Positions 1 through 64,000 of a DNA stretch of 64,000 nucleotides are shown one piece after another. The stretch is taken from the NCBI GenBank assembly GCA_038153405.1, contig JAYOYH010000010.1:31520-95519 (forward strand), in the 5' to 3' direction. This DNA comes from Gemmatimonadota bacterium. GTDB lineage: Bacteria; Latescibacterota; UBA2968; UBA8231. Position 1 is the stretch's first letter; each line of letters starts with the position of its first letter. The position numbers and the translations under genes are program-made. The notes beneath the pieces are model-generated. The model was not told the DNA's origin and made no database searches. It saw nothing but the letters and a program-made list of their open reading frames with translations.

Positions 1-1579
1 CGTAGTTGATATCGGCGGCGTCATTCTGCGTTCCCGCCAGGTACGCGCTGGTACTGTAGTCGGGATCTACGTTGTAGACTTCGCCAAAGGCGTAGTAGGG
101 ATAGGCGCGCTTGTAGACGTTGACGAACCAGGCGTCGGCCTGATTGTTGAAGGCGCGATGCTGGGTCACATCGCTTTCCGAACGGCGCGGATAGCGGAAG
201 TGCTGGCGGTTGCGGTCCCATTCGCCGGAGAGATAAAAACCGCCGACATCGCTCACGTCGATGGTCACGCCAAAAATCTCGTTGGCAACCGGCAGGCCGT
301 AGTTGACCCGTACGAACTGCTGGTTCGAACCGTCCTTGACGTTGCCGTCTGCACGCACGGTGCGCTCGGGGATGCCTTCGGACAGCAGCACCGGCTGGCC
401 GTTTGAGTTGAGCTGGCGGTTTGAGGTGACGTCGATTCGATAATCATTGGCCAGCAGTAACTGGAACTCTATGCTCTTAATCTGCTCGGGCTGTGGACCG
501 AATGAGTTGCGATATTCCGGCCCCTCGAGGTCGTAGACCAGGACGATGACCTCGTTGCCGTCGGCAGAGAGAAAACCCTCGCGGCGGAAGCCGCCCTGCA
601 CAGACGGATGAAAGTCGAGGATGTTGTTATCGCCCAAGCGGCGGCGGTTGCTGATCTTGCCGCCGTCGATCGTCGTTATGATCATCTCCTCCTGAAAGTA
701 GGCCGCACCCGCCTGGCCGTCCTCCGGCGAGTCATCGCTCAGGCGCACCTCAATGCGCGAGACGTCGGCGTTGTTCTGCCCTTCCGTCAGGGTGCCACCA
801 AAGGGATTGCCCTGAAAGGCCTGCCCCTTCGTTTGTGCGTTAAACGCGCTCAAATAGGTCGCACCGAGCTTTACAAAATCACCGATCTGCACGGTTCCTC
901 GCCCACCGACTAAGTTGGTGTCGTTGGAGCGCTCGCGCCCACCGCCGGTAGTGTTTCCCGTCGTGCTACCCGTGGCACCCGGTGAAGATGGACGAGAAGC
1001 GATAAACGTCGCCTCGTATTTATCCGTAGCCAAGTCCAACTGGATGCCTGCAAACGTCGGCTTGGAAAAGGTCATCGGCGTCAGCGTTGTGCGGATGCGA
1101 TCGCCAATGGTCAGCGCGTAGGCATACTGGCCTTTCTGATCGGAGGCAATGACCACGCCGGAAAACCAGCTGGTGAAGTTCGTAGTCTTGAACAGGTTGC
1201 TACCGGCCGTCTGCGGAGCAGAAATACGCCAGTCGTAAATGAGCTGTCCGCGCGTTATGTAGTTGCCGTACAGATCATAGAAGTAGAACCCTTCCTGCGT
1301 CGTGTTCACATACCGTTCATACTTGCGACGGGCGTAGTTGGTGTAGTCCTGCTGACGCCACTGGTACTCGTTGAAGAGCTCCTGCGGCACATACCACTTC
1401 TTCACCGCTGGATCCAACGCGTCAAACAACACACCCGAACCGTTCGGCTCATAGAATAGCTCGCCCCCGCGCCGGACGCCCAAACGCGAGCCAAAGTCTT
1501 CTTGTGCGAGCGCCGCATTGGCTTCTACTAACAGAACAGCAGCTGCTACAAACAGAAAAATACGTTTAGCGTTGTTCAC
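1..1579 (-). CDS. Large secreted hypothetical protein, 3' end truncated by the window edge; possibly an outer-membrane protein
   Basis: Absent from the ORF track because it has no stop in the window. Read by hand: GTG at 1579 after SD GGAGGG, signal peptide (NNAKRIFLFVAAAVLLVEANAALA-QEDFGSRLGVRRGGELFYEP...), open to the edge (>520 aa). Rich in Tyr/Phe/Trp alternating beta-strand-like segments. Confidence 0.85.
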   Translation of the reverse strand, partial: MNNAKRIFLFVAAAVLLVEANAALAQEDFGSRLGVRRGGELFYEPNGSGVLFDALDPAVKKWYVPQELFNEYQWRQQDYTNYARRKYERYVNTTQEGFYFYDLYGNYITRGQLIYDWRISAPQTAGSNLFKTTNFTSWFSGVVIASDQKGQYAYALTIGDRIRTTLTPMTFSKPTFAGIQLDLATDKYEATFIASRPSSPGATGSTTGNTTGGGRERSNDTNLVGGRGTVQIGDFVKLGATYLSAFNAQTKGQAFQGNPFGGTLTEGQNNADVSRIEVRLSDDSPEDGQAGAAYFQEEMIITTIDGGKISNRRRLGDNNILDFHPSVQGGFRREGFLSADGNEVIVLVYDLEGPEYRNSFGPQPEQIKSIEFQLLLANDYRIDVTSNRQLNSNGQPVLLSEGIPERTVRADGNVKDGSNQQFVRVNYGLPVANEIFGVTIDVSDVGGFYLSGEWDRNRQHFRYPRRSESDVTQHRAFNNQADAWFVNVYKRAYPYYAFGEVYNVDPDYSTSAYLAGTQNDAADINY

Positions 1580-1640
1580 GAAAACCCTCCCTTATTCACC
1601 AGCATTTGTCTGACAATCTATTCCAAATGCTCGAAGTACG

Positions 1641-4600
1641 TCAATATGCCACATTGACAATGCGCATCAGCTCGCTGTCGCCCTGATCGGCTTCAACGAT
1701 GATGCGGCAAATATACATACCCGGAGGCACCAACGCCCCCGACGCGTCGAGCCCGTTCCAGCGGAACTCCTGCGCACCAACCATCCCGGCCATACCGCTT
1801 CCCTGTCCGCGCCCCACCAAGCGCCCACTAAGGTCGAATATCTCCACACCTAGCGGACGCTCTTCCAACACTTTGAGCAGGGCGAAACGCACGACGAGTT
1901 CGTCGTTTATGCCATCGCCGTTCGGCGTAAATACAGCCGCCATATCAACGTCTTGAATGAGCGCATCACTCAGCGCCATTAGGCTGACGCGAGCCGTTGA
2001 GGATTCGACCAGTTCGGTAGCATCCTTTGACGACGTATCAACGCGCTGAAAAACGCCCTCTTCGCCGTTGGACGAACGGACGAAACTGCCAAACTCAATG
2101 CCTTCGCGGAAGCTCTGGGATTCAAACTGCACCTCGACAATGGCATGGCGTCCTCCCAACAAGTTTCCATTCACCGATTCGGGGAAGCGCACCCATAGCG
2201 AGTCGCTGCGCGTAGCCATAACCATGAGCGCCTCGCCCGCCTCGTTGCGAAAGGTGCCGTCGGCATCCCGACCATAAAACCGCGTGAAATCGGTCTGTAC
2301 GGCAGTCGTCAGGGAGGCCGTAGGATCGATGAGAGAGGCCTGTTCAGATACGGATACCGTTCCGACCCGCACGCCTTTCAACTCGGCAGCGAGTGGAGTG
2401 ACGATAAGAACTTCATTGAAGCCATCGCGCACCGTCACGTCAGCCGGATCCGGTGCAGCCGCTCGAATAAAGTACGAGAAGCTCTGCTGCGAAAGGGGAT
2501 CAACGCCCGTAGGCGCCACGTAATCGACGGGAAGCGAAAGGAGCTCCGTCACGGGACGGCCCTTACCCTCGTCCGTAAGCAGCGCTAGTTCGCCCGCTAG
2601 TTCTAACGACAGGGGCGGCGCCAAATCGACGCGCAGTTCGCGAACGCGGGCCGTCTTGAACGGTTCTTCGGAGGAAATATTAACGCGAATCTGCAAAAAC
2701 TTGCGCGGGTTAGGCGAGGTTATCGTCGCCTCGTTGCGCCCGTTGGTCGGCGCATACGACTCGCTCCACTCGCTCCAGCCGACAAAGGCCAGTTCGCCTT
2801 CGCTGTCGTAGGAAGAGCGCGGCTCGCGGCGGAGTTTCTTTCCGTCTTCGTCTACCAATCCATCGCCGTCGTTGTCGATCAGGTCGATGGGATCTTCATC
2901 CGTCACGCCATCGCCGTCGTCGTCGACGCGACTCTCGTGCCGTTTGTTGTCTGGCAAGGTCTGCCAGATATTCCATGCGGTCCACTCCAGCACCAGCGCA
3001 TCGTAGACTTCCTTTGCAACCTCCTGCCGCTCTTGGGCTCCGGCAATTTCGACCACTTCGTAGTAGGTGAAGTTGGTATCGGTTTGATCGGACGTGCGCG
3101 TTTGCACCTGCAGGCGCACGTCGGGATGGTTCTCCAACGGCTCAATCCGCTCGACGGTTTGCCCGGTAACCGGGTCGGTGTCGCGAATAATCACATCGCC
3201 TCCCCAGGCAATCTGCGGCAGCGTTTTGCGAATAAACTCCCCGCGCGCATCCGTCAGGGAGATCGGCGGCGAATAGGCCCAAACGCTAACGGGATACCCC
3301 TCCCCATAGAGTTGGATCTCGCCGAGGGTTGCCAGCGAACCATAGCGTCCCGACTGCTGCCCGGTCACGTCGATATCGCGCACCTGCAAAAAGCGGATTT
3401 TGCGCGGGGAAAACGTCTCGCGGAATATGCGCACGACTTGGTCGTGATTGTCCACGTGCTCGGCAGAAATAATGTTGTCCCACTTAAGCCCCTCTTCCAA
3501 CTGGGGAAAATCGTCGCGCTGTTGCATGCTGAGCGGCTTGAGCAGCGTGCCGTCTGACACCAAGATATCCGGGCCTAGGAAAGCGCCTAAATGGCTCTGG
3601 TTGATGCGCTTGTTAACCACGGAGACGTTATCCACCCAGAATACGGCACCCAAATCGTACCAGGCCGTTCCCTTAAGATAGATCGGAGACCACGTATTGG
3701 CCTGCCATTCGGAGTCGTAGAGCCCATCCGTGGCCAACTCGGGGGCTCCAAGGCCACCATTTTCATAGGAGGCGCCACCGCGCTTTTCCGGCTGCAGGGC
3801 GTAATTATCGCCCTTGGCCCACACCTGCACTTCGGAAATGCGCGGCACTTCACGGCTGTAATAGAGTATGGGACCGCGCTTGTCCTCCGACAGGGCTTCA
3901 AACTTAGCGCGAGCATTCAGGCCGTTTTCGTCGTCCTGCAGCTCCACGAGCAGGCCGCCCGCCGTCAGGCGCTGAAAGACCAGTGCACCTCTCTGTTCCG
4001 AGGGAAGTGCCTCGTACACCACCCGGCCCTCTTCCCCAGCCCCGAGGAACGCATCGCGCCACAAATCGGAATCGGTGACCTTAATGCGGATATACTGCAG
4101 AAACGTGCCGTCTATATCGGGCAGTCCATCCAAATCCCAGTCGGCGCGATCTAGCGGGCGGAGGGGAAAGGTCATCTGCACGTAGCGCCCGTCCGTGCCC
4201 GGCGTGGGGCGGAGCACGAGTTCGTTAACCTCTTCTCCTCCACCGCCCGAACACGAGGTGCCTCCGGCATAGCCTGCCGACTCATCGCGCACGCATTGAG
4301 CGATTTTTCCGGCGGCAAAGTTGGTCGCAACCTGTCCGACGAGCGAGAAGTTCAGGCTGTTACCCAGTGGAAAGGGAAAGCGCTCGCCCATGGACGCAAA
4401 AACGGCAAATGATTTCAGTGGTTCACCGAGAAATTCTTCTCCTACCTGGCCAGCCGGAAAAATAACCGTGACGCTGTCGACGTAAACCAAACGCCCTAGG
4501 TCGATTTCCAATTCCCACTTGCGCAACCCATCGACGGAAAACTCGTGCGTTTCGTCGAGGCGACGCTCGTAGTTGGAAGCAACGGAGGGTTCCCAGTAGG

Positions 4601-4982
4601 TCTCGAGATTGTCGTCAAGGATAGCTAAGGACCGGGTGTTATTGGATAAACTGCTGGCCCCACCGCTGACCACATCGCCGCCAGCGCGCACCAAATCCTT
4701 ATAGCTAAAGTTGGCTGCCGTAGGGCCGATGTTGATATTGCGCCGATAAAAGACCGGACGCATCCCCTCCGCATCGACCTGAAAGATGTCGGCGTCGGTA
4801 ATGGGCACGTTAAGCGAACCGACGAGGTCGTTTTGATAGCTCCAATTGAGCCAATGCGAAGCCCTATCGACTCGAATCGAGTTGCCAAATAGCCTGTAGG
4901 CGTCACCGACCTGAGACAGTGCAGGGACTGCCAACAGGACTCCTAGCAACACAGCGTGGCACACAGTCATCCGATTTTTCAT
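1641..4982 (-). CDS. Secreted 1113-aa protein with discoidin-like (DLG[RA]) modules, DxDxDG Ca-binding loops and a C-terminal FlgD-Ig / T9SS-type-B-like domain
   Basis: Signal peptide (VLLGVLLAVPALS-Q), SD AAGAGGA, IDLGR and YDLGA motifs, DDDGDGVTDED/DNDGDGLVDED, C-terminal FTPNGDGIND...IFDLSGRLV...WNGLD..G.LVPPGMY...VAY. Confidence 0.8.
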   Translation of the reverse strand: MKNRMTVCHAVLLGVLLAVPALSQVGDAYRLFGNSIRVDRASHWLNWSYQNDLVGSLNVPITDADIFQVDAEGMRPVFYRRNINIGPTAANFSYKDLVRAGGDVVSGGASSLSNNTRSLAILDDNLETYWEPSVASNYERRLDETHEFSVDGLRKWELEIDLGRLVYVDSVTVIFPAGQVGEEFLGEPLKSFAVFASMGERFPFPLGNSLNFSLVGQVATNFAAGKIAQCVRDESAGYAGGTSCSGGGGEEVNELVLRPTPGTDGRYVQMTFPLRPLDRADWDLDGLPDIDGTFLQYIRIKVTDSDLWRDAFLGAGEEGRVVYEALPSEQRGALVFQRLTAGGLLVELQDDENGLNARAKFEALSEDKRGPILYYSREVPRISEVQVWAKGDNYALQPEKRGGASYENGGLGAPELATDGLYDSEWQANTWSPIYLKGTAWYDLGAVFWVDNVSVVNKRINQSHLGAFLGPDILVSDGTLLKPLSMQQRDDFPQLEEGLKWDNIISAEHVDNHDQVVRIFRETFSPRKIRFLQVRDIDVTGQQSGRYGSLATLGEIQLYGEGYPVSVWAYSPPISLTDARGEFIRKTLPQIAWGGDVIIRDTDPVTGQTVERIEPLENHPDVRLQVQTRTSDQTDTNFTYYEVVEIAGAQERQEVAKEVYDALVLEWTAWNIWQTLPDNKRHESRVDDDGDGVTDEDPIDLIDNDGDGLVDEDGKKLRREPRSSYDSEGELAFVGWSEWSESYAPTNGRNEATITSPNPRKFLQIRVNISSEEPFKTARVRELRVDLAPPLSLELAGELALLTDEGKGRPVTELLSLPVDYVAPTGVDPLSQQSFSYFIRAAAPDPADVTVRDGFNEVLIVTPLAAELKGVRVGTVSVSEQASLIDPTASLTTAVQTDFTRFYGRDADGTFRNEAGEALMVMATRSDSLWVRFPESVNGNLLGGRHAIVEVQFESQSFREGIEFGSFVRSSNGEEGVFQRVDTSSKDATELVESSTARVSLMALSDALIQDVDMAAVFTPNGDGINDELVVRFALLKVLEERPLGVEIFDLSGRLVGRGQGSGMAGMVGAQEFRWNGLDASGALVPPGMYICRIIVEADQGDSELMRIVNVAY

Positions 4983-5039
4983 ACTCTATCCTCTTTGAGG
5001 AGCATTTCGCGCAGATCGTCGCAATGCGTTTCCCGCAGC

Positions 5040-7490
5040 TTAATAGGCGACGGAAATGAGTTTCGTTCTCGCCTCGCCCGCATCGTCCGCTTCCGTCGAC
5101 AGCCGCAATATGTATAGTCCTGGCGGCACCAGGCTGCCCATGTCGTCCCTTCCATCCCACTGTTCTGAATAGCCACCTGAGTTCAGCAAGCGCTCGATGA
5201 GGCGCAGGCGGTTCCCATTCAGATCGTATACCGCAAGCAGGACCGCGCGGGGCTCTAACAAGCGCTGGACGTCAAAGCGGACCTCTAACAGATCGTTGAC
5301 CCCGTCGCCGTTCGGTGTAAAAGGGTTGGGAGTCGTTTCGAAGTTCGCAACTAAATTGCTCCCCTGCGCCGAGATATCGGCGATAACCGCAAGCGAGTTG
5401 CGGTCGGAAAGCTGCTCTGTAGCATCAAAATCGATGACATCGCTGCCCTCGACCGGCTGCGGCAGAAAGAGAGCCAAGGTGTCGGCAGCTGCGCCCAACG
5501 TGAGGATTCCGTTATTGGTAAAGCGGCGATCGAAGCTCGATGCCAGCGTATCCAAGAACACGTTGGCCGCGAAGTTGGTGCGGAAGTCAATCACGCGCGC
5601 GCGGAAGTTGACTTTCACAACCGCCTCCCGATCCAGCCCATCGTCACCGGGGGCAATCGTCGGAAATCCGATCACAAATTGCTCGTCATCAACGAATAGC
5701 GCGCTGAACTGATCATCATCGAAATCGGGGTTTTCGCTGGCAGACAACATGCGCACATCGCCGGCACCCATATCGATTGACACAGATTGAATGTTTTCGA
5801 CGCGGGCAGGCGTGAAGACCTGCAGCCGATTGAAACCGTTGTTATTCGCTCCCAGGGACGCTCTAATCGCAATGGCGAAGGTCGTGTCTATACCAGCCTT
5901 GACGTCGACCGCGGGAGCGATCTCGCCGACCACGGCGTCGGTGATCTGCGGCGCCGAGTATTCAAAGCGCAGGTTGCGCACAATCGTCGCCGACTCCGAT
6001 GATAAACTTCTGAACTCAACATCGATCTGAATAAAGGGCCTACCACTCGGCGAGTTGATGAGCTGGCCATTGGTCACCTGCTGCACGCCGCTCCAGTACT
6101 CGAGATCCGGCTCAATTTTCCTGCGCAAGTTGCCGGGCAGCGCCTGATATTCGGCGCGCGTCAGACGAACGGATTCGCGCTCGTCGGGCAGCAGCGCGCT
6201 GAATATTTCGCGAACTTCTAGGTTGAACTGTGGGTCGTTCAAGTCGATCTGCTCGCCGCGCGTCTTCGATCCGGCGCGACGGTCCACTACAATAGCGTTT
6301 TCCGGCTTCCACTCGACCTGACGCTCGAATTCGTTGACGCGAAACAGCACATCCGGCTCGGCATTAACACCCGTCTGAATGCGCACGATGGCACTCGACT
6401 TGGTCGGGTCACCGACCTTATCCTCTTCCCAAAAAATGCGACCAAGGGTCGACGGCGGCAGCGGCAAGGCGATAGAGCGATAGGTCGCCTGCGGCACAAA
6501 GCCGTCGGCAAAGAATTCCATCTCGCCCAAATCATAGTCGAGTTCGGTCTGAAAGTCCATGCGCGCGTAGCGCATTTTGGCGGGCGGATCGAACGCCACC
6601 GCCACTGTGTCCTCGACGTTAACGGGCGCACTCTGCTCGGGAACAAAAGTGGGAAACGTCGGGGCAATTTTGGTGAATATGGGAAAGGCCAACTGACCGA
6701 CGGTCGGATCGTCCAAGCTCAAGCCGGCAATGACTTTTTCCGTGCCGGCAATACCCCGATAGAACGTGTAGGCAGAAATGCGAACGGGCGCCTCCGGACT
6801 GGGATATACCCGCATGAGGCGAATGGGAAAAAAGCGTCCGAGGTCGACATACAGCGTCCAGACCTGCTTGACGTCCTGCCCAACGCGGTCGATGCGCTCA
6901 AAGTGGGTAAGCGGATCGCCGTCAAATACGCGGCCCAATCCCTCTTGGAGCCGCTGTAAGGTCAGCGCACGCTCAAAAATACCCAGTGTCGTGAGATTGA
7001 GACCCTTATTGTATTTGTCTCCTCCCGGCGGGCGCGGAAACGACTCCGCTACGTTAATCAGCGCAGCGACCGTATCCACGCCGGCTAGGCGCAGCATCTG
7101 CACGTCTTCCAGCGACCGAGGAAAGTCACCCCAGCGCGAAATGAGCACATCACCAGCGGCCACGGAGCGATCGCCGAGGGTGGCATCCAGCTGCGCTACG
7201 ACTTCGGATCGGGCAACGTGTTGCGAAAATTCAAATAGAATGGAGTCAGCACCAGCGCTGCCCTCCTCAACCTGCGGGACAGGCACCATTTGCACCGGCT
7301 CGATCGGCGCAATCCCGTCGGGAACGCGTAGGAGATCGACGGCTTCGAGATAGCGCTGCTCGGAGATAGGTCCCTGTTTGGCATCAACCCAGGAGATATC
7401 TTGCGGAATGGAAAAGATCTTGAGTTCGGCAGGGCTTTCGCCCACCAGGCCCGCCAGCACTGCTACGGCGATACGCTTTGACCATCTCAT
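5040..7490 (-). CDS. Secreted protein with a C-terminal FlgD-Ig / T9SS-type-B-like domain; distant paralog of 1641-4982
   Basis: MRWSKRIAVAVLAGLVG signal peptide (in-frame alternative start at 7523), VDLGR motif, PNPFTPNGDGVND...VYDLNG...WDGRD..G.LVPPGLY...VAY. Confidence 0.8.
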   Translation of the reverse strand: MRWSKRIAVAVLAGLVGESPAELKIFSIPQDISWVDAKQGPISEQRYLEAVDLLRVPDGIAPIEPVQMVPVPQVEEGSAGADSILFEFSQHVARSEVVAQLDATLGDRSVAAGDVLISRWGDFPRSLEDVQMLRLAGVDTVAALINVAESFPRPPGGDKYNKGLNLTTLGIFERALTLQRLQEGLGRVFDGDPLTHFERIDRVGQDVKQVWTLYVDLGRFFPIRLMRVYPSPEAPVRISAYTFYRGIAGTEKVIAGLSLDDPTVGQLAFPIFTKIAPTFPTFVPEQSAPVNVEDTVAVAFDPPAKMRYARMDFQTELDYDLGEMEFFADGFVPQATYRSIALPLPPSTLGRIFWEEDKVGDPTKSSAIVRIQTGVNAEPDVLFRVNEFERQVEWKPENAIVVDRRAGSKTRGEQIDLNDPQFNLEVREIFSALLPDERESVRLTRAEYQALPGNLRRKIEPDLEYWSGVQQVTNGQLINSPSGRPFIQIDVEFRSLSSESATIVRNLRFEYSAPQITDAVVGEIAPAVDVKAGIDTTFAIAIRASLGANNNGFNRLQVFTPARVENIQSVSIDMGAGDVRMLSASENPDFDDDQFSALFVDDEQFVIGFPTIAPGDDGLDREAVVKVNFRARVIDFRTNFAANVFLDTLASSFDRRFTNNGILTLGAAADTLALFLPQPVEGSDVIDFDATEQLSDRNSLAVIADISAQGSNLVANFETTPNPFTPNGDGVNDLLEVRFDVQRLLEPRAVLLAVYDLNGNRLRLIERLLNSGGYSEQWDGRDDMGSLVPPGLYILRLSTEADDAGEARTKLISVAY

Positions 7491-7590
7491 TCCTTGGCTC
7501 TCCGGGTCAGATTCCTCATTCAATACGCGATAAAGGGCGAGATACTAAACGGCAGGAAGGTTAGAGCACGCGTTTGTCCTGAAAAACAGC

Positions 7591-7624
7591 GTTGAAGAGA
7601 GGGGGTTGCCCCCCTCTCTTCAAC
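7591..7624 (-). terminator. Intrinsic terminator-like hairpin after the 7655-8560 gene
   Basis: GTTGAAGAGAGGGG / CCCCTCTCTTCAAC 14-bp perfect inverted repeat; GCTGTTTTT follows on the minus strand. Confidence 0.75.
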
Positions 7625-7654
7625 GGGATATCACAGCGCATTGCAGCGCTTAAA

Positions 7655-8560
7655 TTACTCGACCGAGGCCTTGATACGACCCCAAGAATCGCTCTCAACA
7701 GCCGTGCCACCACCACCGGCACCGACCAAGCGACCATCGACGAAACGCTCAGCGTAACGCCAGGTAGCGGCCTGACCGGACAGGGTGTGGAACGCGCGGT
7801 AGTTGGAGGGCTCGATGTCGAAGTCAGGCACCGAAACCTGGAAGCCAATGATGCCACCGTCGACCAGGTTCGTGGCCTGGCTATCATCGGGGCTGTTCCA
7901 GATCAGGTCGTCAAACGGCGTGACGTAGAACTCGAAGATCGAGGTCGTCGGACCCTCGCCAACCGAGCCACCGCCGCCATCGGCATAGGGCAGCGCGTTG
8001 ACCCACTCGGCACCGGCGCCCTGATAACCGACGTGGCGGCCATCGGGGGTGTCGGCAATAGCGACATACTGCTGAGCGGTGCGGTTGTTGTTCAACAGCT
8101 TCTCGTCGTCGGTCCAGTTCTCGTCAGCCGAACCCGTGTAGTCACCACCGGTGTGGTCGCCGTCGAGCATGAACTCGATAGCGTCGTGACGCCAGAGCTG
8201 ACCGAGGTCGCCACCAGCATACTCGTTGATGTACACGTTATCAACGCGCTCCATGGCCATGTAGATGGTGCTGGAGTTGCCGTTCCAGCCTACCCAAATG
8301 CGGTAGTCGAGGTCGGCCGGATCATACTGGGCACCTTCGCCCACGGTCGGATCCTGGTAGAAATCAGTCGTGACGAGCGGAGCATCGCCAACGACGTCTT
8401 CCCAGTCAGCAACGCTGATATCGCGAATATCGATATCAGACAAATCCGAATCGGGAATTTCGTAGATCAGGTAAACAGATTCGCCTATGTGGGCGCTTGC
8501 GGTACCGCTCATGCCGCCAACGAGGCCGGCAACGATCAGAGAGAGTAGAGACTTTCTCAT
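7655..8560 (-). CDS. Secreted acidic protein, CBM9/DOMON-like sugar-binding-type fold, with C-terminal SWGRIK motif
   Basis: ATG 8560 with SD AAGGAG; signal peptide MRKSLLSLIVAGLVGGMSGTASA; VGWN...IYMAMERVDN, LWRHDAIEFMLDGD, IIGFQVSVPDFD resemble CBM9-like domains; ends GGGGTAVESDSWGRIKASVE. Confidence 0.7.
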   Translation of the reverse strand: MRKSLLSLIVAGLVGGMSGTASAHIGESVYLIYEIPDSDLSDIDIRDISVADWEDVVGDAPLVTTDFYQDPTVGEGAQYDPADLDYRIWVGWNGNSSTIYMAMERVDNVYINEYAGGDLGQLWRHDAIEFMLDGDHTGGDYTGSADENWTDDEKLLNNNRTAQQYVAIADTPDGRHVGYQGAGAEWVNALPYADGGGGSVGEGPTTSIFEFYVTPFDDLIWNSPDDSQATNLVDGGIIGFQVSVPDFDIEPSNYRAFHTLSGQAATWRYAERFVDGRLVGAGGGGTAVESDSWGRIKASVE

Positions 8561-8797
8561 TTGTTTGGACTCCTTCCAAAAGATCTTTTGAATCACACTG
8601 TACTCATACGTAAAGAAGGCTTCTGCGGCATCGATATGACACCGCATGAAAACTGAAAATACCGAAGCATTTTCAGGAAAATTTCAGTTCGCCATCACCT
8701 CCTTTCGCCGTGGAATGCGCAGAAAACAAAATGCGACCATCGCCCTTCTCTAAAGAGAGAACGCGATGGGAATGCGTTAGATAAAAAATTTCACCTT

Positions 8798-8826
8798 ATG
8801 ATATGTTAAAGTACAGCAGGTGTCAA
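8798..8826 (-). promoter_or_regulatory. Near-consensus sigma70 promoter for the secreted module
   Basis: TTGACA (8826-8821) - 17 nt - TATCAT (8803-8798). Confidence 0.8.
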
Positions 8827-8907
8827 GGCAAAACTGCCCTCGCCACACCCAGCCCTAAGGTAGTAGAAAATAATACGTTATGATTCGAATGGGGCAAATC
8901 AGTGCCT

Positions 8908-9765
8908 CTATTTATCTTCTTCCTGCTCATCCTGAGCCCGAAAGCGTATTTGTTTTACGTGGTGCATGCCAATGGAAAACGGGCCAGAAGGGGTCTTTCC
9001 CGTCAAGGCCGCATTGACGCGGTCGTAATAGCTCCTGTCGGTTTCCCCCGACAGGCGCACGGTGCTGGCATCGACAGTGCCCATCACCGTTCGCCCGTTC
9101 CAGTAGATGGCCGTGATGGGGCGAAACTCCTCGGCGGAGCCGCTGTCGTCGAAATCTATTTTGTCGACTTTGTCCAGGGGGATAAAACGCTTGTTGCGAC
9201 CGCGAAAAAAGTCGAGGCGCAGCTTGCCGCGAAAGCGCAGGTCTTCCACTTCGAAGCGCTTGCCCTCCAACGTGATGACGGTAGCCTTTAATACGGGCTC
9301 CTCGACGACCTCCTCGCCTTCGGGGTGCTGCAGGATGATTTCCTGCACATCGCTGACCAAGATGAAGAACGGCCCCAGCGATGTGACGCCCGTAAAGCGC
9401 CGGCCGCTGCTGCCTCCTCCAACTGCGTCCTGGTGCGGAGCTGCCCCACCACCGGTCAACATGAGGCCCCTCTCTTTCTTTCCAGACCGCATCGACAGAG
9501 ATACGGCCTGTTCCTCGTCTCTTCCCTCCCCTTCAAAGCGGATTCGATCGATCAGTACTAATTGCAGCATTCGCCGCTGATCGCCGATATAGACTTCGAT
9601 TTCTTGACGTCCCTGATACGCAAAGCGCTCTACCTTGTGCTGGTTACCATAGCGATCAATCACGATCGCCTGCGCGGCCCCTCCTTCGATAACGCCGCAC
9701 AGAGTGAGCAATAGACCGAGCAACACTATCAGGTGACTACGAGCCTGTTCACGTGTAGATTTCAT
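8908..9765 (-). CDS. Secreted hypothetical protein with two-fold internal repeat
   Basis: N-terminal hydrophobic signal; halves align (LVLIDRIRFEG / LDKVDKIDFDD; TGVTSLGPFFI / TGKTPSGPFSI). Confidence 0.75.
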   Translation of the reverse strand: MKSTREQARSHLIVLLGLLLTLCGVIEGGAAQAIVIDRYGNQHKVERFAYQGRQEIEVYIGDQRRMLQLVLIDRIRFEGEGRDEEQAVSLSMRSGKKERGLMLTGGGAAPHQDAVGGGSSGRRFTGVTSLGPFFILVSDVQEIILQHPEGEEVVEEPVLKATVITLEGKRFEVEDLRFRGKLRLDFFRGRNKRFIPLDKVDKIDFDDSGSAEEFRPITAIYWNGRTVMGTVDASTVRLSGETDRSYYDRVNAALTGKTPSGPFSIGMHHVKQIRFRAQDEQEEDK

Positions 9766-9789
9766 ACAGATCGCTCCGCGTTGAGTCTA

Positions 9790-10479
9790 TTATTGTTCGC
9801 CTTCGTCGGCCGCCCCTTCGCCGGGCTGTCCCGGAGTCGGCGGAGGTCCGATAATGATATTCTGCGTCTGGCCCATATTGACCTGCACCGGACGAATCTC
9901 ATCGCTGCCGCTGCTGGACAAGTTTTCAATGCGCACTTTGTACTCGCCGGTCGGCACGATAAAATACCGCACTTCGGTCGACGTCATGCCGCGCCCTAGA
10001 ACCGTGCGCAGATTGTAGTCATATATAAGAAAGGGCACCTGGCGACGCTCGCTGCCCTCAAAGAAGATGAGCTGAAAGCGCCCAATGGGAATGGTCGCAT
10101 ACACTTCCTGTCCCATATTGACCTGCACTTCCTTCTCCACGCTGTCCTCGACATCCGTATTGACCACGACCAAATAGGATCCCGGCGGCAGATCGACGTA
10201 CTGGGGAAAGGCGCCATAACCCGTTTCGTAGCCGACGGGCGAACTAGCCGCAGAGCGCGGCGAATCGGCATACACCTCTTCGCCCGTATCGTTATCAATG
10301 ACGTAGAAGTTGACCTCGTTGATTCCGCCCGCTTCCAACATGAGACGGCCCTTGCCCTCGGCAATCGGCGGTGGACCGTAGGCTGTGCCGCTACCGGTCG
10401 TGGCACAGCCTACCAACGCGACGAGCAGCGCAAAACAAGCGCAAAACCAAACCCTATTCCGCAACCATCCTGTAATCAT
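9790..10479 (-). CDS. Lipoprotein with two ~80-aa beta-sandwich-like repeats
   Basis: True start is probably ATG 10479 (SD GAGGAGG); lipobox LVG-C; VQVNMGQ occurs twice. Confidence 0.75.
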   Translation of the reverse strand: MITGWLRNRVWFCACFALLVALVGCATTGSGTAYGPPPIAEGKGRLMLEAGGINEVNFYVIDNDTGEEVYADSPRSAASSPVGYETGYGAFPQYVDLPPGSYLVVVNTDVEDSVEKEVQVNMGQEVYATIPIGRFQLIFFEGSERRQVPFLIYDYNLRTVLGRGMTSTEVRYFIVPTGEYKVRIENLSSSGSDEIRPVQVNMGQTQNIIIGPPPTPGQPGEGAADEGEQ

Positions 10480-10550
10480 TGTGCCTACCCTCCTCTGGCA
10501 TTTGAGCCAATAGCCCGTTAAGCGGCCAGACCGCAATGCCTTCATTGCTC

Positions 10551-12143
10551 CTAATGAACGCGCAGCGGCACTAGCGTGAAGTGACGCGATGCATCGGACT
10601 GGCTCTTCACATGAGAAAGAAACCTTTTCTCGTCTCTCCACAAGTGGGGATACGAAGCGGGGGTGGAAACCCCTCGCTCTACCAGCACGCGCCAGAATGC
10701 CTTGTCGCGCATGGCAAAGGCTGTGGCGACCAAGAAAAAGTCCGCGCCGGCTTCGGCCAAGCTGTCTAGGCGCGAAATGGAAAATGCGTCCGGCGTGAGC
10801 TGCCAGCCCTTGCGATGGCAATAGTATAACATGGTCGGACTCTGTGCGCGAAACGGCGCGCCGGCGTTTTCGTCCAGATCGCCAACGACTAGCAGGGCGT
10901 CGCTCGGCACCTTGGTATCGACGATCTTTCCCGCAGCAAAACAGCTCTCGTAGTAGGCGTGTAGATTATTGGGCTGTTCGTAGTAGGGGCTCAGCGCTCC
11001 GGCGCTGTGCGCCAGCGTTACGCCGCTCACAACGCCTAAGAAGACGACGCGCGGGACTGCGTTTCCGTTCCGCATCCAAGCGGCGCGGTGCATCCACTGG
11101 TAGAGCCAATCGACTCCGCGCGCAGCCAACAGCGCCCCGAACGGCACAAAGGGCAACTGGTAGTAGTGCAGCTTGCGATTGCCCTCTGGCACAAGTGCCA
11201 AATACAGCAACAGCCCCAATGCCCAACCCCACAGTCCCCAGGCATGCCGCGCCCTCTGCTTCCATAAGGCGAACGCACCCATCCCCAGCGCCGCGGCACC
11301 CACTGGCGTATAAACCACGTCGATAAAACGCCAGCCCATCTGTTTGTAAAAATCAATGGACCACAGCACGCTTCGATCCCACTTATCGTAGCCGTAGCGG
11401 TTCCAGATGCCAAACGTCAGGCCCGTCTCGGCAAACAAATCTGCCGCGTGCGCATACCACATCGCGGCGGGCAGCAGCACTGCTAGTGCATAGACCCATA
11501 GGGCAGGGCGCAAGAGAAATCGCCATCCCCAGCGCTCCAAAGCGAGCCCGACCAAGGCAAAGCCGAGGTACAGGGTGGGAATCTTAACCATGAAGCACAG
11601 CGCAGCGCTGGCAGCGGCACCCAAAGCGTACGGTAAACGCCCGCTCTCCGCCCAGCAATGGAACAGCAGCAGCGCCGCTACGCTCAGCAGGAGCATGAGC
11701 GGCTCGGGCATAAAAACGCGTCCGAAATATATGCTGAGCGGGGTGAAGAGAAAGAAGAATACTGCCCACAGAGCGACCCGTTCGTCGCCGAATATTCGCC
11801 GGGCAAAAACAAATAGCAGAAAGGCCGCTGCCAGCGAAAACAGGGCAGAGATCAGGCGTCCCAACCCTTCGTGGACGCCCCCGTAGACACCGTATACCGC
11901 GGCGACTATAAAAGGATACAGGGGAAAATTCATTTCTACGAAGCCGGGCGTATTGCCGCGCCAGTCGACCCGGGGGTAGAGCAGATCGTACCCCTCTTCG
12001 TAAAAGTTGCGCGCAATCGCCGCCGTATCCGTCTGGCGCCACGCCTGTTTGTCTATGAGGGGTTCGCCCATCTCGACGAGGCGCACAGCCAACCCCAACG
12101 CCAGCATCCCCAGCAGCCACAGCCGGGCGGTCTGCCTGGACAT
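10551..12143 (-). CDS. GT-C glycosyltransferase, family 39 / ArnT-like (PMT_2)
   Basis: WRQTDTAAIARNF, FPLYP, multiple TM helices, MPEPL motif. Confidence 0.8.
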   Translation of the reverse strand: MSRQTARLWLLGMLALGLAVRLVEMGEPLIDKQAWRQTDTAAIARNFYEEGYDLLYPRVDWRGNTPGFVEMNFPLYPFIVAAVYGVYGGVHEGLGRLISALFSLAAAFLLFVFARRIFGDERVALWAVFFFLFTPLSIYFGRVFMPEPLMLLLSVAALLLFHCWAESGRLPYALGAAASAALCFMVKIPTLYLGFALVGLALERWGWRFLLRPALWVYALAVLLPAAMWYAHAADLFAETGLTFGIWNRYGYDKWDRSVLWSIDFYKQMGWRFIDVVYTPVGAAALGMGAFALWKQRARHAWGLWGWALGLLLYLALVPEGNRKLHYYQLPFVPFGALLAARGVDWLYQWMHRAAWMRNGNAVPRVVFLGVVSGVTLAHSAGALSPYYEQPNNLHAYYESCFAAGKIVDTKVPSDALLVVGDLDENAGAPFRAQSPTMLYYCHRKGWQLTPDAFSISRLDSLAEAGADFFLVATAFAMRDKAFWRVLVERGVSTPASYPHLWRDEKRFLSHVKSQSDASRHFTLVPLRVH

Positions 12144-12150
12144 GAAGGCG

Positions 12151-13326
12151 TTAGAAGGGGCGCCAATGGGGAGACATATCGTCGCGGTCGTCGTTGTTCG
12201 TCAAGTTGACGGGCATACCAACGGGAGAGGGCAGATCATCCAAGTCAAAGCCGCGCGTCGATACGCGGTAAATGTCGTAGTCGTCTTCGTTCATCTTGCC
12301 CGCATAGGCAATCGACTTGCCATCACCCGACCACGTGGGCTCTTGCTCGTAGGTTTTTTCGGCGACGGAGATGCGCACCCGCGCACTGCCATCGGCATTC
12401 ATCAGCATCAACTCTTGGCCGCCAAACCGCTCTGAATTATAGGCGATGCGCTTGCCCAGCGGCCCCCAAGCGGCAAACCAATCGTATTTCTTATTGTCCG
12501 TCAGACGCACTCGATTCGAACCATCTACGGCGATGAGATAGAGCTCGTCATTGCTGTCAAAAACCGATGAAGTAAAGGCGATGAGTCGGCCATCGGGCGA
12601 CCACGAAGGTTCGCGCCCCTCGACCAGTTTGCGCTTATTGCCGCCATCGGCATCCATCAGCCAGATTGACTTATCGCCGTCGCGCTGGCTCTCAAAAGCG
12701 ATGGTCCGGCCATCGGGCGACCAGACCGCGCGCTGGTCGCGCTCGGCGTGCTCGGTCAAGCGCCGTCGATTCGAACCGTCTGCGTCCAACGCATAAATGT
12801 CGAAATTGGTCATCACATCGCCGCTGGTAAACAGGATCTGCTGGCCATCGGGCGACCAAGACGGGTGCTGCTCAAACTCGGGCGTATCGGTCAACTGGCG
12901 CCGCTCGGAGCCATCTGCGCGCATCGTAAAAAGGTCCCAGTTGCGCGCGCTCTGCGGGGTCGATGCATACAGGATAGTACCGGCCAGCGATTCGCCGGCA
13001 TTGCTCCCAGCCGGCACCTCAAAGGTGACCTTGTAGTCTTGGACCCCGCTCATTGGAGGCGCTTCCAACTCCAGCACCCGCGTATCCAGGTAGCTTCCAG
13101 CCGAGACGTTGACCACATACGTTCCGCTGCGCAACTCGGCGTCGCTGTCCGGACCGGGAAAGACGTAGGTTCCGGCCGATACCAAGTTGTTGAACTTGTA
13201 TTGCAGGTCGTTGGCATCTAAGCGCACGTGCTGCCCATCGCCGCCCTTCACCTCTATAGTAACCTGGTTTTTTCCACATGCGGCCAATAGAAAGACCGCT
13301 GCAAAAAGCGAAAAAACTATGCGCAT
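12151..13326 (-). CDS. Lipoprotein with TolB-like PD40 beta-propeller
   Basis: Lipobox LAA-C; repeated PSWSPDG/AVWSPDG and M.ADG..R.RL motifs. Confidence 0.85.
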   Translation of the reverse strand: MRIVFSLFAAVFLLAACGKNQVTIEVKGGDGQHVRLDANDLQYKFNNLVSAGTYVFPGPDSDAELRSGTYVVNVSAGSYLDTRVLELEAPPMSGVQDYKVTFEVPAGSNAGESLAGTILYASTPQSARNWDLFTMRADGSERRQLTDTPEFEQHPSWSPDGQQILFTSGDVMTNFDIYALDADGSNRRRLTEHAERDQRAVWSPDGRTIAFESQRDGDKSIWLMDADGGNKRKLVEGREPSWSPDGRLIAFTSSVFDSNDELYLIAVDGSNRVRLTDNKKYDWFAAWGPLGKRIAYNSERFGGQELMLMNADGSARVRISVAEKTYEQEPTWSGDGKSIAYAGKMNEDDYDIYRVSTRGFDLDDLPSPVGMPVNLTNNDDRDDMSPHWRPF

Positions 13327-13355
13327 ATATCCCTCCGCAACGTGTTGATATGCTC

Positions 13356-14036
13356 TCAATCCAATCCGCTGAGCCGGCGCAGGACTCCGTCCAACTCGTC
13401 AATGACGGCGGACAAATCGGCCATTCCCTGGGCTCGTATAGGTTTGCCAACGCGAAAAAAGACGCGCGAGCGCGGCCTGATATAGCTCTCGTATTCGATG
13501 CCAATGGGAACAATGGGCACTTCAATACCCCACCTTTCCTGCGTCCGCAATAGGTGCTCTACCACCTCCTTTTGCACGGGCCCCATACGGTCCTGGTAGC
13601 GCATGCCTTCGGGGTGGGAAATCACCAATTCGCCGTGCCTATACAGCCACGATAAATAGGCCTGCATATCGCTGTTGGCCTCTCGTGCACGCCGTATCGC
13701 TTCGCGCCGCTGCTCCCGATCCTTCAGCCGGCGCACATCTTTGGGGCGAGTGACCTTAACGCCGCCGGCCAGTTCCAGAATGCCCCACAAGCCGCGCTTC
13801 ATTACAAAGGTGGCAAAGCGACCCGTGTAGCGATACAGGGAAATCCCCTCGACGATAATATCCCGGTAGGCGTGGTGCTTGGGCAATAGCAGTCCTGCCC
13901 CTTCGCGCGGCAGGTTTTCGACGCCTTCGGCAACCACCTCGTGAAAGTGCAGCAACCCCGCACCGCACAAGCGCACGAGTTGGGCCAGCGCATCAATGCG
14001 CCGCAGGCTGAGGTCGTCGTCCCGCACTTCGCCCAT
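13356..14036 (-). CDS. Lysophospholipid / 1-acyl-glycerol-3-phosphate acyltransferase (PlsC family)
   Basis: VEGVENLP-like start (AEGVENLP), HX4D (HHAYRD), HPEGMR, VPIVPIGI. Confidence 0.85.
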   Translation of the reverse strand: MGEVRDDDLSLRRIDALAQLVRLCGAGLLHFHEVVAEGVENLPREGAGLLLPKHHAYRDIIVEGISLYRYTGRFATFVMKRGLWGILELAGGVKVTRPKDVRRLKDREQRREAIRRAREANSDMQAYLSWLYRHGELVISHPEGMRYQDRMGPVQKEVVEHLLRTQERWGIEVPIVPIGIEYESYIRPRSRVFFRVGKPIRAQGMADLSAVIDELDGVLRRLSGLD

Positions 14037-14044
14037 CGCAGCGC

Positions 14045-14527
14045 CTAGTGGAATAGTTCCTTGATTTTTCCCCAGGTGCTCTCGTCCACATCCGTGCTCA
14101 TATGGGCGCCAGACAGGGAACGCACGACGGGTTCCATATCGCTTCCACTGCCGTGGGAATGGATGCGCGCATCGGGGTAAACGAGCACGGCGTAGTCGCC
14201 GCTAGCGCCAGCCCGCTCGACGATGGAATCGGGGATAGCCCACTCGCCATCTATGGCTTTTGTGCGCGGCCAAACGACGCCGATTAAGTCAAAGGTATGT
14301 GCGGACGCGTTGGATATGTTCTGCCAGCTGGCCAGGCGCTCTACCTGTTGGAAGTGGTCTGGTGAGTACAAGTAGAACAGACGCAGAGTGCCATCGCCTG
14401 CCGGGCCATAGCCGCCTTCACCCGCAATCCCGCTGCCGACGAGGATAAAGCTCAAGCAACACAGCACCACACTTACCCTAGTCACAACCCACCTGCTTGC
14501 CACCTTGTTACTCGGCGCGAATCGCAT
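14045..14527 (-). CDS. Small secreted hypothetical protein with C-terminal TWGKIK motif
   Basis: Hydrophobic N-terminus; ends STDVDESTWGKIKELFH; start position uncertain. Confidence 0.65.
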   Translation of the reverse strand: MRFAPSNKVASRWVVTRVSVVLCCLSFILVGSGIAGEGGYGPAGDGTLRLFYLYSPDHFQQVERLASWQNISNASAHTFDLIGVVWPRTKAIDGEWAIPDSIVERAGASGDYAVLVYPDARIHSHGSGSDMEPVVRSLSGAHMSTDVDESTWGKIKELFH

Positions 14528-15545
14528 AATCCTTCTGTACCTCTTCCTGTCCTTCGAGAATGCGCACTAGAGACAAATGCGCGCTCAGCACCTGTTCGAT
14601 CTGCACCACGCCTACGCGGCGCGGAAGCGCCGTGCCCAGGACGGCACCCGTTTCTGGGTCCTTCAACTCTCGGCCGTGATCCCATACACCGTATTTGTTG
14701 CCGTTGGCCACCGAGTCAGCCAGACCGACGTTGATATAGGCGCGCGCGCCGTCGACGTCGATGATTTTTGGCCCGGACGAGACTTTGAGCTCCGCTGGCG
14801 GCTTGATGAGGCTATCCAGTCCGGCGGCCAACTGCAAGAGCTCCTTGCCGACCGATTTGCCCAGCAGTGTCTCGTGAAACTCCGGACTGCCCCACTCCAT
14901 TTGCCCCAGTAAAAAGTACTCTTTTTCCAGCGGGACATAGGCAGCCGGGTTCGTAATACCATAGCGCTTGCTATCTTCGACAGCTTCGCGTATCACCTCG
15001 CCTGCCGGCTGTCCGTCAATGACTTTATACGGGTAGAGGCGTATGCTGGTGAGCCCCTGATAGCTGCGGTATCCTCCAACGGGTACAGTCGCGCGAAAGC
15101 GCTTCATGCTCAGCTCATCGATCTCGCCCAAGACGACGAAGTCCGCCCCGACTCGCCGGCCCACTTCCAGTGCCCTATCGACGGAAATCCGCCCTTTTAG
15201 CTCTTTCTTATCCAGATGGACCAGCGCCGAATCGATGGGCAGCGTGCGAAAAAATTCACTGGCGTAGAGCGAATCGGCCAGGCCGCGCGGCAGCGCAGTG
15301 TAGATATCCCACTGCCCCTTGTATTTCGATTCGTCCTTAAAGGGCAGAAATAGCAGTGCCTGCGCCAGAGCGCTGGCGCTGTCTGTAGCCGCGCTAGAGG
15401 GCACAACAAAATCGGCTGCCGTCGCGCCGCCTTCCCCCGTCTTTTGCTTTGAGCCAACGCCCATGACCGGCACCGGCGACTCGCGGACCGAGGCGCAGCC
15501 CCAAACCAAACACCCCAGCAACAGCAGCATCGCCCTATGCTTCAT
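14508..15545 (-). CDS. Lipoprotein with TolB-N/CsgG-like domain and FlgT-like C-terminal domain
   Basis: Lipobox VWG-C; ALEVGRRVGADFVVLGEI; YINVGLADSVANGNKYGV...LKDPETGAVLG. Confidence 0.7.
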   Translation of the reverse strand: MKHRAMLLLLGCLVWGCASVRESPVPVMGVGSKQKTGEGGATAADFVVPSSAATDSASALAQALLFLPFKDESKYKGQWDIYTALPRGLADSLYASEFFRTLPIDSALVHLDKKELKGRISVDRALEVGRRVGADFVVLGEIDELSMKRFRATVPVGGYRSYQGLTSIRLYPYKVIDGQPAGEVIREAVEDSKRYGITNPAAYVPLEKEYFLLGQMEWGSPEFHETLLGKSVGKELLQLAAGLDSLIKPPAELKVSSGPKIIDVDGARAYINVGLADSVANGNKYGVWDHGRELKDPETGAVLGTALPRRVGVVQIEQVLSAHLSLVRILEGQEEVQKDYAIRAE

Positions 15546-16819
15546 GAGACGCGCTCCTGCAAGCGGGTGAGCACATAGGGCCCTTTGGGAATCACGGCGA
15601 TGCGCGCATCGTCGCCCCTCTCGCGCAGCGCGCGCTGAATGCCCTCTTCGACAGAGGGGACCATTTCAACCAGCACGCTGTCGCGCTGCTCTGCGCCAAT
15701 ACCCTCCGAATACATCATGACCCGTGCCTTGCGCAGCACCTTGCACAACTCCTGCAGCTGCCACTGATCGATGACGAAAAACTGCGGATCTTCCAACTGG
15801 CGCGCGAACTGCTCGACGCTCTCCGTGTTGAGCAATAGCTCGGTAAACTCGGGACTGCCAATCCCCTCGTCGCAGCGGGCCACGATCAGTACCGTGCCCC
15901 CTTCGGCCACGATCGGCAGAGCGGCTGTAAGCCCCTTGACGGCTTGATAAAAAGTCAGATCGAGCGGCAGCCCCGCGCTCGAGGTGATAACTAAGTCGGC
16001 CGGTTCGGCCAGAGCAGCGCCATTCTGCTTTTCGACAAAGGCCACGCCCTCGGCGTGCGCTTTTTCCAGATCGCCAGCAAAAATAGCGGTGATCTCGCGC
16101 CGCTCGTTCATGGCGACATTGAGCGTAAAATCGACGCCGGCGCGCTGGGCCACTTCCAGCGCCTGGCGGTGGAATGGATTGCCCTCGATAATGCCTTCAG
16201 CGGCGTTGGCATGCGATAGCAGGCGCGGGCCGTGCAAGACCCGCATCGTATCAACCCCCATCAAGCCGGGGCAAATCGCCTTGCGCCCGCCGGAATAGCC
16301 AGCCATCAGATGGGGTTCAATTAACGAGGTCGCAATCTTCAAGTCGGCTTCGACATAGAGAGTATCGATCCAGATTGGCGCACCACCCGAGGTCTCGCCC
16401 AGATAGGTGAGGGTGTCCTTATCGCGCGCCCGGTGGTTTACAACCCGGTAGTTCTGCGCAATTTCGGCGCCGACCAACTGCACTAGTTCGTCCCCTTCAT
16501 TGGGACGATGCAAGCCCGTGCCGATGAGAATAGTGATGTCCTCGCGGGCCATGCCCTCCTCTTCGAGGGTGCGCAAGATGGGCGGCAGAATCGTTGCATT
16601 GGGCACCGGTCGAGTTATATCAGCGATGACGACGCAGGCATTTTTCCGACCGGCTGCCAGTCGACGCAGCGACGGCGTGCCAATGGGATGGGCCAGCGCG
16701 TGATCGAGTCGCCCCTCAATCTGATCGAGCGCTGGCGCACCGCTCATCTGTAAGATGTGGGCGCGGTCGGGCACTTCGATCTGTAGGCCGTCCCGTCCGT
16801 AGTCCATCGTCACTTTCAT
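15542..16819 (-). CDS. larA: Nickel-pincer-dependent lactate racemase-family 2-hydroxyacid racemase/epimerase
   Basis: DITRP, GTGLHR, EPHLMAGYSGGRKAICPG, VLHG, FYQAVKG; overlaps both neighbours by 4 nt. Confidence 0.9.
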   Translation of the reverse strand: MKVTMDYGRDGLQIEVPDRAHILQMSGAPALDQIEGRLDHALAHPIGTPSLRRLAAGRKNACVVIADITRPVPNATILPPILRTLEEEGMAREDITILIGTGLHRPNEGDELVQLVGAEIAQNYRVVNHRARDKDTLTYLGETSGGAPIWIDTLYVEADLKIATSLIEPHLMAGYSGGRKAICPGLMGVDTMRVLHGPRLLSHANAAEGIIEGNPFHRQALEVAQRAGVDFTLNVAMNERREITAIFAGDLEKAHAEGVAFVEKQNGAALAEPADLVITSSAGLPLDLTFYQAVKGLTAALPIVAEGGTVLIVARCDEGIGSPEFTELLLNTESVEQFARQLEDPQFFVIDQWQLQELCKVLRKARVMMYSEGIGAEQRDSVLVEMVPSVEEGIQRALRERGDDARIAVIPKGPYVLTRLQERVS

Positions 16820-17709
16820 ATGGGCTTGCGCTCCTCTGCGAGTTTTTCTTCGAGATAGACGCGGAAAGCCGCTCCGTGTTCCGGATCCTGCAGGGCAAAA
16901 TCGGCGAATGCCTTGAAGTAGGTGAGCGGCGTGCCGATGTCGTAGCGCCGTTCGGCTCCGTTGAGACGCACGCAGCGCACGGGGGCACCGCGCTGCAGCA
17001 GAATGCGAATGGCGTCGGTTAGCCAGAGTTCGCCACCCAGCCCGGGTTTGATCGAATCGATGGCCGAAAATATCTCCGGCGTAAAGATGTAGCGTGCGGC
17101 GACAGCCAAACAGCTGGGCGCCTCCGCGATATCGGGCTTTTCCACGATATCGGCGATGGCAAAATCATCGCCAACCTCTCCCGCCGGCTGCACGACTCCA
17201 TATTTGCGCGTGTCTTCGCGCGGCACTTCCCAAACGCCAATGGTAGCTACCGAGTTGTGACGTTCGTGCGAATCGGCCATACGCTCGATAACGCGCGGCT
17301 CATCGGGCGAGTAGATAATCGTATCGCCAAAGGCAACTACAAAGGACTCATTGCCGACGAATTCGCGGGCCAATCGCACGGCATCGGCATTTCCGTCAGG
17401 ACGGCGCTGGCGCGCGTAGTAGAATTCTACACCTTGAGCGGCATAATCGACTTCGCCGATGATCTGCTCTTTGTCGGACAGCCGCGCTTCCAACTCGGGA
17501 TCTGCGTCGAAGTGATCCTCAATCGAGCGCTTTTTCCGGCCCGTTATAAAAAGGAACTTACTCAGGCCCTGTTGGATCATCTCCTCGACGACGTACTGCA
17601 CTACCGGCTTATACCCCACCGGCAACATTTCTTTTGGCTGGGATTTTGTCGCAGGCAGTAATCGAGTACCCATGCCCGCGACGGGGAAAACGGCTTTGCG
17701 AATAGACAT
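16816..17709 (-). CDS. galU: UTP--glucose-1-phosphate uridylyltransferase
   Basis: KAVFPVAGMGTRLLPATKSQPKEMLPV, IVEKP, GELWLTDAI. Confidence 0.9.
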   Translation of the reverse strand: MSIRKAVFPVAGMGTRLLPATKSQPKEMLPVGYKPVVQYVVEEMIQQGLSKFLFITGRKKRSIEDHFDADPELEARLSDKEQIIGEVDYAAQGVEFYYARQRRPDGNADAVRLAREFVGNESFVVAFGDTIIYSPDEPRVIERMADSHERHNSVATIGVWEVPREDTRKYGVVQPAGEVGDDFAIADIVEKPDIAEAPSCLAVAARYIFTPEIFSAIDSIKPGLGGELWLTDAIRILLQRGAPVRCVRLNGAERRYDIGTPLTYFKAFADFALQDPEHGAAFRVYLEEKLAEERKPI

Positions 17710-17840
17710 GTGCTTACAATCTGGCTACAAGGTGCGACTAACGGTCTAGCTGGCATAAAATAGGCCATGCTCGAACATCGAGCAACCTCGTTGTTTTTTA
17801 ACCACTTTCGCAATTTGGCAAAAGCAATTGACCGCTGTAT

Positions 17841-19688
17841 TTAGGACCGATACGCCTCTTCGATTAGCGCGCCATAGCGCTCGACGATGGCCTTGGGAAC
17901 GACCTTCTTGAGACCGCGCGTCAGGGTGCCATCCTCTTCGCTGAGCGGGTTGGGCAAGAGCGCGATGCGCTGCGGCCGCTCGTGGCCGGGCAGGCCGGCG
18001 GCACGCGCTTCACCAAGCAGCTGTGCGCGCACCAATTCGGCTATCTGTGGATGGACGCGCAGGGCGTCCTCGCCGATGCCCTGTAGCTCATCGGGTGCGT
18101 GTTTTTGCGCCTCTTCGACGTCGACTACGACCAGCGGCAGAGGAAAGTCGCGCTGCTGGTCGCCGCAGATCAAAACGTGCTCGACCAACGGCGCGCGCGC
18201 AAAGATGCGCTCCAGCAGTTCCGGGTTGACAAACTCGCCATTGCGCAGCTTGAACTGGCGACCGACCCGACCGCGAAACGTCAGAAAGCCCTCCTCGTCC
18301 ATACTGAACAAGTCGCCGGTGCGATACCAAATCTGTCCTTCGTGCTCGACGAGAGCCCGCTGCGTCTGCTCCGGATCGTCCAAATAGCCGCGCATGACGT
18401 TGGCCCCGCTGGCCCACAGTTCGCCCACGCGTCCCCCGCCGGGCCGATAGATGCCCTCACCCTCGGGATCCCCGTAGCCTATTTCACCGCCCTGATCATC
18501 GACGATACGCACCTTGATCAGCGGCCGTCCCACGGTGCCGACCTTGCGTCCGCCCAAATGGTTTGCGGCAATCAGCGGCGCGCACTCCGTAGCGCCGTAG
18601 CCCTCGAACGTAGTGATGTCCAAGACTTGGTGAAAAAAGTCCAGCGCCTCTGGATCGGCCTTGGCTGAGCCCACGATAAGCACTTCCAGATTAGCGCCCA
18701 CGCGCGTGGCAAACTGCTGGCGAATCTTATCGATCACCTTGGCGCCGACCAGTGCAAAAAACAAGCGATCGACCGCCGTTGCCTCGCCCCTGCTCAATCG
18801 CTGTTTGGCCGTTACGGCGCGTTTGATAAGAGCCCCTTTCACCCCACCGGCCTGAATCTCTTTGCGCACATTGCCGTAGACCTTGTCGAGAATCAGCGGC
18901 ACCGTGAGAAAGCCGTGCGGTTCCGAAAGGCGGATATCGCTCAGCACGCGATCGGGCGAACGCGCCATGTCCAGCACCCAGCCCTTAGCAAGCGGGTAGT
19001 ATATGTTCAGGATGCCCATCGAGTGGTAGTCCGGCGCGGACTTGAAAAAGCGAAAGTCCTCGCGCAGGCTAATCACATCCCACGCTTCCTCTACATTGGC
19101 GACGATATTGGCATGAGTCTGTATAACGCCCTTGGGCATGCCGGAAGAACCCGATGTATAGAGCACCTTGCTCTCGTCATCGGCACTTATTTCCACGTCG
19201 GGTAAATCGCCCTCCGCGCCGACCAATTGCTGCCAGGCAGCGGCCGCTTCTCCCTCGCCGTCTACCAGCACCAACTGGGGCGGGGCGGGCATATCCTGCA
19301 AGACGTTTCCCAGCGCCTCGGCTCCCTTGCGATCGACCACCAGCAGCGCCATGCCCGAGTGGCGGATGTTGTAAGCGAGGATTTCTGGCGACGACTTCAG
19401 GCAAAGCGGCACGCTACTCAGCCCTAACCGATCGCAGGCCAGAAATACCAGCAGCGGTTCAAAGCCGCCGTCGGTGAGAATGCCGATGCGCTGTCCTTTG
19501 ACCATCCCGCGACCGGCCAATCCAGCGGCCAGTCGGTCGCGCTGCGATTTTAGCTCTGCATAGGTCATGGGCTGGTACTGTGCATCCCTGCTGCCGGGAG
19601 GCAGCACGCGCACGGCCACTCGTTCAGCACATTCGGTAAAACTCCGCTCCAATAATTCCGCAAGTGTTCGCACGTTGGTAGGCTCCAT
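17841..19688 (-). CDS. Long-chain-fatty-acid--CoA ligase (AMP-binding family)
   Basis: YTSGSSGMPKGV, EGYGATE, YRTGD, FKLRNGEFVNPE, EEDGTLT. Confidence 0.88.
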   Translation of the reverse strand: MEPTNVRTLAELLERSFTECAERVAVRVLPPGSRDAQYQPMTYAELKSQRDRLAAGLAGRGMVKGQRIGILTDGGFEPLLVFLACDRLGLSSVPLCLKSSPEILAYNIRHSGMALLVVDRKGAEALGNVLQDMPAPPQLVLVDGEGEAAAAWQQLVGAEGDLPDVEISADDESKVLYTSGSSGMPKGVIQTHANIVANVEEAWDVISLREDFRFFKSAPDYHSMGILNIYYPLAKGWVLDMARSPDRVLSDIRLSEPHGFLTVPLILDKVYGNVRKEIQAGGVKGALIKRAVTAKQRLSRGEATAVDRLFFALVGAKVIDKIRQQFATRVGANLEVLIVGSAKADPEALDFFHQVLDITTFEGYGATECAPLIAANHLGGRKVGTVGRPLIKVRIVDDQGGEIGYGDPEGEGIYRPGGGRVGELWASGANVMRGYLDDPEQTQRALVEHEGQIWYRTGDLFSMDEEGFLTFRGRVGRQFKLRNGEFVNPELLERIFARAPLVEHVLICGDQQRDFPLPLVVVDVEEAQKHAPDELQGIGEDALRVHPQIAELVRAQLLGEARAAGLPGHERPQRIALLPNPLSEEDGTLTRGLKKVVPKAIVERYGALIEEAYRS

Positions 19689-19880
19689 GTTGCCACAGTT
19701 GGGATCGAGACCTCGTTCTTCAGCCTATTACATAAGAAAAAACGCGGTAAAATCAACCGTTTTATTGCCGATGCCTCGCCGCACCTCAGGGGGTATCGGC
19801 AAGCCATTTTACCACCGGGGTACTAGTTCATATATTGGTAGAGGAACAGGGCACCATAGGTCCATTTTTGAGCACCCAAT

Positions 19881-22832
19881 ATGAGCGGCGAAAAATTCGA
19901 CAAAAAACGTGCGGAAGCGGAGGTCTCCAATGGGGAAAGCCTTCTGGAAGGCCTAGAGTCGCTCTTGGCCGAAGAAGGGCTCAGCCTCGAAGGCGAGATC
20001 GATGAAGAAGAACTCGACCTTCTACTTGAAGGGGATGGCGATCTCGGCGAGGAAATTAAAGGGGAACCCGCACCCCGCAACCGCAGCCGCAGCGCCCAGC
20101 GCTCAAAGGGAACCGAACGGCGCAGCCGCGACCGCGCCGACTTTCACAACCTCGATACCCAGATGCAGGTTGCCCCCCTCGGCGTCATCGTATCGCAAGA
20201 TCAGCTAACCGCAACGCTGTCGCACATTACAGAAGACCACGACTACGAAACTGTGATTGAGCTCATTCGCAGTCGCGGCATATCGCATGGCATCGACTAC
20301 GTCGCTATCCGCTCGGCGATCAATAGCGCCCGGCGCGGCATATCCTGCCGCGAACTAGTCATCGCACGCGGTCACCCGCCGCAACGCATTAAAGAAGCAT
20401 CGACAGTCTATCGCCTACCCGTCGAAGTCATGCAGAAGAAAAAACCTTCGGACAAGATGACGGACTTCGAGCTGTTAAAGCACATCCTCGAGGGCCGGCA
20501 TATAGAGGCGATTCGATCGTATCGCGGCGTGGTCAGACCCGTCATACCCGGCGATGTCATCACCGAAATTATTCCGGCTGAGATAGAACCCGGCGTGACG
20601 GTCTTTGGCACGCCGTTCGACTTGGAACAAGACGATGAAGTCTACCTGCAGATTGGCGACAATACCGACTTGTCGGAAGACGGCCTAAGCTGTGTAGCCT
20701 CCATATATGGGTATGCCGGAATACTGGATGGCGTCCCGACGGTCCTCCCTCCGATTTGGATTAGCCCGGACCGCATGGATGCCTACTTCGTCTTTATTGC
20801 GCCGGCCGAGGGCTACGCCCAACCCGCGCCTTCGATAGAGGACTTGAACTACCTGCTGGAGATGATGTGGATCAGCAATGGTATTATGGAAAAGCAGGTT
20901 CTCCTCATCCAACAGCGCCTCGAACGCGCCCATCCCCTACCCTCTCTGCTGCCCATTGCCCAAGGCCATCACGAAGTGCCCGGCGACAATGCGCAAATAC
21001 ACTATACCTTCGACCCCTATTCCATCCTGTCGTGGAACCAAATTGAGGCAGTGCAGTCCATGCAGTCGCCCGAGGAAATATGCGAAGCGCTCGATGCTAT
21101 TTACTCCGATCCAGCCGCTCCGACATTCACCGCTATGGGCACGGGACACACGCTCATCGAAAAGACGCCGGCCACTGTAGGCGTCACCGGCGTCGACATA
21201 CAGGGCGAAGAAGTCGTTCCCAAACCGGGCGATGACCTGCAGATCGAATTTGGCAGCTTTCTTTACCTAGACAAAAACGGGCTGCGCTGTCGCGCAGAGG
21301 TCTTTGGCTACGTGTGTCTACAGTGGGACATTCAAGTCCGTCTGCTGCCGCCGCTATGGATTACGCCCGATAAGACGCGCGCCTACTTTCTCAACCTGCC
21401 CCAGGGATCGTCGCCGCGCTATCCCCAGCTAAACGAGATAGAGGCCCTGTTCCAGCAGTACGACATCACCTATGGCTTCGATCCAGAGCGCTGGCTGAGC
21501 GCTCTCGGGCAGCTGAAAAAAGGAGAGCAGAACGACTACCTCATCCTAATTGCGGAAGGCGAGCCGGCGCAGACCGGCCGCGACGCCTATTTCGAGTGGA
21601 ACGTCGACGTGCTCGAAGAGAAGAAAATCGGCAAGGTGCTCGAAGATGGCTCGATCGACTTCCGCGAGCGCGATCTGATTACGCTAGTACAGGAAAACGA
21701 TCTATTGGGGCGACTAATCCCTCCCCTACCCGGCACGGAGGGCAAAGATATATTCGGCAACCCGCTAAGCCCACCACCGCACGTCAACATCGAGGTGGTC
21801 ATCGACTCGCACGTCTACGCCAAACCAGAGCAAGACGGCGTTATTGGCTTCTTTGCCAGTAAAGACGGCGGGATCTCGGTCCTATCTAAAGACAAAGAGG
21901 CAAACGGACGGCGTTCGCGCCGAATTGATATCAGTATCAACTCGATCTCGAGCATTGACGGCGACGTCGACTACACGACCGGCAATATCGATTTTAACGG
22001 AGACGTCGTCATCGACGGCTCGGTGCAACAGCAGTTTTCGGTGCGCGCAACGGGCAGCGTCACCATCGGCGGCTACGTCGAGTCTGGGGCGTATATCACC
22101 GCCGGCAAAAACATCGTGGTCAAACGCGGCGTCATCGGCGATACGACGGAGCTAATCGCAGGCGCGAGCATCATCACCAAGTACGTCCAGGAGTCTACTG
22201 TGCGGGCGGGCGGCGACATCCGCGTGGGCTCGTATATATTCAATGCCTCCGTGCGTGCCGGGGGACAGGTCGTCGTTTCCGGCAAAGGCGAAGGCAAGTC
22301 ACGCGCCCTAGTCGGTGGCTTAGTATGGGGCGGGCGCGGCATCCTCGCCAAGTCCATCGGCTCGCCCTATAACACCAATACTAAGCTAGTAGCTGGGATC
22401 AATCCGGATTCGGTCGAGCGCATCGATAAAATTCGAGCCAACCTTATCACCTGCGGAGAAAAACAGGAAGCGCTGCTGGCGCACATTGGCCTTTCCAGCA
22501 TGGATATCGCCCAGGTCAAGAAAAAGCTGTCCTTTTGCCGCACGGACAAGGATAAGCAGAAGATCTTGCAAGTCGTCAAGCGCATCGCCCACGTTGCCGA
22601 GCTGGAAGACAGCCTGCAGCAGGAGTTGGAAGATATCGCAGATAGACAGCGCAAAACATCGCTGCGCACCGTTATCAGCATCCATGGGAAACTCTTTGCC
22701 GGCGTAGAATTGCGCATTGGCGAACTGACCCATTTGATTAACGAAGATCTGCAAAATATCAGCTTTGGCATTGTGCAAAGCGACGACGAACAAACCATAC
22801 AGGTGGGGCCATTCAGAGGCTCGTCGCGCTAG
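19881..22832 (+). CDS. FapA (DUF342) family protein with three N-terminal FapA_N-like units
   Basis: GSIDFRER, DGDVDYTTGNIDFNGDVVIDGSV beta-helix, C-terminal coiled coil and FAGVELRIG; acidic N-terminal extension. Confidence 0.85.
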   Translation: MSGEKFDKKRAEAEVSNGESLLEGLESLLAEEGLSLEGEIDEEELDLLLEGDGDLGEEIKGEPAPRNRSRSAQRSKGTERRSRDRADFHNLDTQMQVAPLGVIVSQDQLTATLSHITEDHDYETVIELIRSRGISHGIDYVAIRSAINSARRGISCRELVIARGHPPQRIKEASTVYRLPVEVMQKKKPSDKMTDFELLKHILEGRHIEAIRSYRGVVRPVIPGDVITEIIPAEIEPGVTVFGTPFDLEQDDEVYLQIGDNTDLSEDGLSCVASIYGYAGILDGVPTVLPPIWISPDRMDAYFVFIAPAEGYAQPAPSIEDLNYLLEMMWISNGIMEKQVLLIQQRLERAHPLPSLLPIAQGHHEVPGDNAQIHYTFDPYSILSWNQIEAVQSMQSPEEICEALDAIYSDPAAPTFTAMGTGHTLIEKTPATVGVTGVDIQGEEVVPKPGDDLQIEFGSFLYLDKNGLRCRAEVFGYVCLQWDIQVRLLPPLWITPDKTRAYFLNLPQGSSPRYPQLNEIEALFQQYDITYGFDPERWLSALGQLKKGEQNDYLILIAEGEPAQTGRDAYFEWNVDVLEEKKIGKVLEDGSIDFRERDLITLVQENDLLGRLIPPLPGTEGKDIFGNPLSPPPHVNIEVVIDSHVYAKPEQDGVIGFFASKDGGISVLSKDKEANGRRSRRIDISINSISSIDGDVDYTTGNIDFNGDVVIDGSVQQQFSVRATGSVTIGGYVESGAYITAGKNIVVKRGVIGDTTELIAGASIITKYVQESTVRAGGDIRVGSYIFNASVRAGGQVVVSGKGEGKSRALVGGLVWGGRGILAKSIGSPYNTNTKLVAGINPDSVERIDKIRANLITCGEKQEALLAHIGLSSMDIAQVKKKLSFCRTDKDKQKILQVVKRIAHVAELEDSLQQELEDIADRQRKTSLRTVISIHGKLFAGVELRIGELTHLINEDLQNISFGIVQSDDEQTIQVGPFRGSSR

Positions 22833-22842
22833 GAGATCCTCC

Positions 22843-24483
22843 ATGAAACTCGGCATTGGGCTATTGATTTTCACATCGATCACCCTGAGTCTGGCCTCCC
22901 GTGTGTATGCACAGGATGAAGATGAAACGACGCGCCCCGCCTTGAGCGGCAGCATGGGCAGCGTCACCATTGGCCAAGAGCAGTTCTACCGACTCAGCAT
23001 GCGACCCGATATCCCCGTCGGCCGATGGGGTTTCGCTCTCGACATCGAGCTATTTATCGATTCGGAGGGGGATGTCAGCGCGCGCGGCTGGCGCTTTGGT
23101 TCGTCGACGGAGGCACTCGACTCCTTTCTGCGCAAGATTTACTACGTGCGCTACGGGCGTCCGAACGACCCGCTCTACTTCAAGATTGGCGCCTTGGACA
23201 GAGTCGGACTCGGCTATGGGCTCATCATGTCCGACTACAGAAATACCCTGCAGTATCCCGGCATAAAAAAGACGGGCATCCAATTCCGCTTTGAAGAAAT
23301 CGCTGGAAGCCCTCTCGGCATAGAGGGCGTAGTGAATAATATCCAGGACTTTCAAGAGGGAGGCGGCCTCATCGGCCTGCGCGCCTTTGCCCGCGCGATG
23401 GGCAAACTCGAACTGGGTGTGACCTACGTCGTCGACCTCGATCAGTACAGCGGGCTGCGCGACCGCGACGGCGATGGCTTTCCCGACGAGGTAGACGCCT
23501 TTCCATCAAATAGCCAGCTATCCCTAGACAACGACGGCGACGGCGTGCCCGACCAGATCGATAGCGACGACGACAACGACGGGGCCATCGACATCGACAG
23601 CGAAAGCGGCGTACCGCCCGCCGTGGCGGCGGCCCTAGAACAACTGAATGCCGACTATGGCGACGCCTTTGCCGTCGATACGGAGGTATCCCGCAGAAAG
23701 CCCTTTAACCGCGACCAGGTCGGACGCGATCGCTTTGCCATATTTGGTGTTGACGCGGGCTACCCGCTCAGCGAACGAGATGCACTGCAGCTCAAACTAT
23801 ACGGCCAATTTGCCCTGCTCGTAGACGACGAAGACGACATCAGCGCATTCGAGGCGAACGCTCAGGGCCTAGTGCCGGGCAATCGCCGCGCCGAGGGCTG
23901 GGGCCTTGCCGCCCCGGGCCTATGGCTCAAAGCCGGCCCCCTGGACGGCCAAATTGAGTTTCGCCATTTTCGCGACGACTTTGACGCGCGCTATTTCGAC
24001 GAACTCTACGAGCTCGACCGTGCGCGCATTGACGTGGCCTCGGGGCGCGCCCGCCCCAAAGACGCCCTGCTCGACCACAGCGATCCGCTATCCGGCGTAT
24101 TCGGTCGCCTTGGAGCGGATTTGGGGTCGTACCTCTACGCGTCGGCCGCCTACCAATACCTGTCTGGCAGCGACGATCCCAAGCAGCAGCTGTTGACTAA
24201 TGTGCGCCTGGCCCCCTCCCTGTTGAAGTCCATACCGCGCCTTACTCGCGCCCGCGCCTACTATCAAAAAAATAATATCGGCGCGCGACTCAACGAGGAG
24301 GGCACGGGGCCCGATGGCTTTTTCGAATCCACCGAGGATGCGTTCTACGGCTACGAACTGGGGCTGGCGATGAGCGGCGGCGTCGACGTGCTGTGGGATA
24401 CGCGCTTCGTATTTGAACGAGATGCCAATCGCCAGCTGCGGGCGCGCAAAATTATGACCATCGAAACGGTATTCACCTTCTAA
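22843..24483 (+). CDS. Probable outer-membrane beta-barrel-type protein with inserted thrombospondin type-3-like Ca-binding repeats
   Basis: ATG 22843 with SD AGGAG; signal peptide (VYA-Q); KIYYVRYG...LGYGLIM..Y.N; DRDGDGFPDEVDAFP...DNDGDGVPDQIDSDDDNDG; C-terminal ETVFTF. Confidence 0.7.
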   Translation: MKLGIGLLIFTSITLSLASRVYAQDEDETTRPALSGSMGSVTIGQEQFYRLSMRPDIPVGRWGFALDIELFIDSEGDVSARGWRFGSSTEALDSFLRKIYYVRYGRPNDPLYFKIGALDRVGLGYGLIMSDYRNTLQYPGIKKTGIQFRFEEIAGSPLGIEGVVNNIQDFQEGGGLIGLRAFARAMGKLELGVTYVVDLDQYSGLRDRDGDGFPDEVDAFPSNSQLSLDNDGDGVPDQIDSDDDNDGAIDIDSESGVPPAVAAALEQLNADYGDAFAVDTEVSRRKPFNRDQVGRDRFAIFGVDAGYPLSERDALQLKLYGQFALLVDDEDDISAFEANAQGLVPGNRRAEGWGLAAPGLWLKAGPLDGQIEFRHFRDDFDARYFDELYELDRARIDVASGRARPKDALLDHSDPLSGVFGRLGADLGSYLYASAAYQYLSGSDDPKQQLLTNVRLAPSLLKSIPRLTRARAYYQKNNIGARLNEEGTGPDGFFESTEDAFYGYELGLAMSGGVDVLWDTRFVFERDANRQLRARKIMTIETVFTF

Positions 24484-24499
24484 TGCGAGTGTTCTGTTC

Positions 24500-25612
24500 A
24501 TGAAAATAACCGCCGTCCGCGCCCACGTGTTGCGCCTGCCCGAAGTCAGTGCCATTTGCGAAGGCACGCAAGATACCTGCCTAATTCATATAGAAACCGA
24601 TGCGGGTATCAGCGGCTGGGGCGAAGTCGACTCCTGTCCGAGCGTAGTCAAGGCGGTGATCGAAGCCCCGCTGTCGCACCAGATCTGCAACGGCCTGGCC
24701 AACGCCTTGGTGGGCGCCGATCCGCTGGCTGTCGAGGCCTGCATGGCGCGCATGGATGCAGCAGCGAACTACTACGGGCGCGTCGGCGTGGGCGCCCCCC
24801 CCCAGGCCCGCATACACCACGCGCTGTGGGGTATAGCCGGCCAATCCCACGGGGCCCCCCGCCCCCACCGGCCTTGGGGGCCCCTTAATACGAAGTTTCG
24901 CGCCTACTGCTCCATTCTCTTCGGCGATACACCCAAAGCGACATACGAACTGGCGCGCCAACACGCCGATATGGGATTTACCGCCATCAAATTTGGCTGG
25001 GGGCCAATGGGGCAGAGCGAAGAGAGCGACATCGCTCTTGTGCGCGAAGCGCGGCGCGGCGCCGGAAACGACGTCGATGTGCTCGTTGACGCCGGTCAGG
25101 TTTGGGACTGGAAAACGGCCCTGCAGCGCGCCGAGGCCTTTGCCGAATACGGCATCTTCTGGCTGGAAGAGCCGCTGCACCCCCAAGACGTGGCCGGCTA
25201 TGCCCAGCTCTGTGGCTCCTCTCCGGTGCCCATTGCCACTGGAGAAGCCGAATCGAATCTGCAGGATTTCGAGCGCCTGCTCATCGAAGGCGAAATCGAC
25301 TGGGTGCAGCCCGATCCGGGCCGCTGTGGCATATCCACCATGGTCGAGGTGGGCCGTTTGGCACACAGACTGCACCGCAAGGTAGTCAACCACAGCTTTA
25401 AGAGCGGCATCACCATTGCCGCGTCACTGCACGGCTTAGCCGCCGTGCCCCATGGCGCACTCTTCGAGTATTGCATGGCCGATTCGCCGCTGCGTCACGA
25501 GCTAACGCGCGAGACGTTTGACGTGGTCGACGGCTACGTCCACGTGCCCCAAGCACCCGGATTGGGCGTGACGATCAACGAGGATACGCTGGCCAAATTC
25601 CTGGTGGCCTAG
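24500..25612 (+). CDS. Mandelate racemase/muconate lactonizing enzyme family protein (MR subgroup, probably an acid-sugar dehydratase)
   Basis: ETDAGISGWGE, VDAG, LEEP, GEAE, QPD, NHS, FEY, PGLGV; segment 24790-24890 looks corrupted. Confidence 0.85.
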   Translation: MKITAVRAHVLRLPEVSAICEGTQDTCLIHIETDAGISGWGEVDSCPSVVKAVIEAPLSHQICNGLANALVGADPLAVEACMARMDAAANYYGRVGVGAPPQARIHHALWGIAGQSHGAPRPHRPWGPLNTKFRAYCSILFGDTPKATYELARQHADMGFTAIKFGWGPMGQSEESDIALVREARRGAGNDVDVLVDAGQVWDWKTALQRAEAFAEYGIFWLEEPLHPQDVAGYAQLCGSSPVPIATGEAESNLQDFERLLIEGEIDWVQPDPGRCGISTMVEVGRLAHRLHRKVVNHSFKSGITIAASLHGLAAVPHGALFEYCMADSPLRHELTRETFDVVDGYVHVPQAPGLGVTINEDTLAKFLVA

Positions 25613-25704
25613 GGCACACCGGCTCCCACGCTTCACATCCGCAACACGCAACGGGCCCTGTAGCCCATTACGCGCTCGGCGCACATACCAACGGCGGGGC
25701 TCTT

Positions 25705-26838
25705 ATGTCGACACACCCGATGCTCATACTCGATGGTCACCTCGACCTGGCATACAACGCGCTCTTTCACCGGCGCGACCTGACCCAAGACGTCTATGCG
25801 CTGCGCGAGCGCGAAGATCCGCGCCCACCGGGACCGGCCCATCCAGACTCGCTGCGCGAGCGCAAGCGCCAGGAAAGCCCGGCCAAGGGCACGGCGACGG
25901 TTGCCCTGCCCGATATGCGCCGCGGCCGGATCGGCATCGCCCTTTCGACGATTATGACGCGCGTGCAAATGCCCACGCAAACCCTCGATGACGGAGCGCG
26001 CACGCAGCTGGCCGCCCATGCCCTCGGACAGGCGCATCTGCACTACTACAAAGCATTGGAGCGCGAGGGGCACCTGCGCTTTATCCACGGCATAGACGAT
26101 TTAGACGCCAGCATTCAGGCGTGGTCTGCCCCGGCACCCGACGCACCGATTGGCCTAATTTTATCGATGGAAAGTGCGGACTCCATTCTCGGACCCGACC
26201 AGGTTAGCTGGTGGTACGAACAAGGGCTGCGCTCGGTTGGCCTGACGCACTTTGGCGCCAATACCTGGGGACACGGCACCGGCACGCGCGGCGGCCTGTA
26301 CGCCTGTGCCTATCCCCTACTCGACGCGCTATCCGAAACCAATATCGCGCTCGATTTGACGCACGCTGCCGACCTAACCTTCTGGCAGTTGCTCGACTAC
26401 TGGCAAGGTGCCGTGCACGCCAGCCACTGTATGTGCCGCACGCTCGTGCCCGGCCAGCGCCACCTGAGTGACGATATGATCAAGGCCCTCATCGAACGCG
26501 GTGGCGTGATCGGCATAGTCTTCGCCGAGTACATGCTCAACCCGGAAATCGACTTCGACAACCCGGCGACCTACCCGCGCACGGCGCGGCGCAGCATGAG
26601 CGCCGCCATTGACCACGTCGACCACATTTGCCAACTGGCCGGCAACTGCCAGCACGTGGCCATCGGCTCCGATCTCGACGGCGGCTTTGGCCGCGAGCTC
26701 TCACCCACCGATCTCGACACCATTGCCGACCTGCAGCGCTTTCTCGACCAGCTAACGCGCAGGGGCTATAGCACGGCGGATATAGAGGCCATTGCCCACG
26801 GCAATTTGGTGCGCTTTTTTCGCCAGACCTGGAGTTAG
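25705..26838 (+). CDS. Membrane dipeptidase (peptidase M19, amidohydrolase superfamily)
   Basis: DGHLD, SMESAD, DLTH, ASH, RHLSD, IGSDLDGG. Confidence 0.88.
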   Translation: MSTHPMLILDGHLDLAYNALFHRRDLTQDVYALREREDPRPPGPAHPDSLRERKRQESPAKGTATVALPDMRRGRIGIALSTIMTRVQMPTQTLDDGARTQLAAHALGQAHLHYYKALEREGHLRFIHGIDDLDASIQAWSAPAPDAPIGLILSMESADSILGPDQVSWWYEQGLRSVGLTHFGANTWGHGTGTRGGLYACAYPLLDALSETNIALDLTHAADLTFWQLLDYWQGAVHASHCMCRTLVPGQRHLSDDMIKALIERGGVIGIVFAEYMLNPEIDFDNPATYPRTARRSMSAAIDHVDHICQLAGNCQHVAIGSDLDGGFGRELSPTDLDTIADLQRFLDQLTRRGYSTADIEAIAHGNLVRFFRQTWS

Positions 26839-26841
26839 ACC

Positions 26842-27927
26842 ATGAGCGACGAACGCCCTCTCATACTCGACAGTCACCTCGACCTCTCCTTTTCCGCCCT
26901 GCAAATCAACCGCGACCTGACCCAGCCGGCAGCGACGGTGCGCGCGCACGACTCGGTCGCAACCATGGAAGGCTTTGGCTCCTGCACCGTCACCCTACCC
27001 GAGTTGCGCAAGGGCAAGGTCGGCCTAGTGTGCGGCACGGTAATGTCGCGATTAGACCCCGACGACAAATGGACGCGCACCGGCATGTACACCCAAGCCC
27101 AATGCCACGGCGTTGGCCGGGGGCATCTGGCCTACTATCAAGCATTGGAACGAGCAGGGCATATCCGCTTTATCAAAACGACAGCCGAACTCGATGCAGC
27201 CGTTGCCGCCTGGCAAGACCCCCCTGCCGACGAGCCGATCGGCCTTATCCTCGCCATGGAAAGTGCAGACCCCATTCTCGGTCCCGACCAAGTGTCCGAA
27301 TGGTATGACCTAGGCCTGCGCATGGTGAGCATTTCGCACTATGGGACCAGCGCCTACTCGCACGGCACCGGCACCGAGGGCGGCCTGCTGCCCACGGCCA
27401 AACCGCTGCTCGATGCGCTGCGCGCAGCCGGCATCATCGTCGACGTCACCCACCTGACCGACCAGGCGCACTGGGAATTACTCGATGCGTACGACGGTCC
27501 CATTGCCGCATCGCACCACAATTGCCGCGCCCTGACACCCGGACAGCGCCAGCTAACCGATGAAATGATCCACTCCATAGCCGAGCGCAACGGCGTGATC
27601 GGCGCAGCGCTCGACGCCTGGATGCTCGATCCAACCTGGCAGCGCAAGGTGCCCGCTTTTGGCCAGCAAACCCAGGCGACCTTAGAGACCGTTGCCGACC
27701 ATATCGACTACATTTGCCAGCTGCTGGGAACGGCGCGCCACTGCGGCATCGGCACCGACTTAGACGGCGGCTTTGGCACCGAACAGGCCCCGCGCGACCT
27801 CAATACCATCGCCGACCTGCAGAAGTTGGTCGCCATCTTCGAAGGGCGCGGCTACGACCCAGCGACGATTGCCGGCATTTTTTCCGGCCACTGGATCGAC
27901 CTCTTTCGCCGCACCTGGTCGCGCTAA
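26842..27927 (+). CDS. Membrane dipeptidase (peptidase M19), tandem paralog
   Basis: DSHLD, AMESAD, DVTH, ASH, RQLTD, IGTDLDGG. Confidence 0.88.
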   Translation: MSDERPLILDSHLDLSFSALQINRDLTQPAATVRAHDSVATMEGFGSCTVTLPELRKGKVGLVCGTVMSRLDPDDKWTRTGMYTQAQCHGVGRGHLAYYQALERAGHIRFIKTTAELDAAVAAWQDPPADEPIGLILAMESADPILGPDQVSEWYDLGLRMVSISHYGTSAYSHGTGTEGGLLPTAKPLLDALRAAGIIVDVTHLTDQAHWELLDAYDGPIAASHHNCRALTPGQRQLTDEMIHSIAERNGVIGAALDAWMLDPTWQRKVPAFGQQTQATLETVADHIDYICQLLGTARHCGIGTDLDGGFGTEQAPRDLNTIADLQKLVAIFEGRGYDPATIAGIFSGHWIDLFRRTWSR

Positions 27928-28144
27928 AAAAATCTAAAAGCCAGCAATCGCCCCCGACAAGATTGCGGAGGGCTTAGGTCCTCTTTTTTCATCAACGTGA
28001 CTTTTTCTTTTCTTTTACCTTGATGCATACGTCTTTTTTCTAGTAAAATTGCCCTCATTCCAAATTTTCTATTGTCATTTTGATTGAAATAGGCTTAAAT
28101 TTGCTTAGTAGGTAAACATAATACTTTTCTAAGGGAGATATACG

Positions 28145-29863
28145 ATGGCTAGAGGAGCCGACGTCGTCATTGAAGCACTCGACCGCTTCGGGGTCGAGTA
28201 CGTCTTCGGCCACCCCGGCGGGGCCGCTATGCCCATTTTTGACGCCCTGCTCAATTCGGACCAGATCAAGTTCGTGCTCACGCGCCACGAGCAGGGCGCC
28301 ACCCACATGGCCGACGGCTACGCGCGCGCCACGGGCAAGCCCGGTGTCGCCCTCGTAACATCGGGCCCGGGGGCCACCAACACGATCACCGGCTTGCTGA
28401 CAGCGCAGATGGACTCATCGCCCATTATCGTGCTCACAGGGCAGACCATCACCTCGATGCTCGGCAAGGACGCCTTTCAGGAAGCCGACGTATTCGGCAT
28501 CTCCATGCCCGTCGTCAAGCACTCCTACTTGGTCAAGGATCCCGACGAGATCCCCCGCATTATGATGGAAGCGTTTCACATTGCCACCACGGGGCGCACG
28601 GGACCCGTACTCATCGATCTGCCCAAGGACGTAACGCAGGGAGCGCCTTTTCCAGAGTGCACGACCAGTTTTCCCGAGAAAGTGTATCTGCCCGGATACC
28701 ACTGGCAGCCCAAGGCCAATCCGGACCTCCTGCGCGAAGCGGCCGACCTCATTCGCCAGAGCAAACGCCCCCTGCTCTATCTGGGCGGTGGCTGCATTGC
28801 GGCCGGAGCCCACGAGGCGGCAAAGGCCTTTGCTGAGAAAACGCGCATGGCCGTTACCAACACCCTGCTGGGCAAGGGTGCCTTCCCAGAGCAGCACGAA
28901 CTGTCGGTCGGCATGTTGGGGATGCACGGCACGGCCTACGCCAACAAAGCCGTTGTCGGCTGTGACCTAATCATGTCCGTCGGCGGCCGCTGGGACGACC
29001 GCATCACCGGCAAGCTCTCTGAGTTCTGTCCCGACGCAAAGAAAATCCACATCGATATCGACCCGGCCGAACACGGCAAAGTCATCATGCCGGACGTCTT
29101 CATCGAAGGCGATGCGCGCCAGGTCCTCGAAGAGTTGATCAACCTTGTTGAACCGCTTGACAGCGGCCAGTGGCTAGCGCAAATAGACGAGTGGAAGGAA
29201 AAATACCCGCTGAAATACGGCAAGCGCGGCGGCCTTAAAATGCAGGCCGTCATCGATCGGATCTACCACTTGACCGCCGGCCGCGCCATCGTCACCACCG
29301 ACGTCGGTCAGCACCAGATGTGGGCGGCACAGTTCTATAAGACAGCACATCACCGGCAGTGGCTCTCCTCGGGCGGCGCCGGCACCATGGGCTTTGGTTT
29401 CCCCGCTGCCATCGGCGCTCAATTCGGACGACCCGATGACATAGTCATCGCCATTGCCGGCGACGGCGGTTTTCAAATGACGCTGTGCGAATTGGCCACG
29501 GCCTGTATCCACCGCCTGCCAATCAAAATCTTGGTGCTCGATAACAAGTATCTCGGCATGGTACGCCAGTGGCAAAACCTCTTTTTCGACAACCGCCTGT
29601 CCGGCGTAGACCTGGATGGCAACCCCGACTTCGTCAAGCTCATTGAAGCGTACGGCGGCAAGGGCTTCCATCTGCGCCGCACCGCCGATATCGACAAGGT
29701 GTTGAAACAGGCTCTCGATTACAACGAGGGTCCCTGCCTCATCCACGCCGAGTGCGAAAAAGAAGACAATGTCTTCCCGATGATTCCGGCTGGCGCCGCC
29801 ATAAGCGAGATGCTCACAGAAGCGCCCAAGCACAAACTGGCGCAACCCAAAGGGAGTACCTGA
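28145..29863 (+). CDS. ilvB: Acetolactate synthase large subunit, biosynthetic type
   Basis: [50 protein letters not shown]. Confidence 0.96.
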
Positions 29864-29865
29864 TT

Positions 29866-30441
29866 ATGCAGCCCACTATTGCCTTTGACGAAAAGGAGCT
29901 CAACGCGCGGCAGGCCGCCGTCGATGCACCGCAACTGCGGGCGGCTACGCCGAACGAGAAGTCTACCATAGGCCTGCTGGTCAACGATCGCCCTGGCGTG
30001 CTCGTTCGCATCGCCCAAGTTTTTGCTCGACGCGGCTACAACATTGAGAACTTGGTCGTCTCGCAGGCCCATATTCCCAATACCTCGCGCATGACCATTA
30101 CCTGTATCGGGCCAGAGAACGAGCTCCAGCAGATCATTCTGCAGCTCAACAAATTGGTCGACGTCATCCACGCCAAAGACCACACAGACGACCAAGCCAT
30201 CGCGCGCGAGTTGGCCCTCTTCAAAATCGGCTGCACGGTTTCCGAACGCACCGAAGTGCTGCAAATAGCGGAGGTGTTTCGCGGCAAGACCGTCGATATC
30301 TCGTCGGAGACCATCACAATAGAAGCGACGGGGACTACAGAAAAAATGGACGCCCTGCGCGCGCTGCTAGACAAATTTGCGATAAAGGAAATGGTGCGGA
30401 CCGGCAAAGTCGTCATGGCCCGCGGCGACCAGAGCACCTGA
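29866..30441 (+). CDS. ilvN: Acetolactate synthase small regulatory subunit
   Basis: LVNDRPGVLVRIAQVFARRGYNIENL ACT domain, QLNKLVDV, EMVRTG; ATG 29866 after SD GGGAG. Confidence 0.94.
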   Translation: MQPTIAFDEKELNARQAAVDAPQLRAATPNEKSTIGLLVNDRPGVLVRIAQVFARRGYNIENLVVSQAHIPNTSRMTITCIGPENELQQIILQLNKLVDVIHAKDHTDDQAIARELALFKIGCTVSERTEVLQIAEVFRGKTVDISSETITIEATGTTEKMDALRALLDKFAIKEMVRTGKVVMARGDQST

Positions 30442-30447
30442 TGCGGC

Positions 30448-30488
30448 ATTGAGGCACGGCTTTCCAAGAAGGCTCGCCGTGCCTCAAT
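30448..30488 (+). terminator. Stem-loop after ilvN (no U-tract)
   Basis: ATTGAGGCACGGC / GCCGTGCCTCAAT 13-bp perfect inverted repeat. Confidence 0.55.
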
Positions 30489-30513
30489 CACTCCATTGGA
30501 ATAGGAGATTCCT

Positions 30514-30891
30514 TTGAGCGAAAAACCGACCTGGACGCTGCTGCTGATCGACCCGAGCGCCATGTCGCGCGCCACGCTCAAACGCCAGCTGGAGTACTAT
30601 GGCTACGCCGTGAGCGAAGCCGAAAGCGGGCGCGGCGGCGTGCAGCTATTCCAACAGCAGCACCGCGAAATCGATCTGATCGTTCTCGATATGGGTATCG
30701 GCGACGTGCCCGGAGCCAACGTCCTGCAAGTGCTGCAGAAGATACGCCCCGAAGCCAACGTTATTCTCATCACCGACCAAGCGCTGGCCGATGGGCGCGC
30801 CCTGCCGGAAGGCGTGGCCGGCGTGCTCAAAAAACCCGTGCGCACCGACCGTCTACTCGCCGTCGTTGGCAAAGCCTTAGGACGCACGTGA
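30514..30891 (+). CDS. Single-domain response regulator receiver protein
   Basis: TTG start after SD AGGAG; IDLIVLD, VILIT, LKKP. Confidence 0.8.
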   Translation: MSEKPTWTLLLIDPSAMSRATLKRQLEYYGYAVSEAESGRGGVQLFQQQHREIDLIVLDMGIGDVPGANVLQVLQKIRPEANVILITDQALADGRALPEGVAGVLKKPVRTDRLLAVVGKALGRT

Positions 30892-31475
30892 ACTGGACGC
30901 CGCCCGCGCACTGTCGGGGCCTCCTATTTGACTGCGATGGCACGCTCGTCGACTCCATGCCGCTCCACTATCGGGCCTGGTGCACGACGCTCAACCGCCA
31001 TGGCCTCGCCTTTCCCGAAACGCAGTTCTACGCCTGGGCTGGCCTCCCCATTGCCGACATCATAGCGCGCCTCAGCGCGGCACAGGGCATCGACGTCGAC
31101 ATCGATGCCGTTGCCGCCGAACGCGATCAGTGCTTTCACAGTCTGTCCACGTGCGCTATGCAGCCGGTTCAACCCGTTGTCGAAATCGCCCGAGCCCATC
31201 GCCAGGTCCTGCCCATGGCCGTGGCTACCGGCAGCACCCACGCGTCGGCCAGCGCCTCGCTGGAAGCCATAGGGATATTGCCTTGGTTTGCTGCCGTGGT
31301 AAGTTCTTTAGACGCCGGACGGGCCAAACCCGCACCCGATGTCTTCTTGGCTGCTGCGCGGGCCATCGGCGTTCCGGCCGACTCCTGCGTTGCCTTTGAA
31401 GACGGCGATACGGGCTTAGAAGCAGCCCGCGCTGCGGGCATGTTGGCCATCGATATTCGACCGTGGTTGAAATGA
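30888..31475 (+). CDS. HAD-family phosphatase (YqaB / beta-phosphoglucomutase-like)
   Basis: FDCDGTLVDSMPLH, VATGS, KPAPD, FEDG. Confidence 0.9.
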   Translation: MNWTPPAHCRGLLFDCDGTLVDSMPLHYRAWCTTLNRHGLAFPETQFYAWAGLPIADIIARLSAAQGIDVDIDAVAAERDQCFHSLSTCAMQPVQPVVEIARAHRQVLPMAVATGSTHASASASLEAIGILPWFAAVVSSLDAGRAKPAPDVFLAAARAIGVPADSCVAFEDGDTGLEAARAAGMLAIDIRPWLK

Positions 31476-31493
31476 CTCGAACGAGGAATTGCC

Positions 31494-32399
31494 ATGTCTA
31501 TACGACCCGTTAAATCCACCCTGCAGGCGCAACCAACCCAAGAAGGTGCCGGCGTTAAGCTGCACCGCGGCTTCGGCTTTGGCCAGACGAACGAGACCGA
31601 TCCATTCCTGCTCTTCGACGACTTTCGCAACGAAAATCCCCAGGACTATCTGGCCGGCTTTCCCTGGCACCCGCATCGGGGCATTGAAACCATTACCTAT
31701 GTGCTGGCCGGAACTGTAGCACACGGCGACAGCTTGGGCAACAGCGGCGATCTCGGCGCCGGCGACGTGCAGTGGATGACCGCCGGTCGGGGCATTTTGC
31801 ACCAAGAGATGCCGCGCGGCGATGCGGCCGGTCGCATGCACGGATTTCAGCTATGGGCCAACCTCCCCTCGTCGCTAAAAATGACGGCGCCGCGCTATCA
31901 GGACGTGCTGTCGAAGGACATCCCTGCAATCACCGACGACGACGGTACGACGGCACGCATTATCTGCGGCCAGTTTTGGGGACAGAAAGGCGTAGTCGAC
32001 GGCATCGCCGCCGACCCATGCTATCTGGATATTTCGATTCCGCCCAACCAGTTCAAAATACTACCCGTCGACACCTACCGCAGCGCCTTTGCCTATATCT
32101 TTGCCGGATCGGGCTGGTTCCGCGACGCCTCGGCGCCGCAGGCCGTGCAAACGGAGATCCTCGGACAAGTCGCCCCGGGTGAGGTCGATGCCTTGGGCAA
32201 CCGCTCGCTCGTGCTCTTTGACGGCGGCGACCAAGTAGCGGTGCAGGCCGGTCCCGAAGGCATGCGCTTTCTGCTTATTTCGGGTCGCCCCATTGAAGAG
32301 CCCGTCGCCTGGTACGGCCCCATCGTTATGAATACCGAAGCCGAACTGCGACAGGCCTTCAGCGAACTGCAAAACGGCACGTTTATTGCAGACCGCTAG
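31494..32399 (+). CDS. Pirin family protein
   Basis: DPFLLFD, GFPWHPHRGIETITY, QWMTAGRGILHQEMP, GPIVMN. Confidence 0.95.
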   Translation: MSIRPVKSTLQAQPTQEGAGVKLHRGFGFGQTNETDPFLLFDDFRNENPQDYLAGFPWHPHRGIETITYVLAGTVAHGDSLGNSGDLGAGDVQWMTAGRGILHQEMPRGDAAGRMHGFQLWANLPSSLKMTAPRYQDVLSKDIPAITDDDGTTARIICGQFWGQKGVVDGIAADPCYLDISIPPNQFKILPVDTYRSAFAYIFAGSGWFRDASAPQAVQTEILGQVAPGEVDALGNRSLVLFDGGDQVAVQAGPEGMRFLLISGRPIEEPVAWYGPIVMNTEAELRQAFSELQNGTFIADR

Positions 32400-32422
32400 C
32401 CCCACACCGGTCCCACCAAAAC

Positions 32423-32468
32423 GCAAAAGGCCCCGTTAGATCCATATCTAACGGGGCCTTCTTTTTTG
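32423..32468. terminator. Bidirectional intrinsic terminator between convergent pirin and TonB-receptor genes
   Basis: AAGGCCCCGTTAGAT-ccat-ATCTAACGGGGCCTT flanked by A- and T-tracts. Confidence 0.9.
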
Positions 32469-32485
32469 CCTCTTACATAGTGCGA

Positions 32486-35335
32486 CTAAAACGCTGTACT
32501 TAGCTGCAGTACAGTAAGACGACCGATCATCGGCGCACCGACGAACTCGATGTGCTCGTTGTCCAGCGCGTTCGCTATATCCAGCGTCAAGCGCACATCC
32601 TCGTACTTGTTACTGGTAGGAAATTGATAGCTGACGCTCAGATCCGACACCATGTATTCGCCAACTTTGCCGACATACACGCCCGAGCTCTGACGGAACG
32701 AGTCGCTGTAACGATGCTGTAAACCCAGACTTAGACCCGAATGTGTAGTATACTTCATACCCCATTTGAGCTTCAGCTTCGGCGCGTTGAGCGCGATATC
32801 GGCTATGCCGTCGACGTCCTCAAAGAAGTTGTTCTGGATATAGGCCAAACCGCCCGAAACCATCAGCGCATCGCTGGCGTAGTAGGCCATATTCAGATCG
32901 AGACCGCTCGTGGTCACCTTACCGAAGTTGCGATAAGTGAGAATCAGCGCCGTCGGATCGTAGGCCTGCTCGGGCGATACGGTCCCATATGGAATGCTGG
33001 CCGCACCGCGCACAAAGAGCGCCGTCACTTCGTCGACGGCCGTGCCGTTGCCGTTGCCTTCCAACACACCAGGCAGTTGAACAGCGTCCAGCGCGGCGAC
33101 GGCCCCGGCGACTTGGGCATTGGCCGGGTCGGCCATCGCCGCGGCAATGCCCGGGCCCAGCGCGGCCGCCAAACTCGTCGGCTCAAGGAATACGTTGGGG
33201 GTTTCCACCGCCAGCGGACCGACGAAGTTTTCCGTCGTCGTGCGATAGGCGTCGGCGGCAATGACCAGCTTGTTGCCCAGCACGCCCTTATAGCCGAGTT
33301 CGAATGTATTCGTCGTCGTTGAACGCGTAAACGGCACGTCGTAGGCATCGGCGACCGGATCAAAGGGGGCCGCATCGCCCGCCGCAACTTTTTCCAAGTT
33401 GAGCGACATCAGCATATTGTCGAGCCCTGCCAGCTGCTGCGGTATCAGCGACGGCAGCGACGCGGCTAGCGCACCTGCCGTGGCCTGCGCCGTCGCCGCA
33501 TCCATGCCAGCCGCCTGAAGCTGACCGGTGACCAGCTGCGTGAAAACAGGCGTAACCTGCGCAAGAGTCGCACCGCGGCCTACGCCCCACATAACGTTAG
33601 TGAAGATCGGATCGTCCATGTTCCAGTACTGCTCGGGCGACGCGCCGGCCAGCGGCGCAAACGGCGAGCGGAACTGCGGACGGCCATTGGCCGAGCGCAT
33701 AAAGCTCATGCCACCGTCAAAGCCCCCGCGATAGGTGCCCTGGGCGCGCACGTCAAAGCTCGGCGCAAAGCCAAATGCGGGCTGAAACAGCGCTCCAGTG
33801 CCGAAAGCATCGCGCGAAGATACAAGATCGAGGTACATATTGTTGCTGCCCGGCGTTGAGAACGCCCTATTGTAGGTCAGGCGCAGCGTCTGCGCATCCG
33901 TCGGCTTAAATACCAGCGCCGCGCGCGGGCTAACGGCCGCGTCGGGAATGCGGTTGTGATCGTCGTAGCGCGCAGCCAGCACCAGCTCCAACTGATCGGT
34001 CAGCGACGTTTCGCTCTGCAAATAGAGACCGAATTCGTTGGTGTCGTCGTCGTTTTCATTGGCGCCGTTGATCGTGCCTTCCGTATCGGGCCGCGTGCGC
34101 AGCACATCGGTGCCGTAGGTAAAGCGCTGGCGGGCACCAAGATCAAAGGAGTGTTGTAACTGGTAAACCGTCAGACTCGACTTATCGCGAATGGGATCAC
34201 CGCTGCGCAGCAAAAAGGTATCGCCCGCATCGGTCCAGTTCTGAAAAGTCTGGAAGAACAGTCCCTTGTAGAGAACGCGCGCCTGGTAGTAGCCGCTGAC
34301 CCAGCCGTCGGCCTGGCCGGCGCCCAGCCCCGTCATCTCTATGTTGCTTGCACTATTATACCCGCTTGAAACGACGGCTGTTAGGTCGTCGCTCGGCCTG
34401 TAATCAAGACGGAACTCGGAGGACATACGCGACAGGTCGTAGTCGCGCTCTCTTATCTCTTCTGGATCGACATACTCCCAGTCCTTACCCAAAAATGTCT
34501 GCATCGAGAGCTTATACCCTAGCTTCTCCCCTATTTTTCCTGCGTGACGCGCGGATATACTGCGGACGTTACGCTCCCCTAAGAAACCCAAGTTAACATT
34601 CGTCCCCTGCTGATCCAGCGGCGAGCGCGTTATAATGTGCATTACGCCGTTCGCGCTGTTGGGACCGTAGAGCGCCGAACCAGGCCCCAGCACGAGTTCG
34701 ATGCGCTCAATATCATCGTTGGTAACGGGAATGAAGTTGTAGGCATTCAGGCGCAGCGAGGGCACGCGCGCGATGCGATTGTCCGTCAGCGTCAGCAGCG
34801 CGCCGGAAAAGATATTGTTAAAACCGCGCGCCACGACATTGGCCTGGGCCAAGCCCGTCTGTGCAAAGTCAACGGCCGGCAGGTCGCGAATATGCTCGGC
34901 CACTGAAGACACCGGCTGCGCGCGAATATCGTCCGCCTCTATGACAGAGACGGAAGCTGGTGCATCGAGAATTTTCTCCTGTCGCCGCGAGGCCGAAACC
35001 ACGCTCTGACCGAGCAGAATAACCTCGTCGCGCAGCACCAAATCGAGGGTCAGCCGAGCGCCGCTGCCCACGTTCACATCAGCGCGGACCAGCTCTTCGT
35101 AGCCGATATGCGTAACGCGCAGCACATAGCGACCAACGGGCACATCGTCCAGCGAAAATCGTCCCTCCTCGTCGCTAATGGCTCCCGTCTTAAAGCCCCC
35201 GCCTTCCAACGCGACATTAGCACCGACAATAGCTTCTCCATCCGCATCTGTAACCATTCCAGAAAGGTCTGAATTTCCCTGACCCAATGCGCTGGCTGCC
35301 CACATTACACACAAAACAGCCCACAATCTCACCAT
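32486..35335 (-). CDS. TonB-dependent receptor with N-terminal carboxypeptidase-regulatory-like domain
   Basis: GMVTDADGEAIVGANV, VVSASRRQEKILDAPASVSVI, IERIELVLGPGSALYG..SANGV, NALD...GR, C-terminal Phe. Confidence 0.95.
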   Translation of the reverse strand: MVRLWAVLCVMWAASALGQGNSDLSGMVTDADGEAIVGANVALEGGGFKTGAISDEEGRFSLDDVPVGRYVLRVTHIGYEELVRADVNVGSGARLTLDLVLRDEVILLGQSVVSASRRQEKILDAPASVSVIEADDIRAQPVSSVAEHIRDLPAVDFAQTGLAQANVVARGFNNIFSGALLTLTDNRIARVPSLRLNAYNFIPVTNDDIERIELVLGPGSALYGPNSANGVMHIITRSPLDQQGTNVNLGFLGERNVRSISARHAGKIGEKLGYKLSMQTFLGKDWEYVDPEEIRERDYDLSRMSSEFRLDYRPSDDLTAVVSSGYNSASNIEMTGLGAGQADGWVSGYYQARVLYKGLFFQTFQNWTDAGDTFLLRSGDPIRDKSSLTVYQLQHSFDLGARQRFTYGTDVLRTRPDTEGTINGANENDDDTNEFGLYLQSETSLTDQLELVLAARYDDHNRIPDAAVSPRAALVFKPTDAQTLRLTYNRAFSTPGSNNMYLDLVSSRDAFGTGALFQPAFGFAPSFDVRAQGTYRGGFDGGMSFMRSANGRPQFRSPFAPLAGASPEQYWNMDDPIFTNVMWGVGRGATLAQVTPVFTQLVTGQLQAAGMDAATAQATAGALAASLPSLIPQQLAGLDNMLMSLNLEKVAAGDAAPFDPVADAYDVPFTRSTTTNTFELGYKGVLGNKLVIAADAYRTTTENFVGPLAVETPNVFLEPTSLAAALGPGIAAAMADPANAQVAGAVAALDAVQLPGVLEGNGNGTAVDEVTALFVRGAASIPYGTVSPEQAYDPTALILTYRNFGKVTTSGLDLNMAYYASDALMVSGGLAYIQNNFFEDVDGIADIALNAPKLKLKWGMKYTTHSGLSLGLQHRYSDSFRQSSGVYVGKVGEYMVSDLSVSYQFPTSNKYEDVRLTLDIANALDNEHIEFVGAPMIGRLTVLQLSTAF

Positions 35336-35399
35336 GAAATAATCCCTCCCTTAAGCGGGTAAGCACATATTGTAACTTGGCGTTGCACTCCTATATAAC

Positions 35400-35427
35400 A
35401 ATCCATTTGCAACGCAGCAAATGGATT
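35400..35427. promoter_or_regulatory. Perfect inverted repeat in the divergent promoter region; candidate operator
   Basis: AATCCATTTGC-N6-GCAAATGGATT. Confidence 0.55.
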
Positions 35428-35473
35428 TTTATGTTTTCGAGCCACACACACTCCTACCCCATTTAGAGGCAGT

Positions 35474-36493
35474 ATGTCCGATACGCTCAAATTGGCCTTT
35501 GTCGGCTGCGGGGCAATCGCCCGCTATCACTTGGACGGCCTTTCTGAACACGCACCCAACGTGCGCGTGACGGCCTGCGTCGATCCCGATCCAGAAAAAG
35601 CGCACGCCTATGCCAAAGAGACTGGCGGTCGCGCCTTCGCCTCCATCGATGAAGCGCTGGCCGAGGGCGACTTTGACGCCGTCGACCTGATGTTACCACA
35701 CGACTTGCACGAGCGCATTGCCATTCAGTGTCTGCAGGCGGGCAAGCACGTCCTGTTGGAAAAACCCATGGCGCCTACGCTCGACGCGTGCGATCGAATT
35801 TTACAGGTGGCAAAGGGCACAGACGTCGTCTTTATGGTCGCAGAAAACGCCCAGTACTGGCCTGAAATCGTCAAGGCAAAAGAGCTGATAGATAACGGCG
35901 CTATTGGCGAGATCATCACCGCGCGCGCAGCCTTTGTCTACGAGTACGACGACTACTGGTTTAAGGAGGCACGGCCCTGGCGCTTTGACCGCGGGCGCAC
36001 GGGCGGCGGCATCACCATCGACGGCGGTTCGCACTGGATACGCCCCCTGCGCATGTGGATGGGTGAACTGGACGCGGTGGTCGGGGTCATCGGCCACCCT
36101 CTACGGCAAATGGAGGGCGAGTCGCTCACCCGTGCCCTGTTCCGCTTCGAATCGGGCAAAGTGGCGCAGTTCGATGCCATGATGATCGATACGGTTTTCG
36201 CCCCCGAACCCTGGTGGCGCATTACTGGCACTCTAGGCGAGATCACTATCAGCGCTAGTCTGGCCGGCGCCGAACTCTGGCTGTGGAACGCCGCCCACCG
36301 CGAGGGGGAGAAAGTATTTTCCAGCCCGGGTTATCCCCAGTCATTTGGTCCAGAGATCGCCGATTTTGCCGCGGCCGTTTTACGCGGCAAGGCACTCGAA
36401 GCGGGTCCAGAATACGCGCTCGGGGAACTCCGCGCCGCGCTGGCGATTTATCGCTCGGTTGAGACCGAGCGCTGGGAGCGCGTCTGGGACTGA
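35474..36493 (+). CDS. Gfo/Idh/MocA family oxidoreductase
   Basis: VGCGAIA, GKHVLLEKPMA, GGGITIDGGSH. Confidence 0.93.
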   Translation: MSDTLKLAFVGCGAIARYHLDGLSEHAPNVRVTACVDPDPEKAHAYAKETGGRAFASIDEALAEGDFDAVDLMLPHDLHERIAIQCLQAGKHVLLEKPMAPTLDACDRILQVAKGTDVVFMVAENAQYWPEIVKAKELIDNGAIGEIITARAAFVYEYDDYWFKEARPWRFDRGRTGGGITIDGGSHWIRPLRMWMGELDAVVGVIGHPLRQMEGESLTRALFRFESGKVAQFDAMMIDTVFAPEPWWRITGTLGEITISASLAGAELWLWNAAHREGEKVFSSPGYPQSFGPEIADFAAAVLRGKALEAGPEYALGELRAALAIYRSVETERWERVWD

Positions 36494-36498
36494 TACTC

Positions 36499-36527
36499 TT
36501 GCACCACATTTTCCTTTTAGATATATT
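36499..36527 (+). promoter_or_regulatory. Putative sigma70 promoter of ppdK-parA-parB
   Basis: TTGCAC-17-TATATT. Confidence 0.5.
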
Positions 36528-36638
36528 ATGCGGTTGTATACGATGGGCCCCCCGCTTGCGATATGCGGCTCAGGTGCGCAAACGCGCTCTACCCGATTTT
36601 CCGGTCAACTACAACCATTAGCGAAAGTGTATTGAGGC

Positions 36639-39281
36639 ATGGCGAAAAAATACGTCTACCTGTTTGGTACCCGTAAGTCAGAAGGCGATAGGAGTATGCG
36701 CAACTTGCTCGGCGGCAAGGGCGCCAACTTGGCAGAGATGTCCAGTCTCGGACTGCCTGTCCCGGCCGGCTTCACCATTACCACCGACGTCTGCACCTAC
36801 TACTACGATCACAGCAAGTCCTATCCGCGCGAGTTGAGCAAACAGATAGAGGCGGCCATTGGCGAGGTCGAAAAGAAGATGGGCGCCCGATTCGGCAATC
36901 CGCAAAACCCGCTCTTGCTCTCCGTGCGCTCCGGCGCGCGCGTGTCCATGCCGGGCATGATGGAAACGGTGCTCAACCTCGGCCTGAACGACGAGATCGT
37001 CGAGGGCTTAATCGCCAAGTCGAATGATCCGCGCTTTTGCTACGACGTGTATCGCCGCTTCGTCCAGATGTACGGCGACGTCGTTATGGGCGTGCGTCCC
37101 GAAGGCATCGAAATCGATCCCTTTGAGCAACTCATCGAGAAGAAGAAGCACAAGCGCGGCGTTAAGCTCGACAACGAACTGCTAGCCGAAGACCTCAAGG
37201 AACTCGTCGCCGAATACAAGGCCGAGATCAAAAAGCGCCTCAAACGCAATTTCCCCGAAGACCCCAAAGAGCAGCTGTGGGGCGCGGTGGGCGCCGTCTT
37301 TAGCTCGTGGCAGGGCGAGCGCGCCATCCGCTACCGAGAGATCGAAGGCATTCCCCATAATTGGGGCACTGCCGTCAACGTGCAGTCCATGGTCTACGGC
37401 AATATGGGCGACGATTGCGCCACCGGCGTAGCCTTTACCCGCGATCCCTCGACGGGCAAAAACCAGCTCTACGGCGAGTTTCTAATCAATGCCCAAGGCG
37501 AGGACGTGGTTGCCGGCATCCGCACCCCGGAGCCCGTGTCGCTTCTCAAACGCATACAGCCCAAGGCCTACAAAGAGTTTGAAGCTGTCTGCTCCCTGTT
37601 AGAGAAGCACTACAAAGACATGCAGGACATGGAGTTCACCATTCAGCAGGGCAAGCTGTGGATGCTGCAGACGCGCGGCGGTAAGCGCACGGCCGCCGCT
37701 GCGGTAAAAATCGCCGTCGACATGGTCCGCGAGCGCCTGATCACCAAGAAAGAAGCGCTGATGCGCGTCGATCCGGCCGATCTCGACCAGCTGCTGCACC
37801 CGACTTTTGCCACAGGCAATAAAAACGAGGTCATCGGCAAGGGCCTACCGGCCTCGCCGGGTGCATCCAGCGGCACCGTCGTGTTCCACGCCGACCAAGC
37901 CGAAGAGCTGGCAGCCAAAGGACAGAAAGTCATCCTCGTTCGCCTAGAAACTTCGCCAGAGGATATTGGCGGCATGCACGCAGCACAGGGCATTCTCACG
38001 GCGCGCGGCGGTATGACCAGCCACGCCGCCGTGGTCGCGCGCGGCATGGGCAAGTGCTGCGTAGCCGGCTGCGACGACATCGTGATCGATTACAGAAAAG
38101 ACCAGTTTATCGCAGGGGGCAAAACGGTTAAGAAGGGCGATTGGGTTTCGCTCGATGGATCCTCCGGTGAGGTCATGCTCGGCCAGGCGCCCACGCAGGA
38201 TGCCACCTTCTCCAAAGAATTTGCCACGCTGATGAAGTGGGCCGACGAAGCGCGCAAACTCAATGTGCGCACCAACGCCGACACCCCGCACGACTCAGAG
38301 GTGGCGCGGCGCTTTGGCGCCGAGGGCATTGGCCTATGCCGCACCGAGCACATGTTCTTTGAGGGCGATCGCATTCTCGCCGTGCGCGAGATGATCCTCT
38401 CGGACGACGAGCGCGGACGCCGCAAGGCGCTGGCTAAACTGAAGCCCATACAGCGCCGCGACTTTGAGGGCATTTTCAAGGCGATGCATGGTTTACCCGT
38501 TACCATTCGCCTGCTGGACCCGCCGCTGCACGAGTTCCTGCCCCACGAAGCGGCCCAGCAAAAGGAAATGGCCGACCAGATGAAAGTGCCGCTGCGGCAG
38601 ATCAAGCAGAAGATCGATTCGCTGCACGAATTCAATCCGATGCTCGGCCACCGCGGCTGCCGCCTTGGCATCACCTTCCCCGAAATTTACGAGATGCAGG
38701 CCGAGGCCATTTTCGAGGCGGCGATCAACGCCAAGAAAAAGCGCATTAAGGCCCTGCCCGAAATCATGATACCGCTGGTTGGAACCGTGCGCGAGCTGAG
38801 CGATCTGAAGGCGATGGTCGACCGCGTCGCCAGCGAAATTGGAAAGAAGCACAAAACCAAACTCAGCTACAGCGTCGGCACGATGATCGAGATTCCGCGC
38901 GCCGCGCTGGTAGCCGATCAAATCGCCGCCGAAGCCGAGTTTTTCAGCTTTGGCACCAACGATCTGACCCAGCTAACCTTTGGCTATAGCCGCGACGATG
39001 CGGGCAAGTTCCTGCCCGAATATGTCGAACAGGGCATTCTGCCGACCGATCCCTTCCAGACTCTCGATCAGGAAGGCGTTGGCCAGTTGGTGCGCATCGG
39101 CACCGAGCGCGGACGCAAAGCGCGCAAGAATCTCAAGGTGGGTATCTGCGGCGAGCACGGCGGCGACCCCGAATCGGTGGCCTTCTGCCACTCCGTCGGT
39201 CTGAACTACGTTTCCTGCTCTCCCTATCGCGTTCCCATCGCGCGTTTGGCCGCAGCGCAGGCCGCCATCGGCGGTAAGTAG
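36639..39281 (+). CDS. ppdK: Pyruvate, phosphate dikinase
   Basis: LLGGKGANLAEM, GGMTSHAAVVARG, GIGLCRTEHMF, SFGTNDLTQ, GICGEHGGDP. Confidence 0.98.
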   Translation: MAKKYVYLFGTRKSEGDRSMRNLLGGKGANLAEMSSLGLPVPAGFTITTDVCTYYYDHSKSYPRELSKQIEAAIGEVEKKMGARFGNPQNPLLLSVRSGARVSMPGMMETVLNLGLNDEIVEGLIAKSNDPRFCYDVYRRFVQMYGDVVMGVRPEGIEIDPFEQLIEKKKHKRGVKLDNELLAEDLKELVAEYKAEIKKRLKRNFPEDPKEQLWGAVGAVFSSWQGERAIRYREIEGIPHNWGTAVNVQSMVYGNMGDDCATGVAFTRDPSTGKNQLYGEFLINAQGEDVVAGIRTPEPVSLLKRIQPKAYKEFEAVCSLLEKHYKDMQDMEFTIQQGKLWMLQTRGGKRTAAAAVKIAVDMVRERLITKKEALMRVDPADLDQLLHPTFATGNKNEVIGKGLPASPGASSGTVVFHADQAEELAAKGQKVILVRLETSPEDIGGMHAAQGILTARGGMTSHAAVVARGMGKCCVAGCDDIVIDYRKDQFIAGGKTVKKGDWVSLDGSSGEVMLGQAPTQDATFSKEFATLMKWADEARKLNVRTNADTPHDSEVARRFGAEGIGLCRTEHMFFEGDRILAVREMILSDDERGRRKALAKLKPIQRRDFEGIFKAMHGLPVTIRLLDPPLHEFLPHEAAQQKEMADQMKVPLRQIKQKIDSLHEFNPMLGHRGCRLGITFPEIYEMQAEAIFEAAINAKKKRIKALPEIMIPLVGTVRELSDLKAMVDRVASEIGKKHKTKLSYSVGTMIEIPRAALVADQIAAEAEFFSFGTNDLTQLTFGYSRDDAGKFLPEYVEQGILPTDPFQTLDQEGVGQLVRIGTERGRKARKNLKVGICGEHGGDPESVAFCHSVGLNYVSCSPYRVPIARLAAAQAAIGGK

Positions 39282-39287
39282 GCCCCG

Positions 39288-40055
39288 ATGAGCAAGATCA
39301 TTGCCATAGCAAACCAGAAAGGCGGTGTCGGCAAAACCACCACGGCCGTCAATCTGGCCGCATCGCTTGCTGTGGCCGAACAGAAGACCTTGCTCATCGA
39401 TATGGACCCGCAGGCCAACGCGACATCAGGCTGCGGCTTTCAAGATTCCGAAGAGGTCGAGCCGGGCAATATCTACCACGCCCTGCTCGGCCACAAGGAA
39501 CCGCAAGACGTGACGCTGCAGACGAAGATTTCCTATCTCTCTCTCATGCCCTCGCACGTCAACCTAGCCGGCGCCGAAGTGGAAATGGTCAACCTCATTG
39601 CTCGCGAGCAGAAGCTAGAAACTCTGCTGTCCAAAGTTAAGGACGACTACTCCTACATCATCGTCGACTGTCCCCCCTCGCTCGGGCTGCTGACGATCAA
39701 CGCGCTAACCGCTTCGACCTCGGTTCTCATCCCCATCCAATGCGAATACTACGCCCTGGAGGGGCTGGGCAAATTGCTCAATACCGTCCGCCTCATACAG
39801 CGCCACCTCAACCCCAAGCTGCAGATCGCGGGCGTGCTGCTGACCATGTACGACGGCCGTCTCAACCTGTCGCGTCAGGTGGCCTCCGAGGTCAAGTCAT
39901 ATTTCGGCAACAAGGTCTACAAGACGGCTATCAGCCGCAACGTGCGATTGGCCGAAGCGCCCAGTCACGGCCAGCCCATCGTTCTCTACGATATCCTCTC
40001 TCCCGGTGCACAAAACTATATGAGCCTAGCAGGAGAAGTGATCAACCATGGGTAA
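39288..40055 (+). CDS. parA: Chromosome partitioning ATPase ParA/Soj
   Basis: [46 protein letters not shown]. Confidence 0.96.
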
Positions 40056-40929
40056 GAAGCCGGTCTTGGGCAAGGGCATTAACGCCCTCATTCCCCAACA
40101 CCCCGACAGCGGCAGTTCAGACGATAGCACCCGGCAGATCGTCTACATCAACGTAGACGAAATCGAGCCCAATCCCTTTCAGGCGCGCACCGAATTCAAC
40201 CCCGAGCACATCGACGAGTTGATGCGTTCGATACAGGAAAAGGGCGTGATACAGCCCATTGCGGTCAATCGCGTCGGCCAGAGCTATCACCTGATCGCCG
40301 GCGAACGCCGCTGGCGCGCCACGCGCCAAGCCGGTTTTGAGACCATTCCGGCCATCGTCCACGAAATCGAGTCGCAGCAAGACTTGATGGAGCTGTCGCT
40401 GATCGAGAATATTCAGCGCGAAAACCTGACGCCGGTAGAAGAGGCTGAGGGCTATAGGGCGCTGATGGATCGCTGTTTCCTCACCCAGGAACAGGTCGCG
40501 CAAAAAGTCGGCAAGAACCGCTCCACCGTAGCCAACCTGCTGCGCCTGCTCAATCTGCCGTTAGAAATCCAAGATTTTCTGCGCAATGGCCGCCTGCAAA
40601 TGGGCCATGCCCGCGCCCTGCTCGGACTCGACGAAGACGACGATCGCCTCGAACTAGCGCGCCGCGCGGCCGAGGAAAAGCTCACCGCGCGCGAAGTGGA
40701 GCGCGCCGTCAACGCGCGGCGCAGCGGGCGCGACAAAAAGAAGAAGGGCAAGGTCGAATCGCGCGACGCCGATCCGCTACTTCGCGATCAGGAAGAGCGC
40801 CTGCAGCACCGCTTTGGCACGGCCATTCACATCCGGCGCAGCGGCAACAGAGGGCGCATAGAAATCGAGTTCTACGACGACGGTGACTTGGATCGCATTC
40901 TCGAGCTTTTACACGACGAAGGCGAATGA
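40048..40929 (+). CDS. parB: Chromosome partitioning protein ParB/Spo0J
   Basis: [50 protein letters not shown]. Confidence 0.96.
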
Positions 40930-42341
40930 TTCGCAACGCCCTCCTGGCGCTCCTCCCCATCCTTAGCGCCTGCAGCCTCGTACACCAAGATTCACCCAAC
41001 GAAGCGCCCGTAGTTGAAATGGCTCGCTTTGTCTGCATTGGCGCTTTTGGACAGCGGGATACGCTGTCCATGGGCGAGACCTGCCTGATTCGCCGCGGCG
41101 GCGAAGTCGAGCTCAGCGCCTTTGCCACGGACGAAGACGACGATCCCTTATTCTATCACTGGACCTCTTTCGGCGCCGGCAGTTTCCGCGATTCGCTGGC
41201 GGCGCAAACGTCTTGGTTTGCACCGCAGACGCTCGAGAGTAACTCGGAGATCTTTCTCATACAGGCCAGCATATCCGACCGCGACTGCAGCGCCGTCGCA
41301 CTTGAAGAAGACCGCCAAACCTGCCTGAGCGATGCCTCTACCCAGCTCGTCTCGTTCCTCGTCAACGTCGTCCAACGCCCCCCCGTACTAAGCGCCATCG
41401 GCGATACGACGGTTTTTTTTAACACGCCCCAAGTAACCATCGATGCGCTCGCCTCGGATCTCGATGGGGATGCGCTGACCTACGAGTGGCAGCAGCTCGA
41501 CGACCATCCGGCTCTCACTATTTCCAACACGCCCATAACGGACGAAGAAGGCGATAAGCCCCTCGGCGCGCGCGGGTCGTTTATTCCGCTCTTTCCCGGT
41601 CAGTACCAGCTGCGCATTACCGTCAGCGACGGTGAACTTGTAGCAGAGCAAGACGTGAGCGTAAATGTGGTACTCGACGAAGAGCCGCCCGACGGCGGCA
41701 TGGTGCGCCTAGAATTGCCCCTACTCGACGGCACGATATATAGCTATGAGATGGACGTATACGAATATCCCAATCGCAGGGGCGAACAGCCGCAGCAAGC
41801 CACTTGGTTTGAAGCGGCCGTGCTCTGCGCGGCCGAGGGCAAGCGCCTATGCGATCCGACGGAATGGGAGTTCACGTGTAAAGGCAGCCAACAAAAGGCC
41901 TATTCGTCGCTAGACGATCCGGCCGACCTAGATCAGCTGGTCAATTTTGGCCTGCGCTTCTGCAACACGGAGCGTTCATACCACAGCACGCTCGACGCCA
42001 ACAACAATTTCGAAAATGAGATTGCCGACTCGGGCAGCTATCCAAACTGCCATTCCGGCAACGGCGTATACGACCTGACGGGGAATCTGCGCGAGTGGAC
42101 AGGTAATTTGAGCGTGTTTGGCGATTGGATAGCGCGCAGCAGTCGCAGCAGCCTAATCTTGGACGAGCCGGGTGTGGGCGCTACGTGCGAATCGCTGGAG
42201 CTCTTTGCGTTTTCTTTCCTGCAGGGGCAAGACTTCGACTTTTCCAATGCGCCCTCTATCCAACAGTTTGTCGATGGAATTAGCGCATTTGACCGACAGA
42301 GCTTGGAGCAACCCATAACGGGCTTTCGCTGCTGTCGTTAG
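40926..42341 (+). CDS. Lipoprotein with two PKD/Ig-like domains and a C-terminal formylglycine-generating-enzyme-like (FGE-sulfatase) domain
   Basis: Lipobox LSA-C; ATDEDDDPLFYHW, ASDLDGDALTYEW; MDVYEYPN, GKRLC...EWE, GVYDLTGNLREW, GFRCC. Confidence 0.8.
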   Translation: MIRNALLALLPILSACSLVHQDSPNEAPVVEMARFVCIGAFGQRDTLSMGETCLIRRGGEVELSAFATDEDDDPLFYHWTSFGAGSFRDSLAAQTSWFAPQTLESNSEIFLIQASISDRDCSAVALEEDRQTCLSDASTQLVSFLVNVVQRPPVLSAIGDTTVFFNTPQVTIDALASDLDGDALTYEWQQLDDHPALTISNTPITDEEGDKPLGARGSFIPLFPGQYQLRITVSDGELVAEQDVSVNVVLDEEPPDGGMVRLELPLLDGTIYSYEMDVYEYPNRRGEQPQQATWFEAAVLCAAEGKRLCDPTEWEFTCKGSQQKAYSSLDDPADLDQLVNFGLRFCNTERSYHSTLDANNNFENEIADSGSYPNCHSGNGVYDLTGNLREWTGNLSVFGDWIARSSRSSLILDEPGVGATCESLELFAFSFLQGQDFDFSNAPSIQQFVDGISAFDRQSLEQPITGFRCCR

Positions 42342-42721
42342 GCGGCGACCTCCATCTCATCCGCGTCGACTACCTCTTCCAATACGGGCATCTCTAACGC
42401 CGGTGCGACCACGGCCCTAGGCGAACGACGGCGCGGAGCAGCAGCCTCGGCCAGCTGGCGCACGCGCAGCAACCGCTCCTCCTCTTGCTGGCGCCTCACC
42501 ACCGCATGCGTTCGCTGCGAGCGCACCTGAGACAGCGCGCGCCGCACCACAACTTTCTCGCTTTCCAACCCGTCCAGCTGTATGGATAGCGAGTGGACCA
42601 AGCGCTCCTGGCTGCGCACGTGGTCCAACAAGCCGCGGACCTGAAAGGCAATGGCATACTTGATGACGACTGGAATAGCTAAAAAAAGGGCTGATAATAA
42701 GATAAAACCCACTTCACTCAT
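42338..42721 (-). CDS. Hypothetical membrane-anchored coiled-coil protein
   Basis: ATG 42721 after SD GAGGAG; N-terminal TM helix followed by a heptad-like segment. Confidence 0.65.
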   Translation of the reverse strand: MSEVGFILLSALFLAIPVVIKYAIAFQVRGLLDHVRSQERLVHSLSIQLDGLESEKVVVRRALSQVRSQRTHAVVRRQQEEERLLRVRQLAEAAAPRRRSPRAVVAPALEMPVLEEVVDADEMEVAA

Positions 42722-42893
42722 CGAGCATCGCTCCTCAAACACAAAGGGTCTGCTCTTGTTAAGCAACCGCTATGCCATTGACTTTGACCTGTACTAATTC
42801 TATTTTTATCAATATGTTACACTATAAGTAGACCAGCGTTAACTCGCTTCGCAACGAGCAATTTCTTCCCCTCATACTGCAAAACGCGCACTC

Positions 42894-43652
42894 ATGGACC
42901 CCGAATCACTTCGCACGCTCTTAGAACGCGTTGCCCAAGGCACGCTGCCCCCCGAGGAAGCCCTCGAACACCTTCGCGACCTACCTTTTGAAAACTTAGG
43001 TTTTGCGCACGTCGACCATCACCGCGCGCTGCGCACCGGGCACCCGGAGGTCATTTTTTGTCAGGGAAAGACGAGCGAGCAAATCGTCGCGATCGCCGAA
43101 CGGCTCGTCGAACGCCAATCGCAGGTGCTGGCCACGCGCATTGTGCCAGACGCCGCCGCCGCCCTGTGTGAGCGCTATCCACAAACGCAGCACGACGAAA
43201 TCGCGCGGACCGCGCTTATTCCCGGCCCGCAGACGCCCGGCCAGCGAGGACTGGTGCTAATCGTTTGCGCCGGCACGTCCGACCTGCCGGTGGCGCGCGA
43301 GGCGGAAATCACGGCGCGTGCCATGGGCGCACACGTTGAATCCATCGTCGACGTCGGCGTCGCCGGCATCCATCGCCTGCTGGCCTATCGCGATCGCCTG
43401 CACACGGCCAAGGTGATCGTCGTCGTCGCTGGAATGGAAGGCGCGCTGGCCAGCGTGGTGGGGGGCCTCGTCGATGTGCCGGTCGTAGCCGTGCCCACCA
43501 GCGTGGGCTACGGCGCCAGTTTCAACGGCCTATCAGCCCTGCTTACCATGCTCAACTCCTGCGCCTCTGGAGTTACCGTTGTCAATATTGACAATGGATT
43601 TGGCGCCGGTTACAGCGCGGCCCTTATCAACAACCAGAGCAGCGCAGCATAG
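42894..43652 (+). CDS. larB: Nickel pincer cofactor biosynthesis protein LarB
   Basis: VDHHRALRTGHPEVIFCQGK, AGTSDLPVA.EA, DVGVAGIHR, AGMEGAL, PTSVGYG, VVNIDNGFGA. Confidence 0.95.
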   Translation: MDPESLRTLLERVAQGTLPPEEALEHLRDLPFENLGFAHVDHHRALRTGHPEVIFCQGKTSEQIVAIAERLVERQSQVLATRIVPDAAAALCERYPQTQHDEIARTALIPGPQTPGQRGLVLIVCAGTSDLPVAREAEITARAMGAHVESIVDVGVAGIHRLLAYRDRLHTAKVIVVVAGMEGALASVVGGLVDVPVVAVPTSVGYGASFNGLSALLTMLNSCASGVTVVNIDNGFGAGYSAALINNQSSAA

Positions 43653-43656
43653 GCCC

Positions 43657-44283
43657 ATGTCGGCGGCACTGACCGTTGCCATTCTGGCCGGCGGGCGCAG
43701 TCGCCGCATGGGATGCGATAAGGCACTCCTGCGCGTTGGCGGCGTACCCATGCTGCAGCGCGTCATCCACGCCGCCCGTTCCCTTGGCGATCAGCAGATC
43801 ATCGTTAGCAACGATTCCGAGGCACACGCTCCATTTGGCTGGCCGCTCTGGCCCGATGCCTTTCCCGATGCAGGTCCACTCGGCGGCCTGGCCACAGCCC
43901 TGCGCCACGCCGACACTCCCCATCTTCTGCTCCTAGCGTGCGACATGCCTTTTCTCACTCCTGGCCTGCTGCACTACCTAGTCGACCAAGCCGGAGCACA
44001 CGAGGCCGTCGTACCCGATAGCGACGACGGTCTACAGCCGCTATGCGCCGTCTACGCGCGCTCCATCGCATCTCAGGTCGAAGCATCTATCGCGGCGGGA
44101 CGACTCGGCATGCGCGCTCTCGTTGCCCAGCTCGATGCGCGCATTATTCCCGCGCGCCAATGGCAGGTCTTTGCCGAGAGAGCAAACCCCTTTGCCAACC
44201 TCAACACGCCCGAAGAGTATCGCCAGGAGAACGAAAAAAGCCCCCGCTTTTTGCCGCGAGAGCTTGGAGAGGGAACAGGGTGA
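43657..44283 (+). CDS. mobA: Molybdenum cofactor guanylyltransferase-like nucleotidyltransferase
   Basis: ILAGGRSRRMGCDKA, GPLGG, ACDMP, QPLCAVY, NLNTPEE. Confidence 0.88.
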   Translation: MSAALTVAILAGGRSRRMGCDKALLRVGGVPMLQRVIHAARSLGDQQIIVSNDSEAHAPFGWPLWPDAFPDAGPLGGLATALRHADTPHLLLLACDMPFLTPGLLHYLVDQAGAHEAVVPDSDDGLQPLCAVYARSIASQVEASIAAGRLGMRALVAQLDARIIPARQWQVFAERANPFANLNTPEEYRQENEKSPRFLPRELGEGTG

Positions 44284-44295
44284 GGTGGGGCCGCG

Positions 44296-45183
44296 TTAAA
44301 ACCCCGCGTCGAACACGCTGAGTACCAACAGCAGCGGCAAGTAGATCACCGAAGCCTGTAGCAAGCGCCGCGCACTGAGCGCCGAGCGCGAGAGAGCCAG
44401 GCCAATCCCCGCGGCCAGAAAGCCCAGACCGAGTACAATGGCACCCACCATATACACGGTGCCCATAAGACCCAACCACGTCGGCAGCACCGAGACGGCT
44501 AACAGCATCAGCGAAAAGAGAATAACCTGTCGGCAGGTGCGCCGCCCGTCCTCTTCTACGACCGGCAGCATTTTGAACCCACCGCGCGCGTAGTCCTCGC
44601 GGAACATCCAGGCGATTGCGTAAAAATGCGGATGTTGCCAGGCAAATAAGATGAGGAAAAACACCCAAGCGCCGGTCTCCAACTCGCCCGTCGCAGCCGT
44701 CCAGCCCCCAACGGGCGGCAGTGCACCGGGAATGGCGCCCAGCGACGTATTGAGCCAACTGAGGCGTTTCATCGGGGTGTAAATAACGACGTAGAGAAAG
44801 GCCGAAAGCAGGGCGAGAAAAGCCGTCAACAAGCCGGCAAATAACAGCAGTATACACACGCCGACAAGCACTAGCACAAAGCCGTACGACATGGCCGCTG
44901 CAGGCCGAATCAACCCGGCGGGAAGCGGACGATTTCGCGTGCGCACCATCAGGCGATCGACGTCGCGCTCGAGGTAGTGGTTGAGTACGGCCGATCCGCC
45001 AACCGCAAACGCCGTTCCCAGCAGGGTGAAAAAGAGCAATTTATAGGAGTGTATGCCCTGCCCGCCGACAAAGAATCCCAGCGCACAGGTGACGAGCACC
45101 ATGAAAATAATGCGCGGCTTTGTCAGCTCCCAGTAGGCGCCCCACGGGATGGCCGAACGCTGTTTATCGGACGTGTTTTCCAT
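44296..45183 (-). CDS. ctaB: Heme o synthase (protoheme IX farnesyltransferase)
   Basis: LTKPRI, N..LERDVD.LM.RT..RPLP.G, YTPMKR, GALPPVGGW, WQHPHFYAI. Confidence 0.95.
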   Translation of the reverse strand: MENTSDKQRSAIPWGAYWELTKPRIIFMVLVTCALGFFVGGQGIHSYKLLFFTLLGTAFAVGGSAVLNHYLERDVDRLMVRTRNRPLPAGLIRPAAAMSYGFVLVLVGVCILLLFAGLLTAFLALLSAFLYVVIYTPMKRLSWLNTSLGAIPGALPPVGGWTAATGELETGAWVFFLILFAWQHPHFYAIAWMFREDYARGGFKMLPVVEEDGRRTCRQVILFSLMLLAVSVLPTWLGLMGTVYMVGAIVLGLGFLAAGIGLALSRSALSARRLLQASVIYLPLLLVLSVFDAGF

Positions 45184-45193
45184 TGTATACTAA

Positions 45194-47320
<2,127 letters not shown>

Positions 47321-47325
47321 CGAAA

Positions 47326-47646
47326 CTACTTATTCTCTTCCATCTGCTTTTTTAATTCGTCGGCGCCTTTTTTCAACAGAACCTTGCCGACTTCTATTGC
47401 TCCCTTGCCGTACTCGGCCGCTTTGCGCTTGAGCAATTCGGTCCGCACGTCGAGGTCGCTGACCGCTTCGCTATGCGTCCAGTAGAGGCCAACGGCCAGT
47501 ACAAGCGCCAGCATCACCGCGACGCGCAAAACCATGCGAATCAGACTGGCCAAAAATAGGATGGCCAGTGCGACCAGCAAGAGCGCCACCAGCGGATGTG
47601 TTTCCAAGTAAATAAACAGTGCGTCGATAGAAGCGTCTTCGCCCAT
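47326..47646 (-). CDS. Small two-TM hypothetical membrane protein
   Basis: SD AGGAGG; two hydrophobic helices and a charged amphipathic tail. Confidence 0.7.
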   Translation of the reverse strand: MGEDASIDALFIYLETHPLVALLLVALAILFLASLIRMVLRVAVMLALVLAVGLYWTHSEAVSDLDVRTELLKRKAAEYGKGAIEVGKVLLKKGADELKKQMEENK

Positions 47647-47650
47647 TGCG

Positions 47651-49003
47651 CTATCCTCCTATATCTAGGCCATTGAGTCGAGCCACCGCATCGGCCAGGA
47701 CCTGTACTCCAAATAGCACATTGGCCTCCGATACGCGCTCGTCGTGTCCGTGACACAGATCAAAAAACTCCAGACCGCGTTCCCAGCGCATCGGCACAAA
47801 GCCGTATACGACCATATCAAAATCGACGAGAAAGCGCGCATCGGTGCCCCCCGTTTGCATATAGGGAACGGCAATGCCATTCGGCTCGAAGCGCTGTAGA
47901 GCACAGGCCAGGGCATCAAAGAGCGGCGTCCGGTGGTCGAACTCGACTCCCGGGCGAAAAGAGTGCATTGCATAGCGCAGATCGCTTCCGGCCAGCGCCT
48001 CTACTTCGGTTAAGAACTCGACCTCGCTCACACCCGGCAGCGGCCGACCGCTCAGCTGCACCGTCGCCTGCGAGGGGATCACATTGCGCTTGACACCGGC
48101 CTCGAGCACGGTCGGCGCACAGGTGTTGCGCACCATGGCGTCAAACATGCCGCGCGCCGCCGCGTTGATCGGCAGCTGGGCCAGCGCAGCGTCGCAGCGC
48201 TGAGCGTCCAACAGCGCCCGCAGGTTTTCGGCAACCTGTGCGTCGCCTTGCGCATCGGCGGCGCATTCAAAAAAAGCGCGCACGCTGGGCGGCGGGCGAT
48301 GCGGCATCTTACCTCCGGCCATTGCAGCCAGCGCAGCGGCCAGGTGGAAAATGGCATTGTCGTCGTGTGGAACCGAGGAATGCCCCGGCCGACCGGCGGC
48401 CACCAAATCGAGATTGGCCGACCCCTTCTCTCCCACCTGCACGGTATAGAGAAATTGATCGCCCACCGGAATGGCAAAACCACCCGCTTCGTTGATGCCA
48501 AACTCGGCGTCAAAAAGCTGTGGATGTTCGCGCACCAACCACTCGACGCCGCAGTGACCGCCAAACTCTTCATCCGCCGCCGCCACCAGGACGATATCCC
48601 GTTTGAGGGGCAGGTCCAAGCGCTTTGCCAGCGAGACGATCTGCATATGCAGCGCACCGGTCAGCTTCGAATCAATGGCACCGCGCCCCCAAACAAAGCC
48701 TTCCGAGCGCATCCCGGCAAAGGGAGGATAGCGCCATTTATCGGGCTCGGCCGGCACCACGTCCAAATGCGATAACAGCAACAGGGGACGTTGGCTGCCG
48801 TTCCCGCGCAGGCGCACCACTAAATTGCCGCGCTTTTCCGCCGATACCAGCACGTCGCTTTCTACCCCCCACGACGTCGCCTCGGCCGCTAGGTCGCGCG
48901 CCAGAGCCAACTCATCCCCCGGCGGATTCACCGTATTAAAGCGCAGCATACGCCCCAGGCGCTCCAGCGCTTCTTCTCCTTCTGCATGCCAATCAATGTG
49001 CAT
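47651..49003 (-). CDS. M20/M25/M40 family metallo-hydrolase (peptidase/deacylase)
   Basis: SHLDVVP, GRGAID.K, ADEE, NEAGG, GH.S, GGTD, HGHDER. Confidence 0.92.
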   Translation of the reverse strand: MHIDWHAEGEEALERLGRMLRFNTVNPPGDELALARDLAAEATSWGVESDVLVSAEKRGNLVVRLRGNGSQRPLLLLSHLDVVPAEPDKWRYPPFAGMRSEGFVWGRGAIDSKLTGALHMQIVSLAKRLDLPLKRDIVLVAAADEEFGGHCGVEWLVREHPQLFDAEFGINEAGGFAIPVGDQFLYTVQVGEKGSANLDLVAAGRPGHSSVPHDDNAIFHLAAALAAMAGGKMPHRPPPSVRAFFECAADAQGDAQVAENLRALLDAQRCDAALAQLPINAAARGMFDAMVRNTCAPTVLEAGVKRNVIPSQATVQLSGRPLPGVSEVEFLTEVEALAGSDLRYAMHSFRPGVEFDHRTPLFDALACALQRFEPNGIAVPYMQTGGTDARFLVDFDMVVYGFVPMRWERGLEFFDLCHGHDERVSEANVLFGVQVLADAVARLNGLDIGG

Positions 49004-49006
49004 AAT

Positions 49007-50437
49007 TCAAGCCAGCGTAGTAAAGGACCAGTCGTCCAACGGCAGCATGGCCGCGCTATCGACCTGTGCGCCTACGCCCAACCCCGGGCACTGTAGCGAG
49101 CCGATGGCAATATGACCGCCCGAAATGGACAGCGCGGCCAACCCGCCGTCCTCGGCATACATATCGCCATGCACGCGCAGGCAGTCGGCGCGCTCGCTTT
49201 CCGACAAATGTGCCAGTCCGCGCACGTAGTGATGCCCGTTGCGCTCGGCGTGACCAATGCCAAGCGCCGCCAGATGCGCCAGATCCTGATGGAGCGGCAC
49301 GACGGGCAGATTCATCAGGTCTTCACCCGTCAGAAAATAGCGCGAAGGATCGCGCGACGCGGCCAGCGCCGCATTGGCTATGGCCTTTACCAATCCCTTG
49401 CACGCTTTTGACGATACACCGCAATAGCCCAGTTCCATAGCCCGCACAAACGTATCCAAATCGCCGTCCGATTCGTCTACGAGCATAGGTTTACGCGCGG
49501 CAGCGGCACCGATGCCGCGCTTGAGCGCAGGGTCCAGGGCCACGCTGCGCTCAAGCGGCTGCTCGATATAGAGAATGCGCGACCAAAATGCCGGCAGCTG
49601 CTCTTCTACATAGTCCAACAGTGCCGAAAAATCGTCCATATCGCCATACTGTTCATTGCCGTCCAGCGTCACGCCGTAGTCGCCCGCACGCGCATCGAGC
49701 AGCGCGGCGATGGCATTTAGGCGGTCGCGATCAGCAGGCAGATCGCCGTTGACTTTGATCTTAAATAGGGCGATCTGCTGCCGTGCAATGTACTCCTCCA
49801 GTGCCTGCGGCAGGCCATCGTCTAGCCCAACAGCGCTATCGCCGCAATAGATCGGATCGGCCAACCCCACTGTATGGCGCACGGCAATCGCTTTTAGCGG
49901 TGCGGCGGCCAGCGCCGCACGCGGCGCAAAGCCGGCCAGTTCCGCGTGTATCGATCCCAGGTCTAATGCAAGCCCGTTGTCGCGCACCAGCTCAAAGTAG
50001 CTCAGGCCCAAGGCGCGACCGCATGCATCGATCAGTGCGCGCTCCATCAACGTGCTTCCGTGCGCCGCGGTCAAGTGATTCAACCCGCGCTCGTCACCAG
50101 CGCTCAGCGTCGCCGCATAGCCCTCGCGCCAGATGGAGAAGAAGTCGCGCGGCGAACGGCTCGCTTCGCTGTATGCGCGGGCGGCAGCGCGCGCGCTAAA
50201 GAGCAAGTCATTTACGTTGTCCTCATATCCTTTTTCAGGATCTTTGTCGAACCACTTGGGAGGTAGAATATCGGCAGCCACCCCGCGCGCGGATCGCCCT
50301 TCCACCGTCCCCTCTACTATGGCGTGTAAAATGGGCACTGATGTGAGCGAAGCCACCCCGTATTTGAAGGGCATGCGCGTGCGCACGTTGCGCATATAGA
50401 AGCGTACCTCATCGACCGTTATGCGCGCTGCGCTCAC
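49007..50437 (-). CDS. Enolase-superfamily protein of unknown function (paralog B)
   Basis: FKIKV, LDGNEQ, IEQP, VDESD, SSKACKG, ERNGHHY; GTG start overlaps the upstream stop. Confidence 0.8.
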   Translation of the reverse strand: MSAARITVDEVRFYMRNVRTRMPFKYGVASLTSVPILHAIVEGTVEGRSARGVAADILPPKWFDKDPEKGYEDNVNDLLFSARAAARAYSEASRSPRDFFSIWREGYAATLSAGDERGLNHLTAAHGSTLMERALIDACGRALGLSYFELVRDNGLALDLGSIHAELAGFAPRAALAAAPLKAIAVRHTVGLADPIYCGDSAVGLDDGLPQALEEYIARQQIALFKIKVNGDLPADRDRLNAIAALLDARAGDYGVTLDGNEQYGDMDDFSALLDYVEEQLPAFWSRILYIEQPLERSVALDPALKRGIGAAAARKPMLVDESDGDLDTFVRAMELGYCGVSSKACKGLVKAIANAALAASRDPSRYFLTGEDLMNLPVVPLHQDLAHLAALGIGHAERNGHHYVRGLAHLSESERADCLRVHGDMYAEDGGLAALSISGGHIAIGSLQCPGLGVGAQVDSAAMLPLDDWSFTTLA

Positions 50438-51897
50438 GTATTGCCCTCCACGAGTTGGTCCATCTGCCAGCTATCCAAAGGGGTCATTGCCTCCATATCA
50501 ACCGCTTCGCCGCCACCCAAGCCCGGACGCTGCAGCGAGCGAATATCGATTTGACCGCTTTCAATGGCCAGCGTGAGCACATCGCCCGTATCCCTATAGA
50601 GCGTTGGGTGCTCGTCGCGACACTGCGCTCTCTCGCGTTCTGAAAGGTGGTCCAATCCACGCACGTAGTGGTGACCATTGCGCTCCACGTGGGCAATGCC
50701 CAGCGCCGCTACGTGCGTCAGGTCTTGGTGCAGTCCGACTACCGGTATATTGGTCAGGTCTTCTGCGCTCATAAAGTAGCGTCCGCTGCCATCGTCGAGA
50801 TGGCGCACTAGGGCCGCATTAGCCAGCGCCTTTATCAACCCCTTGCACGCCTTGGACGACACCCCGCGATAGCCCAATTCAACCGCGCGCTTAAACGCGT
50901 GTATCTCTCCATCTGACTCGTCGATGAGCATCGGCTTGCGCGCTGAGACCTGTTCGATGAGAGGCGCCAGTTCAGGCGCGAGCGCCACGGCTCGATCAAG
51001 GGGTTGTTCGATGTAGAGGAGCGACGCGTACAGGCTGGGAAGCTCGCGTTCGACGCGCTCCAACAGTCCGACGAGAGCATCCATATCGCCGTACTGCTCG
51101 TTGCCGTCCAGCGTCGTCCAATAGCCATCGCCACAGCATTCGTCGAGCAAGGCGGCAATAGAAGCTAAACGCTCGAAGTCGGCGCGTGCATCCCCGCCGA
51201 TCTTGATCTTCAGATAGCGAATTCCCTGCGTTTCGACGTATTCCTCAAGGGACTGGGGCAGGCCGTCGGCCAGCGCATCTTGTGGATCTATATCGCCGCG
51301 ACGAATGGGATCGACAAGCCCCACCGTATGGCGCACCGACAGCGATTGGAGCGGCGCGGCAGCAAGGGCACGTCCCACCGGCATCGCTTCCAACTCCTCG
51401 TGCACGGCGCCCAGCTCAATGCCCAATGCACCGGAGAGCAGCAGCTGGTGGTAACTCAAGCCGCTGCCCGCGCCAATCGCATCAATTAGCGCGCGCTCCT
51501 GAAGCGAGGGGCCGTTGGAAGCAAGTAGGCTATTGAGGCCGCGCTGCGCGCCCCATTCGGCACCCGCCTGACAGCCCTGCTGCCATATGGCAAACGCGCT
51601 GTCGGCGCGCTGACCTAACTGCCGATAGACAGCGGCGGCGGCGCGGGCACAGTCCAACAAATCGCCGACATTCTCCTCGTAGGGTTTGTTCGGATCCTTA
51701 TCAAACCACTTGGGTGCTAGCATATCGGCAGCCCAGCCCACGGCGCGCTGTCCGTTGGCCAGCTCCACTTCCATGCGCACGTGCAGCACGGCTGACGCCC
51801 TCAGCGTCACGGCGCCGAAGCGGAAGGGCATTCGCATCGGCGCATTGCGCACGAAAAATGCCACGTCGCAAACAGTTGCTTTTAATACATCGCTCAT
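50434..51897 (-). CDS. Enolase-superfamily protein of unknown function (paralog A)
   Basis: RMPFRFG, LKIKI, LDGNEQ, IEQP, IDESD, SSKACKG, ERNGHHY; SD GAGGAG. Confidence 0.8.
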   Translation of the reverse strand: MSDVLKATVCDVAFFVRNAPMRMPFRFGAVTLRASAVLHVRMEVELANGQRAVGWAADMLAPKWFDKDPNKPYEENVGDLLDCARAAAAVYRQLGQRADSAFAIWQQGCQAGAEWGAQRGLNSLLASNGPSLQERALIDAIGAGSGLSYHQLLLSGALGIELGAVHEELEAMPVGRALAAAPLQSLSVRHTVGLVDPIRRGDIDPQDALADGLPQSLEEYVETQGIRYLKIKIGGDARADFERLASIAALLDECCGDGYWTTLDGNEQYGDMDALVGLLERVERELPSLYASLLYIEQPLDRAVALAPELAPLIEQVSARKPMLIDESDGEIHAFKRAVELGYRGVSSKACKGLIKALANAALVRHLDDGSGRYFMSAEDLTNIPVVGLHQDLTHVAALGIAHVERNGHHYVRGLDHLSERERAQCRDEHPTLYRDTGDVLTLAIESGQIDIRSLQRPGLGGGEAVDMEAMTPLDSWQMDQLVEGNT

Positions 51898-51919
51898 TGA
51901 GTCACTCCTCGATACGGAC

Positions 51920-51948
51920 AGTCTATATCATGGCGCGCACCGATGCAA
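51920..51948 (-). promoter_or_regulatory. Putative sigma70 promoter of the enolase-pair/M20 operon
   Basis: TTGCAT-17-TAGACT, directly after the argH terminator. Confidence 0.5.
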
Positions 51949-51983
51949 GCAAAAGAAAACCCCGGAGGATTCCGGGGTTTTGC
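51949..51983 (-). terminator. Intrinsic terminator after argH
   Basis: AAAACCCCGGA / TCCGGGGTTTT hairpin followed by CTTTT on the minus strand. Confidence 0.85.
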
Positions 51984-52006
51984 TCCGCATTAACTCGGGC
52001 TTATCG

Positions 52007-53398
52007 CTACGTCCCCAGCAGCGCGCGCGCCTTGGCCAGCTGCACGCGCACGGCATCTGGACCAGTTCCCCCTTCGATATTGCGCAGCGCCAACGAGGCG
52101 CGCACGTCGAGCAGGGCTAGGGCTTCGACACCAAAGTGCGGACTGGCCGCCTGCAGATCTTCTAAAGACAGTTGCGTCAGCGCCTTACCGGCACTCAGCG
52201 CCGAGCGCACGAGCGCGCCGATCACGCGATGGGCCTCGCGAAAGGGCATGCCTTGGCGCACGAGATAATCCGCCAGATCAGTAGCCAGCGCACCGGCATC
52301 GACCATGTGCTCCATGCGGTCCGCATTGAGCGACATGCTCGCCCAAGCGCCACCGAAGACCTCGAGGCACAGCGCCGCTGTATCCAGCGCATCAAAGAGC
52401 GGCTCCTTATCCTCCTGCATATCCTTGGAGTAGGTCAGTGGCGCGCCCTTCATGGTCGTCAATAGCGCCATCAGGTCGCCATAGACGCGCCCCGTCTTGC
52501 CGCGAATCAGCTCCAGCGAATCGGGGTTTTTCTTCTGCGGCATCATGCTCGAACCGGTTGAAAAGGCATCCGATAGCTCGACAAAGGCAAACTCGGCCGA
52601 CGACCAAACGATCAGATCTTCGCAGAACCGGCTCAGATGCATCATGAGAATGGCCAGCGCCGACAGCGTTTCGAGAATAAAATCGCGATCGCTCACCGCA
52701 TCGAGGCTGTTGGGCGTCACGGCGGAAAAGCCCAACTCTCGACGCAAAAACTCGCGGTCTATGGGAAAGGTGCTGCCGGCCAGCGCCCCCGAACCCAATG
52801 GCATATAATCCGCCCGCTTCCACGCATCGGCCAGGCGTCCGCCGTCGCGCTCGAGCATCCAAAACAGCGATAGCGCGTAGTGGGCAAAGAGGATGGGCTG
52901 TGCCTGCTGTAGATGGGTATAGCCCGGCAAAACGGCGTCGAAGTGGCGTTCAGCCGAATCGAGCAACGCGTGCTGCAGAGCGACAATGCGCGCGCGCAGT
53001 GCCTCTATTTCGCTGCGCAGATAGAGGCGCTCGTCTAGGTTGACCTGATCGTTGCGACTGCGCCCGGTGTGTATTTTGCCGCCGCTGGGGCCGACGATTT
53101 CCGTCAGGCGACGCTCGACGGCCATGTGGATATCTTCCAGCGCATCGGGCAGCGGATAGTCGGGCTGGGCAAATTCGCGCCCGACCTGTTCGAGCGCCTC
53201 GACGATTTGTCGGCACTCGTCTTCATCGAGCACGCCGATGCGCTGCAATCCGCGCGCATAGGCCATATTGCCCTCTATATCGGCGCGCAGCAGTCGACGA
53301 TCAAAGCCAATGGACGCATTGAAGCGCTCCATAAGCGCGTCGTTGCCGTCGGCAAAGCGACCGCCCCAAGGCTTGTCGACGTTTTCGCCCCCCATCAA
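52007..53398 (-). CDS. argH: Argininosuccinate lyase
   Basis: WGGRF, HTGRSRNDQV, PGYTHLQ, STGSSMMPQKKNPD. Confidence 0.98.
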   Translation of the reverse strand: MMGGENVDKPWGGRFADGNDALMERFNASIGFDRRLLRADIEGNMAYARGLQRIGVLDEDECRQIVEALEQVGREFAQPDYPLPDALEDIHMAVERRLTEIVGPSGGKIHTGRSRNDQVNLDERLYLRSEIEALRARIVALQHALLDSAERHFDAVLPGYTHLQQAQPILFAHYALSLFWMLERDGGRLADAWKRADYMPLGSGALAGSTFPIDREFLRRELGFSAVTPNSLDAVSDRDFILETLSALAILMMHLSRFCEDLIVWSSAEFAFVELSDAFSTGSSMMPQKKNPDSLELIRGKTGRVYGDLMALLTTMKGAPLTYSKDMQEDKEPLFDALDTAALCLEVFGGAWASMSLNADRMEHMVDAGALATDLADYLVRQGMPFREAHRVIGALVRSALSAGKALTQLSLEDLQAASPHFGVEALALLDVRASLALRNIEGGTGPDAVRVQLAKARALLGT

Positions 53399-54591
53399 TT
53401 GGCCTGGCGCAGGATCTCGTCAAATACGTCGACTACTTCGTCGATGCGGTCCTTTTCCACCACTAGCGGCGGCAGGAAGCGCACGACGTTGGCGCCGGCC
53501 GTAGCCACCAGTATATCGCGCTCGCGAAACGGAACGAGGAAGTCGGCGGCCGGTTTTTCGGTTACGGCGCCGACGATCAGCCCGCGCCCGCGCACGCCCT
53601 TTACCTGATCGGGAAAGCGCTCCTGCAGTTTTTGCAAGCGCCCTGCCAGATACTGACCCTTCTCTTTTACCGTCTCGACAAAGCCTCCGTCGAGCAACTT
53701 ATTAAACACCACAACCGCGGCGGCACAGGCCACGGGATTGGCGCCAAAGGTCGCGGCGTGGTCACCTGCGGCAATGGCGTCGGCAACCTTCTGCCGCATC
53801 AGCGCTACGCCGATGGGCAGCCCGCCGCCCAGCGCCTTGGCCAGCGTCATAATGTCCGGCTCTACGCCGTATTGCTGGTGCGCCCACAGCGAACCGGTGC
53901 GCCCGCAGCCAACCTGGATTTCGTCAAAGACCAGCAACATATCGCGCTCGTCGCACAGCGCCCGCAGCCCCTGCAAAAACTCTGGGGTCGCCACGTGAAT
54001 ACCGCCCTCGGCCTGTATGGGTTCGACGAGAATGGCGCACGTCTCGTCACTGACCAGTTTCTCCACGGAAGCCAAATCGTTGAAATCGGCAAAGTCGATG
54101 CCCGGCAGGAGCGGCTCGAACCCCTTGTGGTACTTTGGCTGACCCGTCGTAGAAATCGAACCGTAGGTGCGACCGTGAAAGGAGTTGTTGAAGGCGATCA
54201 GGCGGTTCTTGGGCTTGGCGTGCGTCGTATTGCCCCATTTGCGACAGAACTTCATCGCCGCTTCCCACGATTCCGTGCCGCTGTTGCAGAAAAATACTCG
54301 GTCGGCAAACGAGTTTTCCACCAGCAGTTTGGCCAACTCTACCGAGGGGATGGTGTGGTATAGGTTGGATACGTGCATCAATTTGCCGACTTGTTCCTCT
54401 ATGGCCTTGGCTACTTCGTAATCGCCATACCCCAGCGCATTGACAGCAAGTCCGCTGACGAAGTCGAGATAGCGATTGCCATCCGTATCGAATAGATAGA
54501 CCCCGTTGCCCCGCTCCAAGACAAATTCCGGACGACCATAGGTCTGTAAAATGTAATTCTTCTCTGCCTTTATAATGTCTTCGGTGCGCAT
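53395..54591 (-). CDS. argD: Acetylornithine aminotransferase
   Basis: CNSGTE, FHGRT, EPIQAEGG, DEIQVGCGRTG, AKALGGG; arg operon context. Confidence 0.93.
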   Translation of the reverse strand: MRTEDIIKAEKNYILQTYGRPEFVLERGNGVYLFDTDGNRYLDFVSGLAVNALGYGDYEVAKAIEEQVGKLMHVSNLYHTIPSVELAKLLVENSFADRVFFCNSGTESWEAAMKFCRKWGNTTHAKPKNRLIAFNNSFHGRTYGSISTTGQPKYHKGFEPLLPGIDFADFNDLASVEKLVSDETCAILVEPIQAEGGIHVATPEFLQGLRALCDERDMLLVFDEIQVGCGRTGSLWAHQQYGVEPDIMTLAKALGGGLPIGVALMRQKVADAIAAGDHAATFGANPVACAAAVVVFNKLLDGGFVETVKEKGQYLAGRLQKLQERFPDQVKGVRGRGLIVGAVTEKPAADFLVPFRERDILVATAGANVVRFLPPLVVEKDRIDEVVDVFDEILRQAN

Positions 54592-54603
54592 AATAGTCTC
54601 CGT

Positions 54604-55485
54604 TTACTGGACGATCTCCGTGCCAATGCCCTCGCGCGTAAATATCTCGAGTAGCATAGAGTGAGGGATGCGCCCGTCGATAACATGCGTCTTGCGCACC
54701 CCAGATTTAACCGCCTTAACACACGCCTCTATCTTCGGTATCATACCTCCGCTGACGATCCCGTCGCCGATCAGGGACTCCACATCGCCGACGCGCACCG
54801 TTGACAGCAGCGTCGTCGGATCTTTTGCATCGCGTAAGATGCCAGTCACATCCGTGAGAAATACGAGCTTTTCGGCGTGCAGCGCCGCGGCGATTTCCCC
54901 GGCTGCCGTATCGGCATTCACATTGTAACTCTGCCCGTCCGGTCCGCGACCGATGGGGGCAATAACGGGTATAATGCCCTCCCGCACCAGATCCAATAGC
55001 GGCGCTGTATCGACGCGCTCGACGTCGCCGACAAAGCCGATATCGACTTCGCCGTCGGCCGTTTTGACCAGGTGTTTGCGCACGTGTAAAATGCCCGCAT
55101 CTTTGGCCGAAATGCCAATCGCACGGCCACCAACGCCCTCGATATCGCGCACCATTTCGGCGTTTATCTCGCCAAAGAGAACGTCTTCAACGACTTTCAT
55201 TGTCTCGCTATCGGTCACGCGCAGACCGTTGACGCGCTGCGTCTCGACGCCCTGCTCTTGCAGGCGCCGATTGATTGCCGGACCCCCTCCGTGCACGATG
55301 ACTGGACAAATGCCCACGCTGGCCATAAAGACGATGTCCTTAAGGACCTCATCTTCTTTGCTCTGGCCGACCATCGTGCTGCCGCCGTATTTGACCACGG
55401 CAATCTTGCCGCGAAAGTTCTGTATATAGGGCAGCGCCTCTATCAGCGTTGCCGCCTTGTCGATATATCCCTGTAGTGCGTTCAC
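54604..55485 (-). CDS. argB: Acetylglutamate kinase
   Basis: EALPYI, VVKYGG, VHGGGP, GLRVTD, NVNAD, GGMIPK. Confidence 0.97.
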   Translation of the reverse strand: MNALQGYIDKAATLIEALPYIQNFRGKIAVVKYGGSTMVGQSKEDEVLKDIVFMASVGICPVIVHGGGPAINRRLQEQGVETQRVNGLRVTDSETMKVVEDVLFGEINAEMVRDIEGVGGRAIGISAKDAGILHVRKHLVKTADGEVDIGFVGDVERVDTAPLLDLVREGIIPVIAPIGRGPDGQSYNVNADTAAGEIAAALHAEKLVFLTDVTGILRDAKDPTTLLSTVRVGDVESLIGDGIVSGGMIPKIEACVKAVKSGVRKTHVIDGRIPHSMLLEIFTREGIGTEIVQ

Positions 55486-55494
55486 GTTCCCTCT

Positions 55495-55956
55495 CTACTC
55501 ACCGCAAATTTCGGATAAATGGGCGAGCACGTTGGCCGCATCGGCTTCCGAACGGGCCGCCACAAAAATCGTATTTTCACCGGCAATGGTCCCGACGACT
55601 TCGTCCCATCCGATGCGGTCGATCGACTCGCAGACGCTCTGGGCGTGCCCGGAAAGAGTCCTGACCACCACCAGATTGGCAGCTTGTTCGGCCTGCAGCA
55701 AATAATCTTGCAGCTCGCGTTCGAGGATATGGCGATCGCGCAGCGTCGCCCCCGAGTCGGGCAGCGTATAGCGAAAGCCGCCGTCGGCCTGGGGCACGCG
55801 CAGCACGCCGAGTTCGCGCAGATCCTTGGAAAGGGTCGACTGGCTGACCTCTATGTTGAGCTCCTGCAGTACGGCCGCCAATTTTTCGTGCGTGTCGATT
55901 GCGCGCTCAAAAAGCAGCTCGCGAATTCGCGCCTGACGCGCCTGTTTGTTGCGCAT
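55495..55956 (-). CDS. argR: Arginine repressor (with variant motifs)
   Basis: RQARIRELL, SQSTLSKDLREL, VVRTLSG.A, VGTIAGENTI; first gene of the arg operon. Confidence 0.9.
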   Translation of the reverse strand: MRNKQARQARIRELLFERAIDTHEKLAAVLQELNIEVSQSTLSKDLRELGVLRVPQADGGFRYTLPDSGATLRDRHILERELQDYLLQAEQAANLVVVRTLSGHAQSVCESIDRIGWDEVVGTIAGENTIFVAARSEADAANVLAHLSEICGE

Positions 55957-55990
55957 AGTAAACCCAATAAATATTACTAATGGAAAATAA

Positions 55991-56019
55991 AAATTAGCGC
56001 TGTGCAGGCCGTGTGTCAA
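55991..56019 (-). promoter_or_regulatory. Sigma70 promoter of argR-argB-argD-argH
   Basis: TTGACA-17-TAATTT followed by an AT-rich leader. Confidence 0.65.
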
Positions 56020-56030
56020 GCAGCACGCAG

Positions 56031-56855
56031 CTACACTTCGTCTTCTTCTTCCACGCCGGCGACGGCCATATCGGCCTGCTGCGGCGCCAGCAGTTCAACC
56101 AGGCGCTGCTTGAGCTCAGCCCGATCTAAACCGCGGACCAGAACGCCGCCGATGGCCAGCGAAATCGTGCTCGTTTCCTCGGAGATAACGACGGTTACCG
56201 CATCGGATTCCTGCGACAGCCCCAGCGCGGCGCGGTGGCGCGTTCCCAACCGCTGATCGTCTACCTCCTCTGCCAGCGGCAGCGTGCAGCGCGCAGCCAC
56301 CAGCGTCTCGGCTTGAATGACGACGGCCTGGTCGTGTAGCGGAGTGCGCGGGTTGAAAATAGTCGTCAGTAGATCATCGGACACTTCGGAGTTGAGGGCC
56401 ACGCCCGTCTCGATAATAGCACCTAGCTGTGCCTGGCGCCCGAGGACGATCAACGCCCCATAGCCCTGCTCTGCCAACTGCACTGCAGCGTTGACCACCT
56501 CGTCGATCACTCGCGAAGGCTCTGCCTTGTAAAACCAGCGCATGATCGGACTTTGCCCCAGCGCCAGCAGCAGTCTGCGCAGCTCTGGCTGGAAGAGAAT
56601 AACCAGCAAAAATAGCAGGATGGAGCGGACCTGTTCGAGCAACCAGGCCAGGGCATTCATCTGCAGCCAAGGAGCGGCCATCGCCAAGGTTACCAATAGC
56701 AGCAGACCGACCAACATTTGCCCAGCGCGCGTGCCCTTTATTAGGCCGAGCAGGCGATAGCATATCAGCGCCACTAGGGCAATATCGACCAGTGATACAA
56801 GGGATACGGGCAAGAAGCCAAACAGGTGAAAGAGCACCAATCGTTCTTCAAACAC
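56031..56855 (-). CDS. cdaA: Diadenylate cyclase CdaA (TIGR00159-type), DGA motif altered to DQA
   Basis: Three N-terminal TM helices, IKGTRA, LFQPELRR, GALIV, TPLHDQAV, GTRHRAALG, SEET. Confidence 0.92.
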   Translation of the reverse strand: MFEERLVLFHLFGFLPVSLVSLVDIALVALICYRLLGLIKGTRAGQMLVGLLLLVTLAMAAPWLQMNALAWLLEQVRSILLFLLVILFQPELRRLLLALGQSPIMRWFYKAEPSRVIDEVVNAAVQLAEQGYGALIVLGRQAQLGAIIETGVALNSEVSDDLLTTIFNPRTPLHDQAVVIQAETLVAARCTLPLAEEVDDQRLGTRHRAALGLSQESDAVTVVISEETSTISLAIGGVLVRGLDRAELKQRLVELLAPQQADMAVAGVEEEDEV

Positions 56856-56860
56856 GCGAA

Positions 56861-57709
56861 TTATCCTCGGACTTCCAACTCGGCCCCTAAGACCGCATCG
56901 GCCATGCGCAGGGCCCGACAGCTAGCCTGCACATCGTGCACGCGCAGGATATGCGCGCCGGCTGCGCGCGCCAGCACCGCCAGCGCCAAACTGCCCTCTA
57001 AGGCGTCTTCGGCCGTGGCGCCCAGCGTTTTCCAAACAAAGGACTTGCGCGAGGCGCCCACGAGCAGCGGACAGTCCAAATCACCAAAGCGTTTTAGGTA
57101 TTTGAGCAGCAACAGATTGCCCGACGGCGACTTGCCAAAACCCAGCCCCGGATCCACGGCGCAGTGGCGCACGCCGCGCTCTTGCGCGTGGGCAACGCGC
57201 TCGACCAGAAAGGCGTGGACTTCGCCCAACACATCGTCGTAGTGCGTATCGATCTGCATAGAGGCCGGCGTCCCTCTGCGGTGCATAAGCACGAGCGGCG
57301 CGCCGGCTTCAGCGGCAACGGAGGCCATATCATCATCGCCCATTGCGCTGATATCATTGATCACGTCAGCCCCCGCTTCCAGCGCGCGACGCGCCACTTC
57401 GGCTTTCACCGTATCGACGGAGATGGGTGCAGCGGTTTGCGCACGCAGTTTCTCGATGACGGGCAGCACCCGACGGCACTCTTCTTCGCATCCCACTTCG
57501 ACGGCCACACCGTACATCGGCGGGCGCGACGACTCGCCACCGACGTCCAGAATATCGGCTCCTTCTTCCAGCATCTGCAGGCCGCGCTCGACGGCCCTCC
57601 CCACGTCGTCGTAGTGATCGTAGAAGGAATCCGGCGTTGCGTTGAGAATGCCCATCACATGTGCGCGCTCACCAAAGTCCAGCACCCCCCCAGCCAGGTT
57701 CCACTTCAT
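56861..57709 (-). CDS. folP: Dihydropteroate synthase
   Basis: MGILNATPDSF, DVGGESSRP, ISVDT, INDIS, DPGLGFGK, SRK, RVHDV. Confidence 0.96.
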   Translation of the reverse strand: MKWNLAGGVLDFGERAHVMGILNATPDSFYDHYDDVGRAVERGLQMLEEGADILDVGGESSRPPMYGVAVEVGCEEECRRVLPVIEKLRAQTAAPISVDTVKAEVARRALEAGADVINDISAMGDDDMASVAAEAGAPLVLMHRRGTPASMQIDTHYDDVLGEVHAFLVERVAHAQERGVRHCAVDPGLGFGKSPSGNLLLLKYLKRFGDLDCPLLVGASRKSFVWKTLGATAEDALEGSLALAVLARAAGAHILRVHDVQASCRALRMADAVLGAELEVRG

Positions 57710-59610
57710 ACCGCAGACTCTGGCTCAGATGCGGCCCCATGCTCGCCCGTCTCCGACTGGCGCACGGGCTGGCGATCCAACTCTTGGCCAGCGAGCACGC
57801 AATCCAACTCGACGTCGTCGAGCACTTCGTATTCTAAGAGCGCCTGGGCTATGACGTGTAGTTTCTCGGTATTTTCCTTTAATATCTTGGTGGCAGCCGC
57901 TTCGGCTTCCTGCACGAGTCTGCGAATCTCCCCATCGATCGCCTGGGCCGTCTCATCGCTGATCTGGGTATGGCGGGCAAACCCCTTGCCCAAGAAAATC
58001 TCGTCATCACCGCTGGCCAGGGACAGCGGCCCCAGATTTTCATTCATACCCCATTCGCAGATCATCGAACGGGCCAGCGCTGCAACCTGCTTGTAGTCAC
58101 CCTGGGCACCAGTAGAGCGCTCGAAAAAGATAATGCGCTCGGCACAGCACCCACCCAACGCCGTCGCCAAGTGCGCCTTTAGCCGAGTTTCCGTCACCGA
58201 GCGGCGCTCATCGGGCAGAAAGGAGACCATACCCATTGCCTGACCGCGCGGAATAATGGTCGCCTTGCCAATCTGATGGGCTCCCGGCATCAACTTGGCG
58301 ACCAGCGCATGACCGGCTTCGTGGTAGGCCGATAACTTGCGATCTTCCGCGCTCATGACCAAACTGCGCCGTTCTGCACCGAGCATGACCTTATCCTTGG
58401 CATCTTCGAGGTCGGCCGTGTCGACGCACGCGTGGTCGCGCCGCGAGGCCAGCAGAGCCGCCTCATTGATCAAGTTGGCCAAATCGGCACCCGACAGGCC
58501 AGGCGTTCCCTGGGCGATGCGCTTGAGGTCGACCGACTCGTCCAGCGGCACCTTGCGAGCGTGCACCGCGAGAATGCCCTCGCGACCCCGCACGTCGGGC
58601 AGATCGACGACGACGCGTCGATCAAAGCGTCCGGGACGCAGCAGGGCAGGATCGAGCACGTCGGGACGGTTTGTCGCTGCGATTAGGATCACGCCGTCGT
58701 TTGACTCGAATCCGTCCATTTCTACCAGAAGTTGGTTGAGCGTTTGCTCGCGCTCGTCGTGGCCACCGCCGATACCGGCGCCGCGGTGGCGCCCGACGGC
58801 ATCGATTTCGTCAACGAAGATCAGACAAGGCGCGCTGGCCTTGCCCTGTTCGAATAGGTCGCGCACCCGCGAAGCGCCCACACCGACAAACATCTCGACA
58901 AAATCCGAGCCGCTAATGGAGAAAAAGGGCACCCCCGCCTCGCCAGCGACGGCGCGCGCCAAGTGGGTCTTGCCAGTACCGGGTGGACCGACCATGAGAA
59001 CGCCCTTGGGAATGCGCCCACCGAGCCGCTGAAACCGTTGCGGATCGCGCAGAAAGTCGATAATCTCGACCAGTTCTTCTTTTGCCTCATCGGCTCCTGC
59101 CACATCGGCAAAGGTCGTCTGATGCTTGTCTTCGGTGAGCAATTTGGCGCGGCTCTTGCCAAAGGAAAATAGGCCGCGCGGCCCTCCCTGCATCTGGCGC
59201 AGCATAAAGATCCAAAAGGCGATAAAGAGCAGCCAGGGCAGAACGCTAAAGAGCACGCTGTACCACTGGAACGGTTCCTCCTTAAAGCGAAAATCTAGCT
59301 TGTACTCGCGCCATTCGCGCTTGGTCTGCGCATCGATCGGACCGAGGTTGACGACAAAGCGCTGGCCGTTGTTCAGCGTTCCATGAAACGCGCTTTCCCC
59401 GATGATAACGGCCTCAGCAATGCGGCTCTCTTCGAGGTATTCGCGATACTGTCTATACGAAATGATAGGAGCGTCTGACGGCGTGCTATCAAAAAACTTC
59501 GCAGCAAATAGGAGCACCAGAACAAAAAATATCCAAAAGGTTAGCGTGCGCGAGGGGCGGCGCCACAGCCGCGGGCGATCTTCCTCGTCTGTCTGTTTTT
59601 TCTTGTCCAT
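57706..59610 (-). CDS. ftsH: ATP-dependent zinc metalloprotease FtsH
   Basis: Two TM helices, [37 protein letters not shown]. Confidence 0.98.
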
Positions 59611-59631
59611 ACCTGTCTTTTGAAACGGGAT

Positions 59632-61011
59632 CTACTCGTTGGCACTGCATTCGACAACGGCGATACATCGGCTTTCGGGGCCGACGCGGAATACCTCACT
59701 GCTGCGCATCCCAACGACCCAAGCAATGTGCCCGTTGCCCTCCAATACGAGCACTTCGTCGCGCAAGATGCGCGGATGCTTTCGATCGATTAGAAAGTCG
59801 CTGAGTTTCTTCTTCCCCCCCATGCCAAAGGGCTGGAAGCGATCGCCAACGCGCGCCGTGCGCACCAGCGGGCACGCGCCCAGTTTATCGGCATCCAGCG
59901 CAACGCGGGAAGCACCCAATTGAGAGCGTATGCGACCAAAATCCTCAGCCGGCACCAGACGGCACGAAAGGCGCACTCCGCGCTCCGGTATCTCCAGCGC
60001 GCCGGACAGGGGTACCGGCAGCGTCAGTGGGGCGGCGACTCCCTGGCGCAGCAGGAGTTGATCCCGCCAGTATTGGATGCGCAATCCCCTCCCCATATCG
60101 AGCAACCCATCCCTTCGTTCGCGCACCGCTAGGAGAATTCGATCGATCAGAGCAAAATCGATAGGGGCGGGGGAGAGTCGGCCGAGAACGAGCCGTATAA
60201 CGCGCCGCTGCACTGCTATATGATAATCTACAAGACGGGGCACATCAAGGTCTAACTTACCATCACAACCTTTTATGAGAACAGCATTTAGCGCATTTTC
60301 TGCCGCCGTTTCAACAAAGTCGTTTTCCCCGCTTAGAATGGTTGCCGTGCGGTGTAAACCATCTACTATATTTGGATTGTATTCGCGCAAAATCGGCAGC
60401 AGATGCCCGCGCACCCGATTGCGCAAAAAGCGCCAATCGGCGTTCGATAGATCCTCGCGAAAGGGAATGTCGTTTTCTTGCGCATAGGCGGCGATCTCCG
60501 CCCGCGAGACGTCGAGCAATGGACGCAGATAGGTGCCGTCACGCAGCGCCTGCATGCCGCGCAACCCACTGCTGCCGCTGCCGCGCAGCAGGTGCATCAG
60601 CACCGTCTCGGCCTGATCGTCTCTGTGGTGGCCGAGGGCGACTATCGCAGCACCTGCATCGGCGGCCACCTGCGCATATAGGGCATAGCGCGCCGTGCGC
60701 CCCGCCTCTTCGATCGAAACGCCGTTCTGTCGGGCCAGCGCGGCCACCGGGCAGCGCCTGCCAACATAGCGACAGCCACGCTGCGCCGCTTGCGTTGCCA
60801 CAAACTGTGCATCGGCAGCCGACTCATCGCGCAAACCGTGATCGCAGTGCACGACCACGCATTCTGCAACCAAATGACCCAACACATCCAACAGCACCAT
60901 CGAGTCGACCCCACCCGATACGCCGACAACCATTTTCTGGTGGCGTCCAACCCGTGCCCGACGCAGCGCACCGACCACCGCACAGACCACTCGATCACCG
61001 CGCTTAGCCAT
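59632..61011 (-). CDS. tilS: tRNA(Ile)-lysidine synthetase
   Basis: SGGVDS, DHGLR, GHHRDDQAET, RPLL, RNRVR, C-terminal GDRF.PFGM..KKKLSDF; start may be 61038. Confidence 0.95.
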   Translation of the reverse strand: MAKRGDRVVCAVVGALRRARVGRHQKMVVGVSGGVDSMVLLDVLGHLVAECVVVHCDHGLRDESAADAQFVATQAAQRGCRYVGRRCPVAALARQNGVSIEEAGRTARYALYAQVAADAGAAIVALGHHRDDQAETVLMHLLRGSGSSGLRGMQALRDGTYLRPLLDVSRAEIAAYAQENDIPFREDLSNADWRFLRNRVRGHLLPILREYNPNIVDGLHRTATILSGENDFVETAAENALNAVLIKGCDGKLDLDVPRLVDYHIAVQRRVIRLVLGRLSPAPIDFALIDRILLAVRERRDGLLDMGRGLRIQYWRDQLLLRQGVAAPLTLPVPLSGALEIPERGVRLSCRLVPAEDFGRIRSQLGASRVALDADKLGACPLVRTARVGDRFQPFGMGGKKKLSDFLIDRKHPRILRDEVLVLEGNGHIAWVVGMRSSEVFRVGPESRCIAVVECSANE

Positions 61012-61113
61012 ATTGTAGACCAACCTGTCGCCGCGCACACCCGACTCGTGGAACGGATATTGCTATGGCCTGCCTATATCGAATTAACAACGGCCCGTAA
61101 AGGAGCAATAGCA

Positions 61114-61413
61114 ATGGATTCTCCCAAGCTCAAACTGGACACTATACGCGTTCAGACCGCACGCATGATGGAAATATACGCGCTATTGAGAGGAGAACTG
61201 GAAAAAAATACCCTGTTGCTCACTTCGCCCGAAGAGCGCACGCAGCTCAACACGTCTATAGCCATCATACGCACCAATATGCGTCAACTATTGGACGCAT
61301 TGGCGGTCTATCAGCAGCAGCAAGACGACGTAAGCGCAAATGAAGCGCGCAAGTTCGAAGAGCTTCTGCAAGCCGTGCTCGAATGGCATATGGCCAACGC
61401 AGAAGGGGAATGA
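61114..61413 (+). CDS. Small helical hypothetical protein (99 aa)
   Basis: ATG 61114 after SD AAGGAG; fills the gap between tilS and the Fn3 gene; the longer 60790 ORF overlaps tilS. Confidence 0.7.
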   Translation: MDSPKLKLDTIRVQTARMMEIYALLRGELEKNTLLLTSPEERTQLNTSIAIIRTNMRQLLDALAVYQQQQDDVSANEARKFEELLQAVLEWHMANAEGE

Positions 61414-61436
61414 CCCTTCGGCCATTCCCCTTCTGC
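61399..61436. terminator. Hairpin between convergent genes
   Basis: GCAGAAGGGGAATG / CATTCCCCTTCTGC 14-bp perfect inverted repeat. Confidence 0.7.
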
Positions 61437-61459
61437 AACAACACTTCTGCGCTTTTCGC

Positions 61460-64000
61460 TCAGTTCTTCACATCCACCCGCACCGGATCCGTCCAATCGC
61501 TGACGCGATCGTCGACGTCGCGCGCACGCACTCTGTAGTAATAGGTCGTGCCGCGCACCACGGTATTGTCGACGCGCTCCGTGCTCAGCGAGTTTGTTCC
61601 CACATCGGTATAGTCAGCATCACTCGTGCTGTTGGCCACAGTCGTGCGCTGCACCTCATAGTGCAAAATCGCGCCGTCTGACTTGGTCCAGGCAATGGTG
61701 ACTTCCGGCGGCAGCGCTGCATCAGAAGGCGTCGACGCCGATATGCGCACATTGGTTGGCTTGACCACTCCGCTGGTAATCGCGGCGATCGTCGTCGAGC
61801 GCGCGCTGATATTGCCCACCTGATCAATCGCCTCGATTTGATAGTAATAGGTCGTGACGGAAGCCAACCCCGTGTCCTGATAGGTCGTCGCCGTCACAGT
61901 GGCAATTAGCGAAAACGGACCGCTGCTGGCACTGGAGCGATAGATCGAGTAGCTCTCCAAGCCCGTCAATTCGCCTCCGTTGGAATCGGTCGTCGGCGCC
62001 TTCCAGCTAAGGCTGATCCGCTCCGGATCGCCGTTTACCGGATCGCCCTTCACCAGCGACGGAGCCGACGGTGCGCGGTCGTCCGCATCCACCGTTGCGC
62101 CGACAAAAGACGACTGGCTGCTCTCGCCCTCGCTCGTCACCGTAGAGACCCGATAAAAATAGGTCGCACTGCCAGCCAGATTCGAATCGACATAGGCCGT
62201 CTGACCGGTCGAGTACGCAGTCCCTTCGACGCCGGTCAAGCGCGTATAGCCCCCGTCCGAACGCGGCGAGCGATATACGTTGTAGCCGAGTAAGCCGTCG
62301 TCACCGCTGGCCGACCAAGATATGGTAATTTTGCGAATACCAGCCGTCGCCGAAACGCCGGTCGGCGTGTCGATACCAGACGTCTTGGCAAATGCCGTAG
62401 CTGAACGGGCACTTGAATTGCCGACGTCATCCATTGCGCGCAGAGCATAATAATACACAGTCGATCCTTCGAGACCGGCGCTATCGACGTAGCGATTATC
62501 GTTTGCGCTGATCGTATCAATCGGCGCAAACGACGCATTGTCTCCCTTAGAGCGCAGGATCACATAGGAGGCCAAACCGGTCAAACTGCCGCCGTCGGCA
62601 TCGCGCGTAGGAGGCGTCCAACTGATCGTTATCTGAGCCGTGGCGGCAGCCGCCACAGCCACCAGGTCTGCCGGAGATTCCGGTGCAATTTGGTCCGGGC
62701 CGCCCGTCTGCACAGAGACCGTACTGGCGCGGCTGCTCTCGTTGCCGCTCTCGTCCAGCGCACTTACCGTGTAGGCATATGCCGTCAGCGACTCAAGGCC
62801 CGCGTCGATATACTGGCGCACATTGGCATCCAGCGTATCGATGGGCACAAAGGAAGCCGTTCCGCCTTCTGAGCGGAAGACGACATAGCGGCTCAGCCCC
62901 GTCAGTTCGTTGCCGTCGACGTCGCGCGAGGGCGCATTCCAGCTCAGCGACACCCGGCCGAAGTCAACTTCGTCGGCCACCGCTGAAAGATTCTGCGGCG
63001 CGCTCGGAGCGACCAAGTCCGGCCCTTCGGTGCGCACCTGTACCGACTGCGCGCGCCCGCTCTCGTTGCCCGCTTCATCCACCGCCGACACCGTGTAATA
63101 ATACGTCGTCAGCTCATCGAGCCCCGTGTCCACATACTGGCGCACATTGGCATCCAGCGTATCGACCGCGACGAATGAATTGGTGCTGCCCTTTGAACGG
63201 AAGACGATATAATGGGCTAAATCGGTCAGCAGGTCGTTGTTGGCATCGCGCGAGGGCGCACTCCAGCTCAGCGACACCCGGCCGAAGTCAACTTCGTCGG
63301 CCACCGCTGAAAGATTCTGCGGCGCGGCCGGGGCCACTCGATCGGCGCCCTCTGTCACCACCTGCACCGGCTGCGCGCGCGCGCTCTCATTGCCCGAATC
63401 ATCCACCGCCGACACCGTATAGTAATACGTAGTTAATTCATCCAAGCCCGTATCGACATACTCCCGCGTGGACGCGTCAAGCGCGGCAATGGCCTGAAAC
63501 GAACTCGCCCCCCCCTTGGAGCGAAACACCGCATAGCCATCCAACCCCGTCAGGTCGCCGCCATCGGCATCGCGCGTCGGCGCGCTCCAACTAATGACCA
63601 CCCGACCAAAGTCCGCTTCGTCGGCTACGGCCGCAAGGTTTTGCGGCGAGGCCGGCGATACGCGATCCGCTCCTTCGGTCCGCACCTGCACCGACTGCGC
63701 GCGCGTGCTCTCATTGCCGGCGACATCGACCGCGGAAACGGTGTAGTGATAGGTCGTCAATTCATCTAAACCCGTGTCGACATACTCGCGCGCATCGACG
63801 CCCACCGTATCGATAGCCACAAAAGAACTCGTGCTATCCTTTGCGCGGAAAACGATATAGGCATTCAAATCCGTGAGCTGATTACCATTGGCCTCAAGCG
63901 TTGGCGCGCTCCAGCTGAGCGTCACCTGACCCAAATCCGCTTCGCCGGCCACCGCCGAAAGATTCTGCGGTGCGGCCGGGGCTACCTGGTCGGGGCCCTC
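61460..64000 (-). CDS. Fibronectin type III repeat surface protein, 5' end outside the window
   Basis: Frame is open to 64000; at least 8 Fn3 domains (AP.NL.A...LSW.AP...Y.VFRS...YVDTGL..LTTY.Y.VSAVD..GNES). Confidence 0.92.
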   Translation of the reverse strand, partial: EGPDQVAPAAPQNLSAVAGEADLGQVTLSWSAPTLEANGNQLTDLNAYIVFRAKDSTSSFVAIDTVGVDAREYVDTGLDELTTYHYTVSAVDVAGNESTRAQSVQVRTEGADRVSPASPQNLAAVADEADFGRVVISWSAPTRDADGGDLTGLDGYAVFRSKGGASSFQAIAALDASTREYVDTGLDELTTYYYTVSAVDDSGNESARAQPVQVVTEGADRVAPAAPQNLSAVADEVDFGRVSLSWSAPSRDANNDLLTDLAHYIVFRSKGSTNSFVAVDTLDANVRQYVDTGLDELTTYYYTVSAVDEAGNESGRAQSVQVRTEGPDLVAPSAPQNLSAVADEVDFGRVSLSWNAPSRDVDGNELTGLSRYVVFRSEGGTASFVPIDTLDANVRQYIDAGLESLTAYAYTVSALDESGNESSRASTVSVQTGGPDQIAPESPADLVAVAAAATAQITISWTPPTRDADGGSLTGLASYVILRSKGDNASFAPIDTISANDNRYVDSAGLEGSTVYYYALRAMDDVGNSSARSATAFAKTSGIDTPTGVSATAGIRKITISWSASGDDGLLGYNVYRSPRSDGGYTRLTGVEGTAYSTGQTAYVDSNLAGSATYFYRVSTVTSEGESSQSSFVGATVDADDRAPSAPSLVKGDPVNGDPERISLSWKAPTTDSNGGELTGLESYSIYRSSASSGPFSLIATVTATTYQDTGLASVTTYYYQIEAIDQVGNISARSTTIAAITSGVVKPTNVRISASTPSDAALPPEVTIAWTKSDGAILHYEVQRTTVANSTSDADYTDVGTNSLSTERVDNTVVRGTTYYYRVRARDVDDRVSDWTDPVRVDVKN
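62370..64000 (-). repeat. Intragenic tandem repeat with a 324-bp (108-aa) period
   Basis: For example, 62922-63002 matches 63246-63326 with one mismatch, and 62810-62841 matches 63134-63165. Confidence 0.9.

Follow-up and report, generated by a model that had tools for sequence, protein, structure and literature searches.

Twenty signal-peptide proteins from 12 unrelated groups in this genome, which probably belongs to Latescibacterota, end in a common tail, [TS]AVE-x2-[ST]W[GA]x[IVL]K, and our data suggest, with moderate confidence, that it serves as a short docking tag at the C-terminus. Its reader is likely a dedicated module consisting of a predicted outer-membrane barrel and two lipoproteins (LP1 and LP2). 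The preliminary description had drawn attention to two such tails in the window (the whole 64,000-nucleotide stretch of DNA that was analysed), and its coordinates are right: both peptides (7655..7705 and 14045..14095) are encoded on the minus strand, in frame and with the stop directly after them, and Trp is the ninth residue from the C-terminus in each. The first, with a TAVE leader and a SWGRIK core, follows a Gly-rich linker, as had been claimed, at the end of an exported CBM9-like protein (330-aa ORF, 7655..8647, minus strand). This is one of eight tagged paralogues, three of which reach the Pfam CBM9_1 cut-off; the protein itself has no match to the model, and the Met at 8560, with a signal-peptide-like stretch behind it, is a likelier start than 8647. 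The tag is kept in 118 of its 120 listed homologues, the other two being a fragment and a protein of 69% identity that carries a T9SS type A CTD in place of the tag. The second tail closes a small exported protein (160-aa ORF, 14045..14527, minus strand), matched in 19 of the 39 genomes searched, whose body changes rapidly between relatives (about 30-40% identity even inside the genus) while the tail is nearly invariant among orthologues, reading T[ED][IV]DESTWGK[IV]K[ED]LF in most of them. With the tails cut off there is no match between the 330-aa and 160-aa ORFs, in agreement with the claim that the two bodies are unrelated. A gene for a 345-aa lipoprotein-like product (14508..15545, minus strand), for which Pfam gives only a weak LpoB match below cut-off, adjoins the 160-aa gene in 16 of 19 loci, and this pairing spans families f1, f7, f9 and f11.

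The gene immediately downstream of the one for the tagged CBM9-like protein, also on the minus strand, encodes a type B (CHU_C) T9SS CTD protein (5040..7523), which is context and stands outside the tag system. The same cassette holds a second type B-like CTD protein (1641..4982, minus strand), and the window further includes the N-terminal part of a 917-aa protein without a family match (2..1579, minus strand), one of 16 similar proteins of ~900 aa, many of which adjoin type B CTD genes. Type B CTD genes often adjoin tagged CBM9-like genes as well.

The matches to the tag are not due to chance, as indicated by their C-terminal clustering in a six-frame scan and by the 0-1 matches to a tuned pattern found in each of 20 shuffled controls. 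With the untuned pattern [ST]W[GA]x[IVL]K the scan returned 25 matches. Of these, 17 fall in ORFs at least 150 aa long, and in 15 of the 17 the Trp lies within 20 residues of the stop. The tuned pattern, which is circular for the count and not for the position, matched 20 of 3,781 crudely called genes, with every Trp 7-20 residues from the end; the last 20 residues make up 5% of all residues. Signal peptides, scored by a crude rule (a signal peptide without a TM segment), are enriched, being called in 18 of the 20 tagged genes, compared with 806 of the 3,761 in the background (p 1e-10). A signal-peptide-like stretch is present in all 20 tagged proteins, and in the two that received an extra TM call the signal peptide was probably mistaken for a TM segment via an upstream false start. 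No Pfam or NCBIfam model matches the tail. Its restriction to C-termini, the signal-peptide enrichment, the unrelated passengers and the lack of a family match support the preliminary reading of the tail as a putative sorting signal. Like LPXTG, PEP-CTERM and GlyGly-CTERM signals, it is a short motif at the C-termini of exported proteins that are not related to one another. The preliminary description correctly set it apart from all three: a hydrophobic TM segment and a basic tail are both missing (mean tail hydrophobicity -0.75 to 0.43 on an Eisenberg-type scale), and no NCBIfam model matches it. In the openly accessible literature searched, no description of the tag motif or of the module was found. 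A 31-column tail profile was too short as a query against 1.84 billion representatives; its 28 matches comprise 24 with the tag near the end, three repeat artefacts and one internal copy.

The suggestion that the tail forms an amphipathic helix held in part: in two lipoproteins the homologous tail comes out as a helix in the AlphaFold2 models, but the hydrophobic moment is weak and variable (0.09-0.59 at 100 degrees, often below the value at 170 degrees). An amphipathic helix that binds lipid and has no protein as its reader would account for the modelled helix and for the pattern of Trp, aliphatic residue and Lys, which is typical of interfacial helices. Such a role is nevertheless quite improbable given the weak moment, the near-invariance of Trp and Lys, and the tight co-occurrence of the tag with specific proteins described below. 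Tail-specific proteases read short extreme C-terminal motifs, and a periplasmic protease-recognition or turnover signal would fit this general behaviour; however, the final residues of the tag vary, with 2-15 residues after Lys, internal tandem copies exist and a T9SS CTD can stand in for the tag, so that we regard a turnover signal as very improbable.

The partners proposed earlier, CTD proteins and a barrel encoded nearby in the window, are not the best candidates. Phylogenetic profiling favours genes on other contigs, and the new candidate reader is likely an uncatalogued predicted outer-membrane barrel of ~650 aa together with two paralogous NTF2-fold lipoproteins. The barrel is single-copy and about twice the size of PorP, a 35 kDa protein (PMC5445135), with 22-31 strand segments by a rough count made without a control. 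No Pfam match was obtained for 17 barrels, no solved relative was found by sequence, and neither the PorP/PorV models nor the LptD model (PF19838) match it; LptD itself was excluded as its identity, being a separate gene in 5/5 genomes tested. The nearest named clusters by language-model features are SlipAM and BBP2_2 (score 0.92-0.93), and only 10-19% of the members of those clusters carry SlipAM. The gene order rsmA-barrel-LP1-LP2 occurs in 10 of 21 LP loci, and the barrel gene of this genome also comes after rsmA. An M50 peptidase is encoded next to LP1 in only 2 of the 21 wide loci, each belonging to this phylum, and was for this reason rejected as a processing enzyme of general use.

LP1 and LP2 are paralogous (hhalign 99.3%), and an NTF2-like fold is indicated for LP2 by Foldseek (E 7e-07) and for LP1 by VIA-align (Z 14.1, rmsd 2.2, 123 aligned). 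In 61 of the 63 rows labelled LP1 the C-terminus reads [ST]W[GS]xL[KR], 6-10 residues past the last strand, and this tag-like segment is modelled as a helix (AlphaFold2, pLDDT 92-94). Most LP2 have no tag-like C-terminus, and a quick tree shows a linker and tag gained or kept by LP2 in three separate subclades. Two NTF2 lipoproteins of the LP family carry 4 and 5 tandem tag copies about 20 residues apart, so a free C-terminus is not required for every copy. In Ignavibacteria and others, the tail is the only conserved part of small single tagged proteins, whose neighbours are housekeeping genes with no common partner; the small protein itself has no copy in this genome, and the same domain type occurs inside other proteins. 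The tandem copies, the integral copy in LP1 and the small proteins conserved in the tail only would all suit an uncleaved, dockerin-like tether that anchors folded proteins to a scaffold of LP or barrel, either periplasmic or at the surface, with no translocation step. Yet the tag junction resembles that of type A CTDs, a CTD can replace the tag, and the strict co-occurrence with a large barrel would suggest a membrane-crossing step; we therefore consider the tether unlikely.

Their distribution supports the barrel and the LP pair as reader. Within this phylum, a strict DNA pattern for the tag was found in all 44 genomes of the same family (4-77 copies, against 0-1 in the reversed control) and in most genomes of seven other families. 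In three families of the same class (f2-f4) it occurs as single copies only, in 12 of 48 genomes; the f2 genomes G040 and G062 have one strict-pattern match each. An HMM check found C-terminal tags in 0/5 f2-f4 genomes, and 1, 1, 1, 0 and at least 6 in genomes of f8, f10 and f14. Both LP1/LP2 (0/21 genomes) and the barrel (0/18; 0/5 with a second profile) are absent from f2-f4, and the absence of tag and module there probably represents one loss event. Elsewhere in the phylum, the barrel was not found in 2 of 24 tag-lineage genomes, and no tag was found in G012. In a second phylum, sampled as 80 genomes of unstated kinship, the tag is present in 29, the LP pair in 32, the barrel in 32 and SprA in 63. 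Barrel and LP pair occupy the same 32 genomes, all 29 tag-positive genomes carry both, and no tag was found in three of the 32. Tag-positive genomes of other phyla have the barrel in 28/28 cases and the LP family in 46/50, with no LP gene found in four. The tag-module correlation rests on few independent lineages or events.

By itself the T9SS does not account for the tag. Of 62 genomes of this phylum, 61 encode SprA, whether or not they carry the tag; the one module-positive genome without it, G015, is a 60-contig assembly that keeps 12 PorV-family matches. SprA is also kept in f2-f4 (21/21) and is found in 31 second-phylum genomes that have no tag, barrel or LP pair; the T9SS was thus rejected as a sufficient explanation. 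PorV-family copy number fails to separate tag-positive from tag-negative genomes. The tag does resemble type A CTDs (TIGR04183, PF18962) in combining an N-terminal signal peptide with a C-terminal signal on unrelated passengers, in its TAV-like leader, in the interchange seen in one homologue and in hosts that encode SprA, PorU and PorV-family proteins. The likeness to the linker preceding T9SS CTDs, claimed earlier, holds for type A (leader in 24 of 44) and fails for type B (0 of 41). As also claimed, the tag is far shorter than such a domain, with about 17 residues and one predicted helix in contrast to the ~80-residue Ig-like fold. The proteins that carry the tag are small, with a median of 316 and a maximum of 416 aa in this genome, compared with a median of 900 for type A CTD proteins here. 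Unlike type A CTDs, the tag is absent from many SprA-positive genomes and tracks another barrel and two lipoproteins. No TIGR04183, PF18962 or PF13860 match was obtained in the tagged proteins scanned, and no CHU_C match in tagged proteins. Type B CTDs, described as served by dedicated PorP/SprF shuttles (PMC12618676), offer the parallel of a C-terminal signal class with its own barrel partner, here a candidate, although those in this genome do not have the TAV leader of the tag.

It is rather unlikely, in our view, that SprA or a PorV paralogue reads the tag as a minimal form of T9SS signal, with the barrel, LP1 and LP2 serving as a T9SS shuttle or as clients in lineages without the gliding motor. 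This reading draws on the shared type A leader, the one tag-to-CTD swap among the 120 listed homologues, the SprA, PorU (above cut-off) and at least seven PorV-family genes (above cut-off) of this genome, and SprA in 32/32 module-positive second-phylum genomes. In 4 of 21 loci the LP genes also follow a propeller-CTD gene and two PorV-like genes, and a GldM model, in one query only, found no match in 4/4 tag-positive genomes and a match in 1/1 tag-negative genome. However, f2-f4 retain SprA, PorV-family genes (11-15 matches in the three genomes tested) and type A CTD genes without the tag, the 31 further SprA-positive genomes also have no tag, and the tag has no Ig-like CTD.

If the tail is instead a docking tag for the dedicated module, a passenger would first be exported by Sec and fold, and its tag helix would then dock at a site on LP2 or inside the barrel through Trp, Ile/Val/Leu at +3, Lys at +4 and often Phe/Leu at +7, and the terminal helix of LP1 may be a built-in ligand or plug for such a site. 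The small passenger would then be handed across, or retained at, the outer membrane. PorU is described as cleaving T9SS signals at sites with small/polar residues (PMC5445135). The module probably operates alongside the T9SS; the PorU-type enzyme of the latter could cleave at the TAV leader that the tag has in common with type A CTDs, just as it cleaves ahead of those domains. More tentatively, the barrel, LP1 and LP2 may form an independent, undescribed outer-membrane secretion system of about ten FCB-group lineages, exporting small folded proteins by helix exchange, in which the Trp tail of the passenger would take the place of the corresponding terminal helix in a lipoprotein plug; we hold this wider proposal as possible but doubtful. 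Slam barrels export small Sec-dependent proteins, and the predicted barrel would share with Slam/type XI barrels (PF04575 SlipAM) its place in the outer membrane, differing in its larger size, its link to NTF2 lipoproteins and its lack of a Pfam match. The expanded LptD/LptE translocon for LPS of Bacteroidota, described as a large barrel with lipoprotein partners that can export surface proteins (bioRxiv 10.64898/2026.10.03.756453), has the same general composition as our candidates; the term 'NTF2' does not occur in the main text of that preprint.

The module is also present in Rhodothermia and Ignavibacteria, with one tagged protein each and at least one isolate genome (Roseithermus), which makes the idea testable. 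If it is true, a signal of 17 residues and a candidate reader of three genes would constitute a far simpler export or display route than the ~20-component T9SS, and surface proteomes would become predictable for the abundant uncultured Latescibacterota, Eisenbacteria and Krumholzibacteriota, whose genomes have the tag on dozens of genes. The finding touches on the question of how T9SS-like systems work in genomes with no detected gliding motor, and an independent system, if confirmed, would give lineages that seemingly have no such motor a second route of export in addition to the T9SS.

Our sequence analysis located both C-terminal peptides claimed in the preliminary description on the minus strand, each with a stop codon directly after it, in the genes for a CBM9-like 330-aa protein (window 7655-8647) and a 160-aa protein (window 14045-14527). 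In an untuned six-frame scan of the whole genome (G000; 4.86 Mb, 93 contigs, 93% complete), 15 of the 17 matches to the tag core, [ST]W[GA]x[IVL]K, in open reading frames of at least 150 aa lay no more than 20 residues from the stop. To judge by the organisms named for close homologues, a few of which bear the label Gemmatimonadota, the genome probably belongs to Latescibacterota. Iterating an HMM brought the family to 20 members, 19 of them clear and one weak, and a pattern tuned on these 20 proteins found zero further matches among the 3,781 called genes, with 0-1 in shuffles. The proposed enrichment in signal peptides was borne out (18/20 carriers versus a 21% background), as was the unrelatedness of the passengers, which fall into 12 unrelated groups (CBM9-like, fasciclin, YHYH, FGE-sulfatase, LTXXQ, temptin, LTD, a weak metallopeptidase match and unknowns). 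A further secreted-looking protein (C1:85705-86382; L019), not among the 20 counted, has a tag-like core at its C-terminus with no leader before it. The tail is covered by no Pfam or NCBIfam model, and neither tag motif nor the module discussed below is described in the literature searched, outside which lie the FCB-wide subunit table and supplements of bioRxiv 10.64898/2026.10.03.756453, which could bear on the barrel. The tail is a real, uncatalogued C-terminal signal.

Of the 120 homologues listed for the 330-aa protein, 118 retain the tail. The remaining two are a fragment and P0037 (69% identity), in which a type A T9SS C-terminal domain (CTD) takes the place of the tag and one additional domain is present. 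Orthologues of the 160-aa protein were matched in 19 of 39 genomes, with a nearly invariant tail compared to a body only ~30-40% identical, and a lipoprotein-like gene upstream is retained in 16 of these 19 loci. That such a tail marks its carriers for a protease is a very remote prospect. Also in the window, a gene at 19881-22832 (plus strand) encodes a 983-aa protein, which by eye resembles a FapA/DUF342-type flagellar assembly protein in duplicated form.

The genome encodes T9SS genes, including SprA, one PorU above cut-off that adjoins a PorV-family gene, and at least seven PorV-family genes above cut-off, together with a second C25 peptidase (C48:5701-11277; L037; 1,858 aa) that resembles the PorU and PorU2 models but falls below both cut-offs. 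CTD proteins number ~44 of type A and ~41 of type B; a loose rule, which puts a few of its type A matches off-register, places a [TS][AS][VI] leader before 24/44 type A CTDs, 0/41 type B CTDs and 17/20 tags. PorU cuts before the CTD with low specificity, at small and polar residues, according to a review (PMC5445135), so that cleavage by PorU at the TAV-like leader of the tag is plausible from sequence; the tag as an uncleaved tether is decidedly unlikely. That the tag is itself a minimal T9SS signal is also unlikely: SprA, present in 61/62 genomes of the phylum, does not track the tag. The largest tagged passenger here is 416 aa, compared to a median of 900 for type A CTD proteins (some tagged passengers of other phyla exceed 490 aa, their frames being cut at the locus edge). 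GldM was found in none of four tag-positive genomes and in the one tag-negative genome searched. At C85:8437-14676 (L042), a PorV-like gene is followed by genes for a 1,079-aa protein and, by eye, ExbB/ExbD-like proteins, with a tagged LTD protein adjoining; this gene group may supply energy to a T9SS for which no GldM was found. A recurring cassette (window 2-8647, and contigs C3, C4, C5, C6, C10, C35 and C79) combines a ~900-aa protein with type B CTD proteins, and a tagged CBM9-like gene is often part of it. The ~900-aa proteins, 16 in this genome, end in [YFN]AG[LVF], had no Pfam or NCBIfam match over the part tested, and may be a type B CTD shuttle in this lineage.

A survey of 121 genomes of the phylum with a strict DNA pattern found the tag in 44/44 genomes of the own family (f1) and in members of f5, f6, f7, f9, f11, f12 and f13. 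In the same-class families f2-f4, 12/48 genomes gave matches, in single copies only; in the f3 singles Arg replaces the Ser/Thr before Trp, and the others include the singles of f2 genomes G040 and G062. Five f2-f4 genomes searched with a tail HMM yielded no C-terminal tag. The same HMM found one tag each in G004, G010 and G006, at least six in G015 (f14) and none in G012. A species-genome scan returned at least 123 stretches, in each of which a true stop codon follows the motif, as the pattern itself largely requires. Among the 80 stretches with titles listed, varied passengers occur in Eisenbacteria, Krumholzibacteria and Latescibacterota, and one small conserved tagged protein in Ignavibacteria, Rhodothermia, Calditrichia, KSB1, Marinimicrobia and Zixibacteria. 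At loci L092-L169, from Ignavibacteria, Rhodothermia, Calditrichia, KSB1, Marinimicrobia and others, this protein is secreted, measures 130-145 aa and has one FN3/Ig-like domain, and its tail, which hardly varies, ends in TWG[SAG]IKA[MLI]F[RQK]; Zixibacteria-type genomes carry the same tail on a different small body.

A looser scan revealed two lipoprotein genes with tag-like C-terminal segments on contig C31, where an operon (C31:15660-21616; L034) comprises a propeller protein with a CTD, two PorV/PorQ-family genes, an M50 peptidase, the lipoproteins LP1 and LP2 and a divergent polysaccharide deacetylase. LP1 and LP2 are paralogues with an NTF2-like fold, matching no family except for weak NTF2-clan hits, and separate in a quick tree of their cores (SH-aLRT 98) in which labels were set by regex and eight mislabelled rows were placed with LP1 by the tree. 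LP1 ends in [ST]W[GS]xL[KR] directly after the last strand, a segment predicted confidently as a helix. LP2 usually ends with that strand; LP2s with a tail fall in three subclades, and two members of the family carry tandem tags (four and five copies). A tag acting simply as a lipid-binding helix is highly improbable. Of 21 wide loci, 12 have the polysaccharide deacetylase along with the LP genes, and in 10 rsmA is followed by a 600-750-aa protein with barrel features and then the LP pair. The orthologue of this barrel here (C55:13283-15253) also lies after rsmA, which adjoins the barrel gene in 21/45 barrel loci. The barrel matched nothing by sequence in Pfam, NCBIfam or PDB, and its nearest Atlas cluster bears the automatic name outer-membrane beta-barrel. 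Its identification as LptD was rejected because LptD is encoded by a separate gene.

A profile for the LP genes found them in 0/21 genomes of f2-f4 and in 13/13 others; in f1 they were present in 15/15. The barrel was present in 0/18 genomes of f2-f4, 10/10 of f1 and 22/24 of other families, as well as in 28/28 tag-positive genomes of other phyla. Of 50 tag-positive genomes from the species scan, 46 had LP genes and 46 a SprA domain, two of the four lacking the latter having SprA by protein query. Among 80 genomes of the phylum of G125 the sets were nested (tag 29, LP 32, barrel the same 32, SprA 63), leaving 31 SprA-positive genomes without tag, LP or barrel; the 29 tag hits, counted by their match to the model and not individually by terminal position, extend to its final column, and their frames are 130-290 aa long. 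G015, with its tagged proteins, has the barrel and several LP genes, and two queries found no SprA in its 96% complete, 60-contig assembly. Since kin are not independent, no more than two events may lie behind the co-occurrence. The case for barrel, LP1 and LP2 as the candidate machine for the tag is strong, but entirely correlative.

We put at about even chances the reading that the tag is a docking helix for this module, serving export or outer-membrane retention. The tag helix would dock at an open site, on LP2 or in the barrel, for which the terminal helix of LP1 would be a built-in ligand or plug, and the module, probably acting alongside the T9SS, would export small folded passengers or retain them at the outer membrane.
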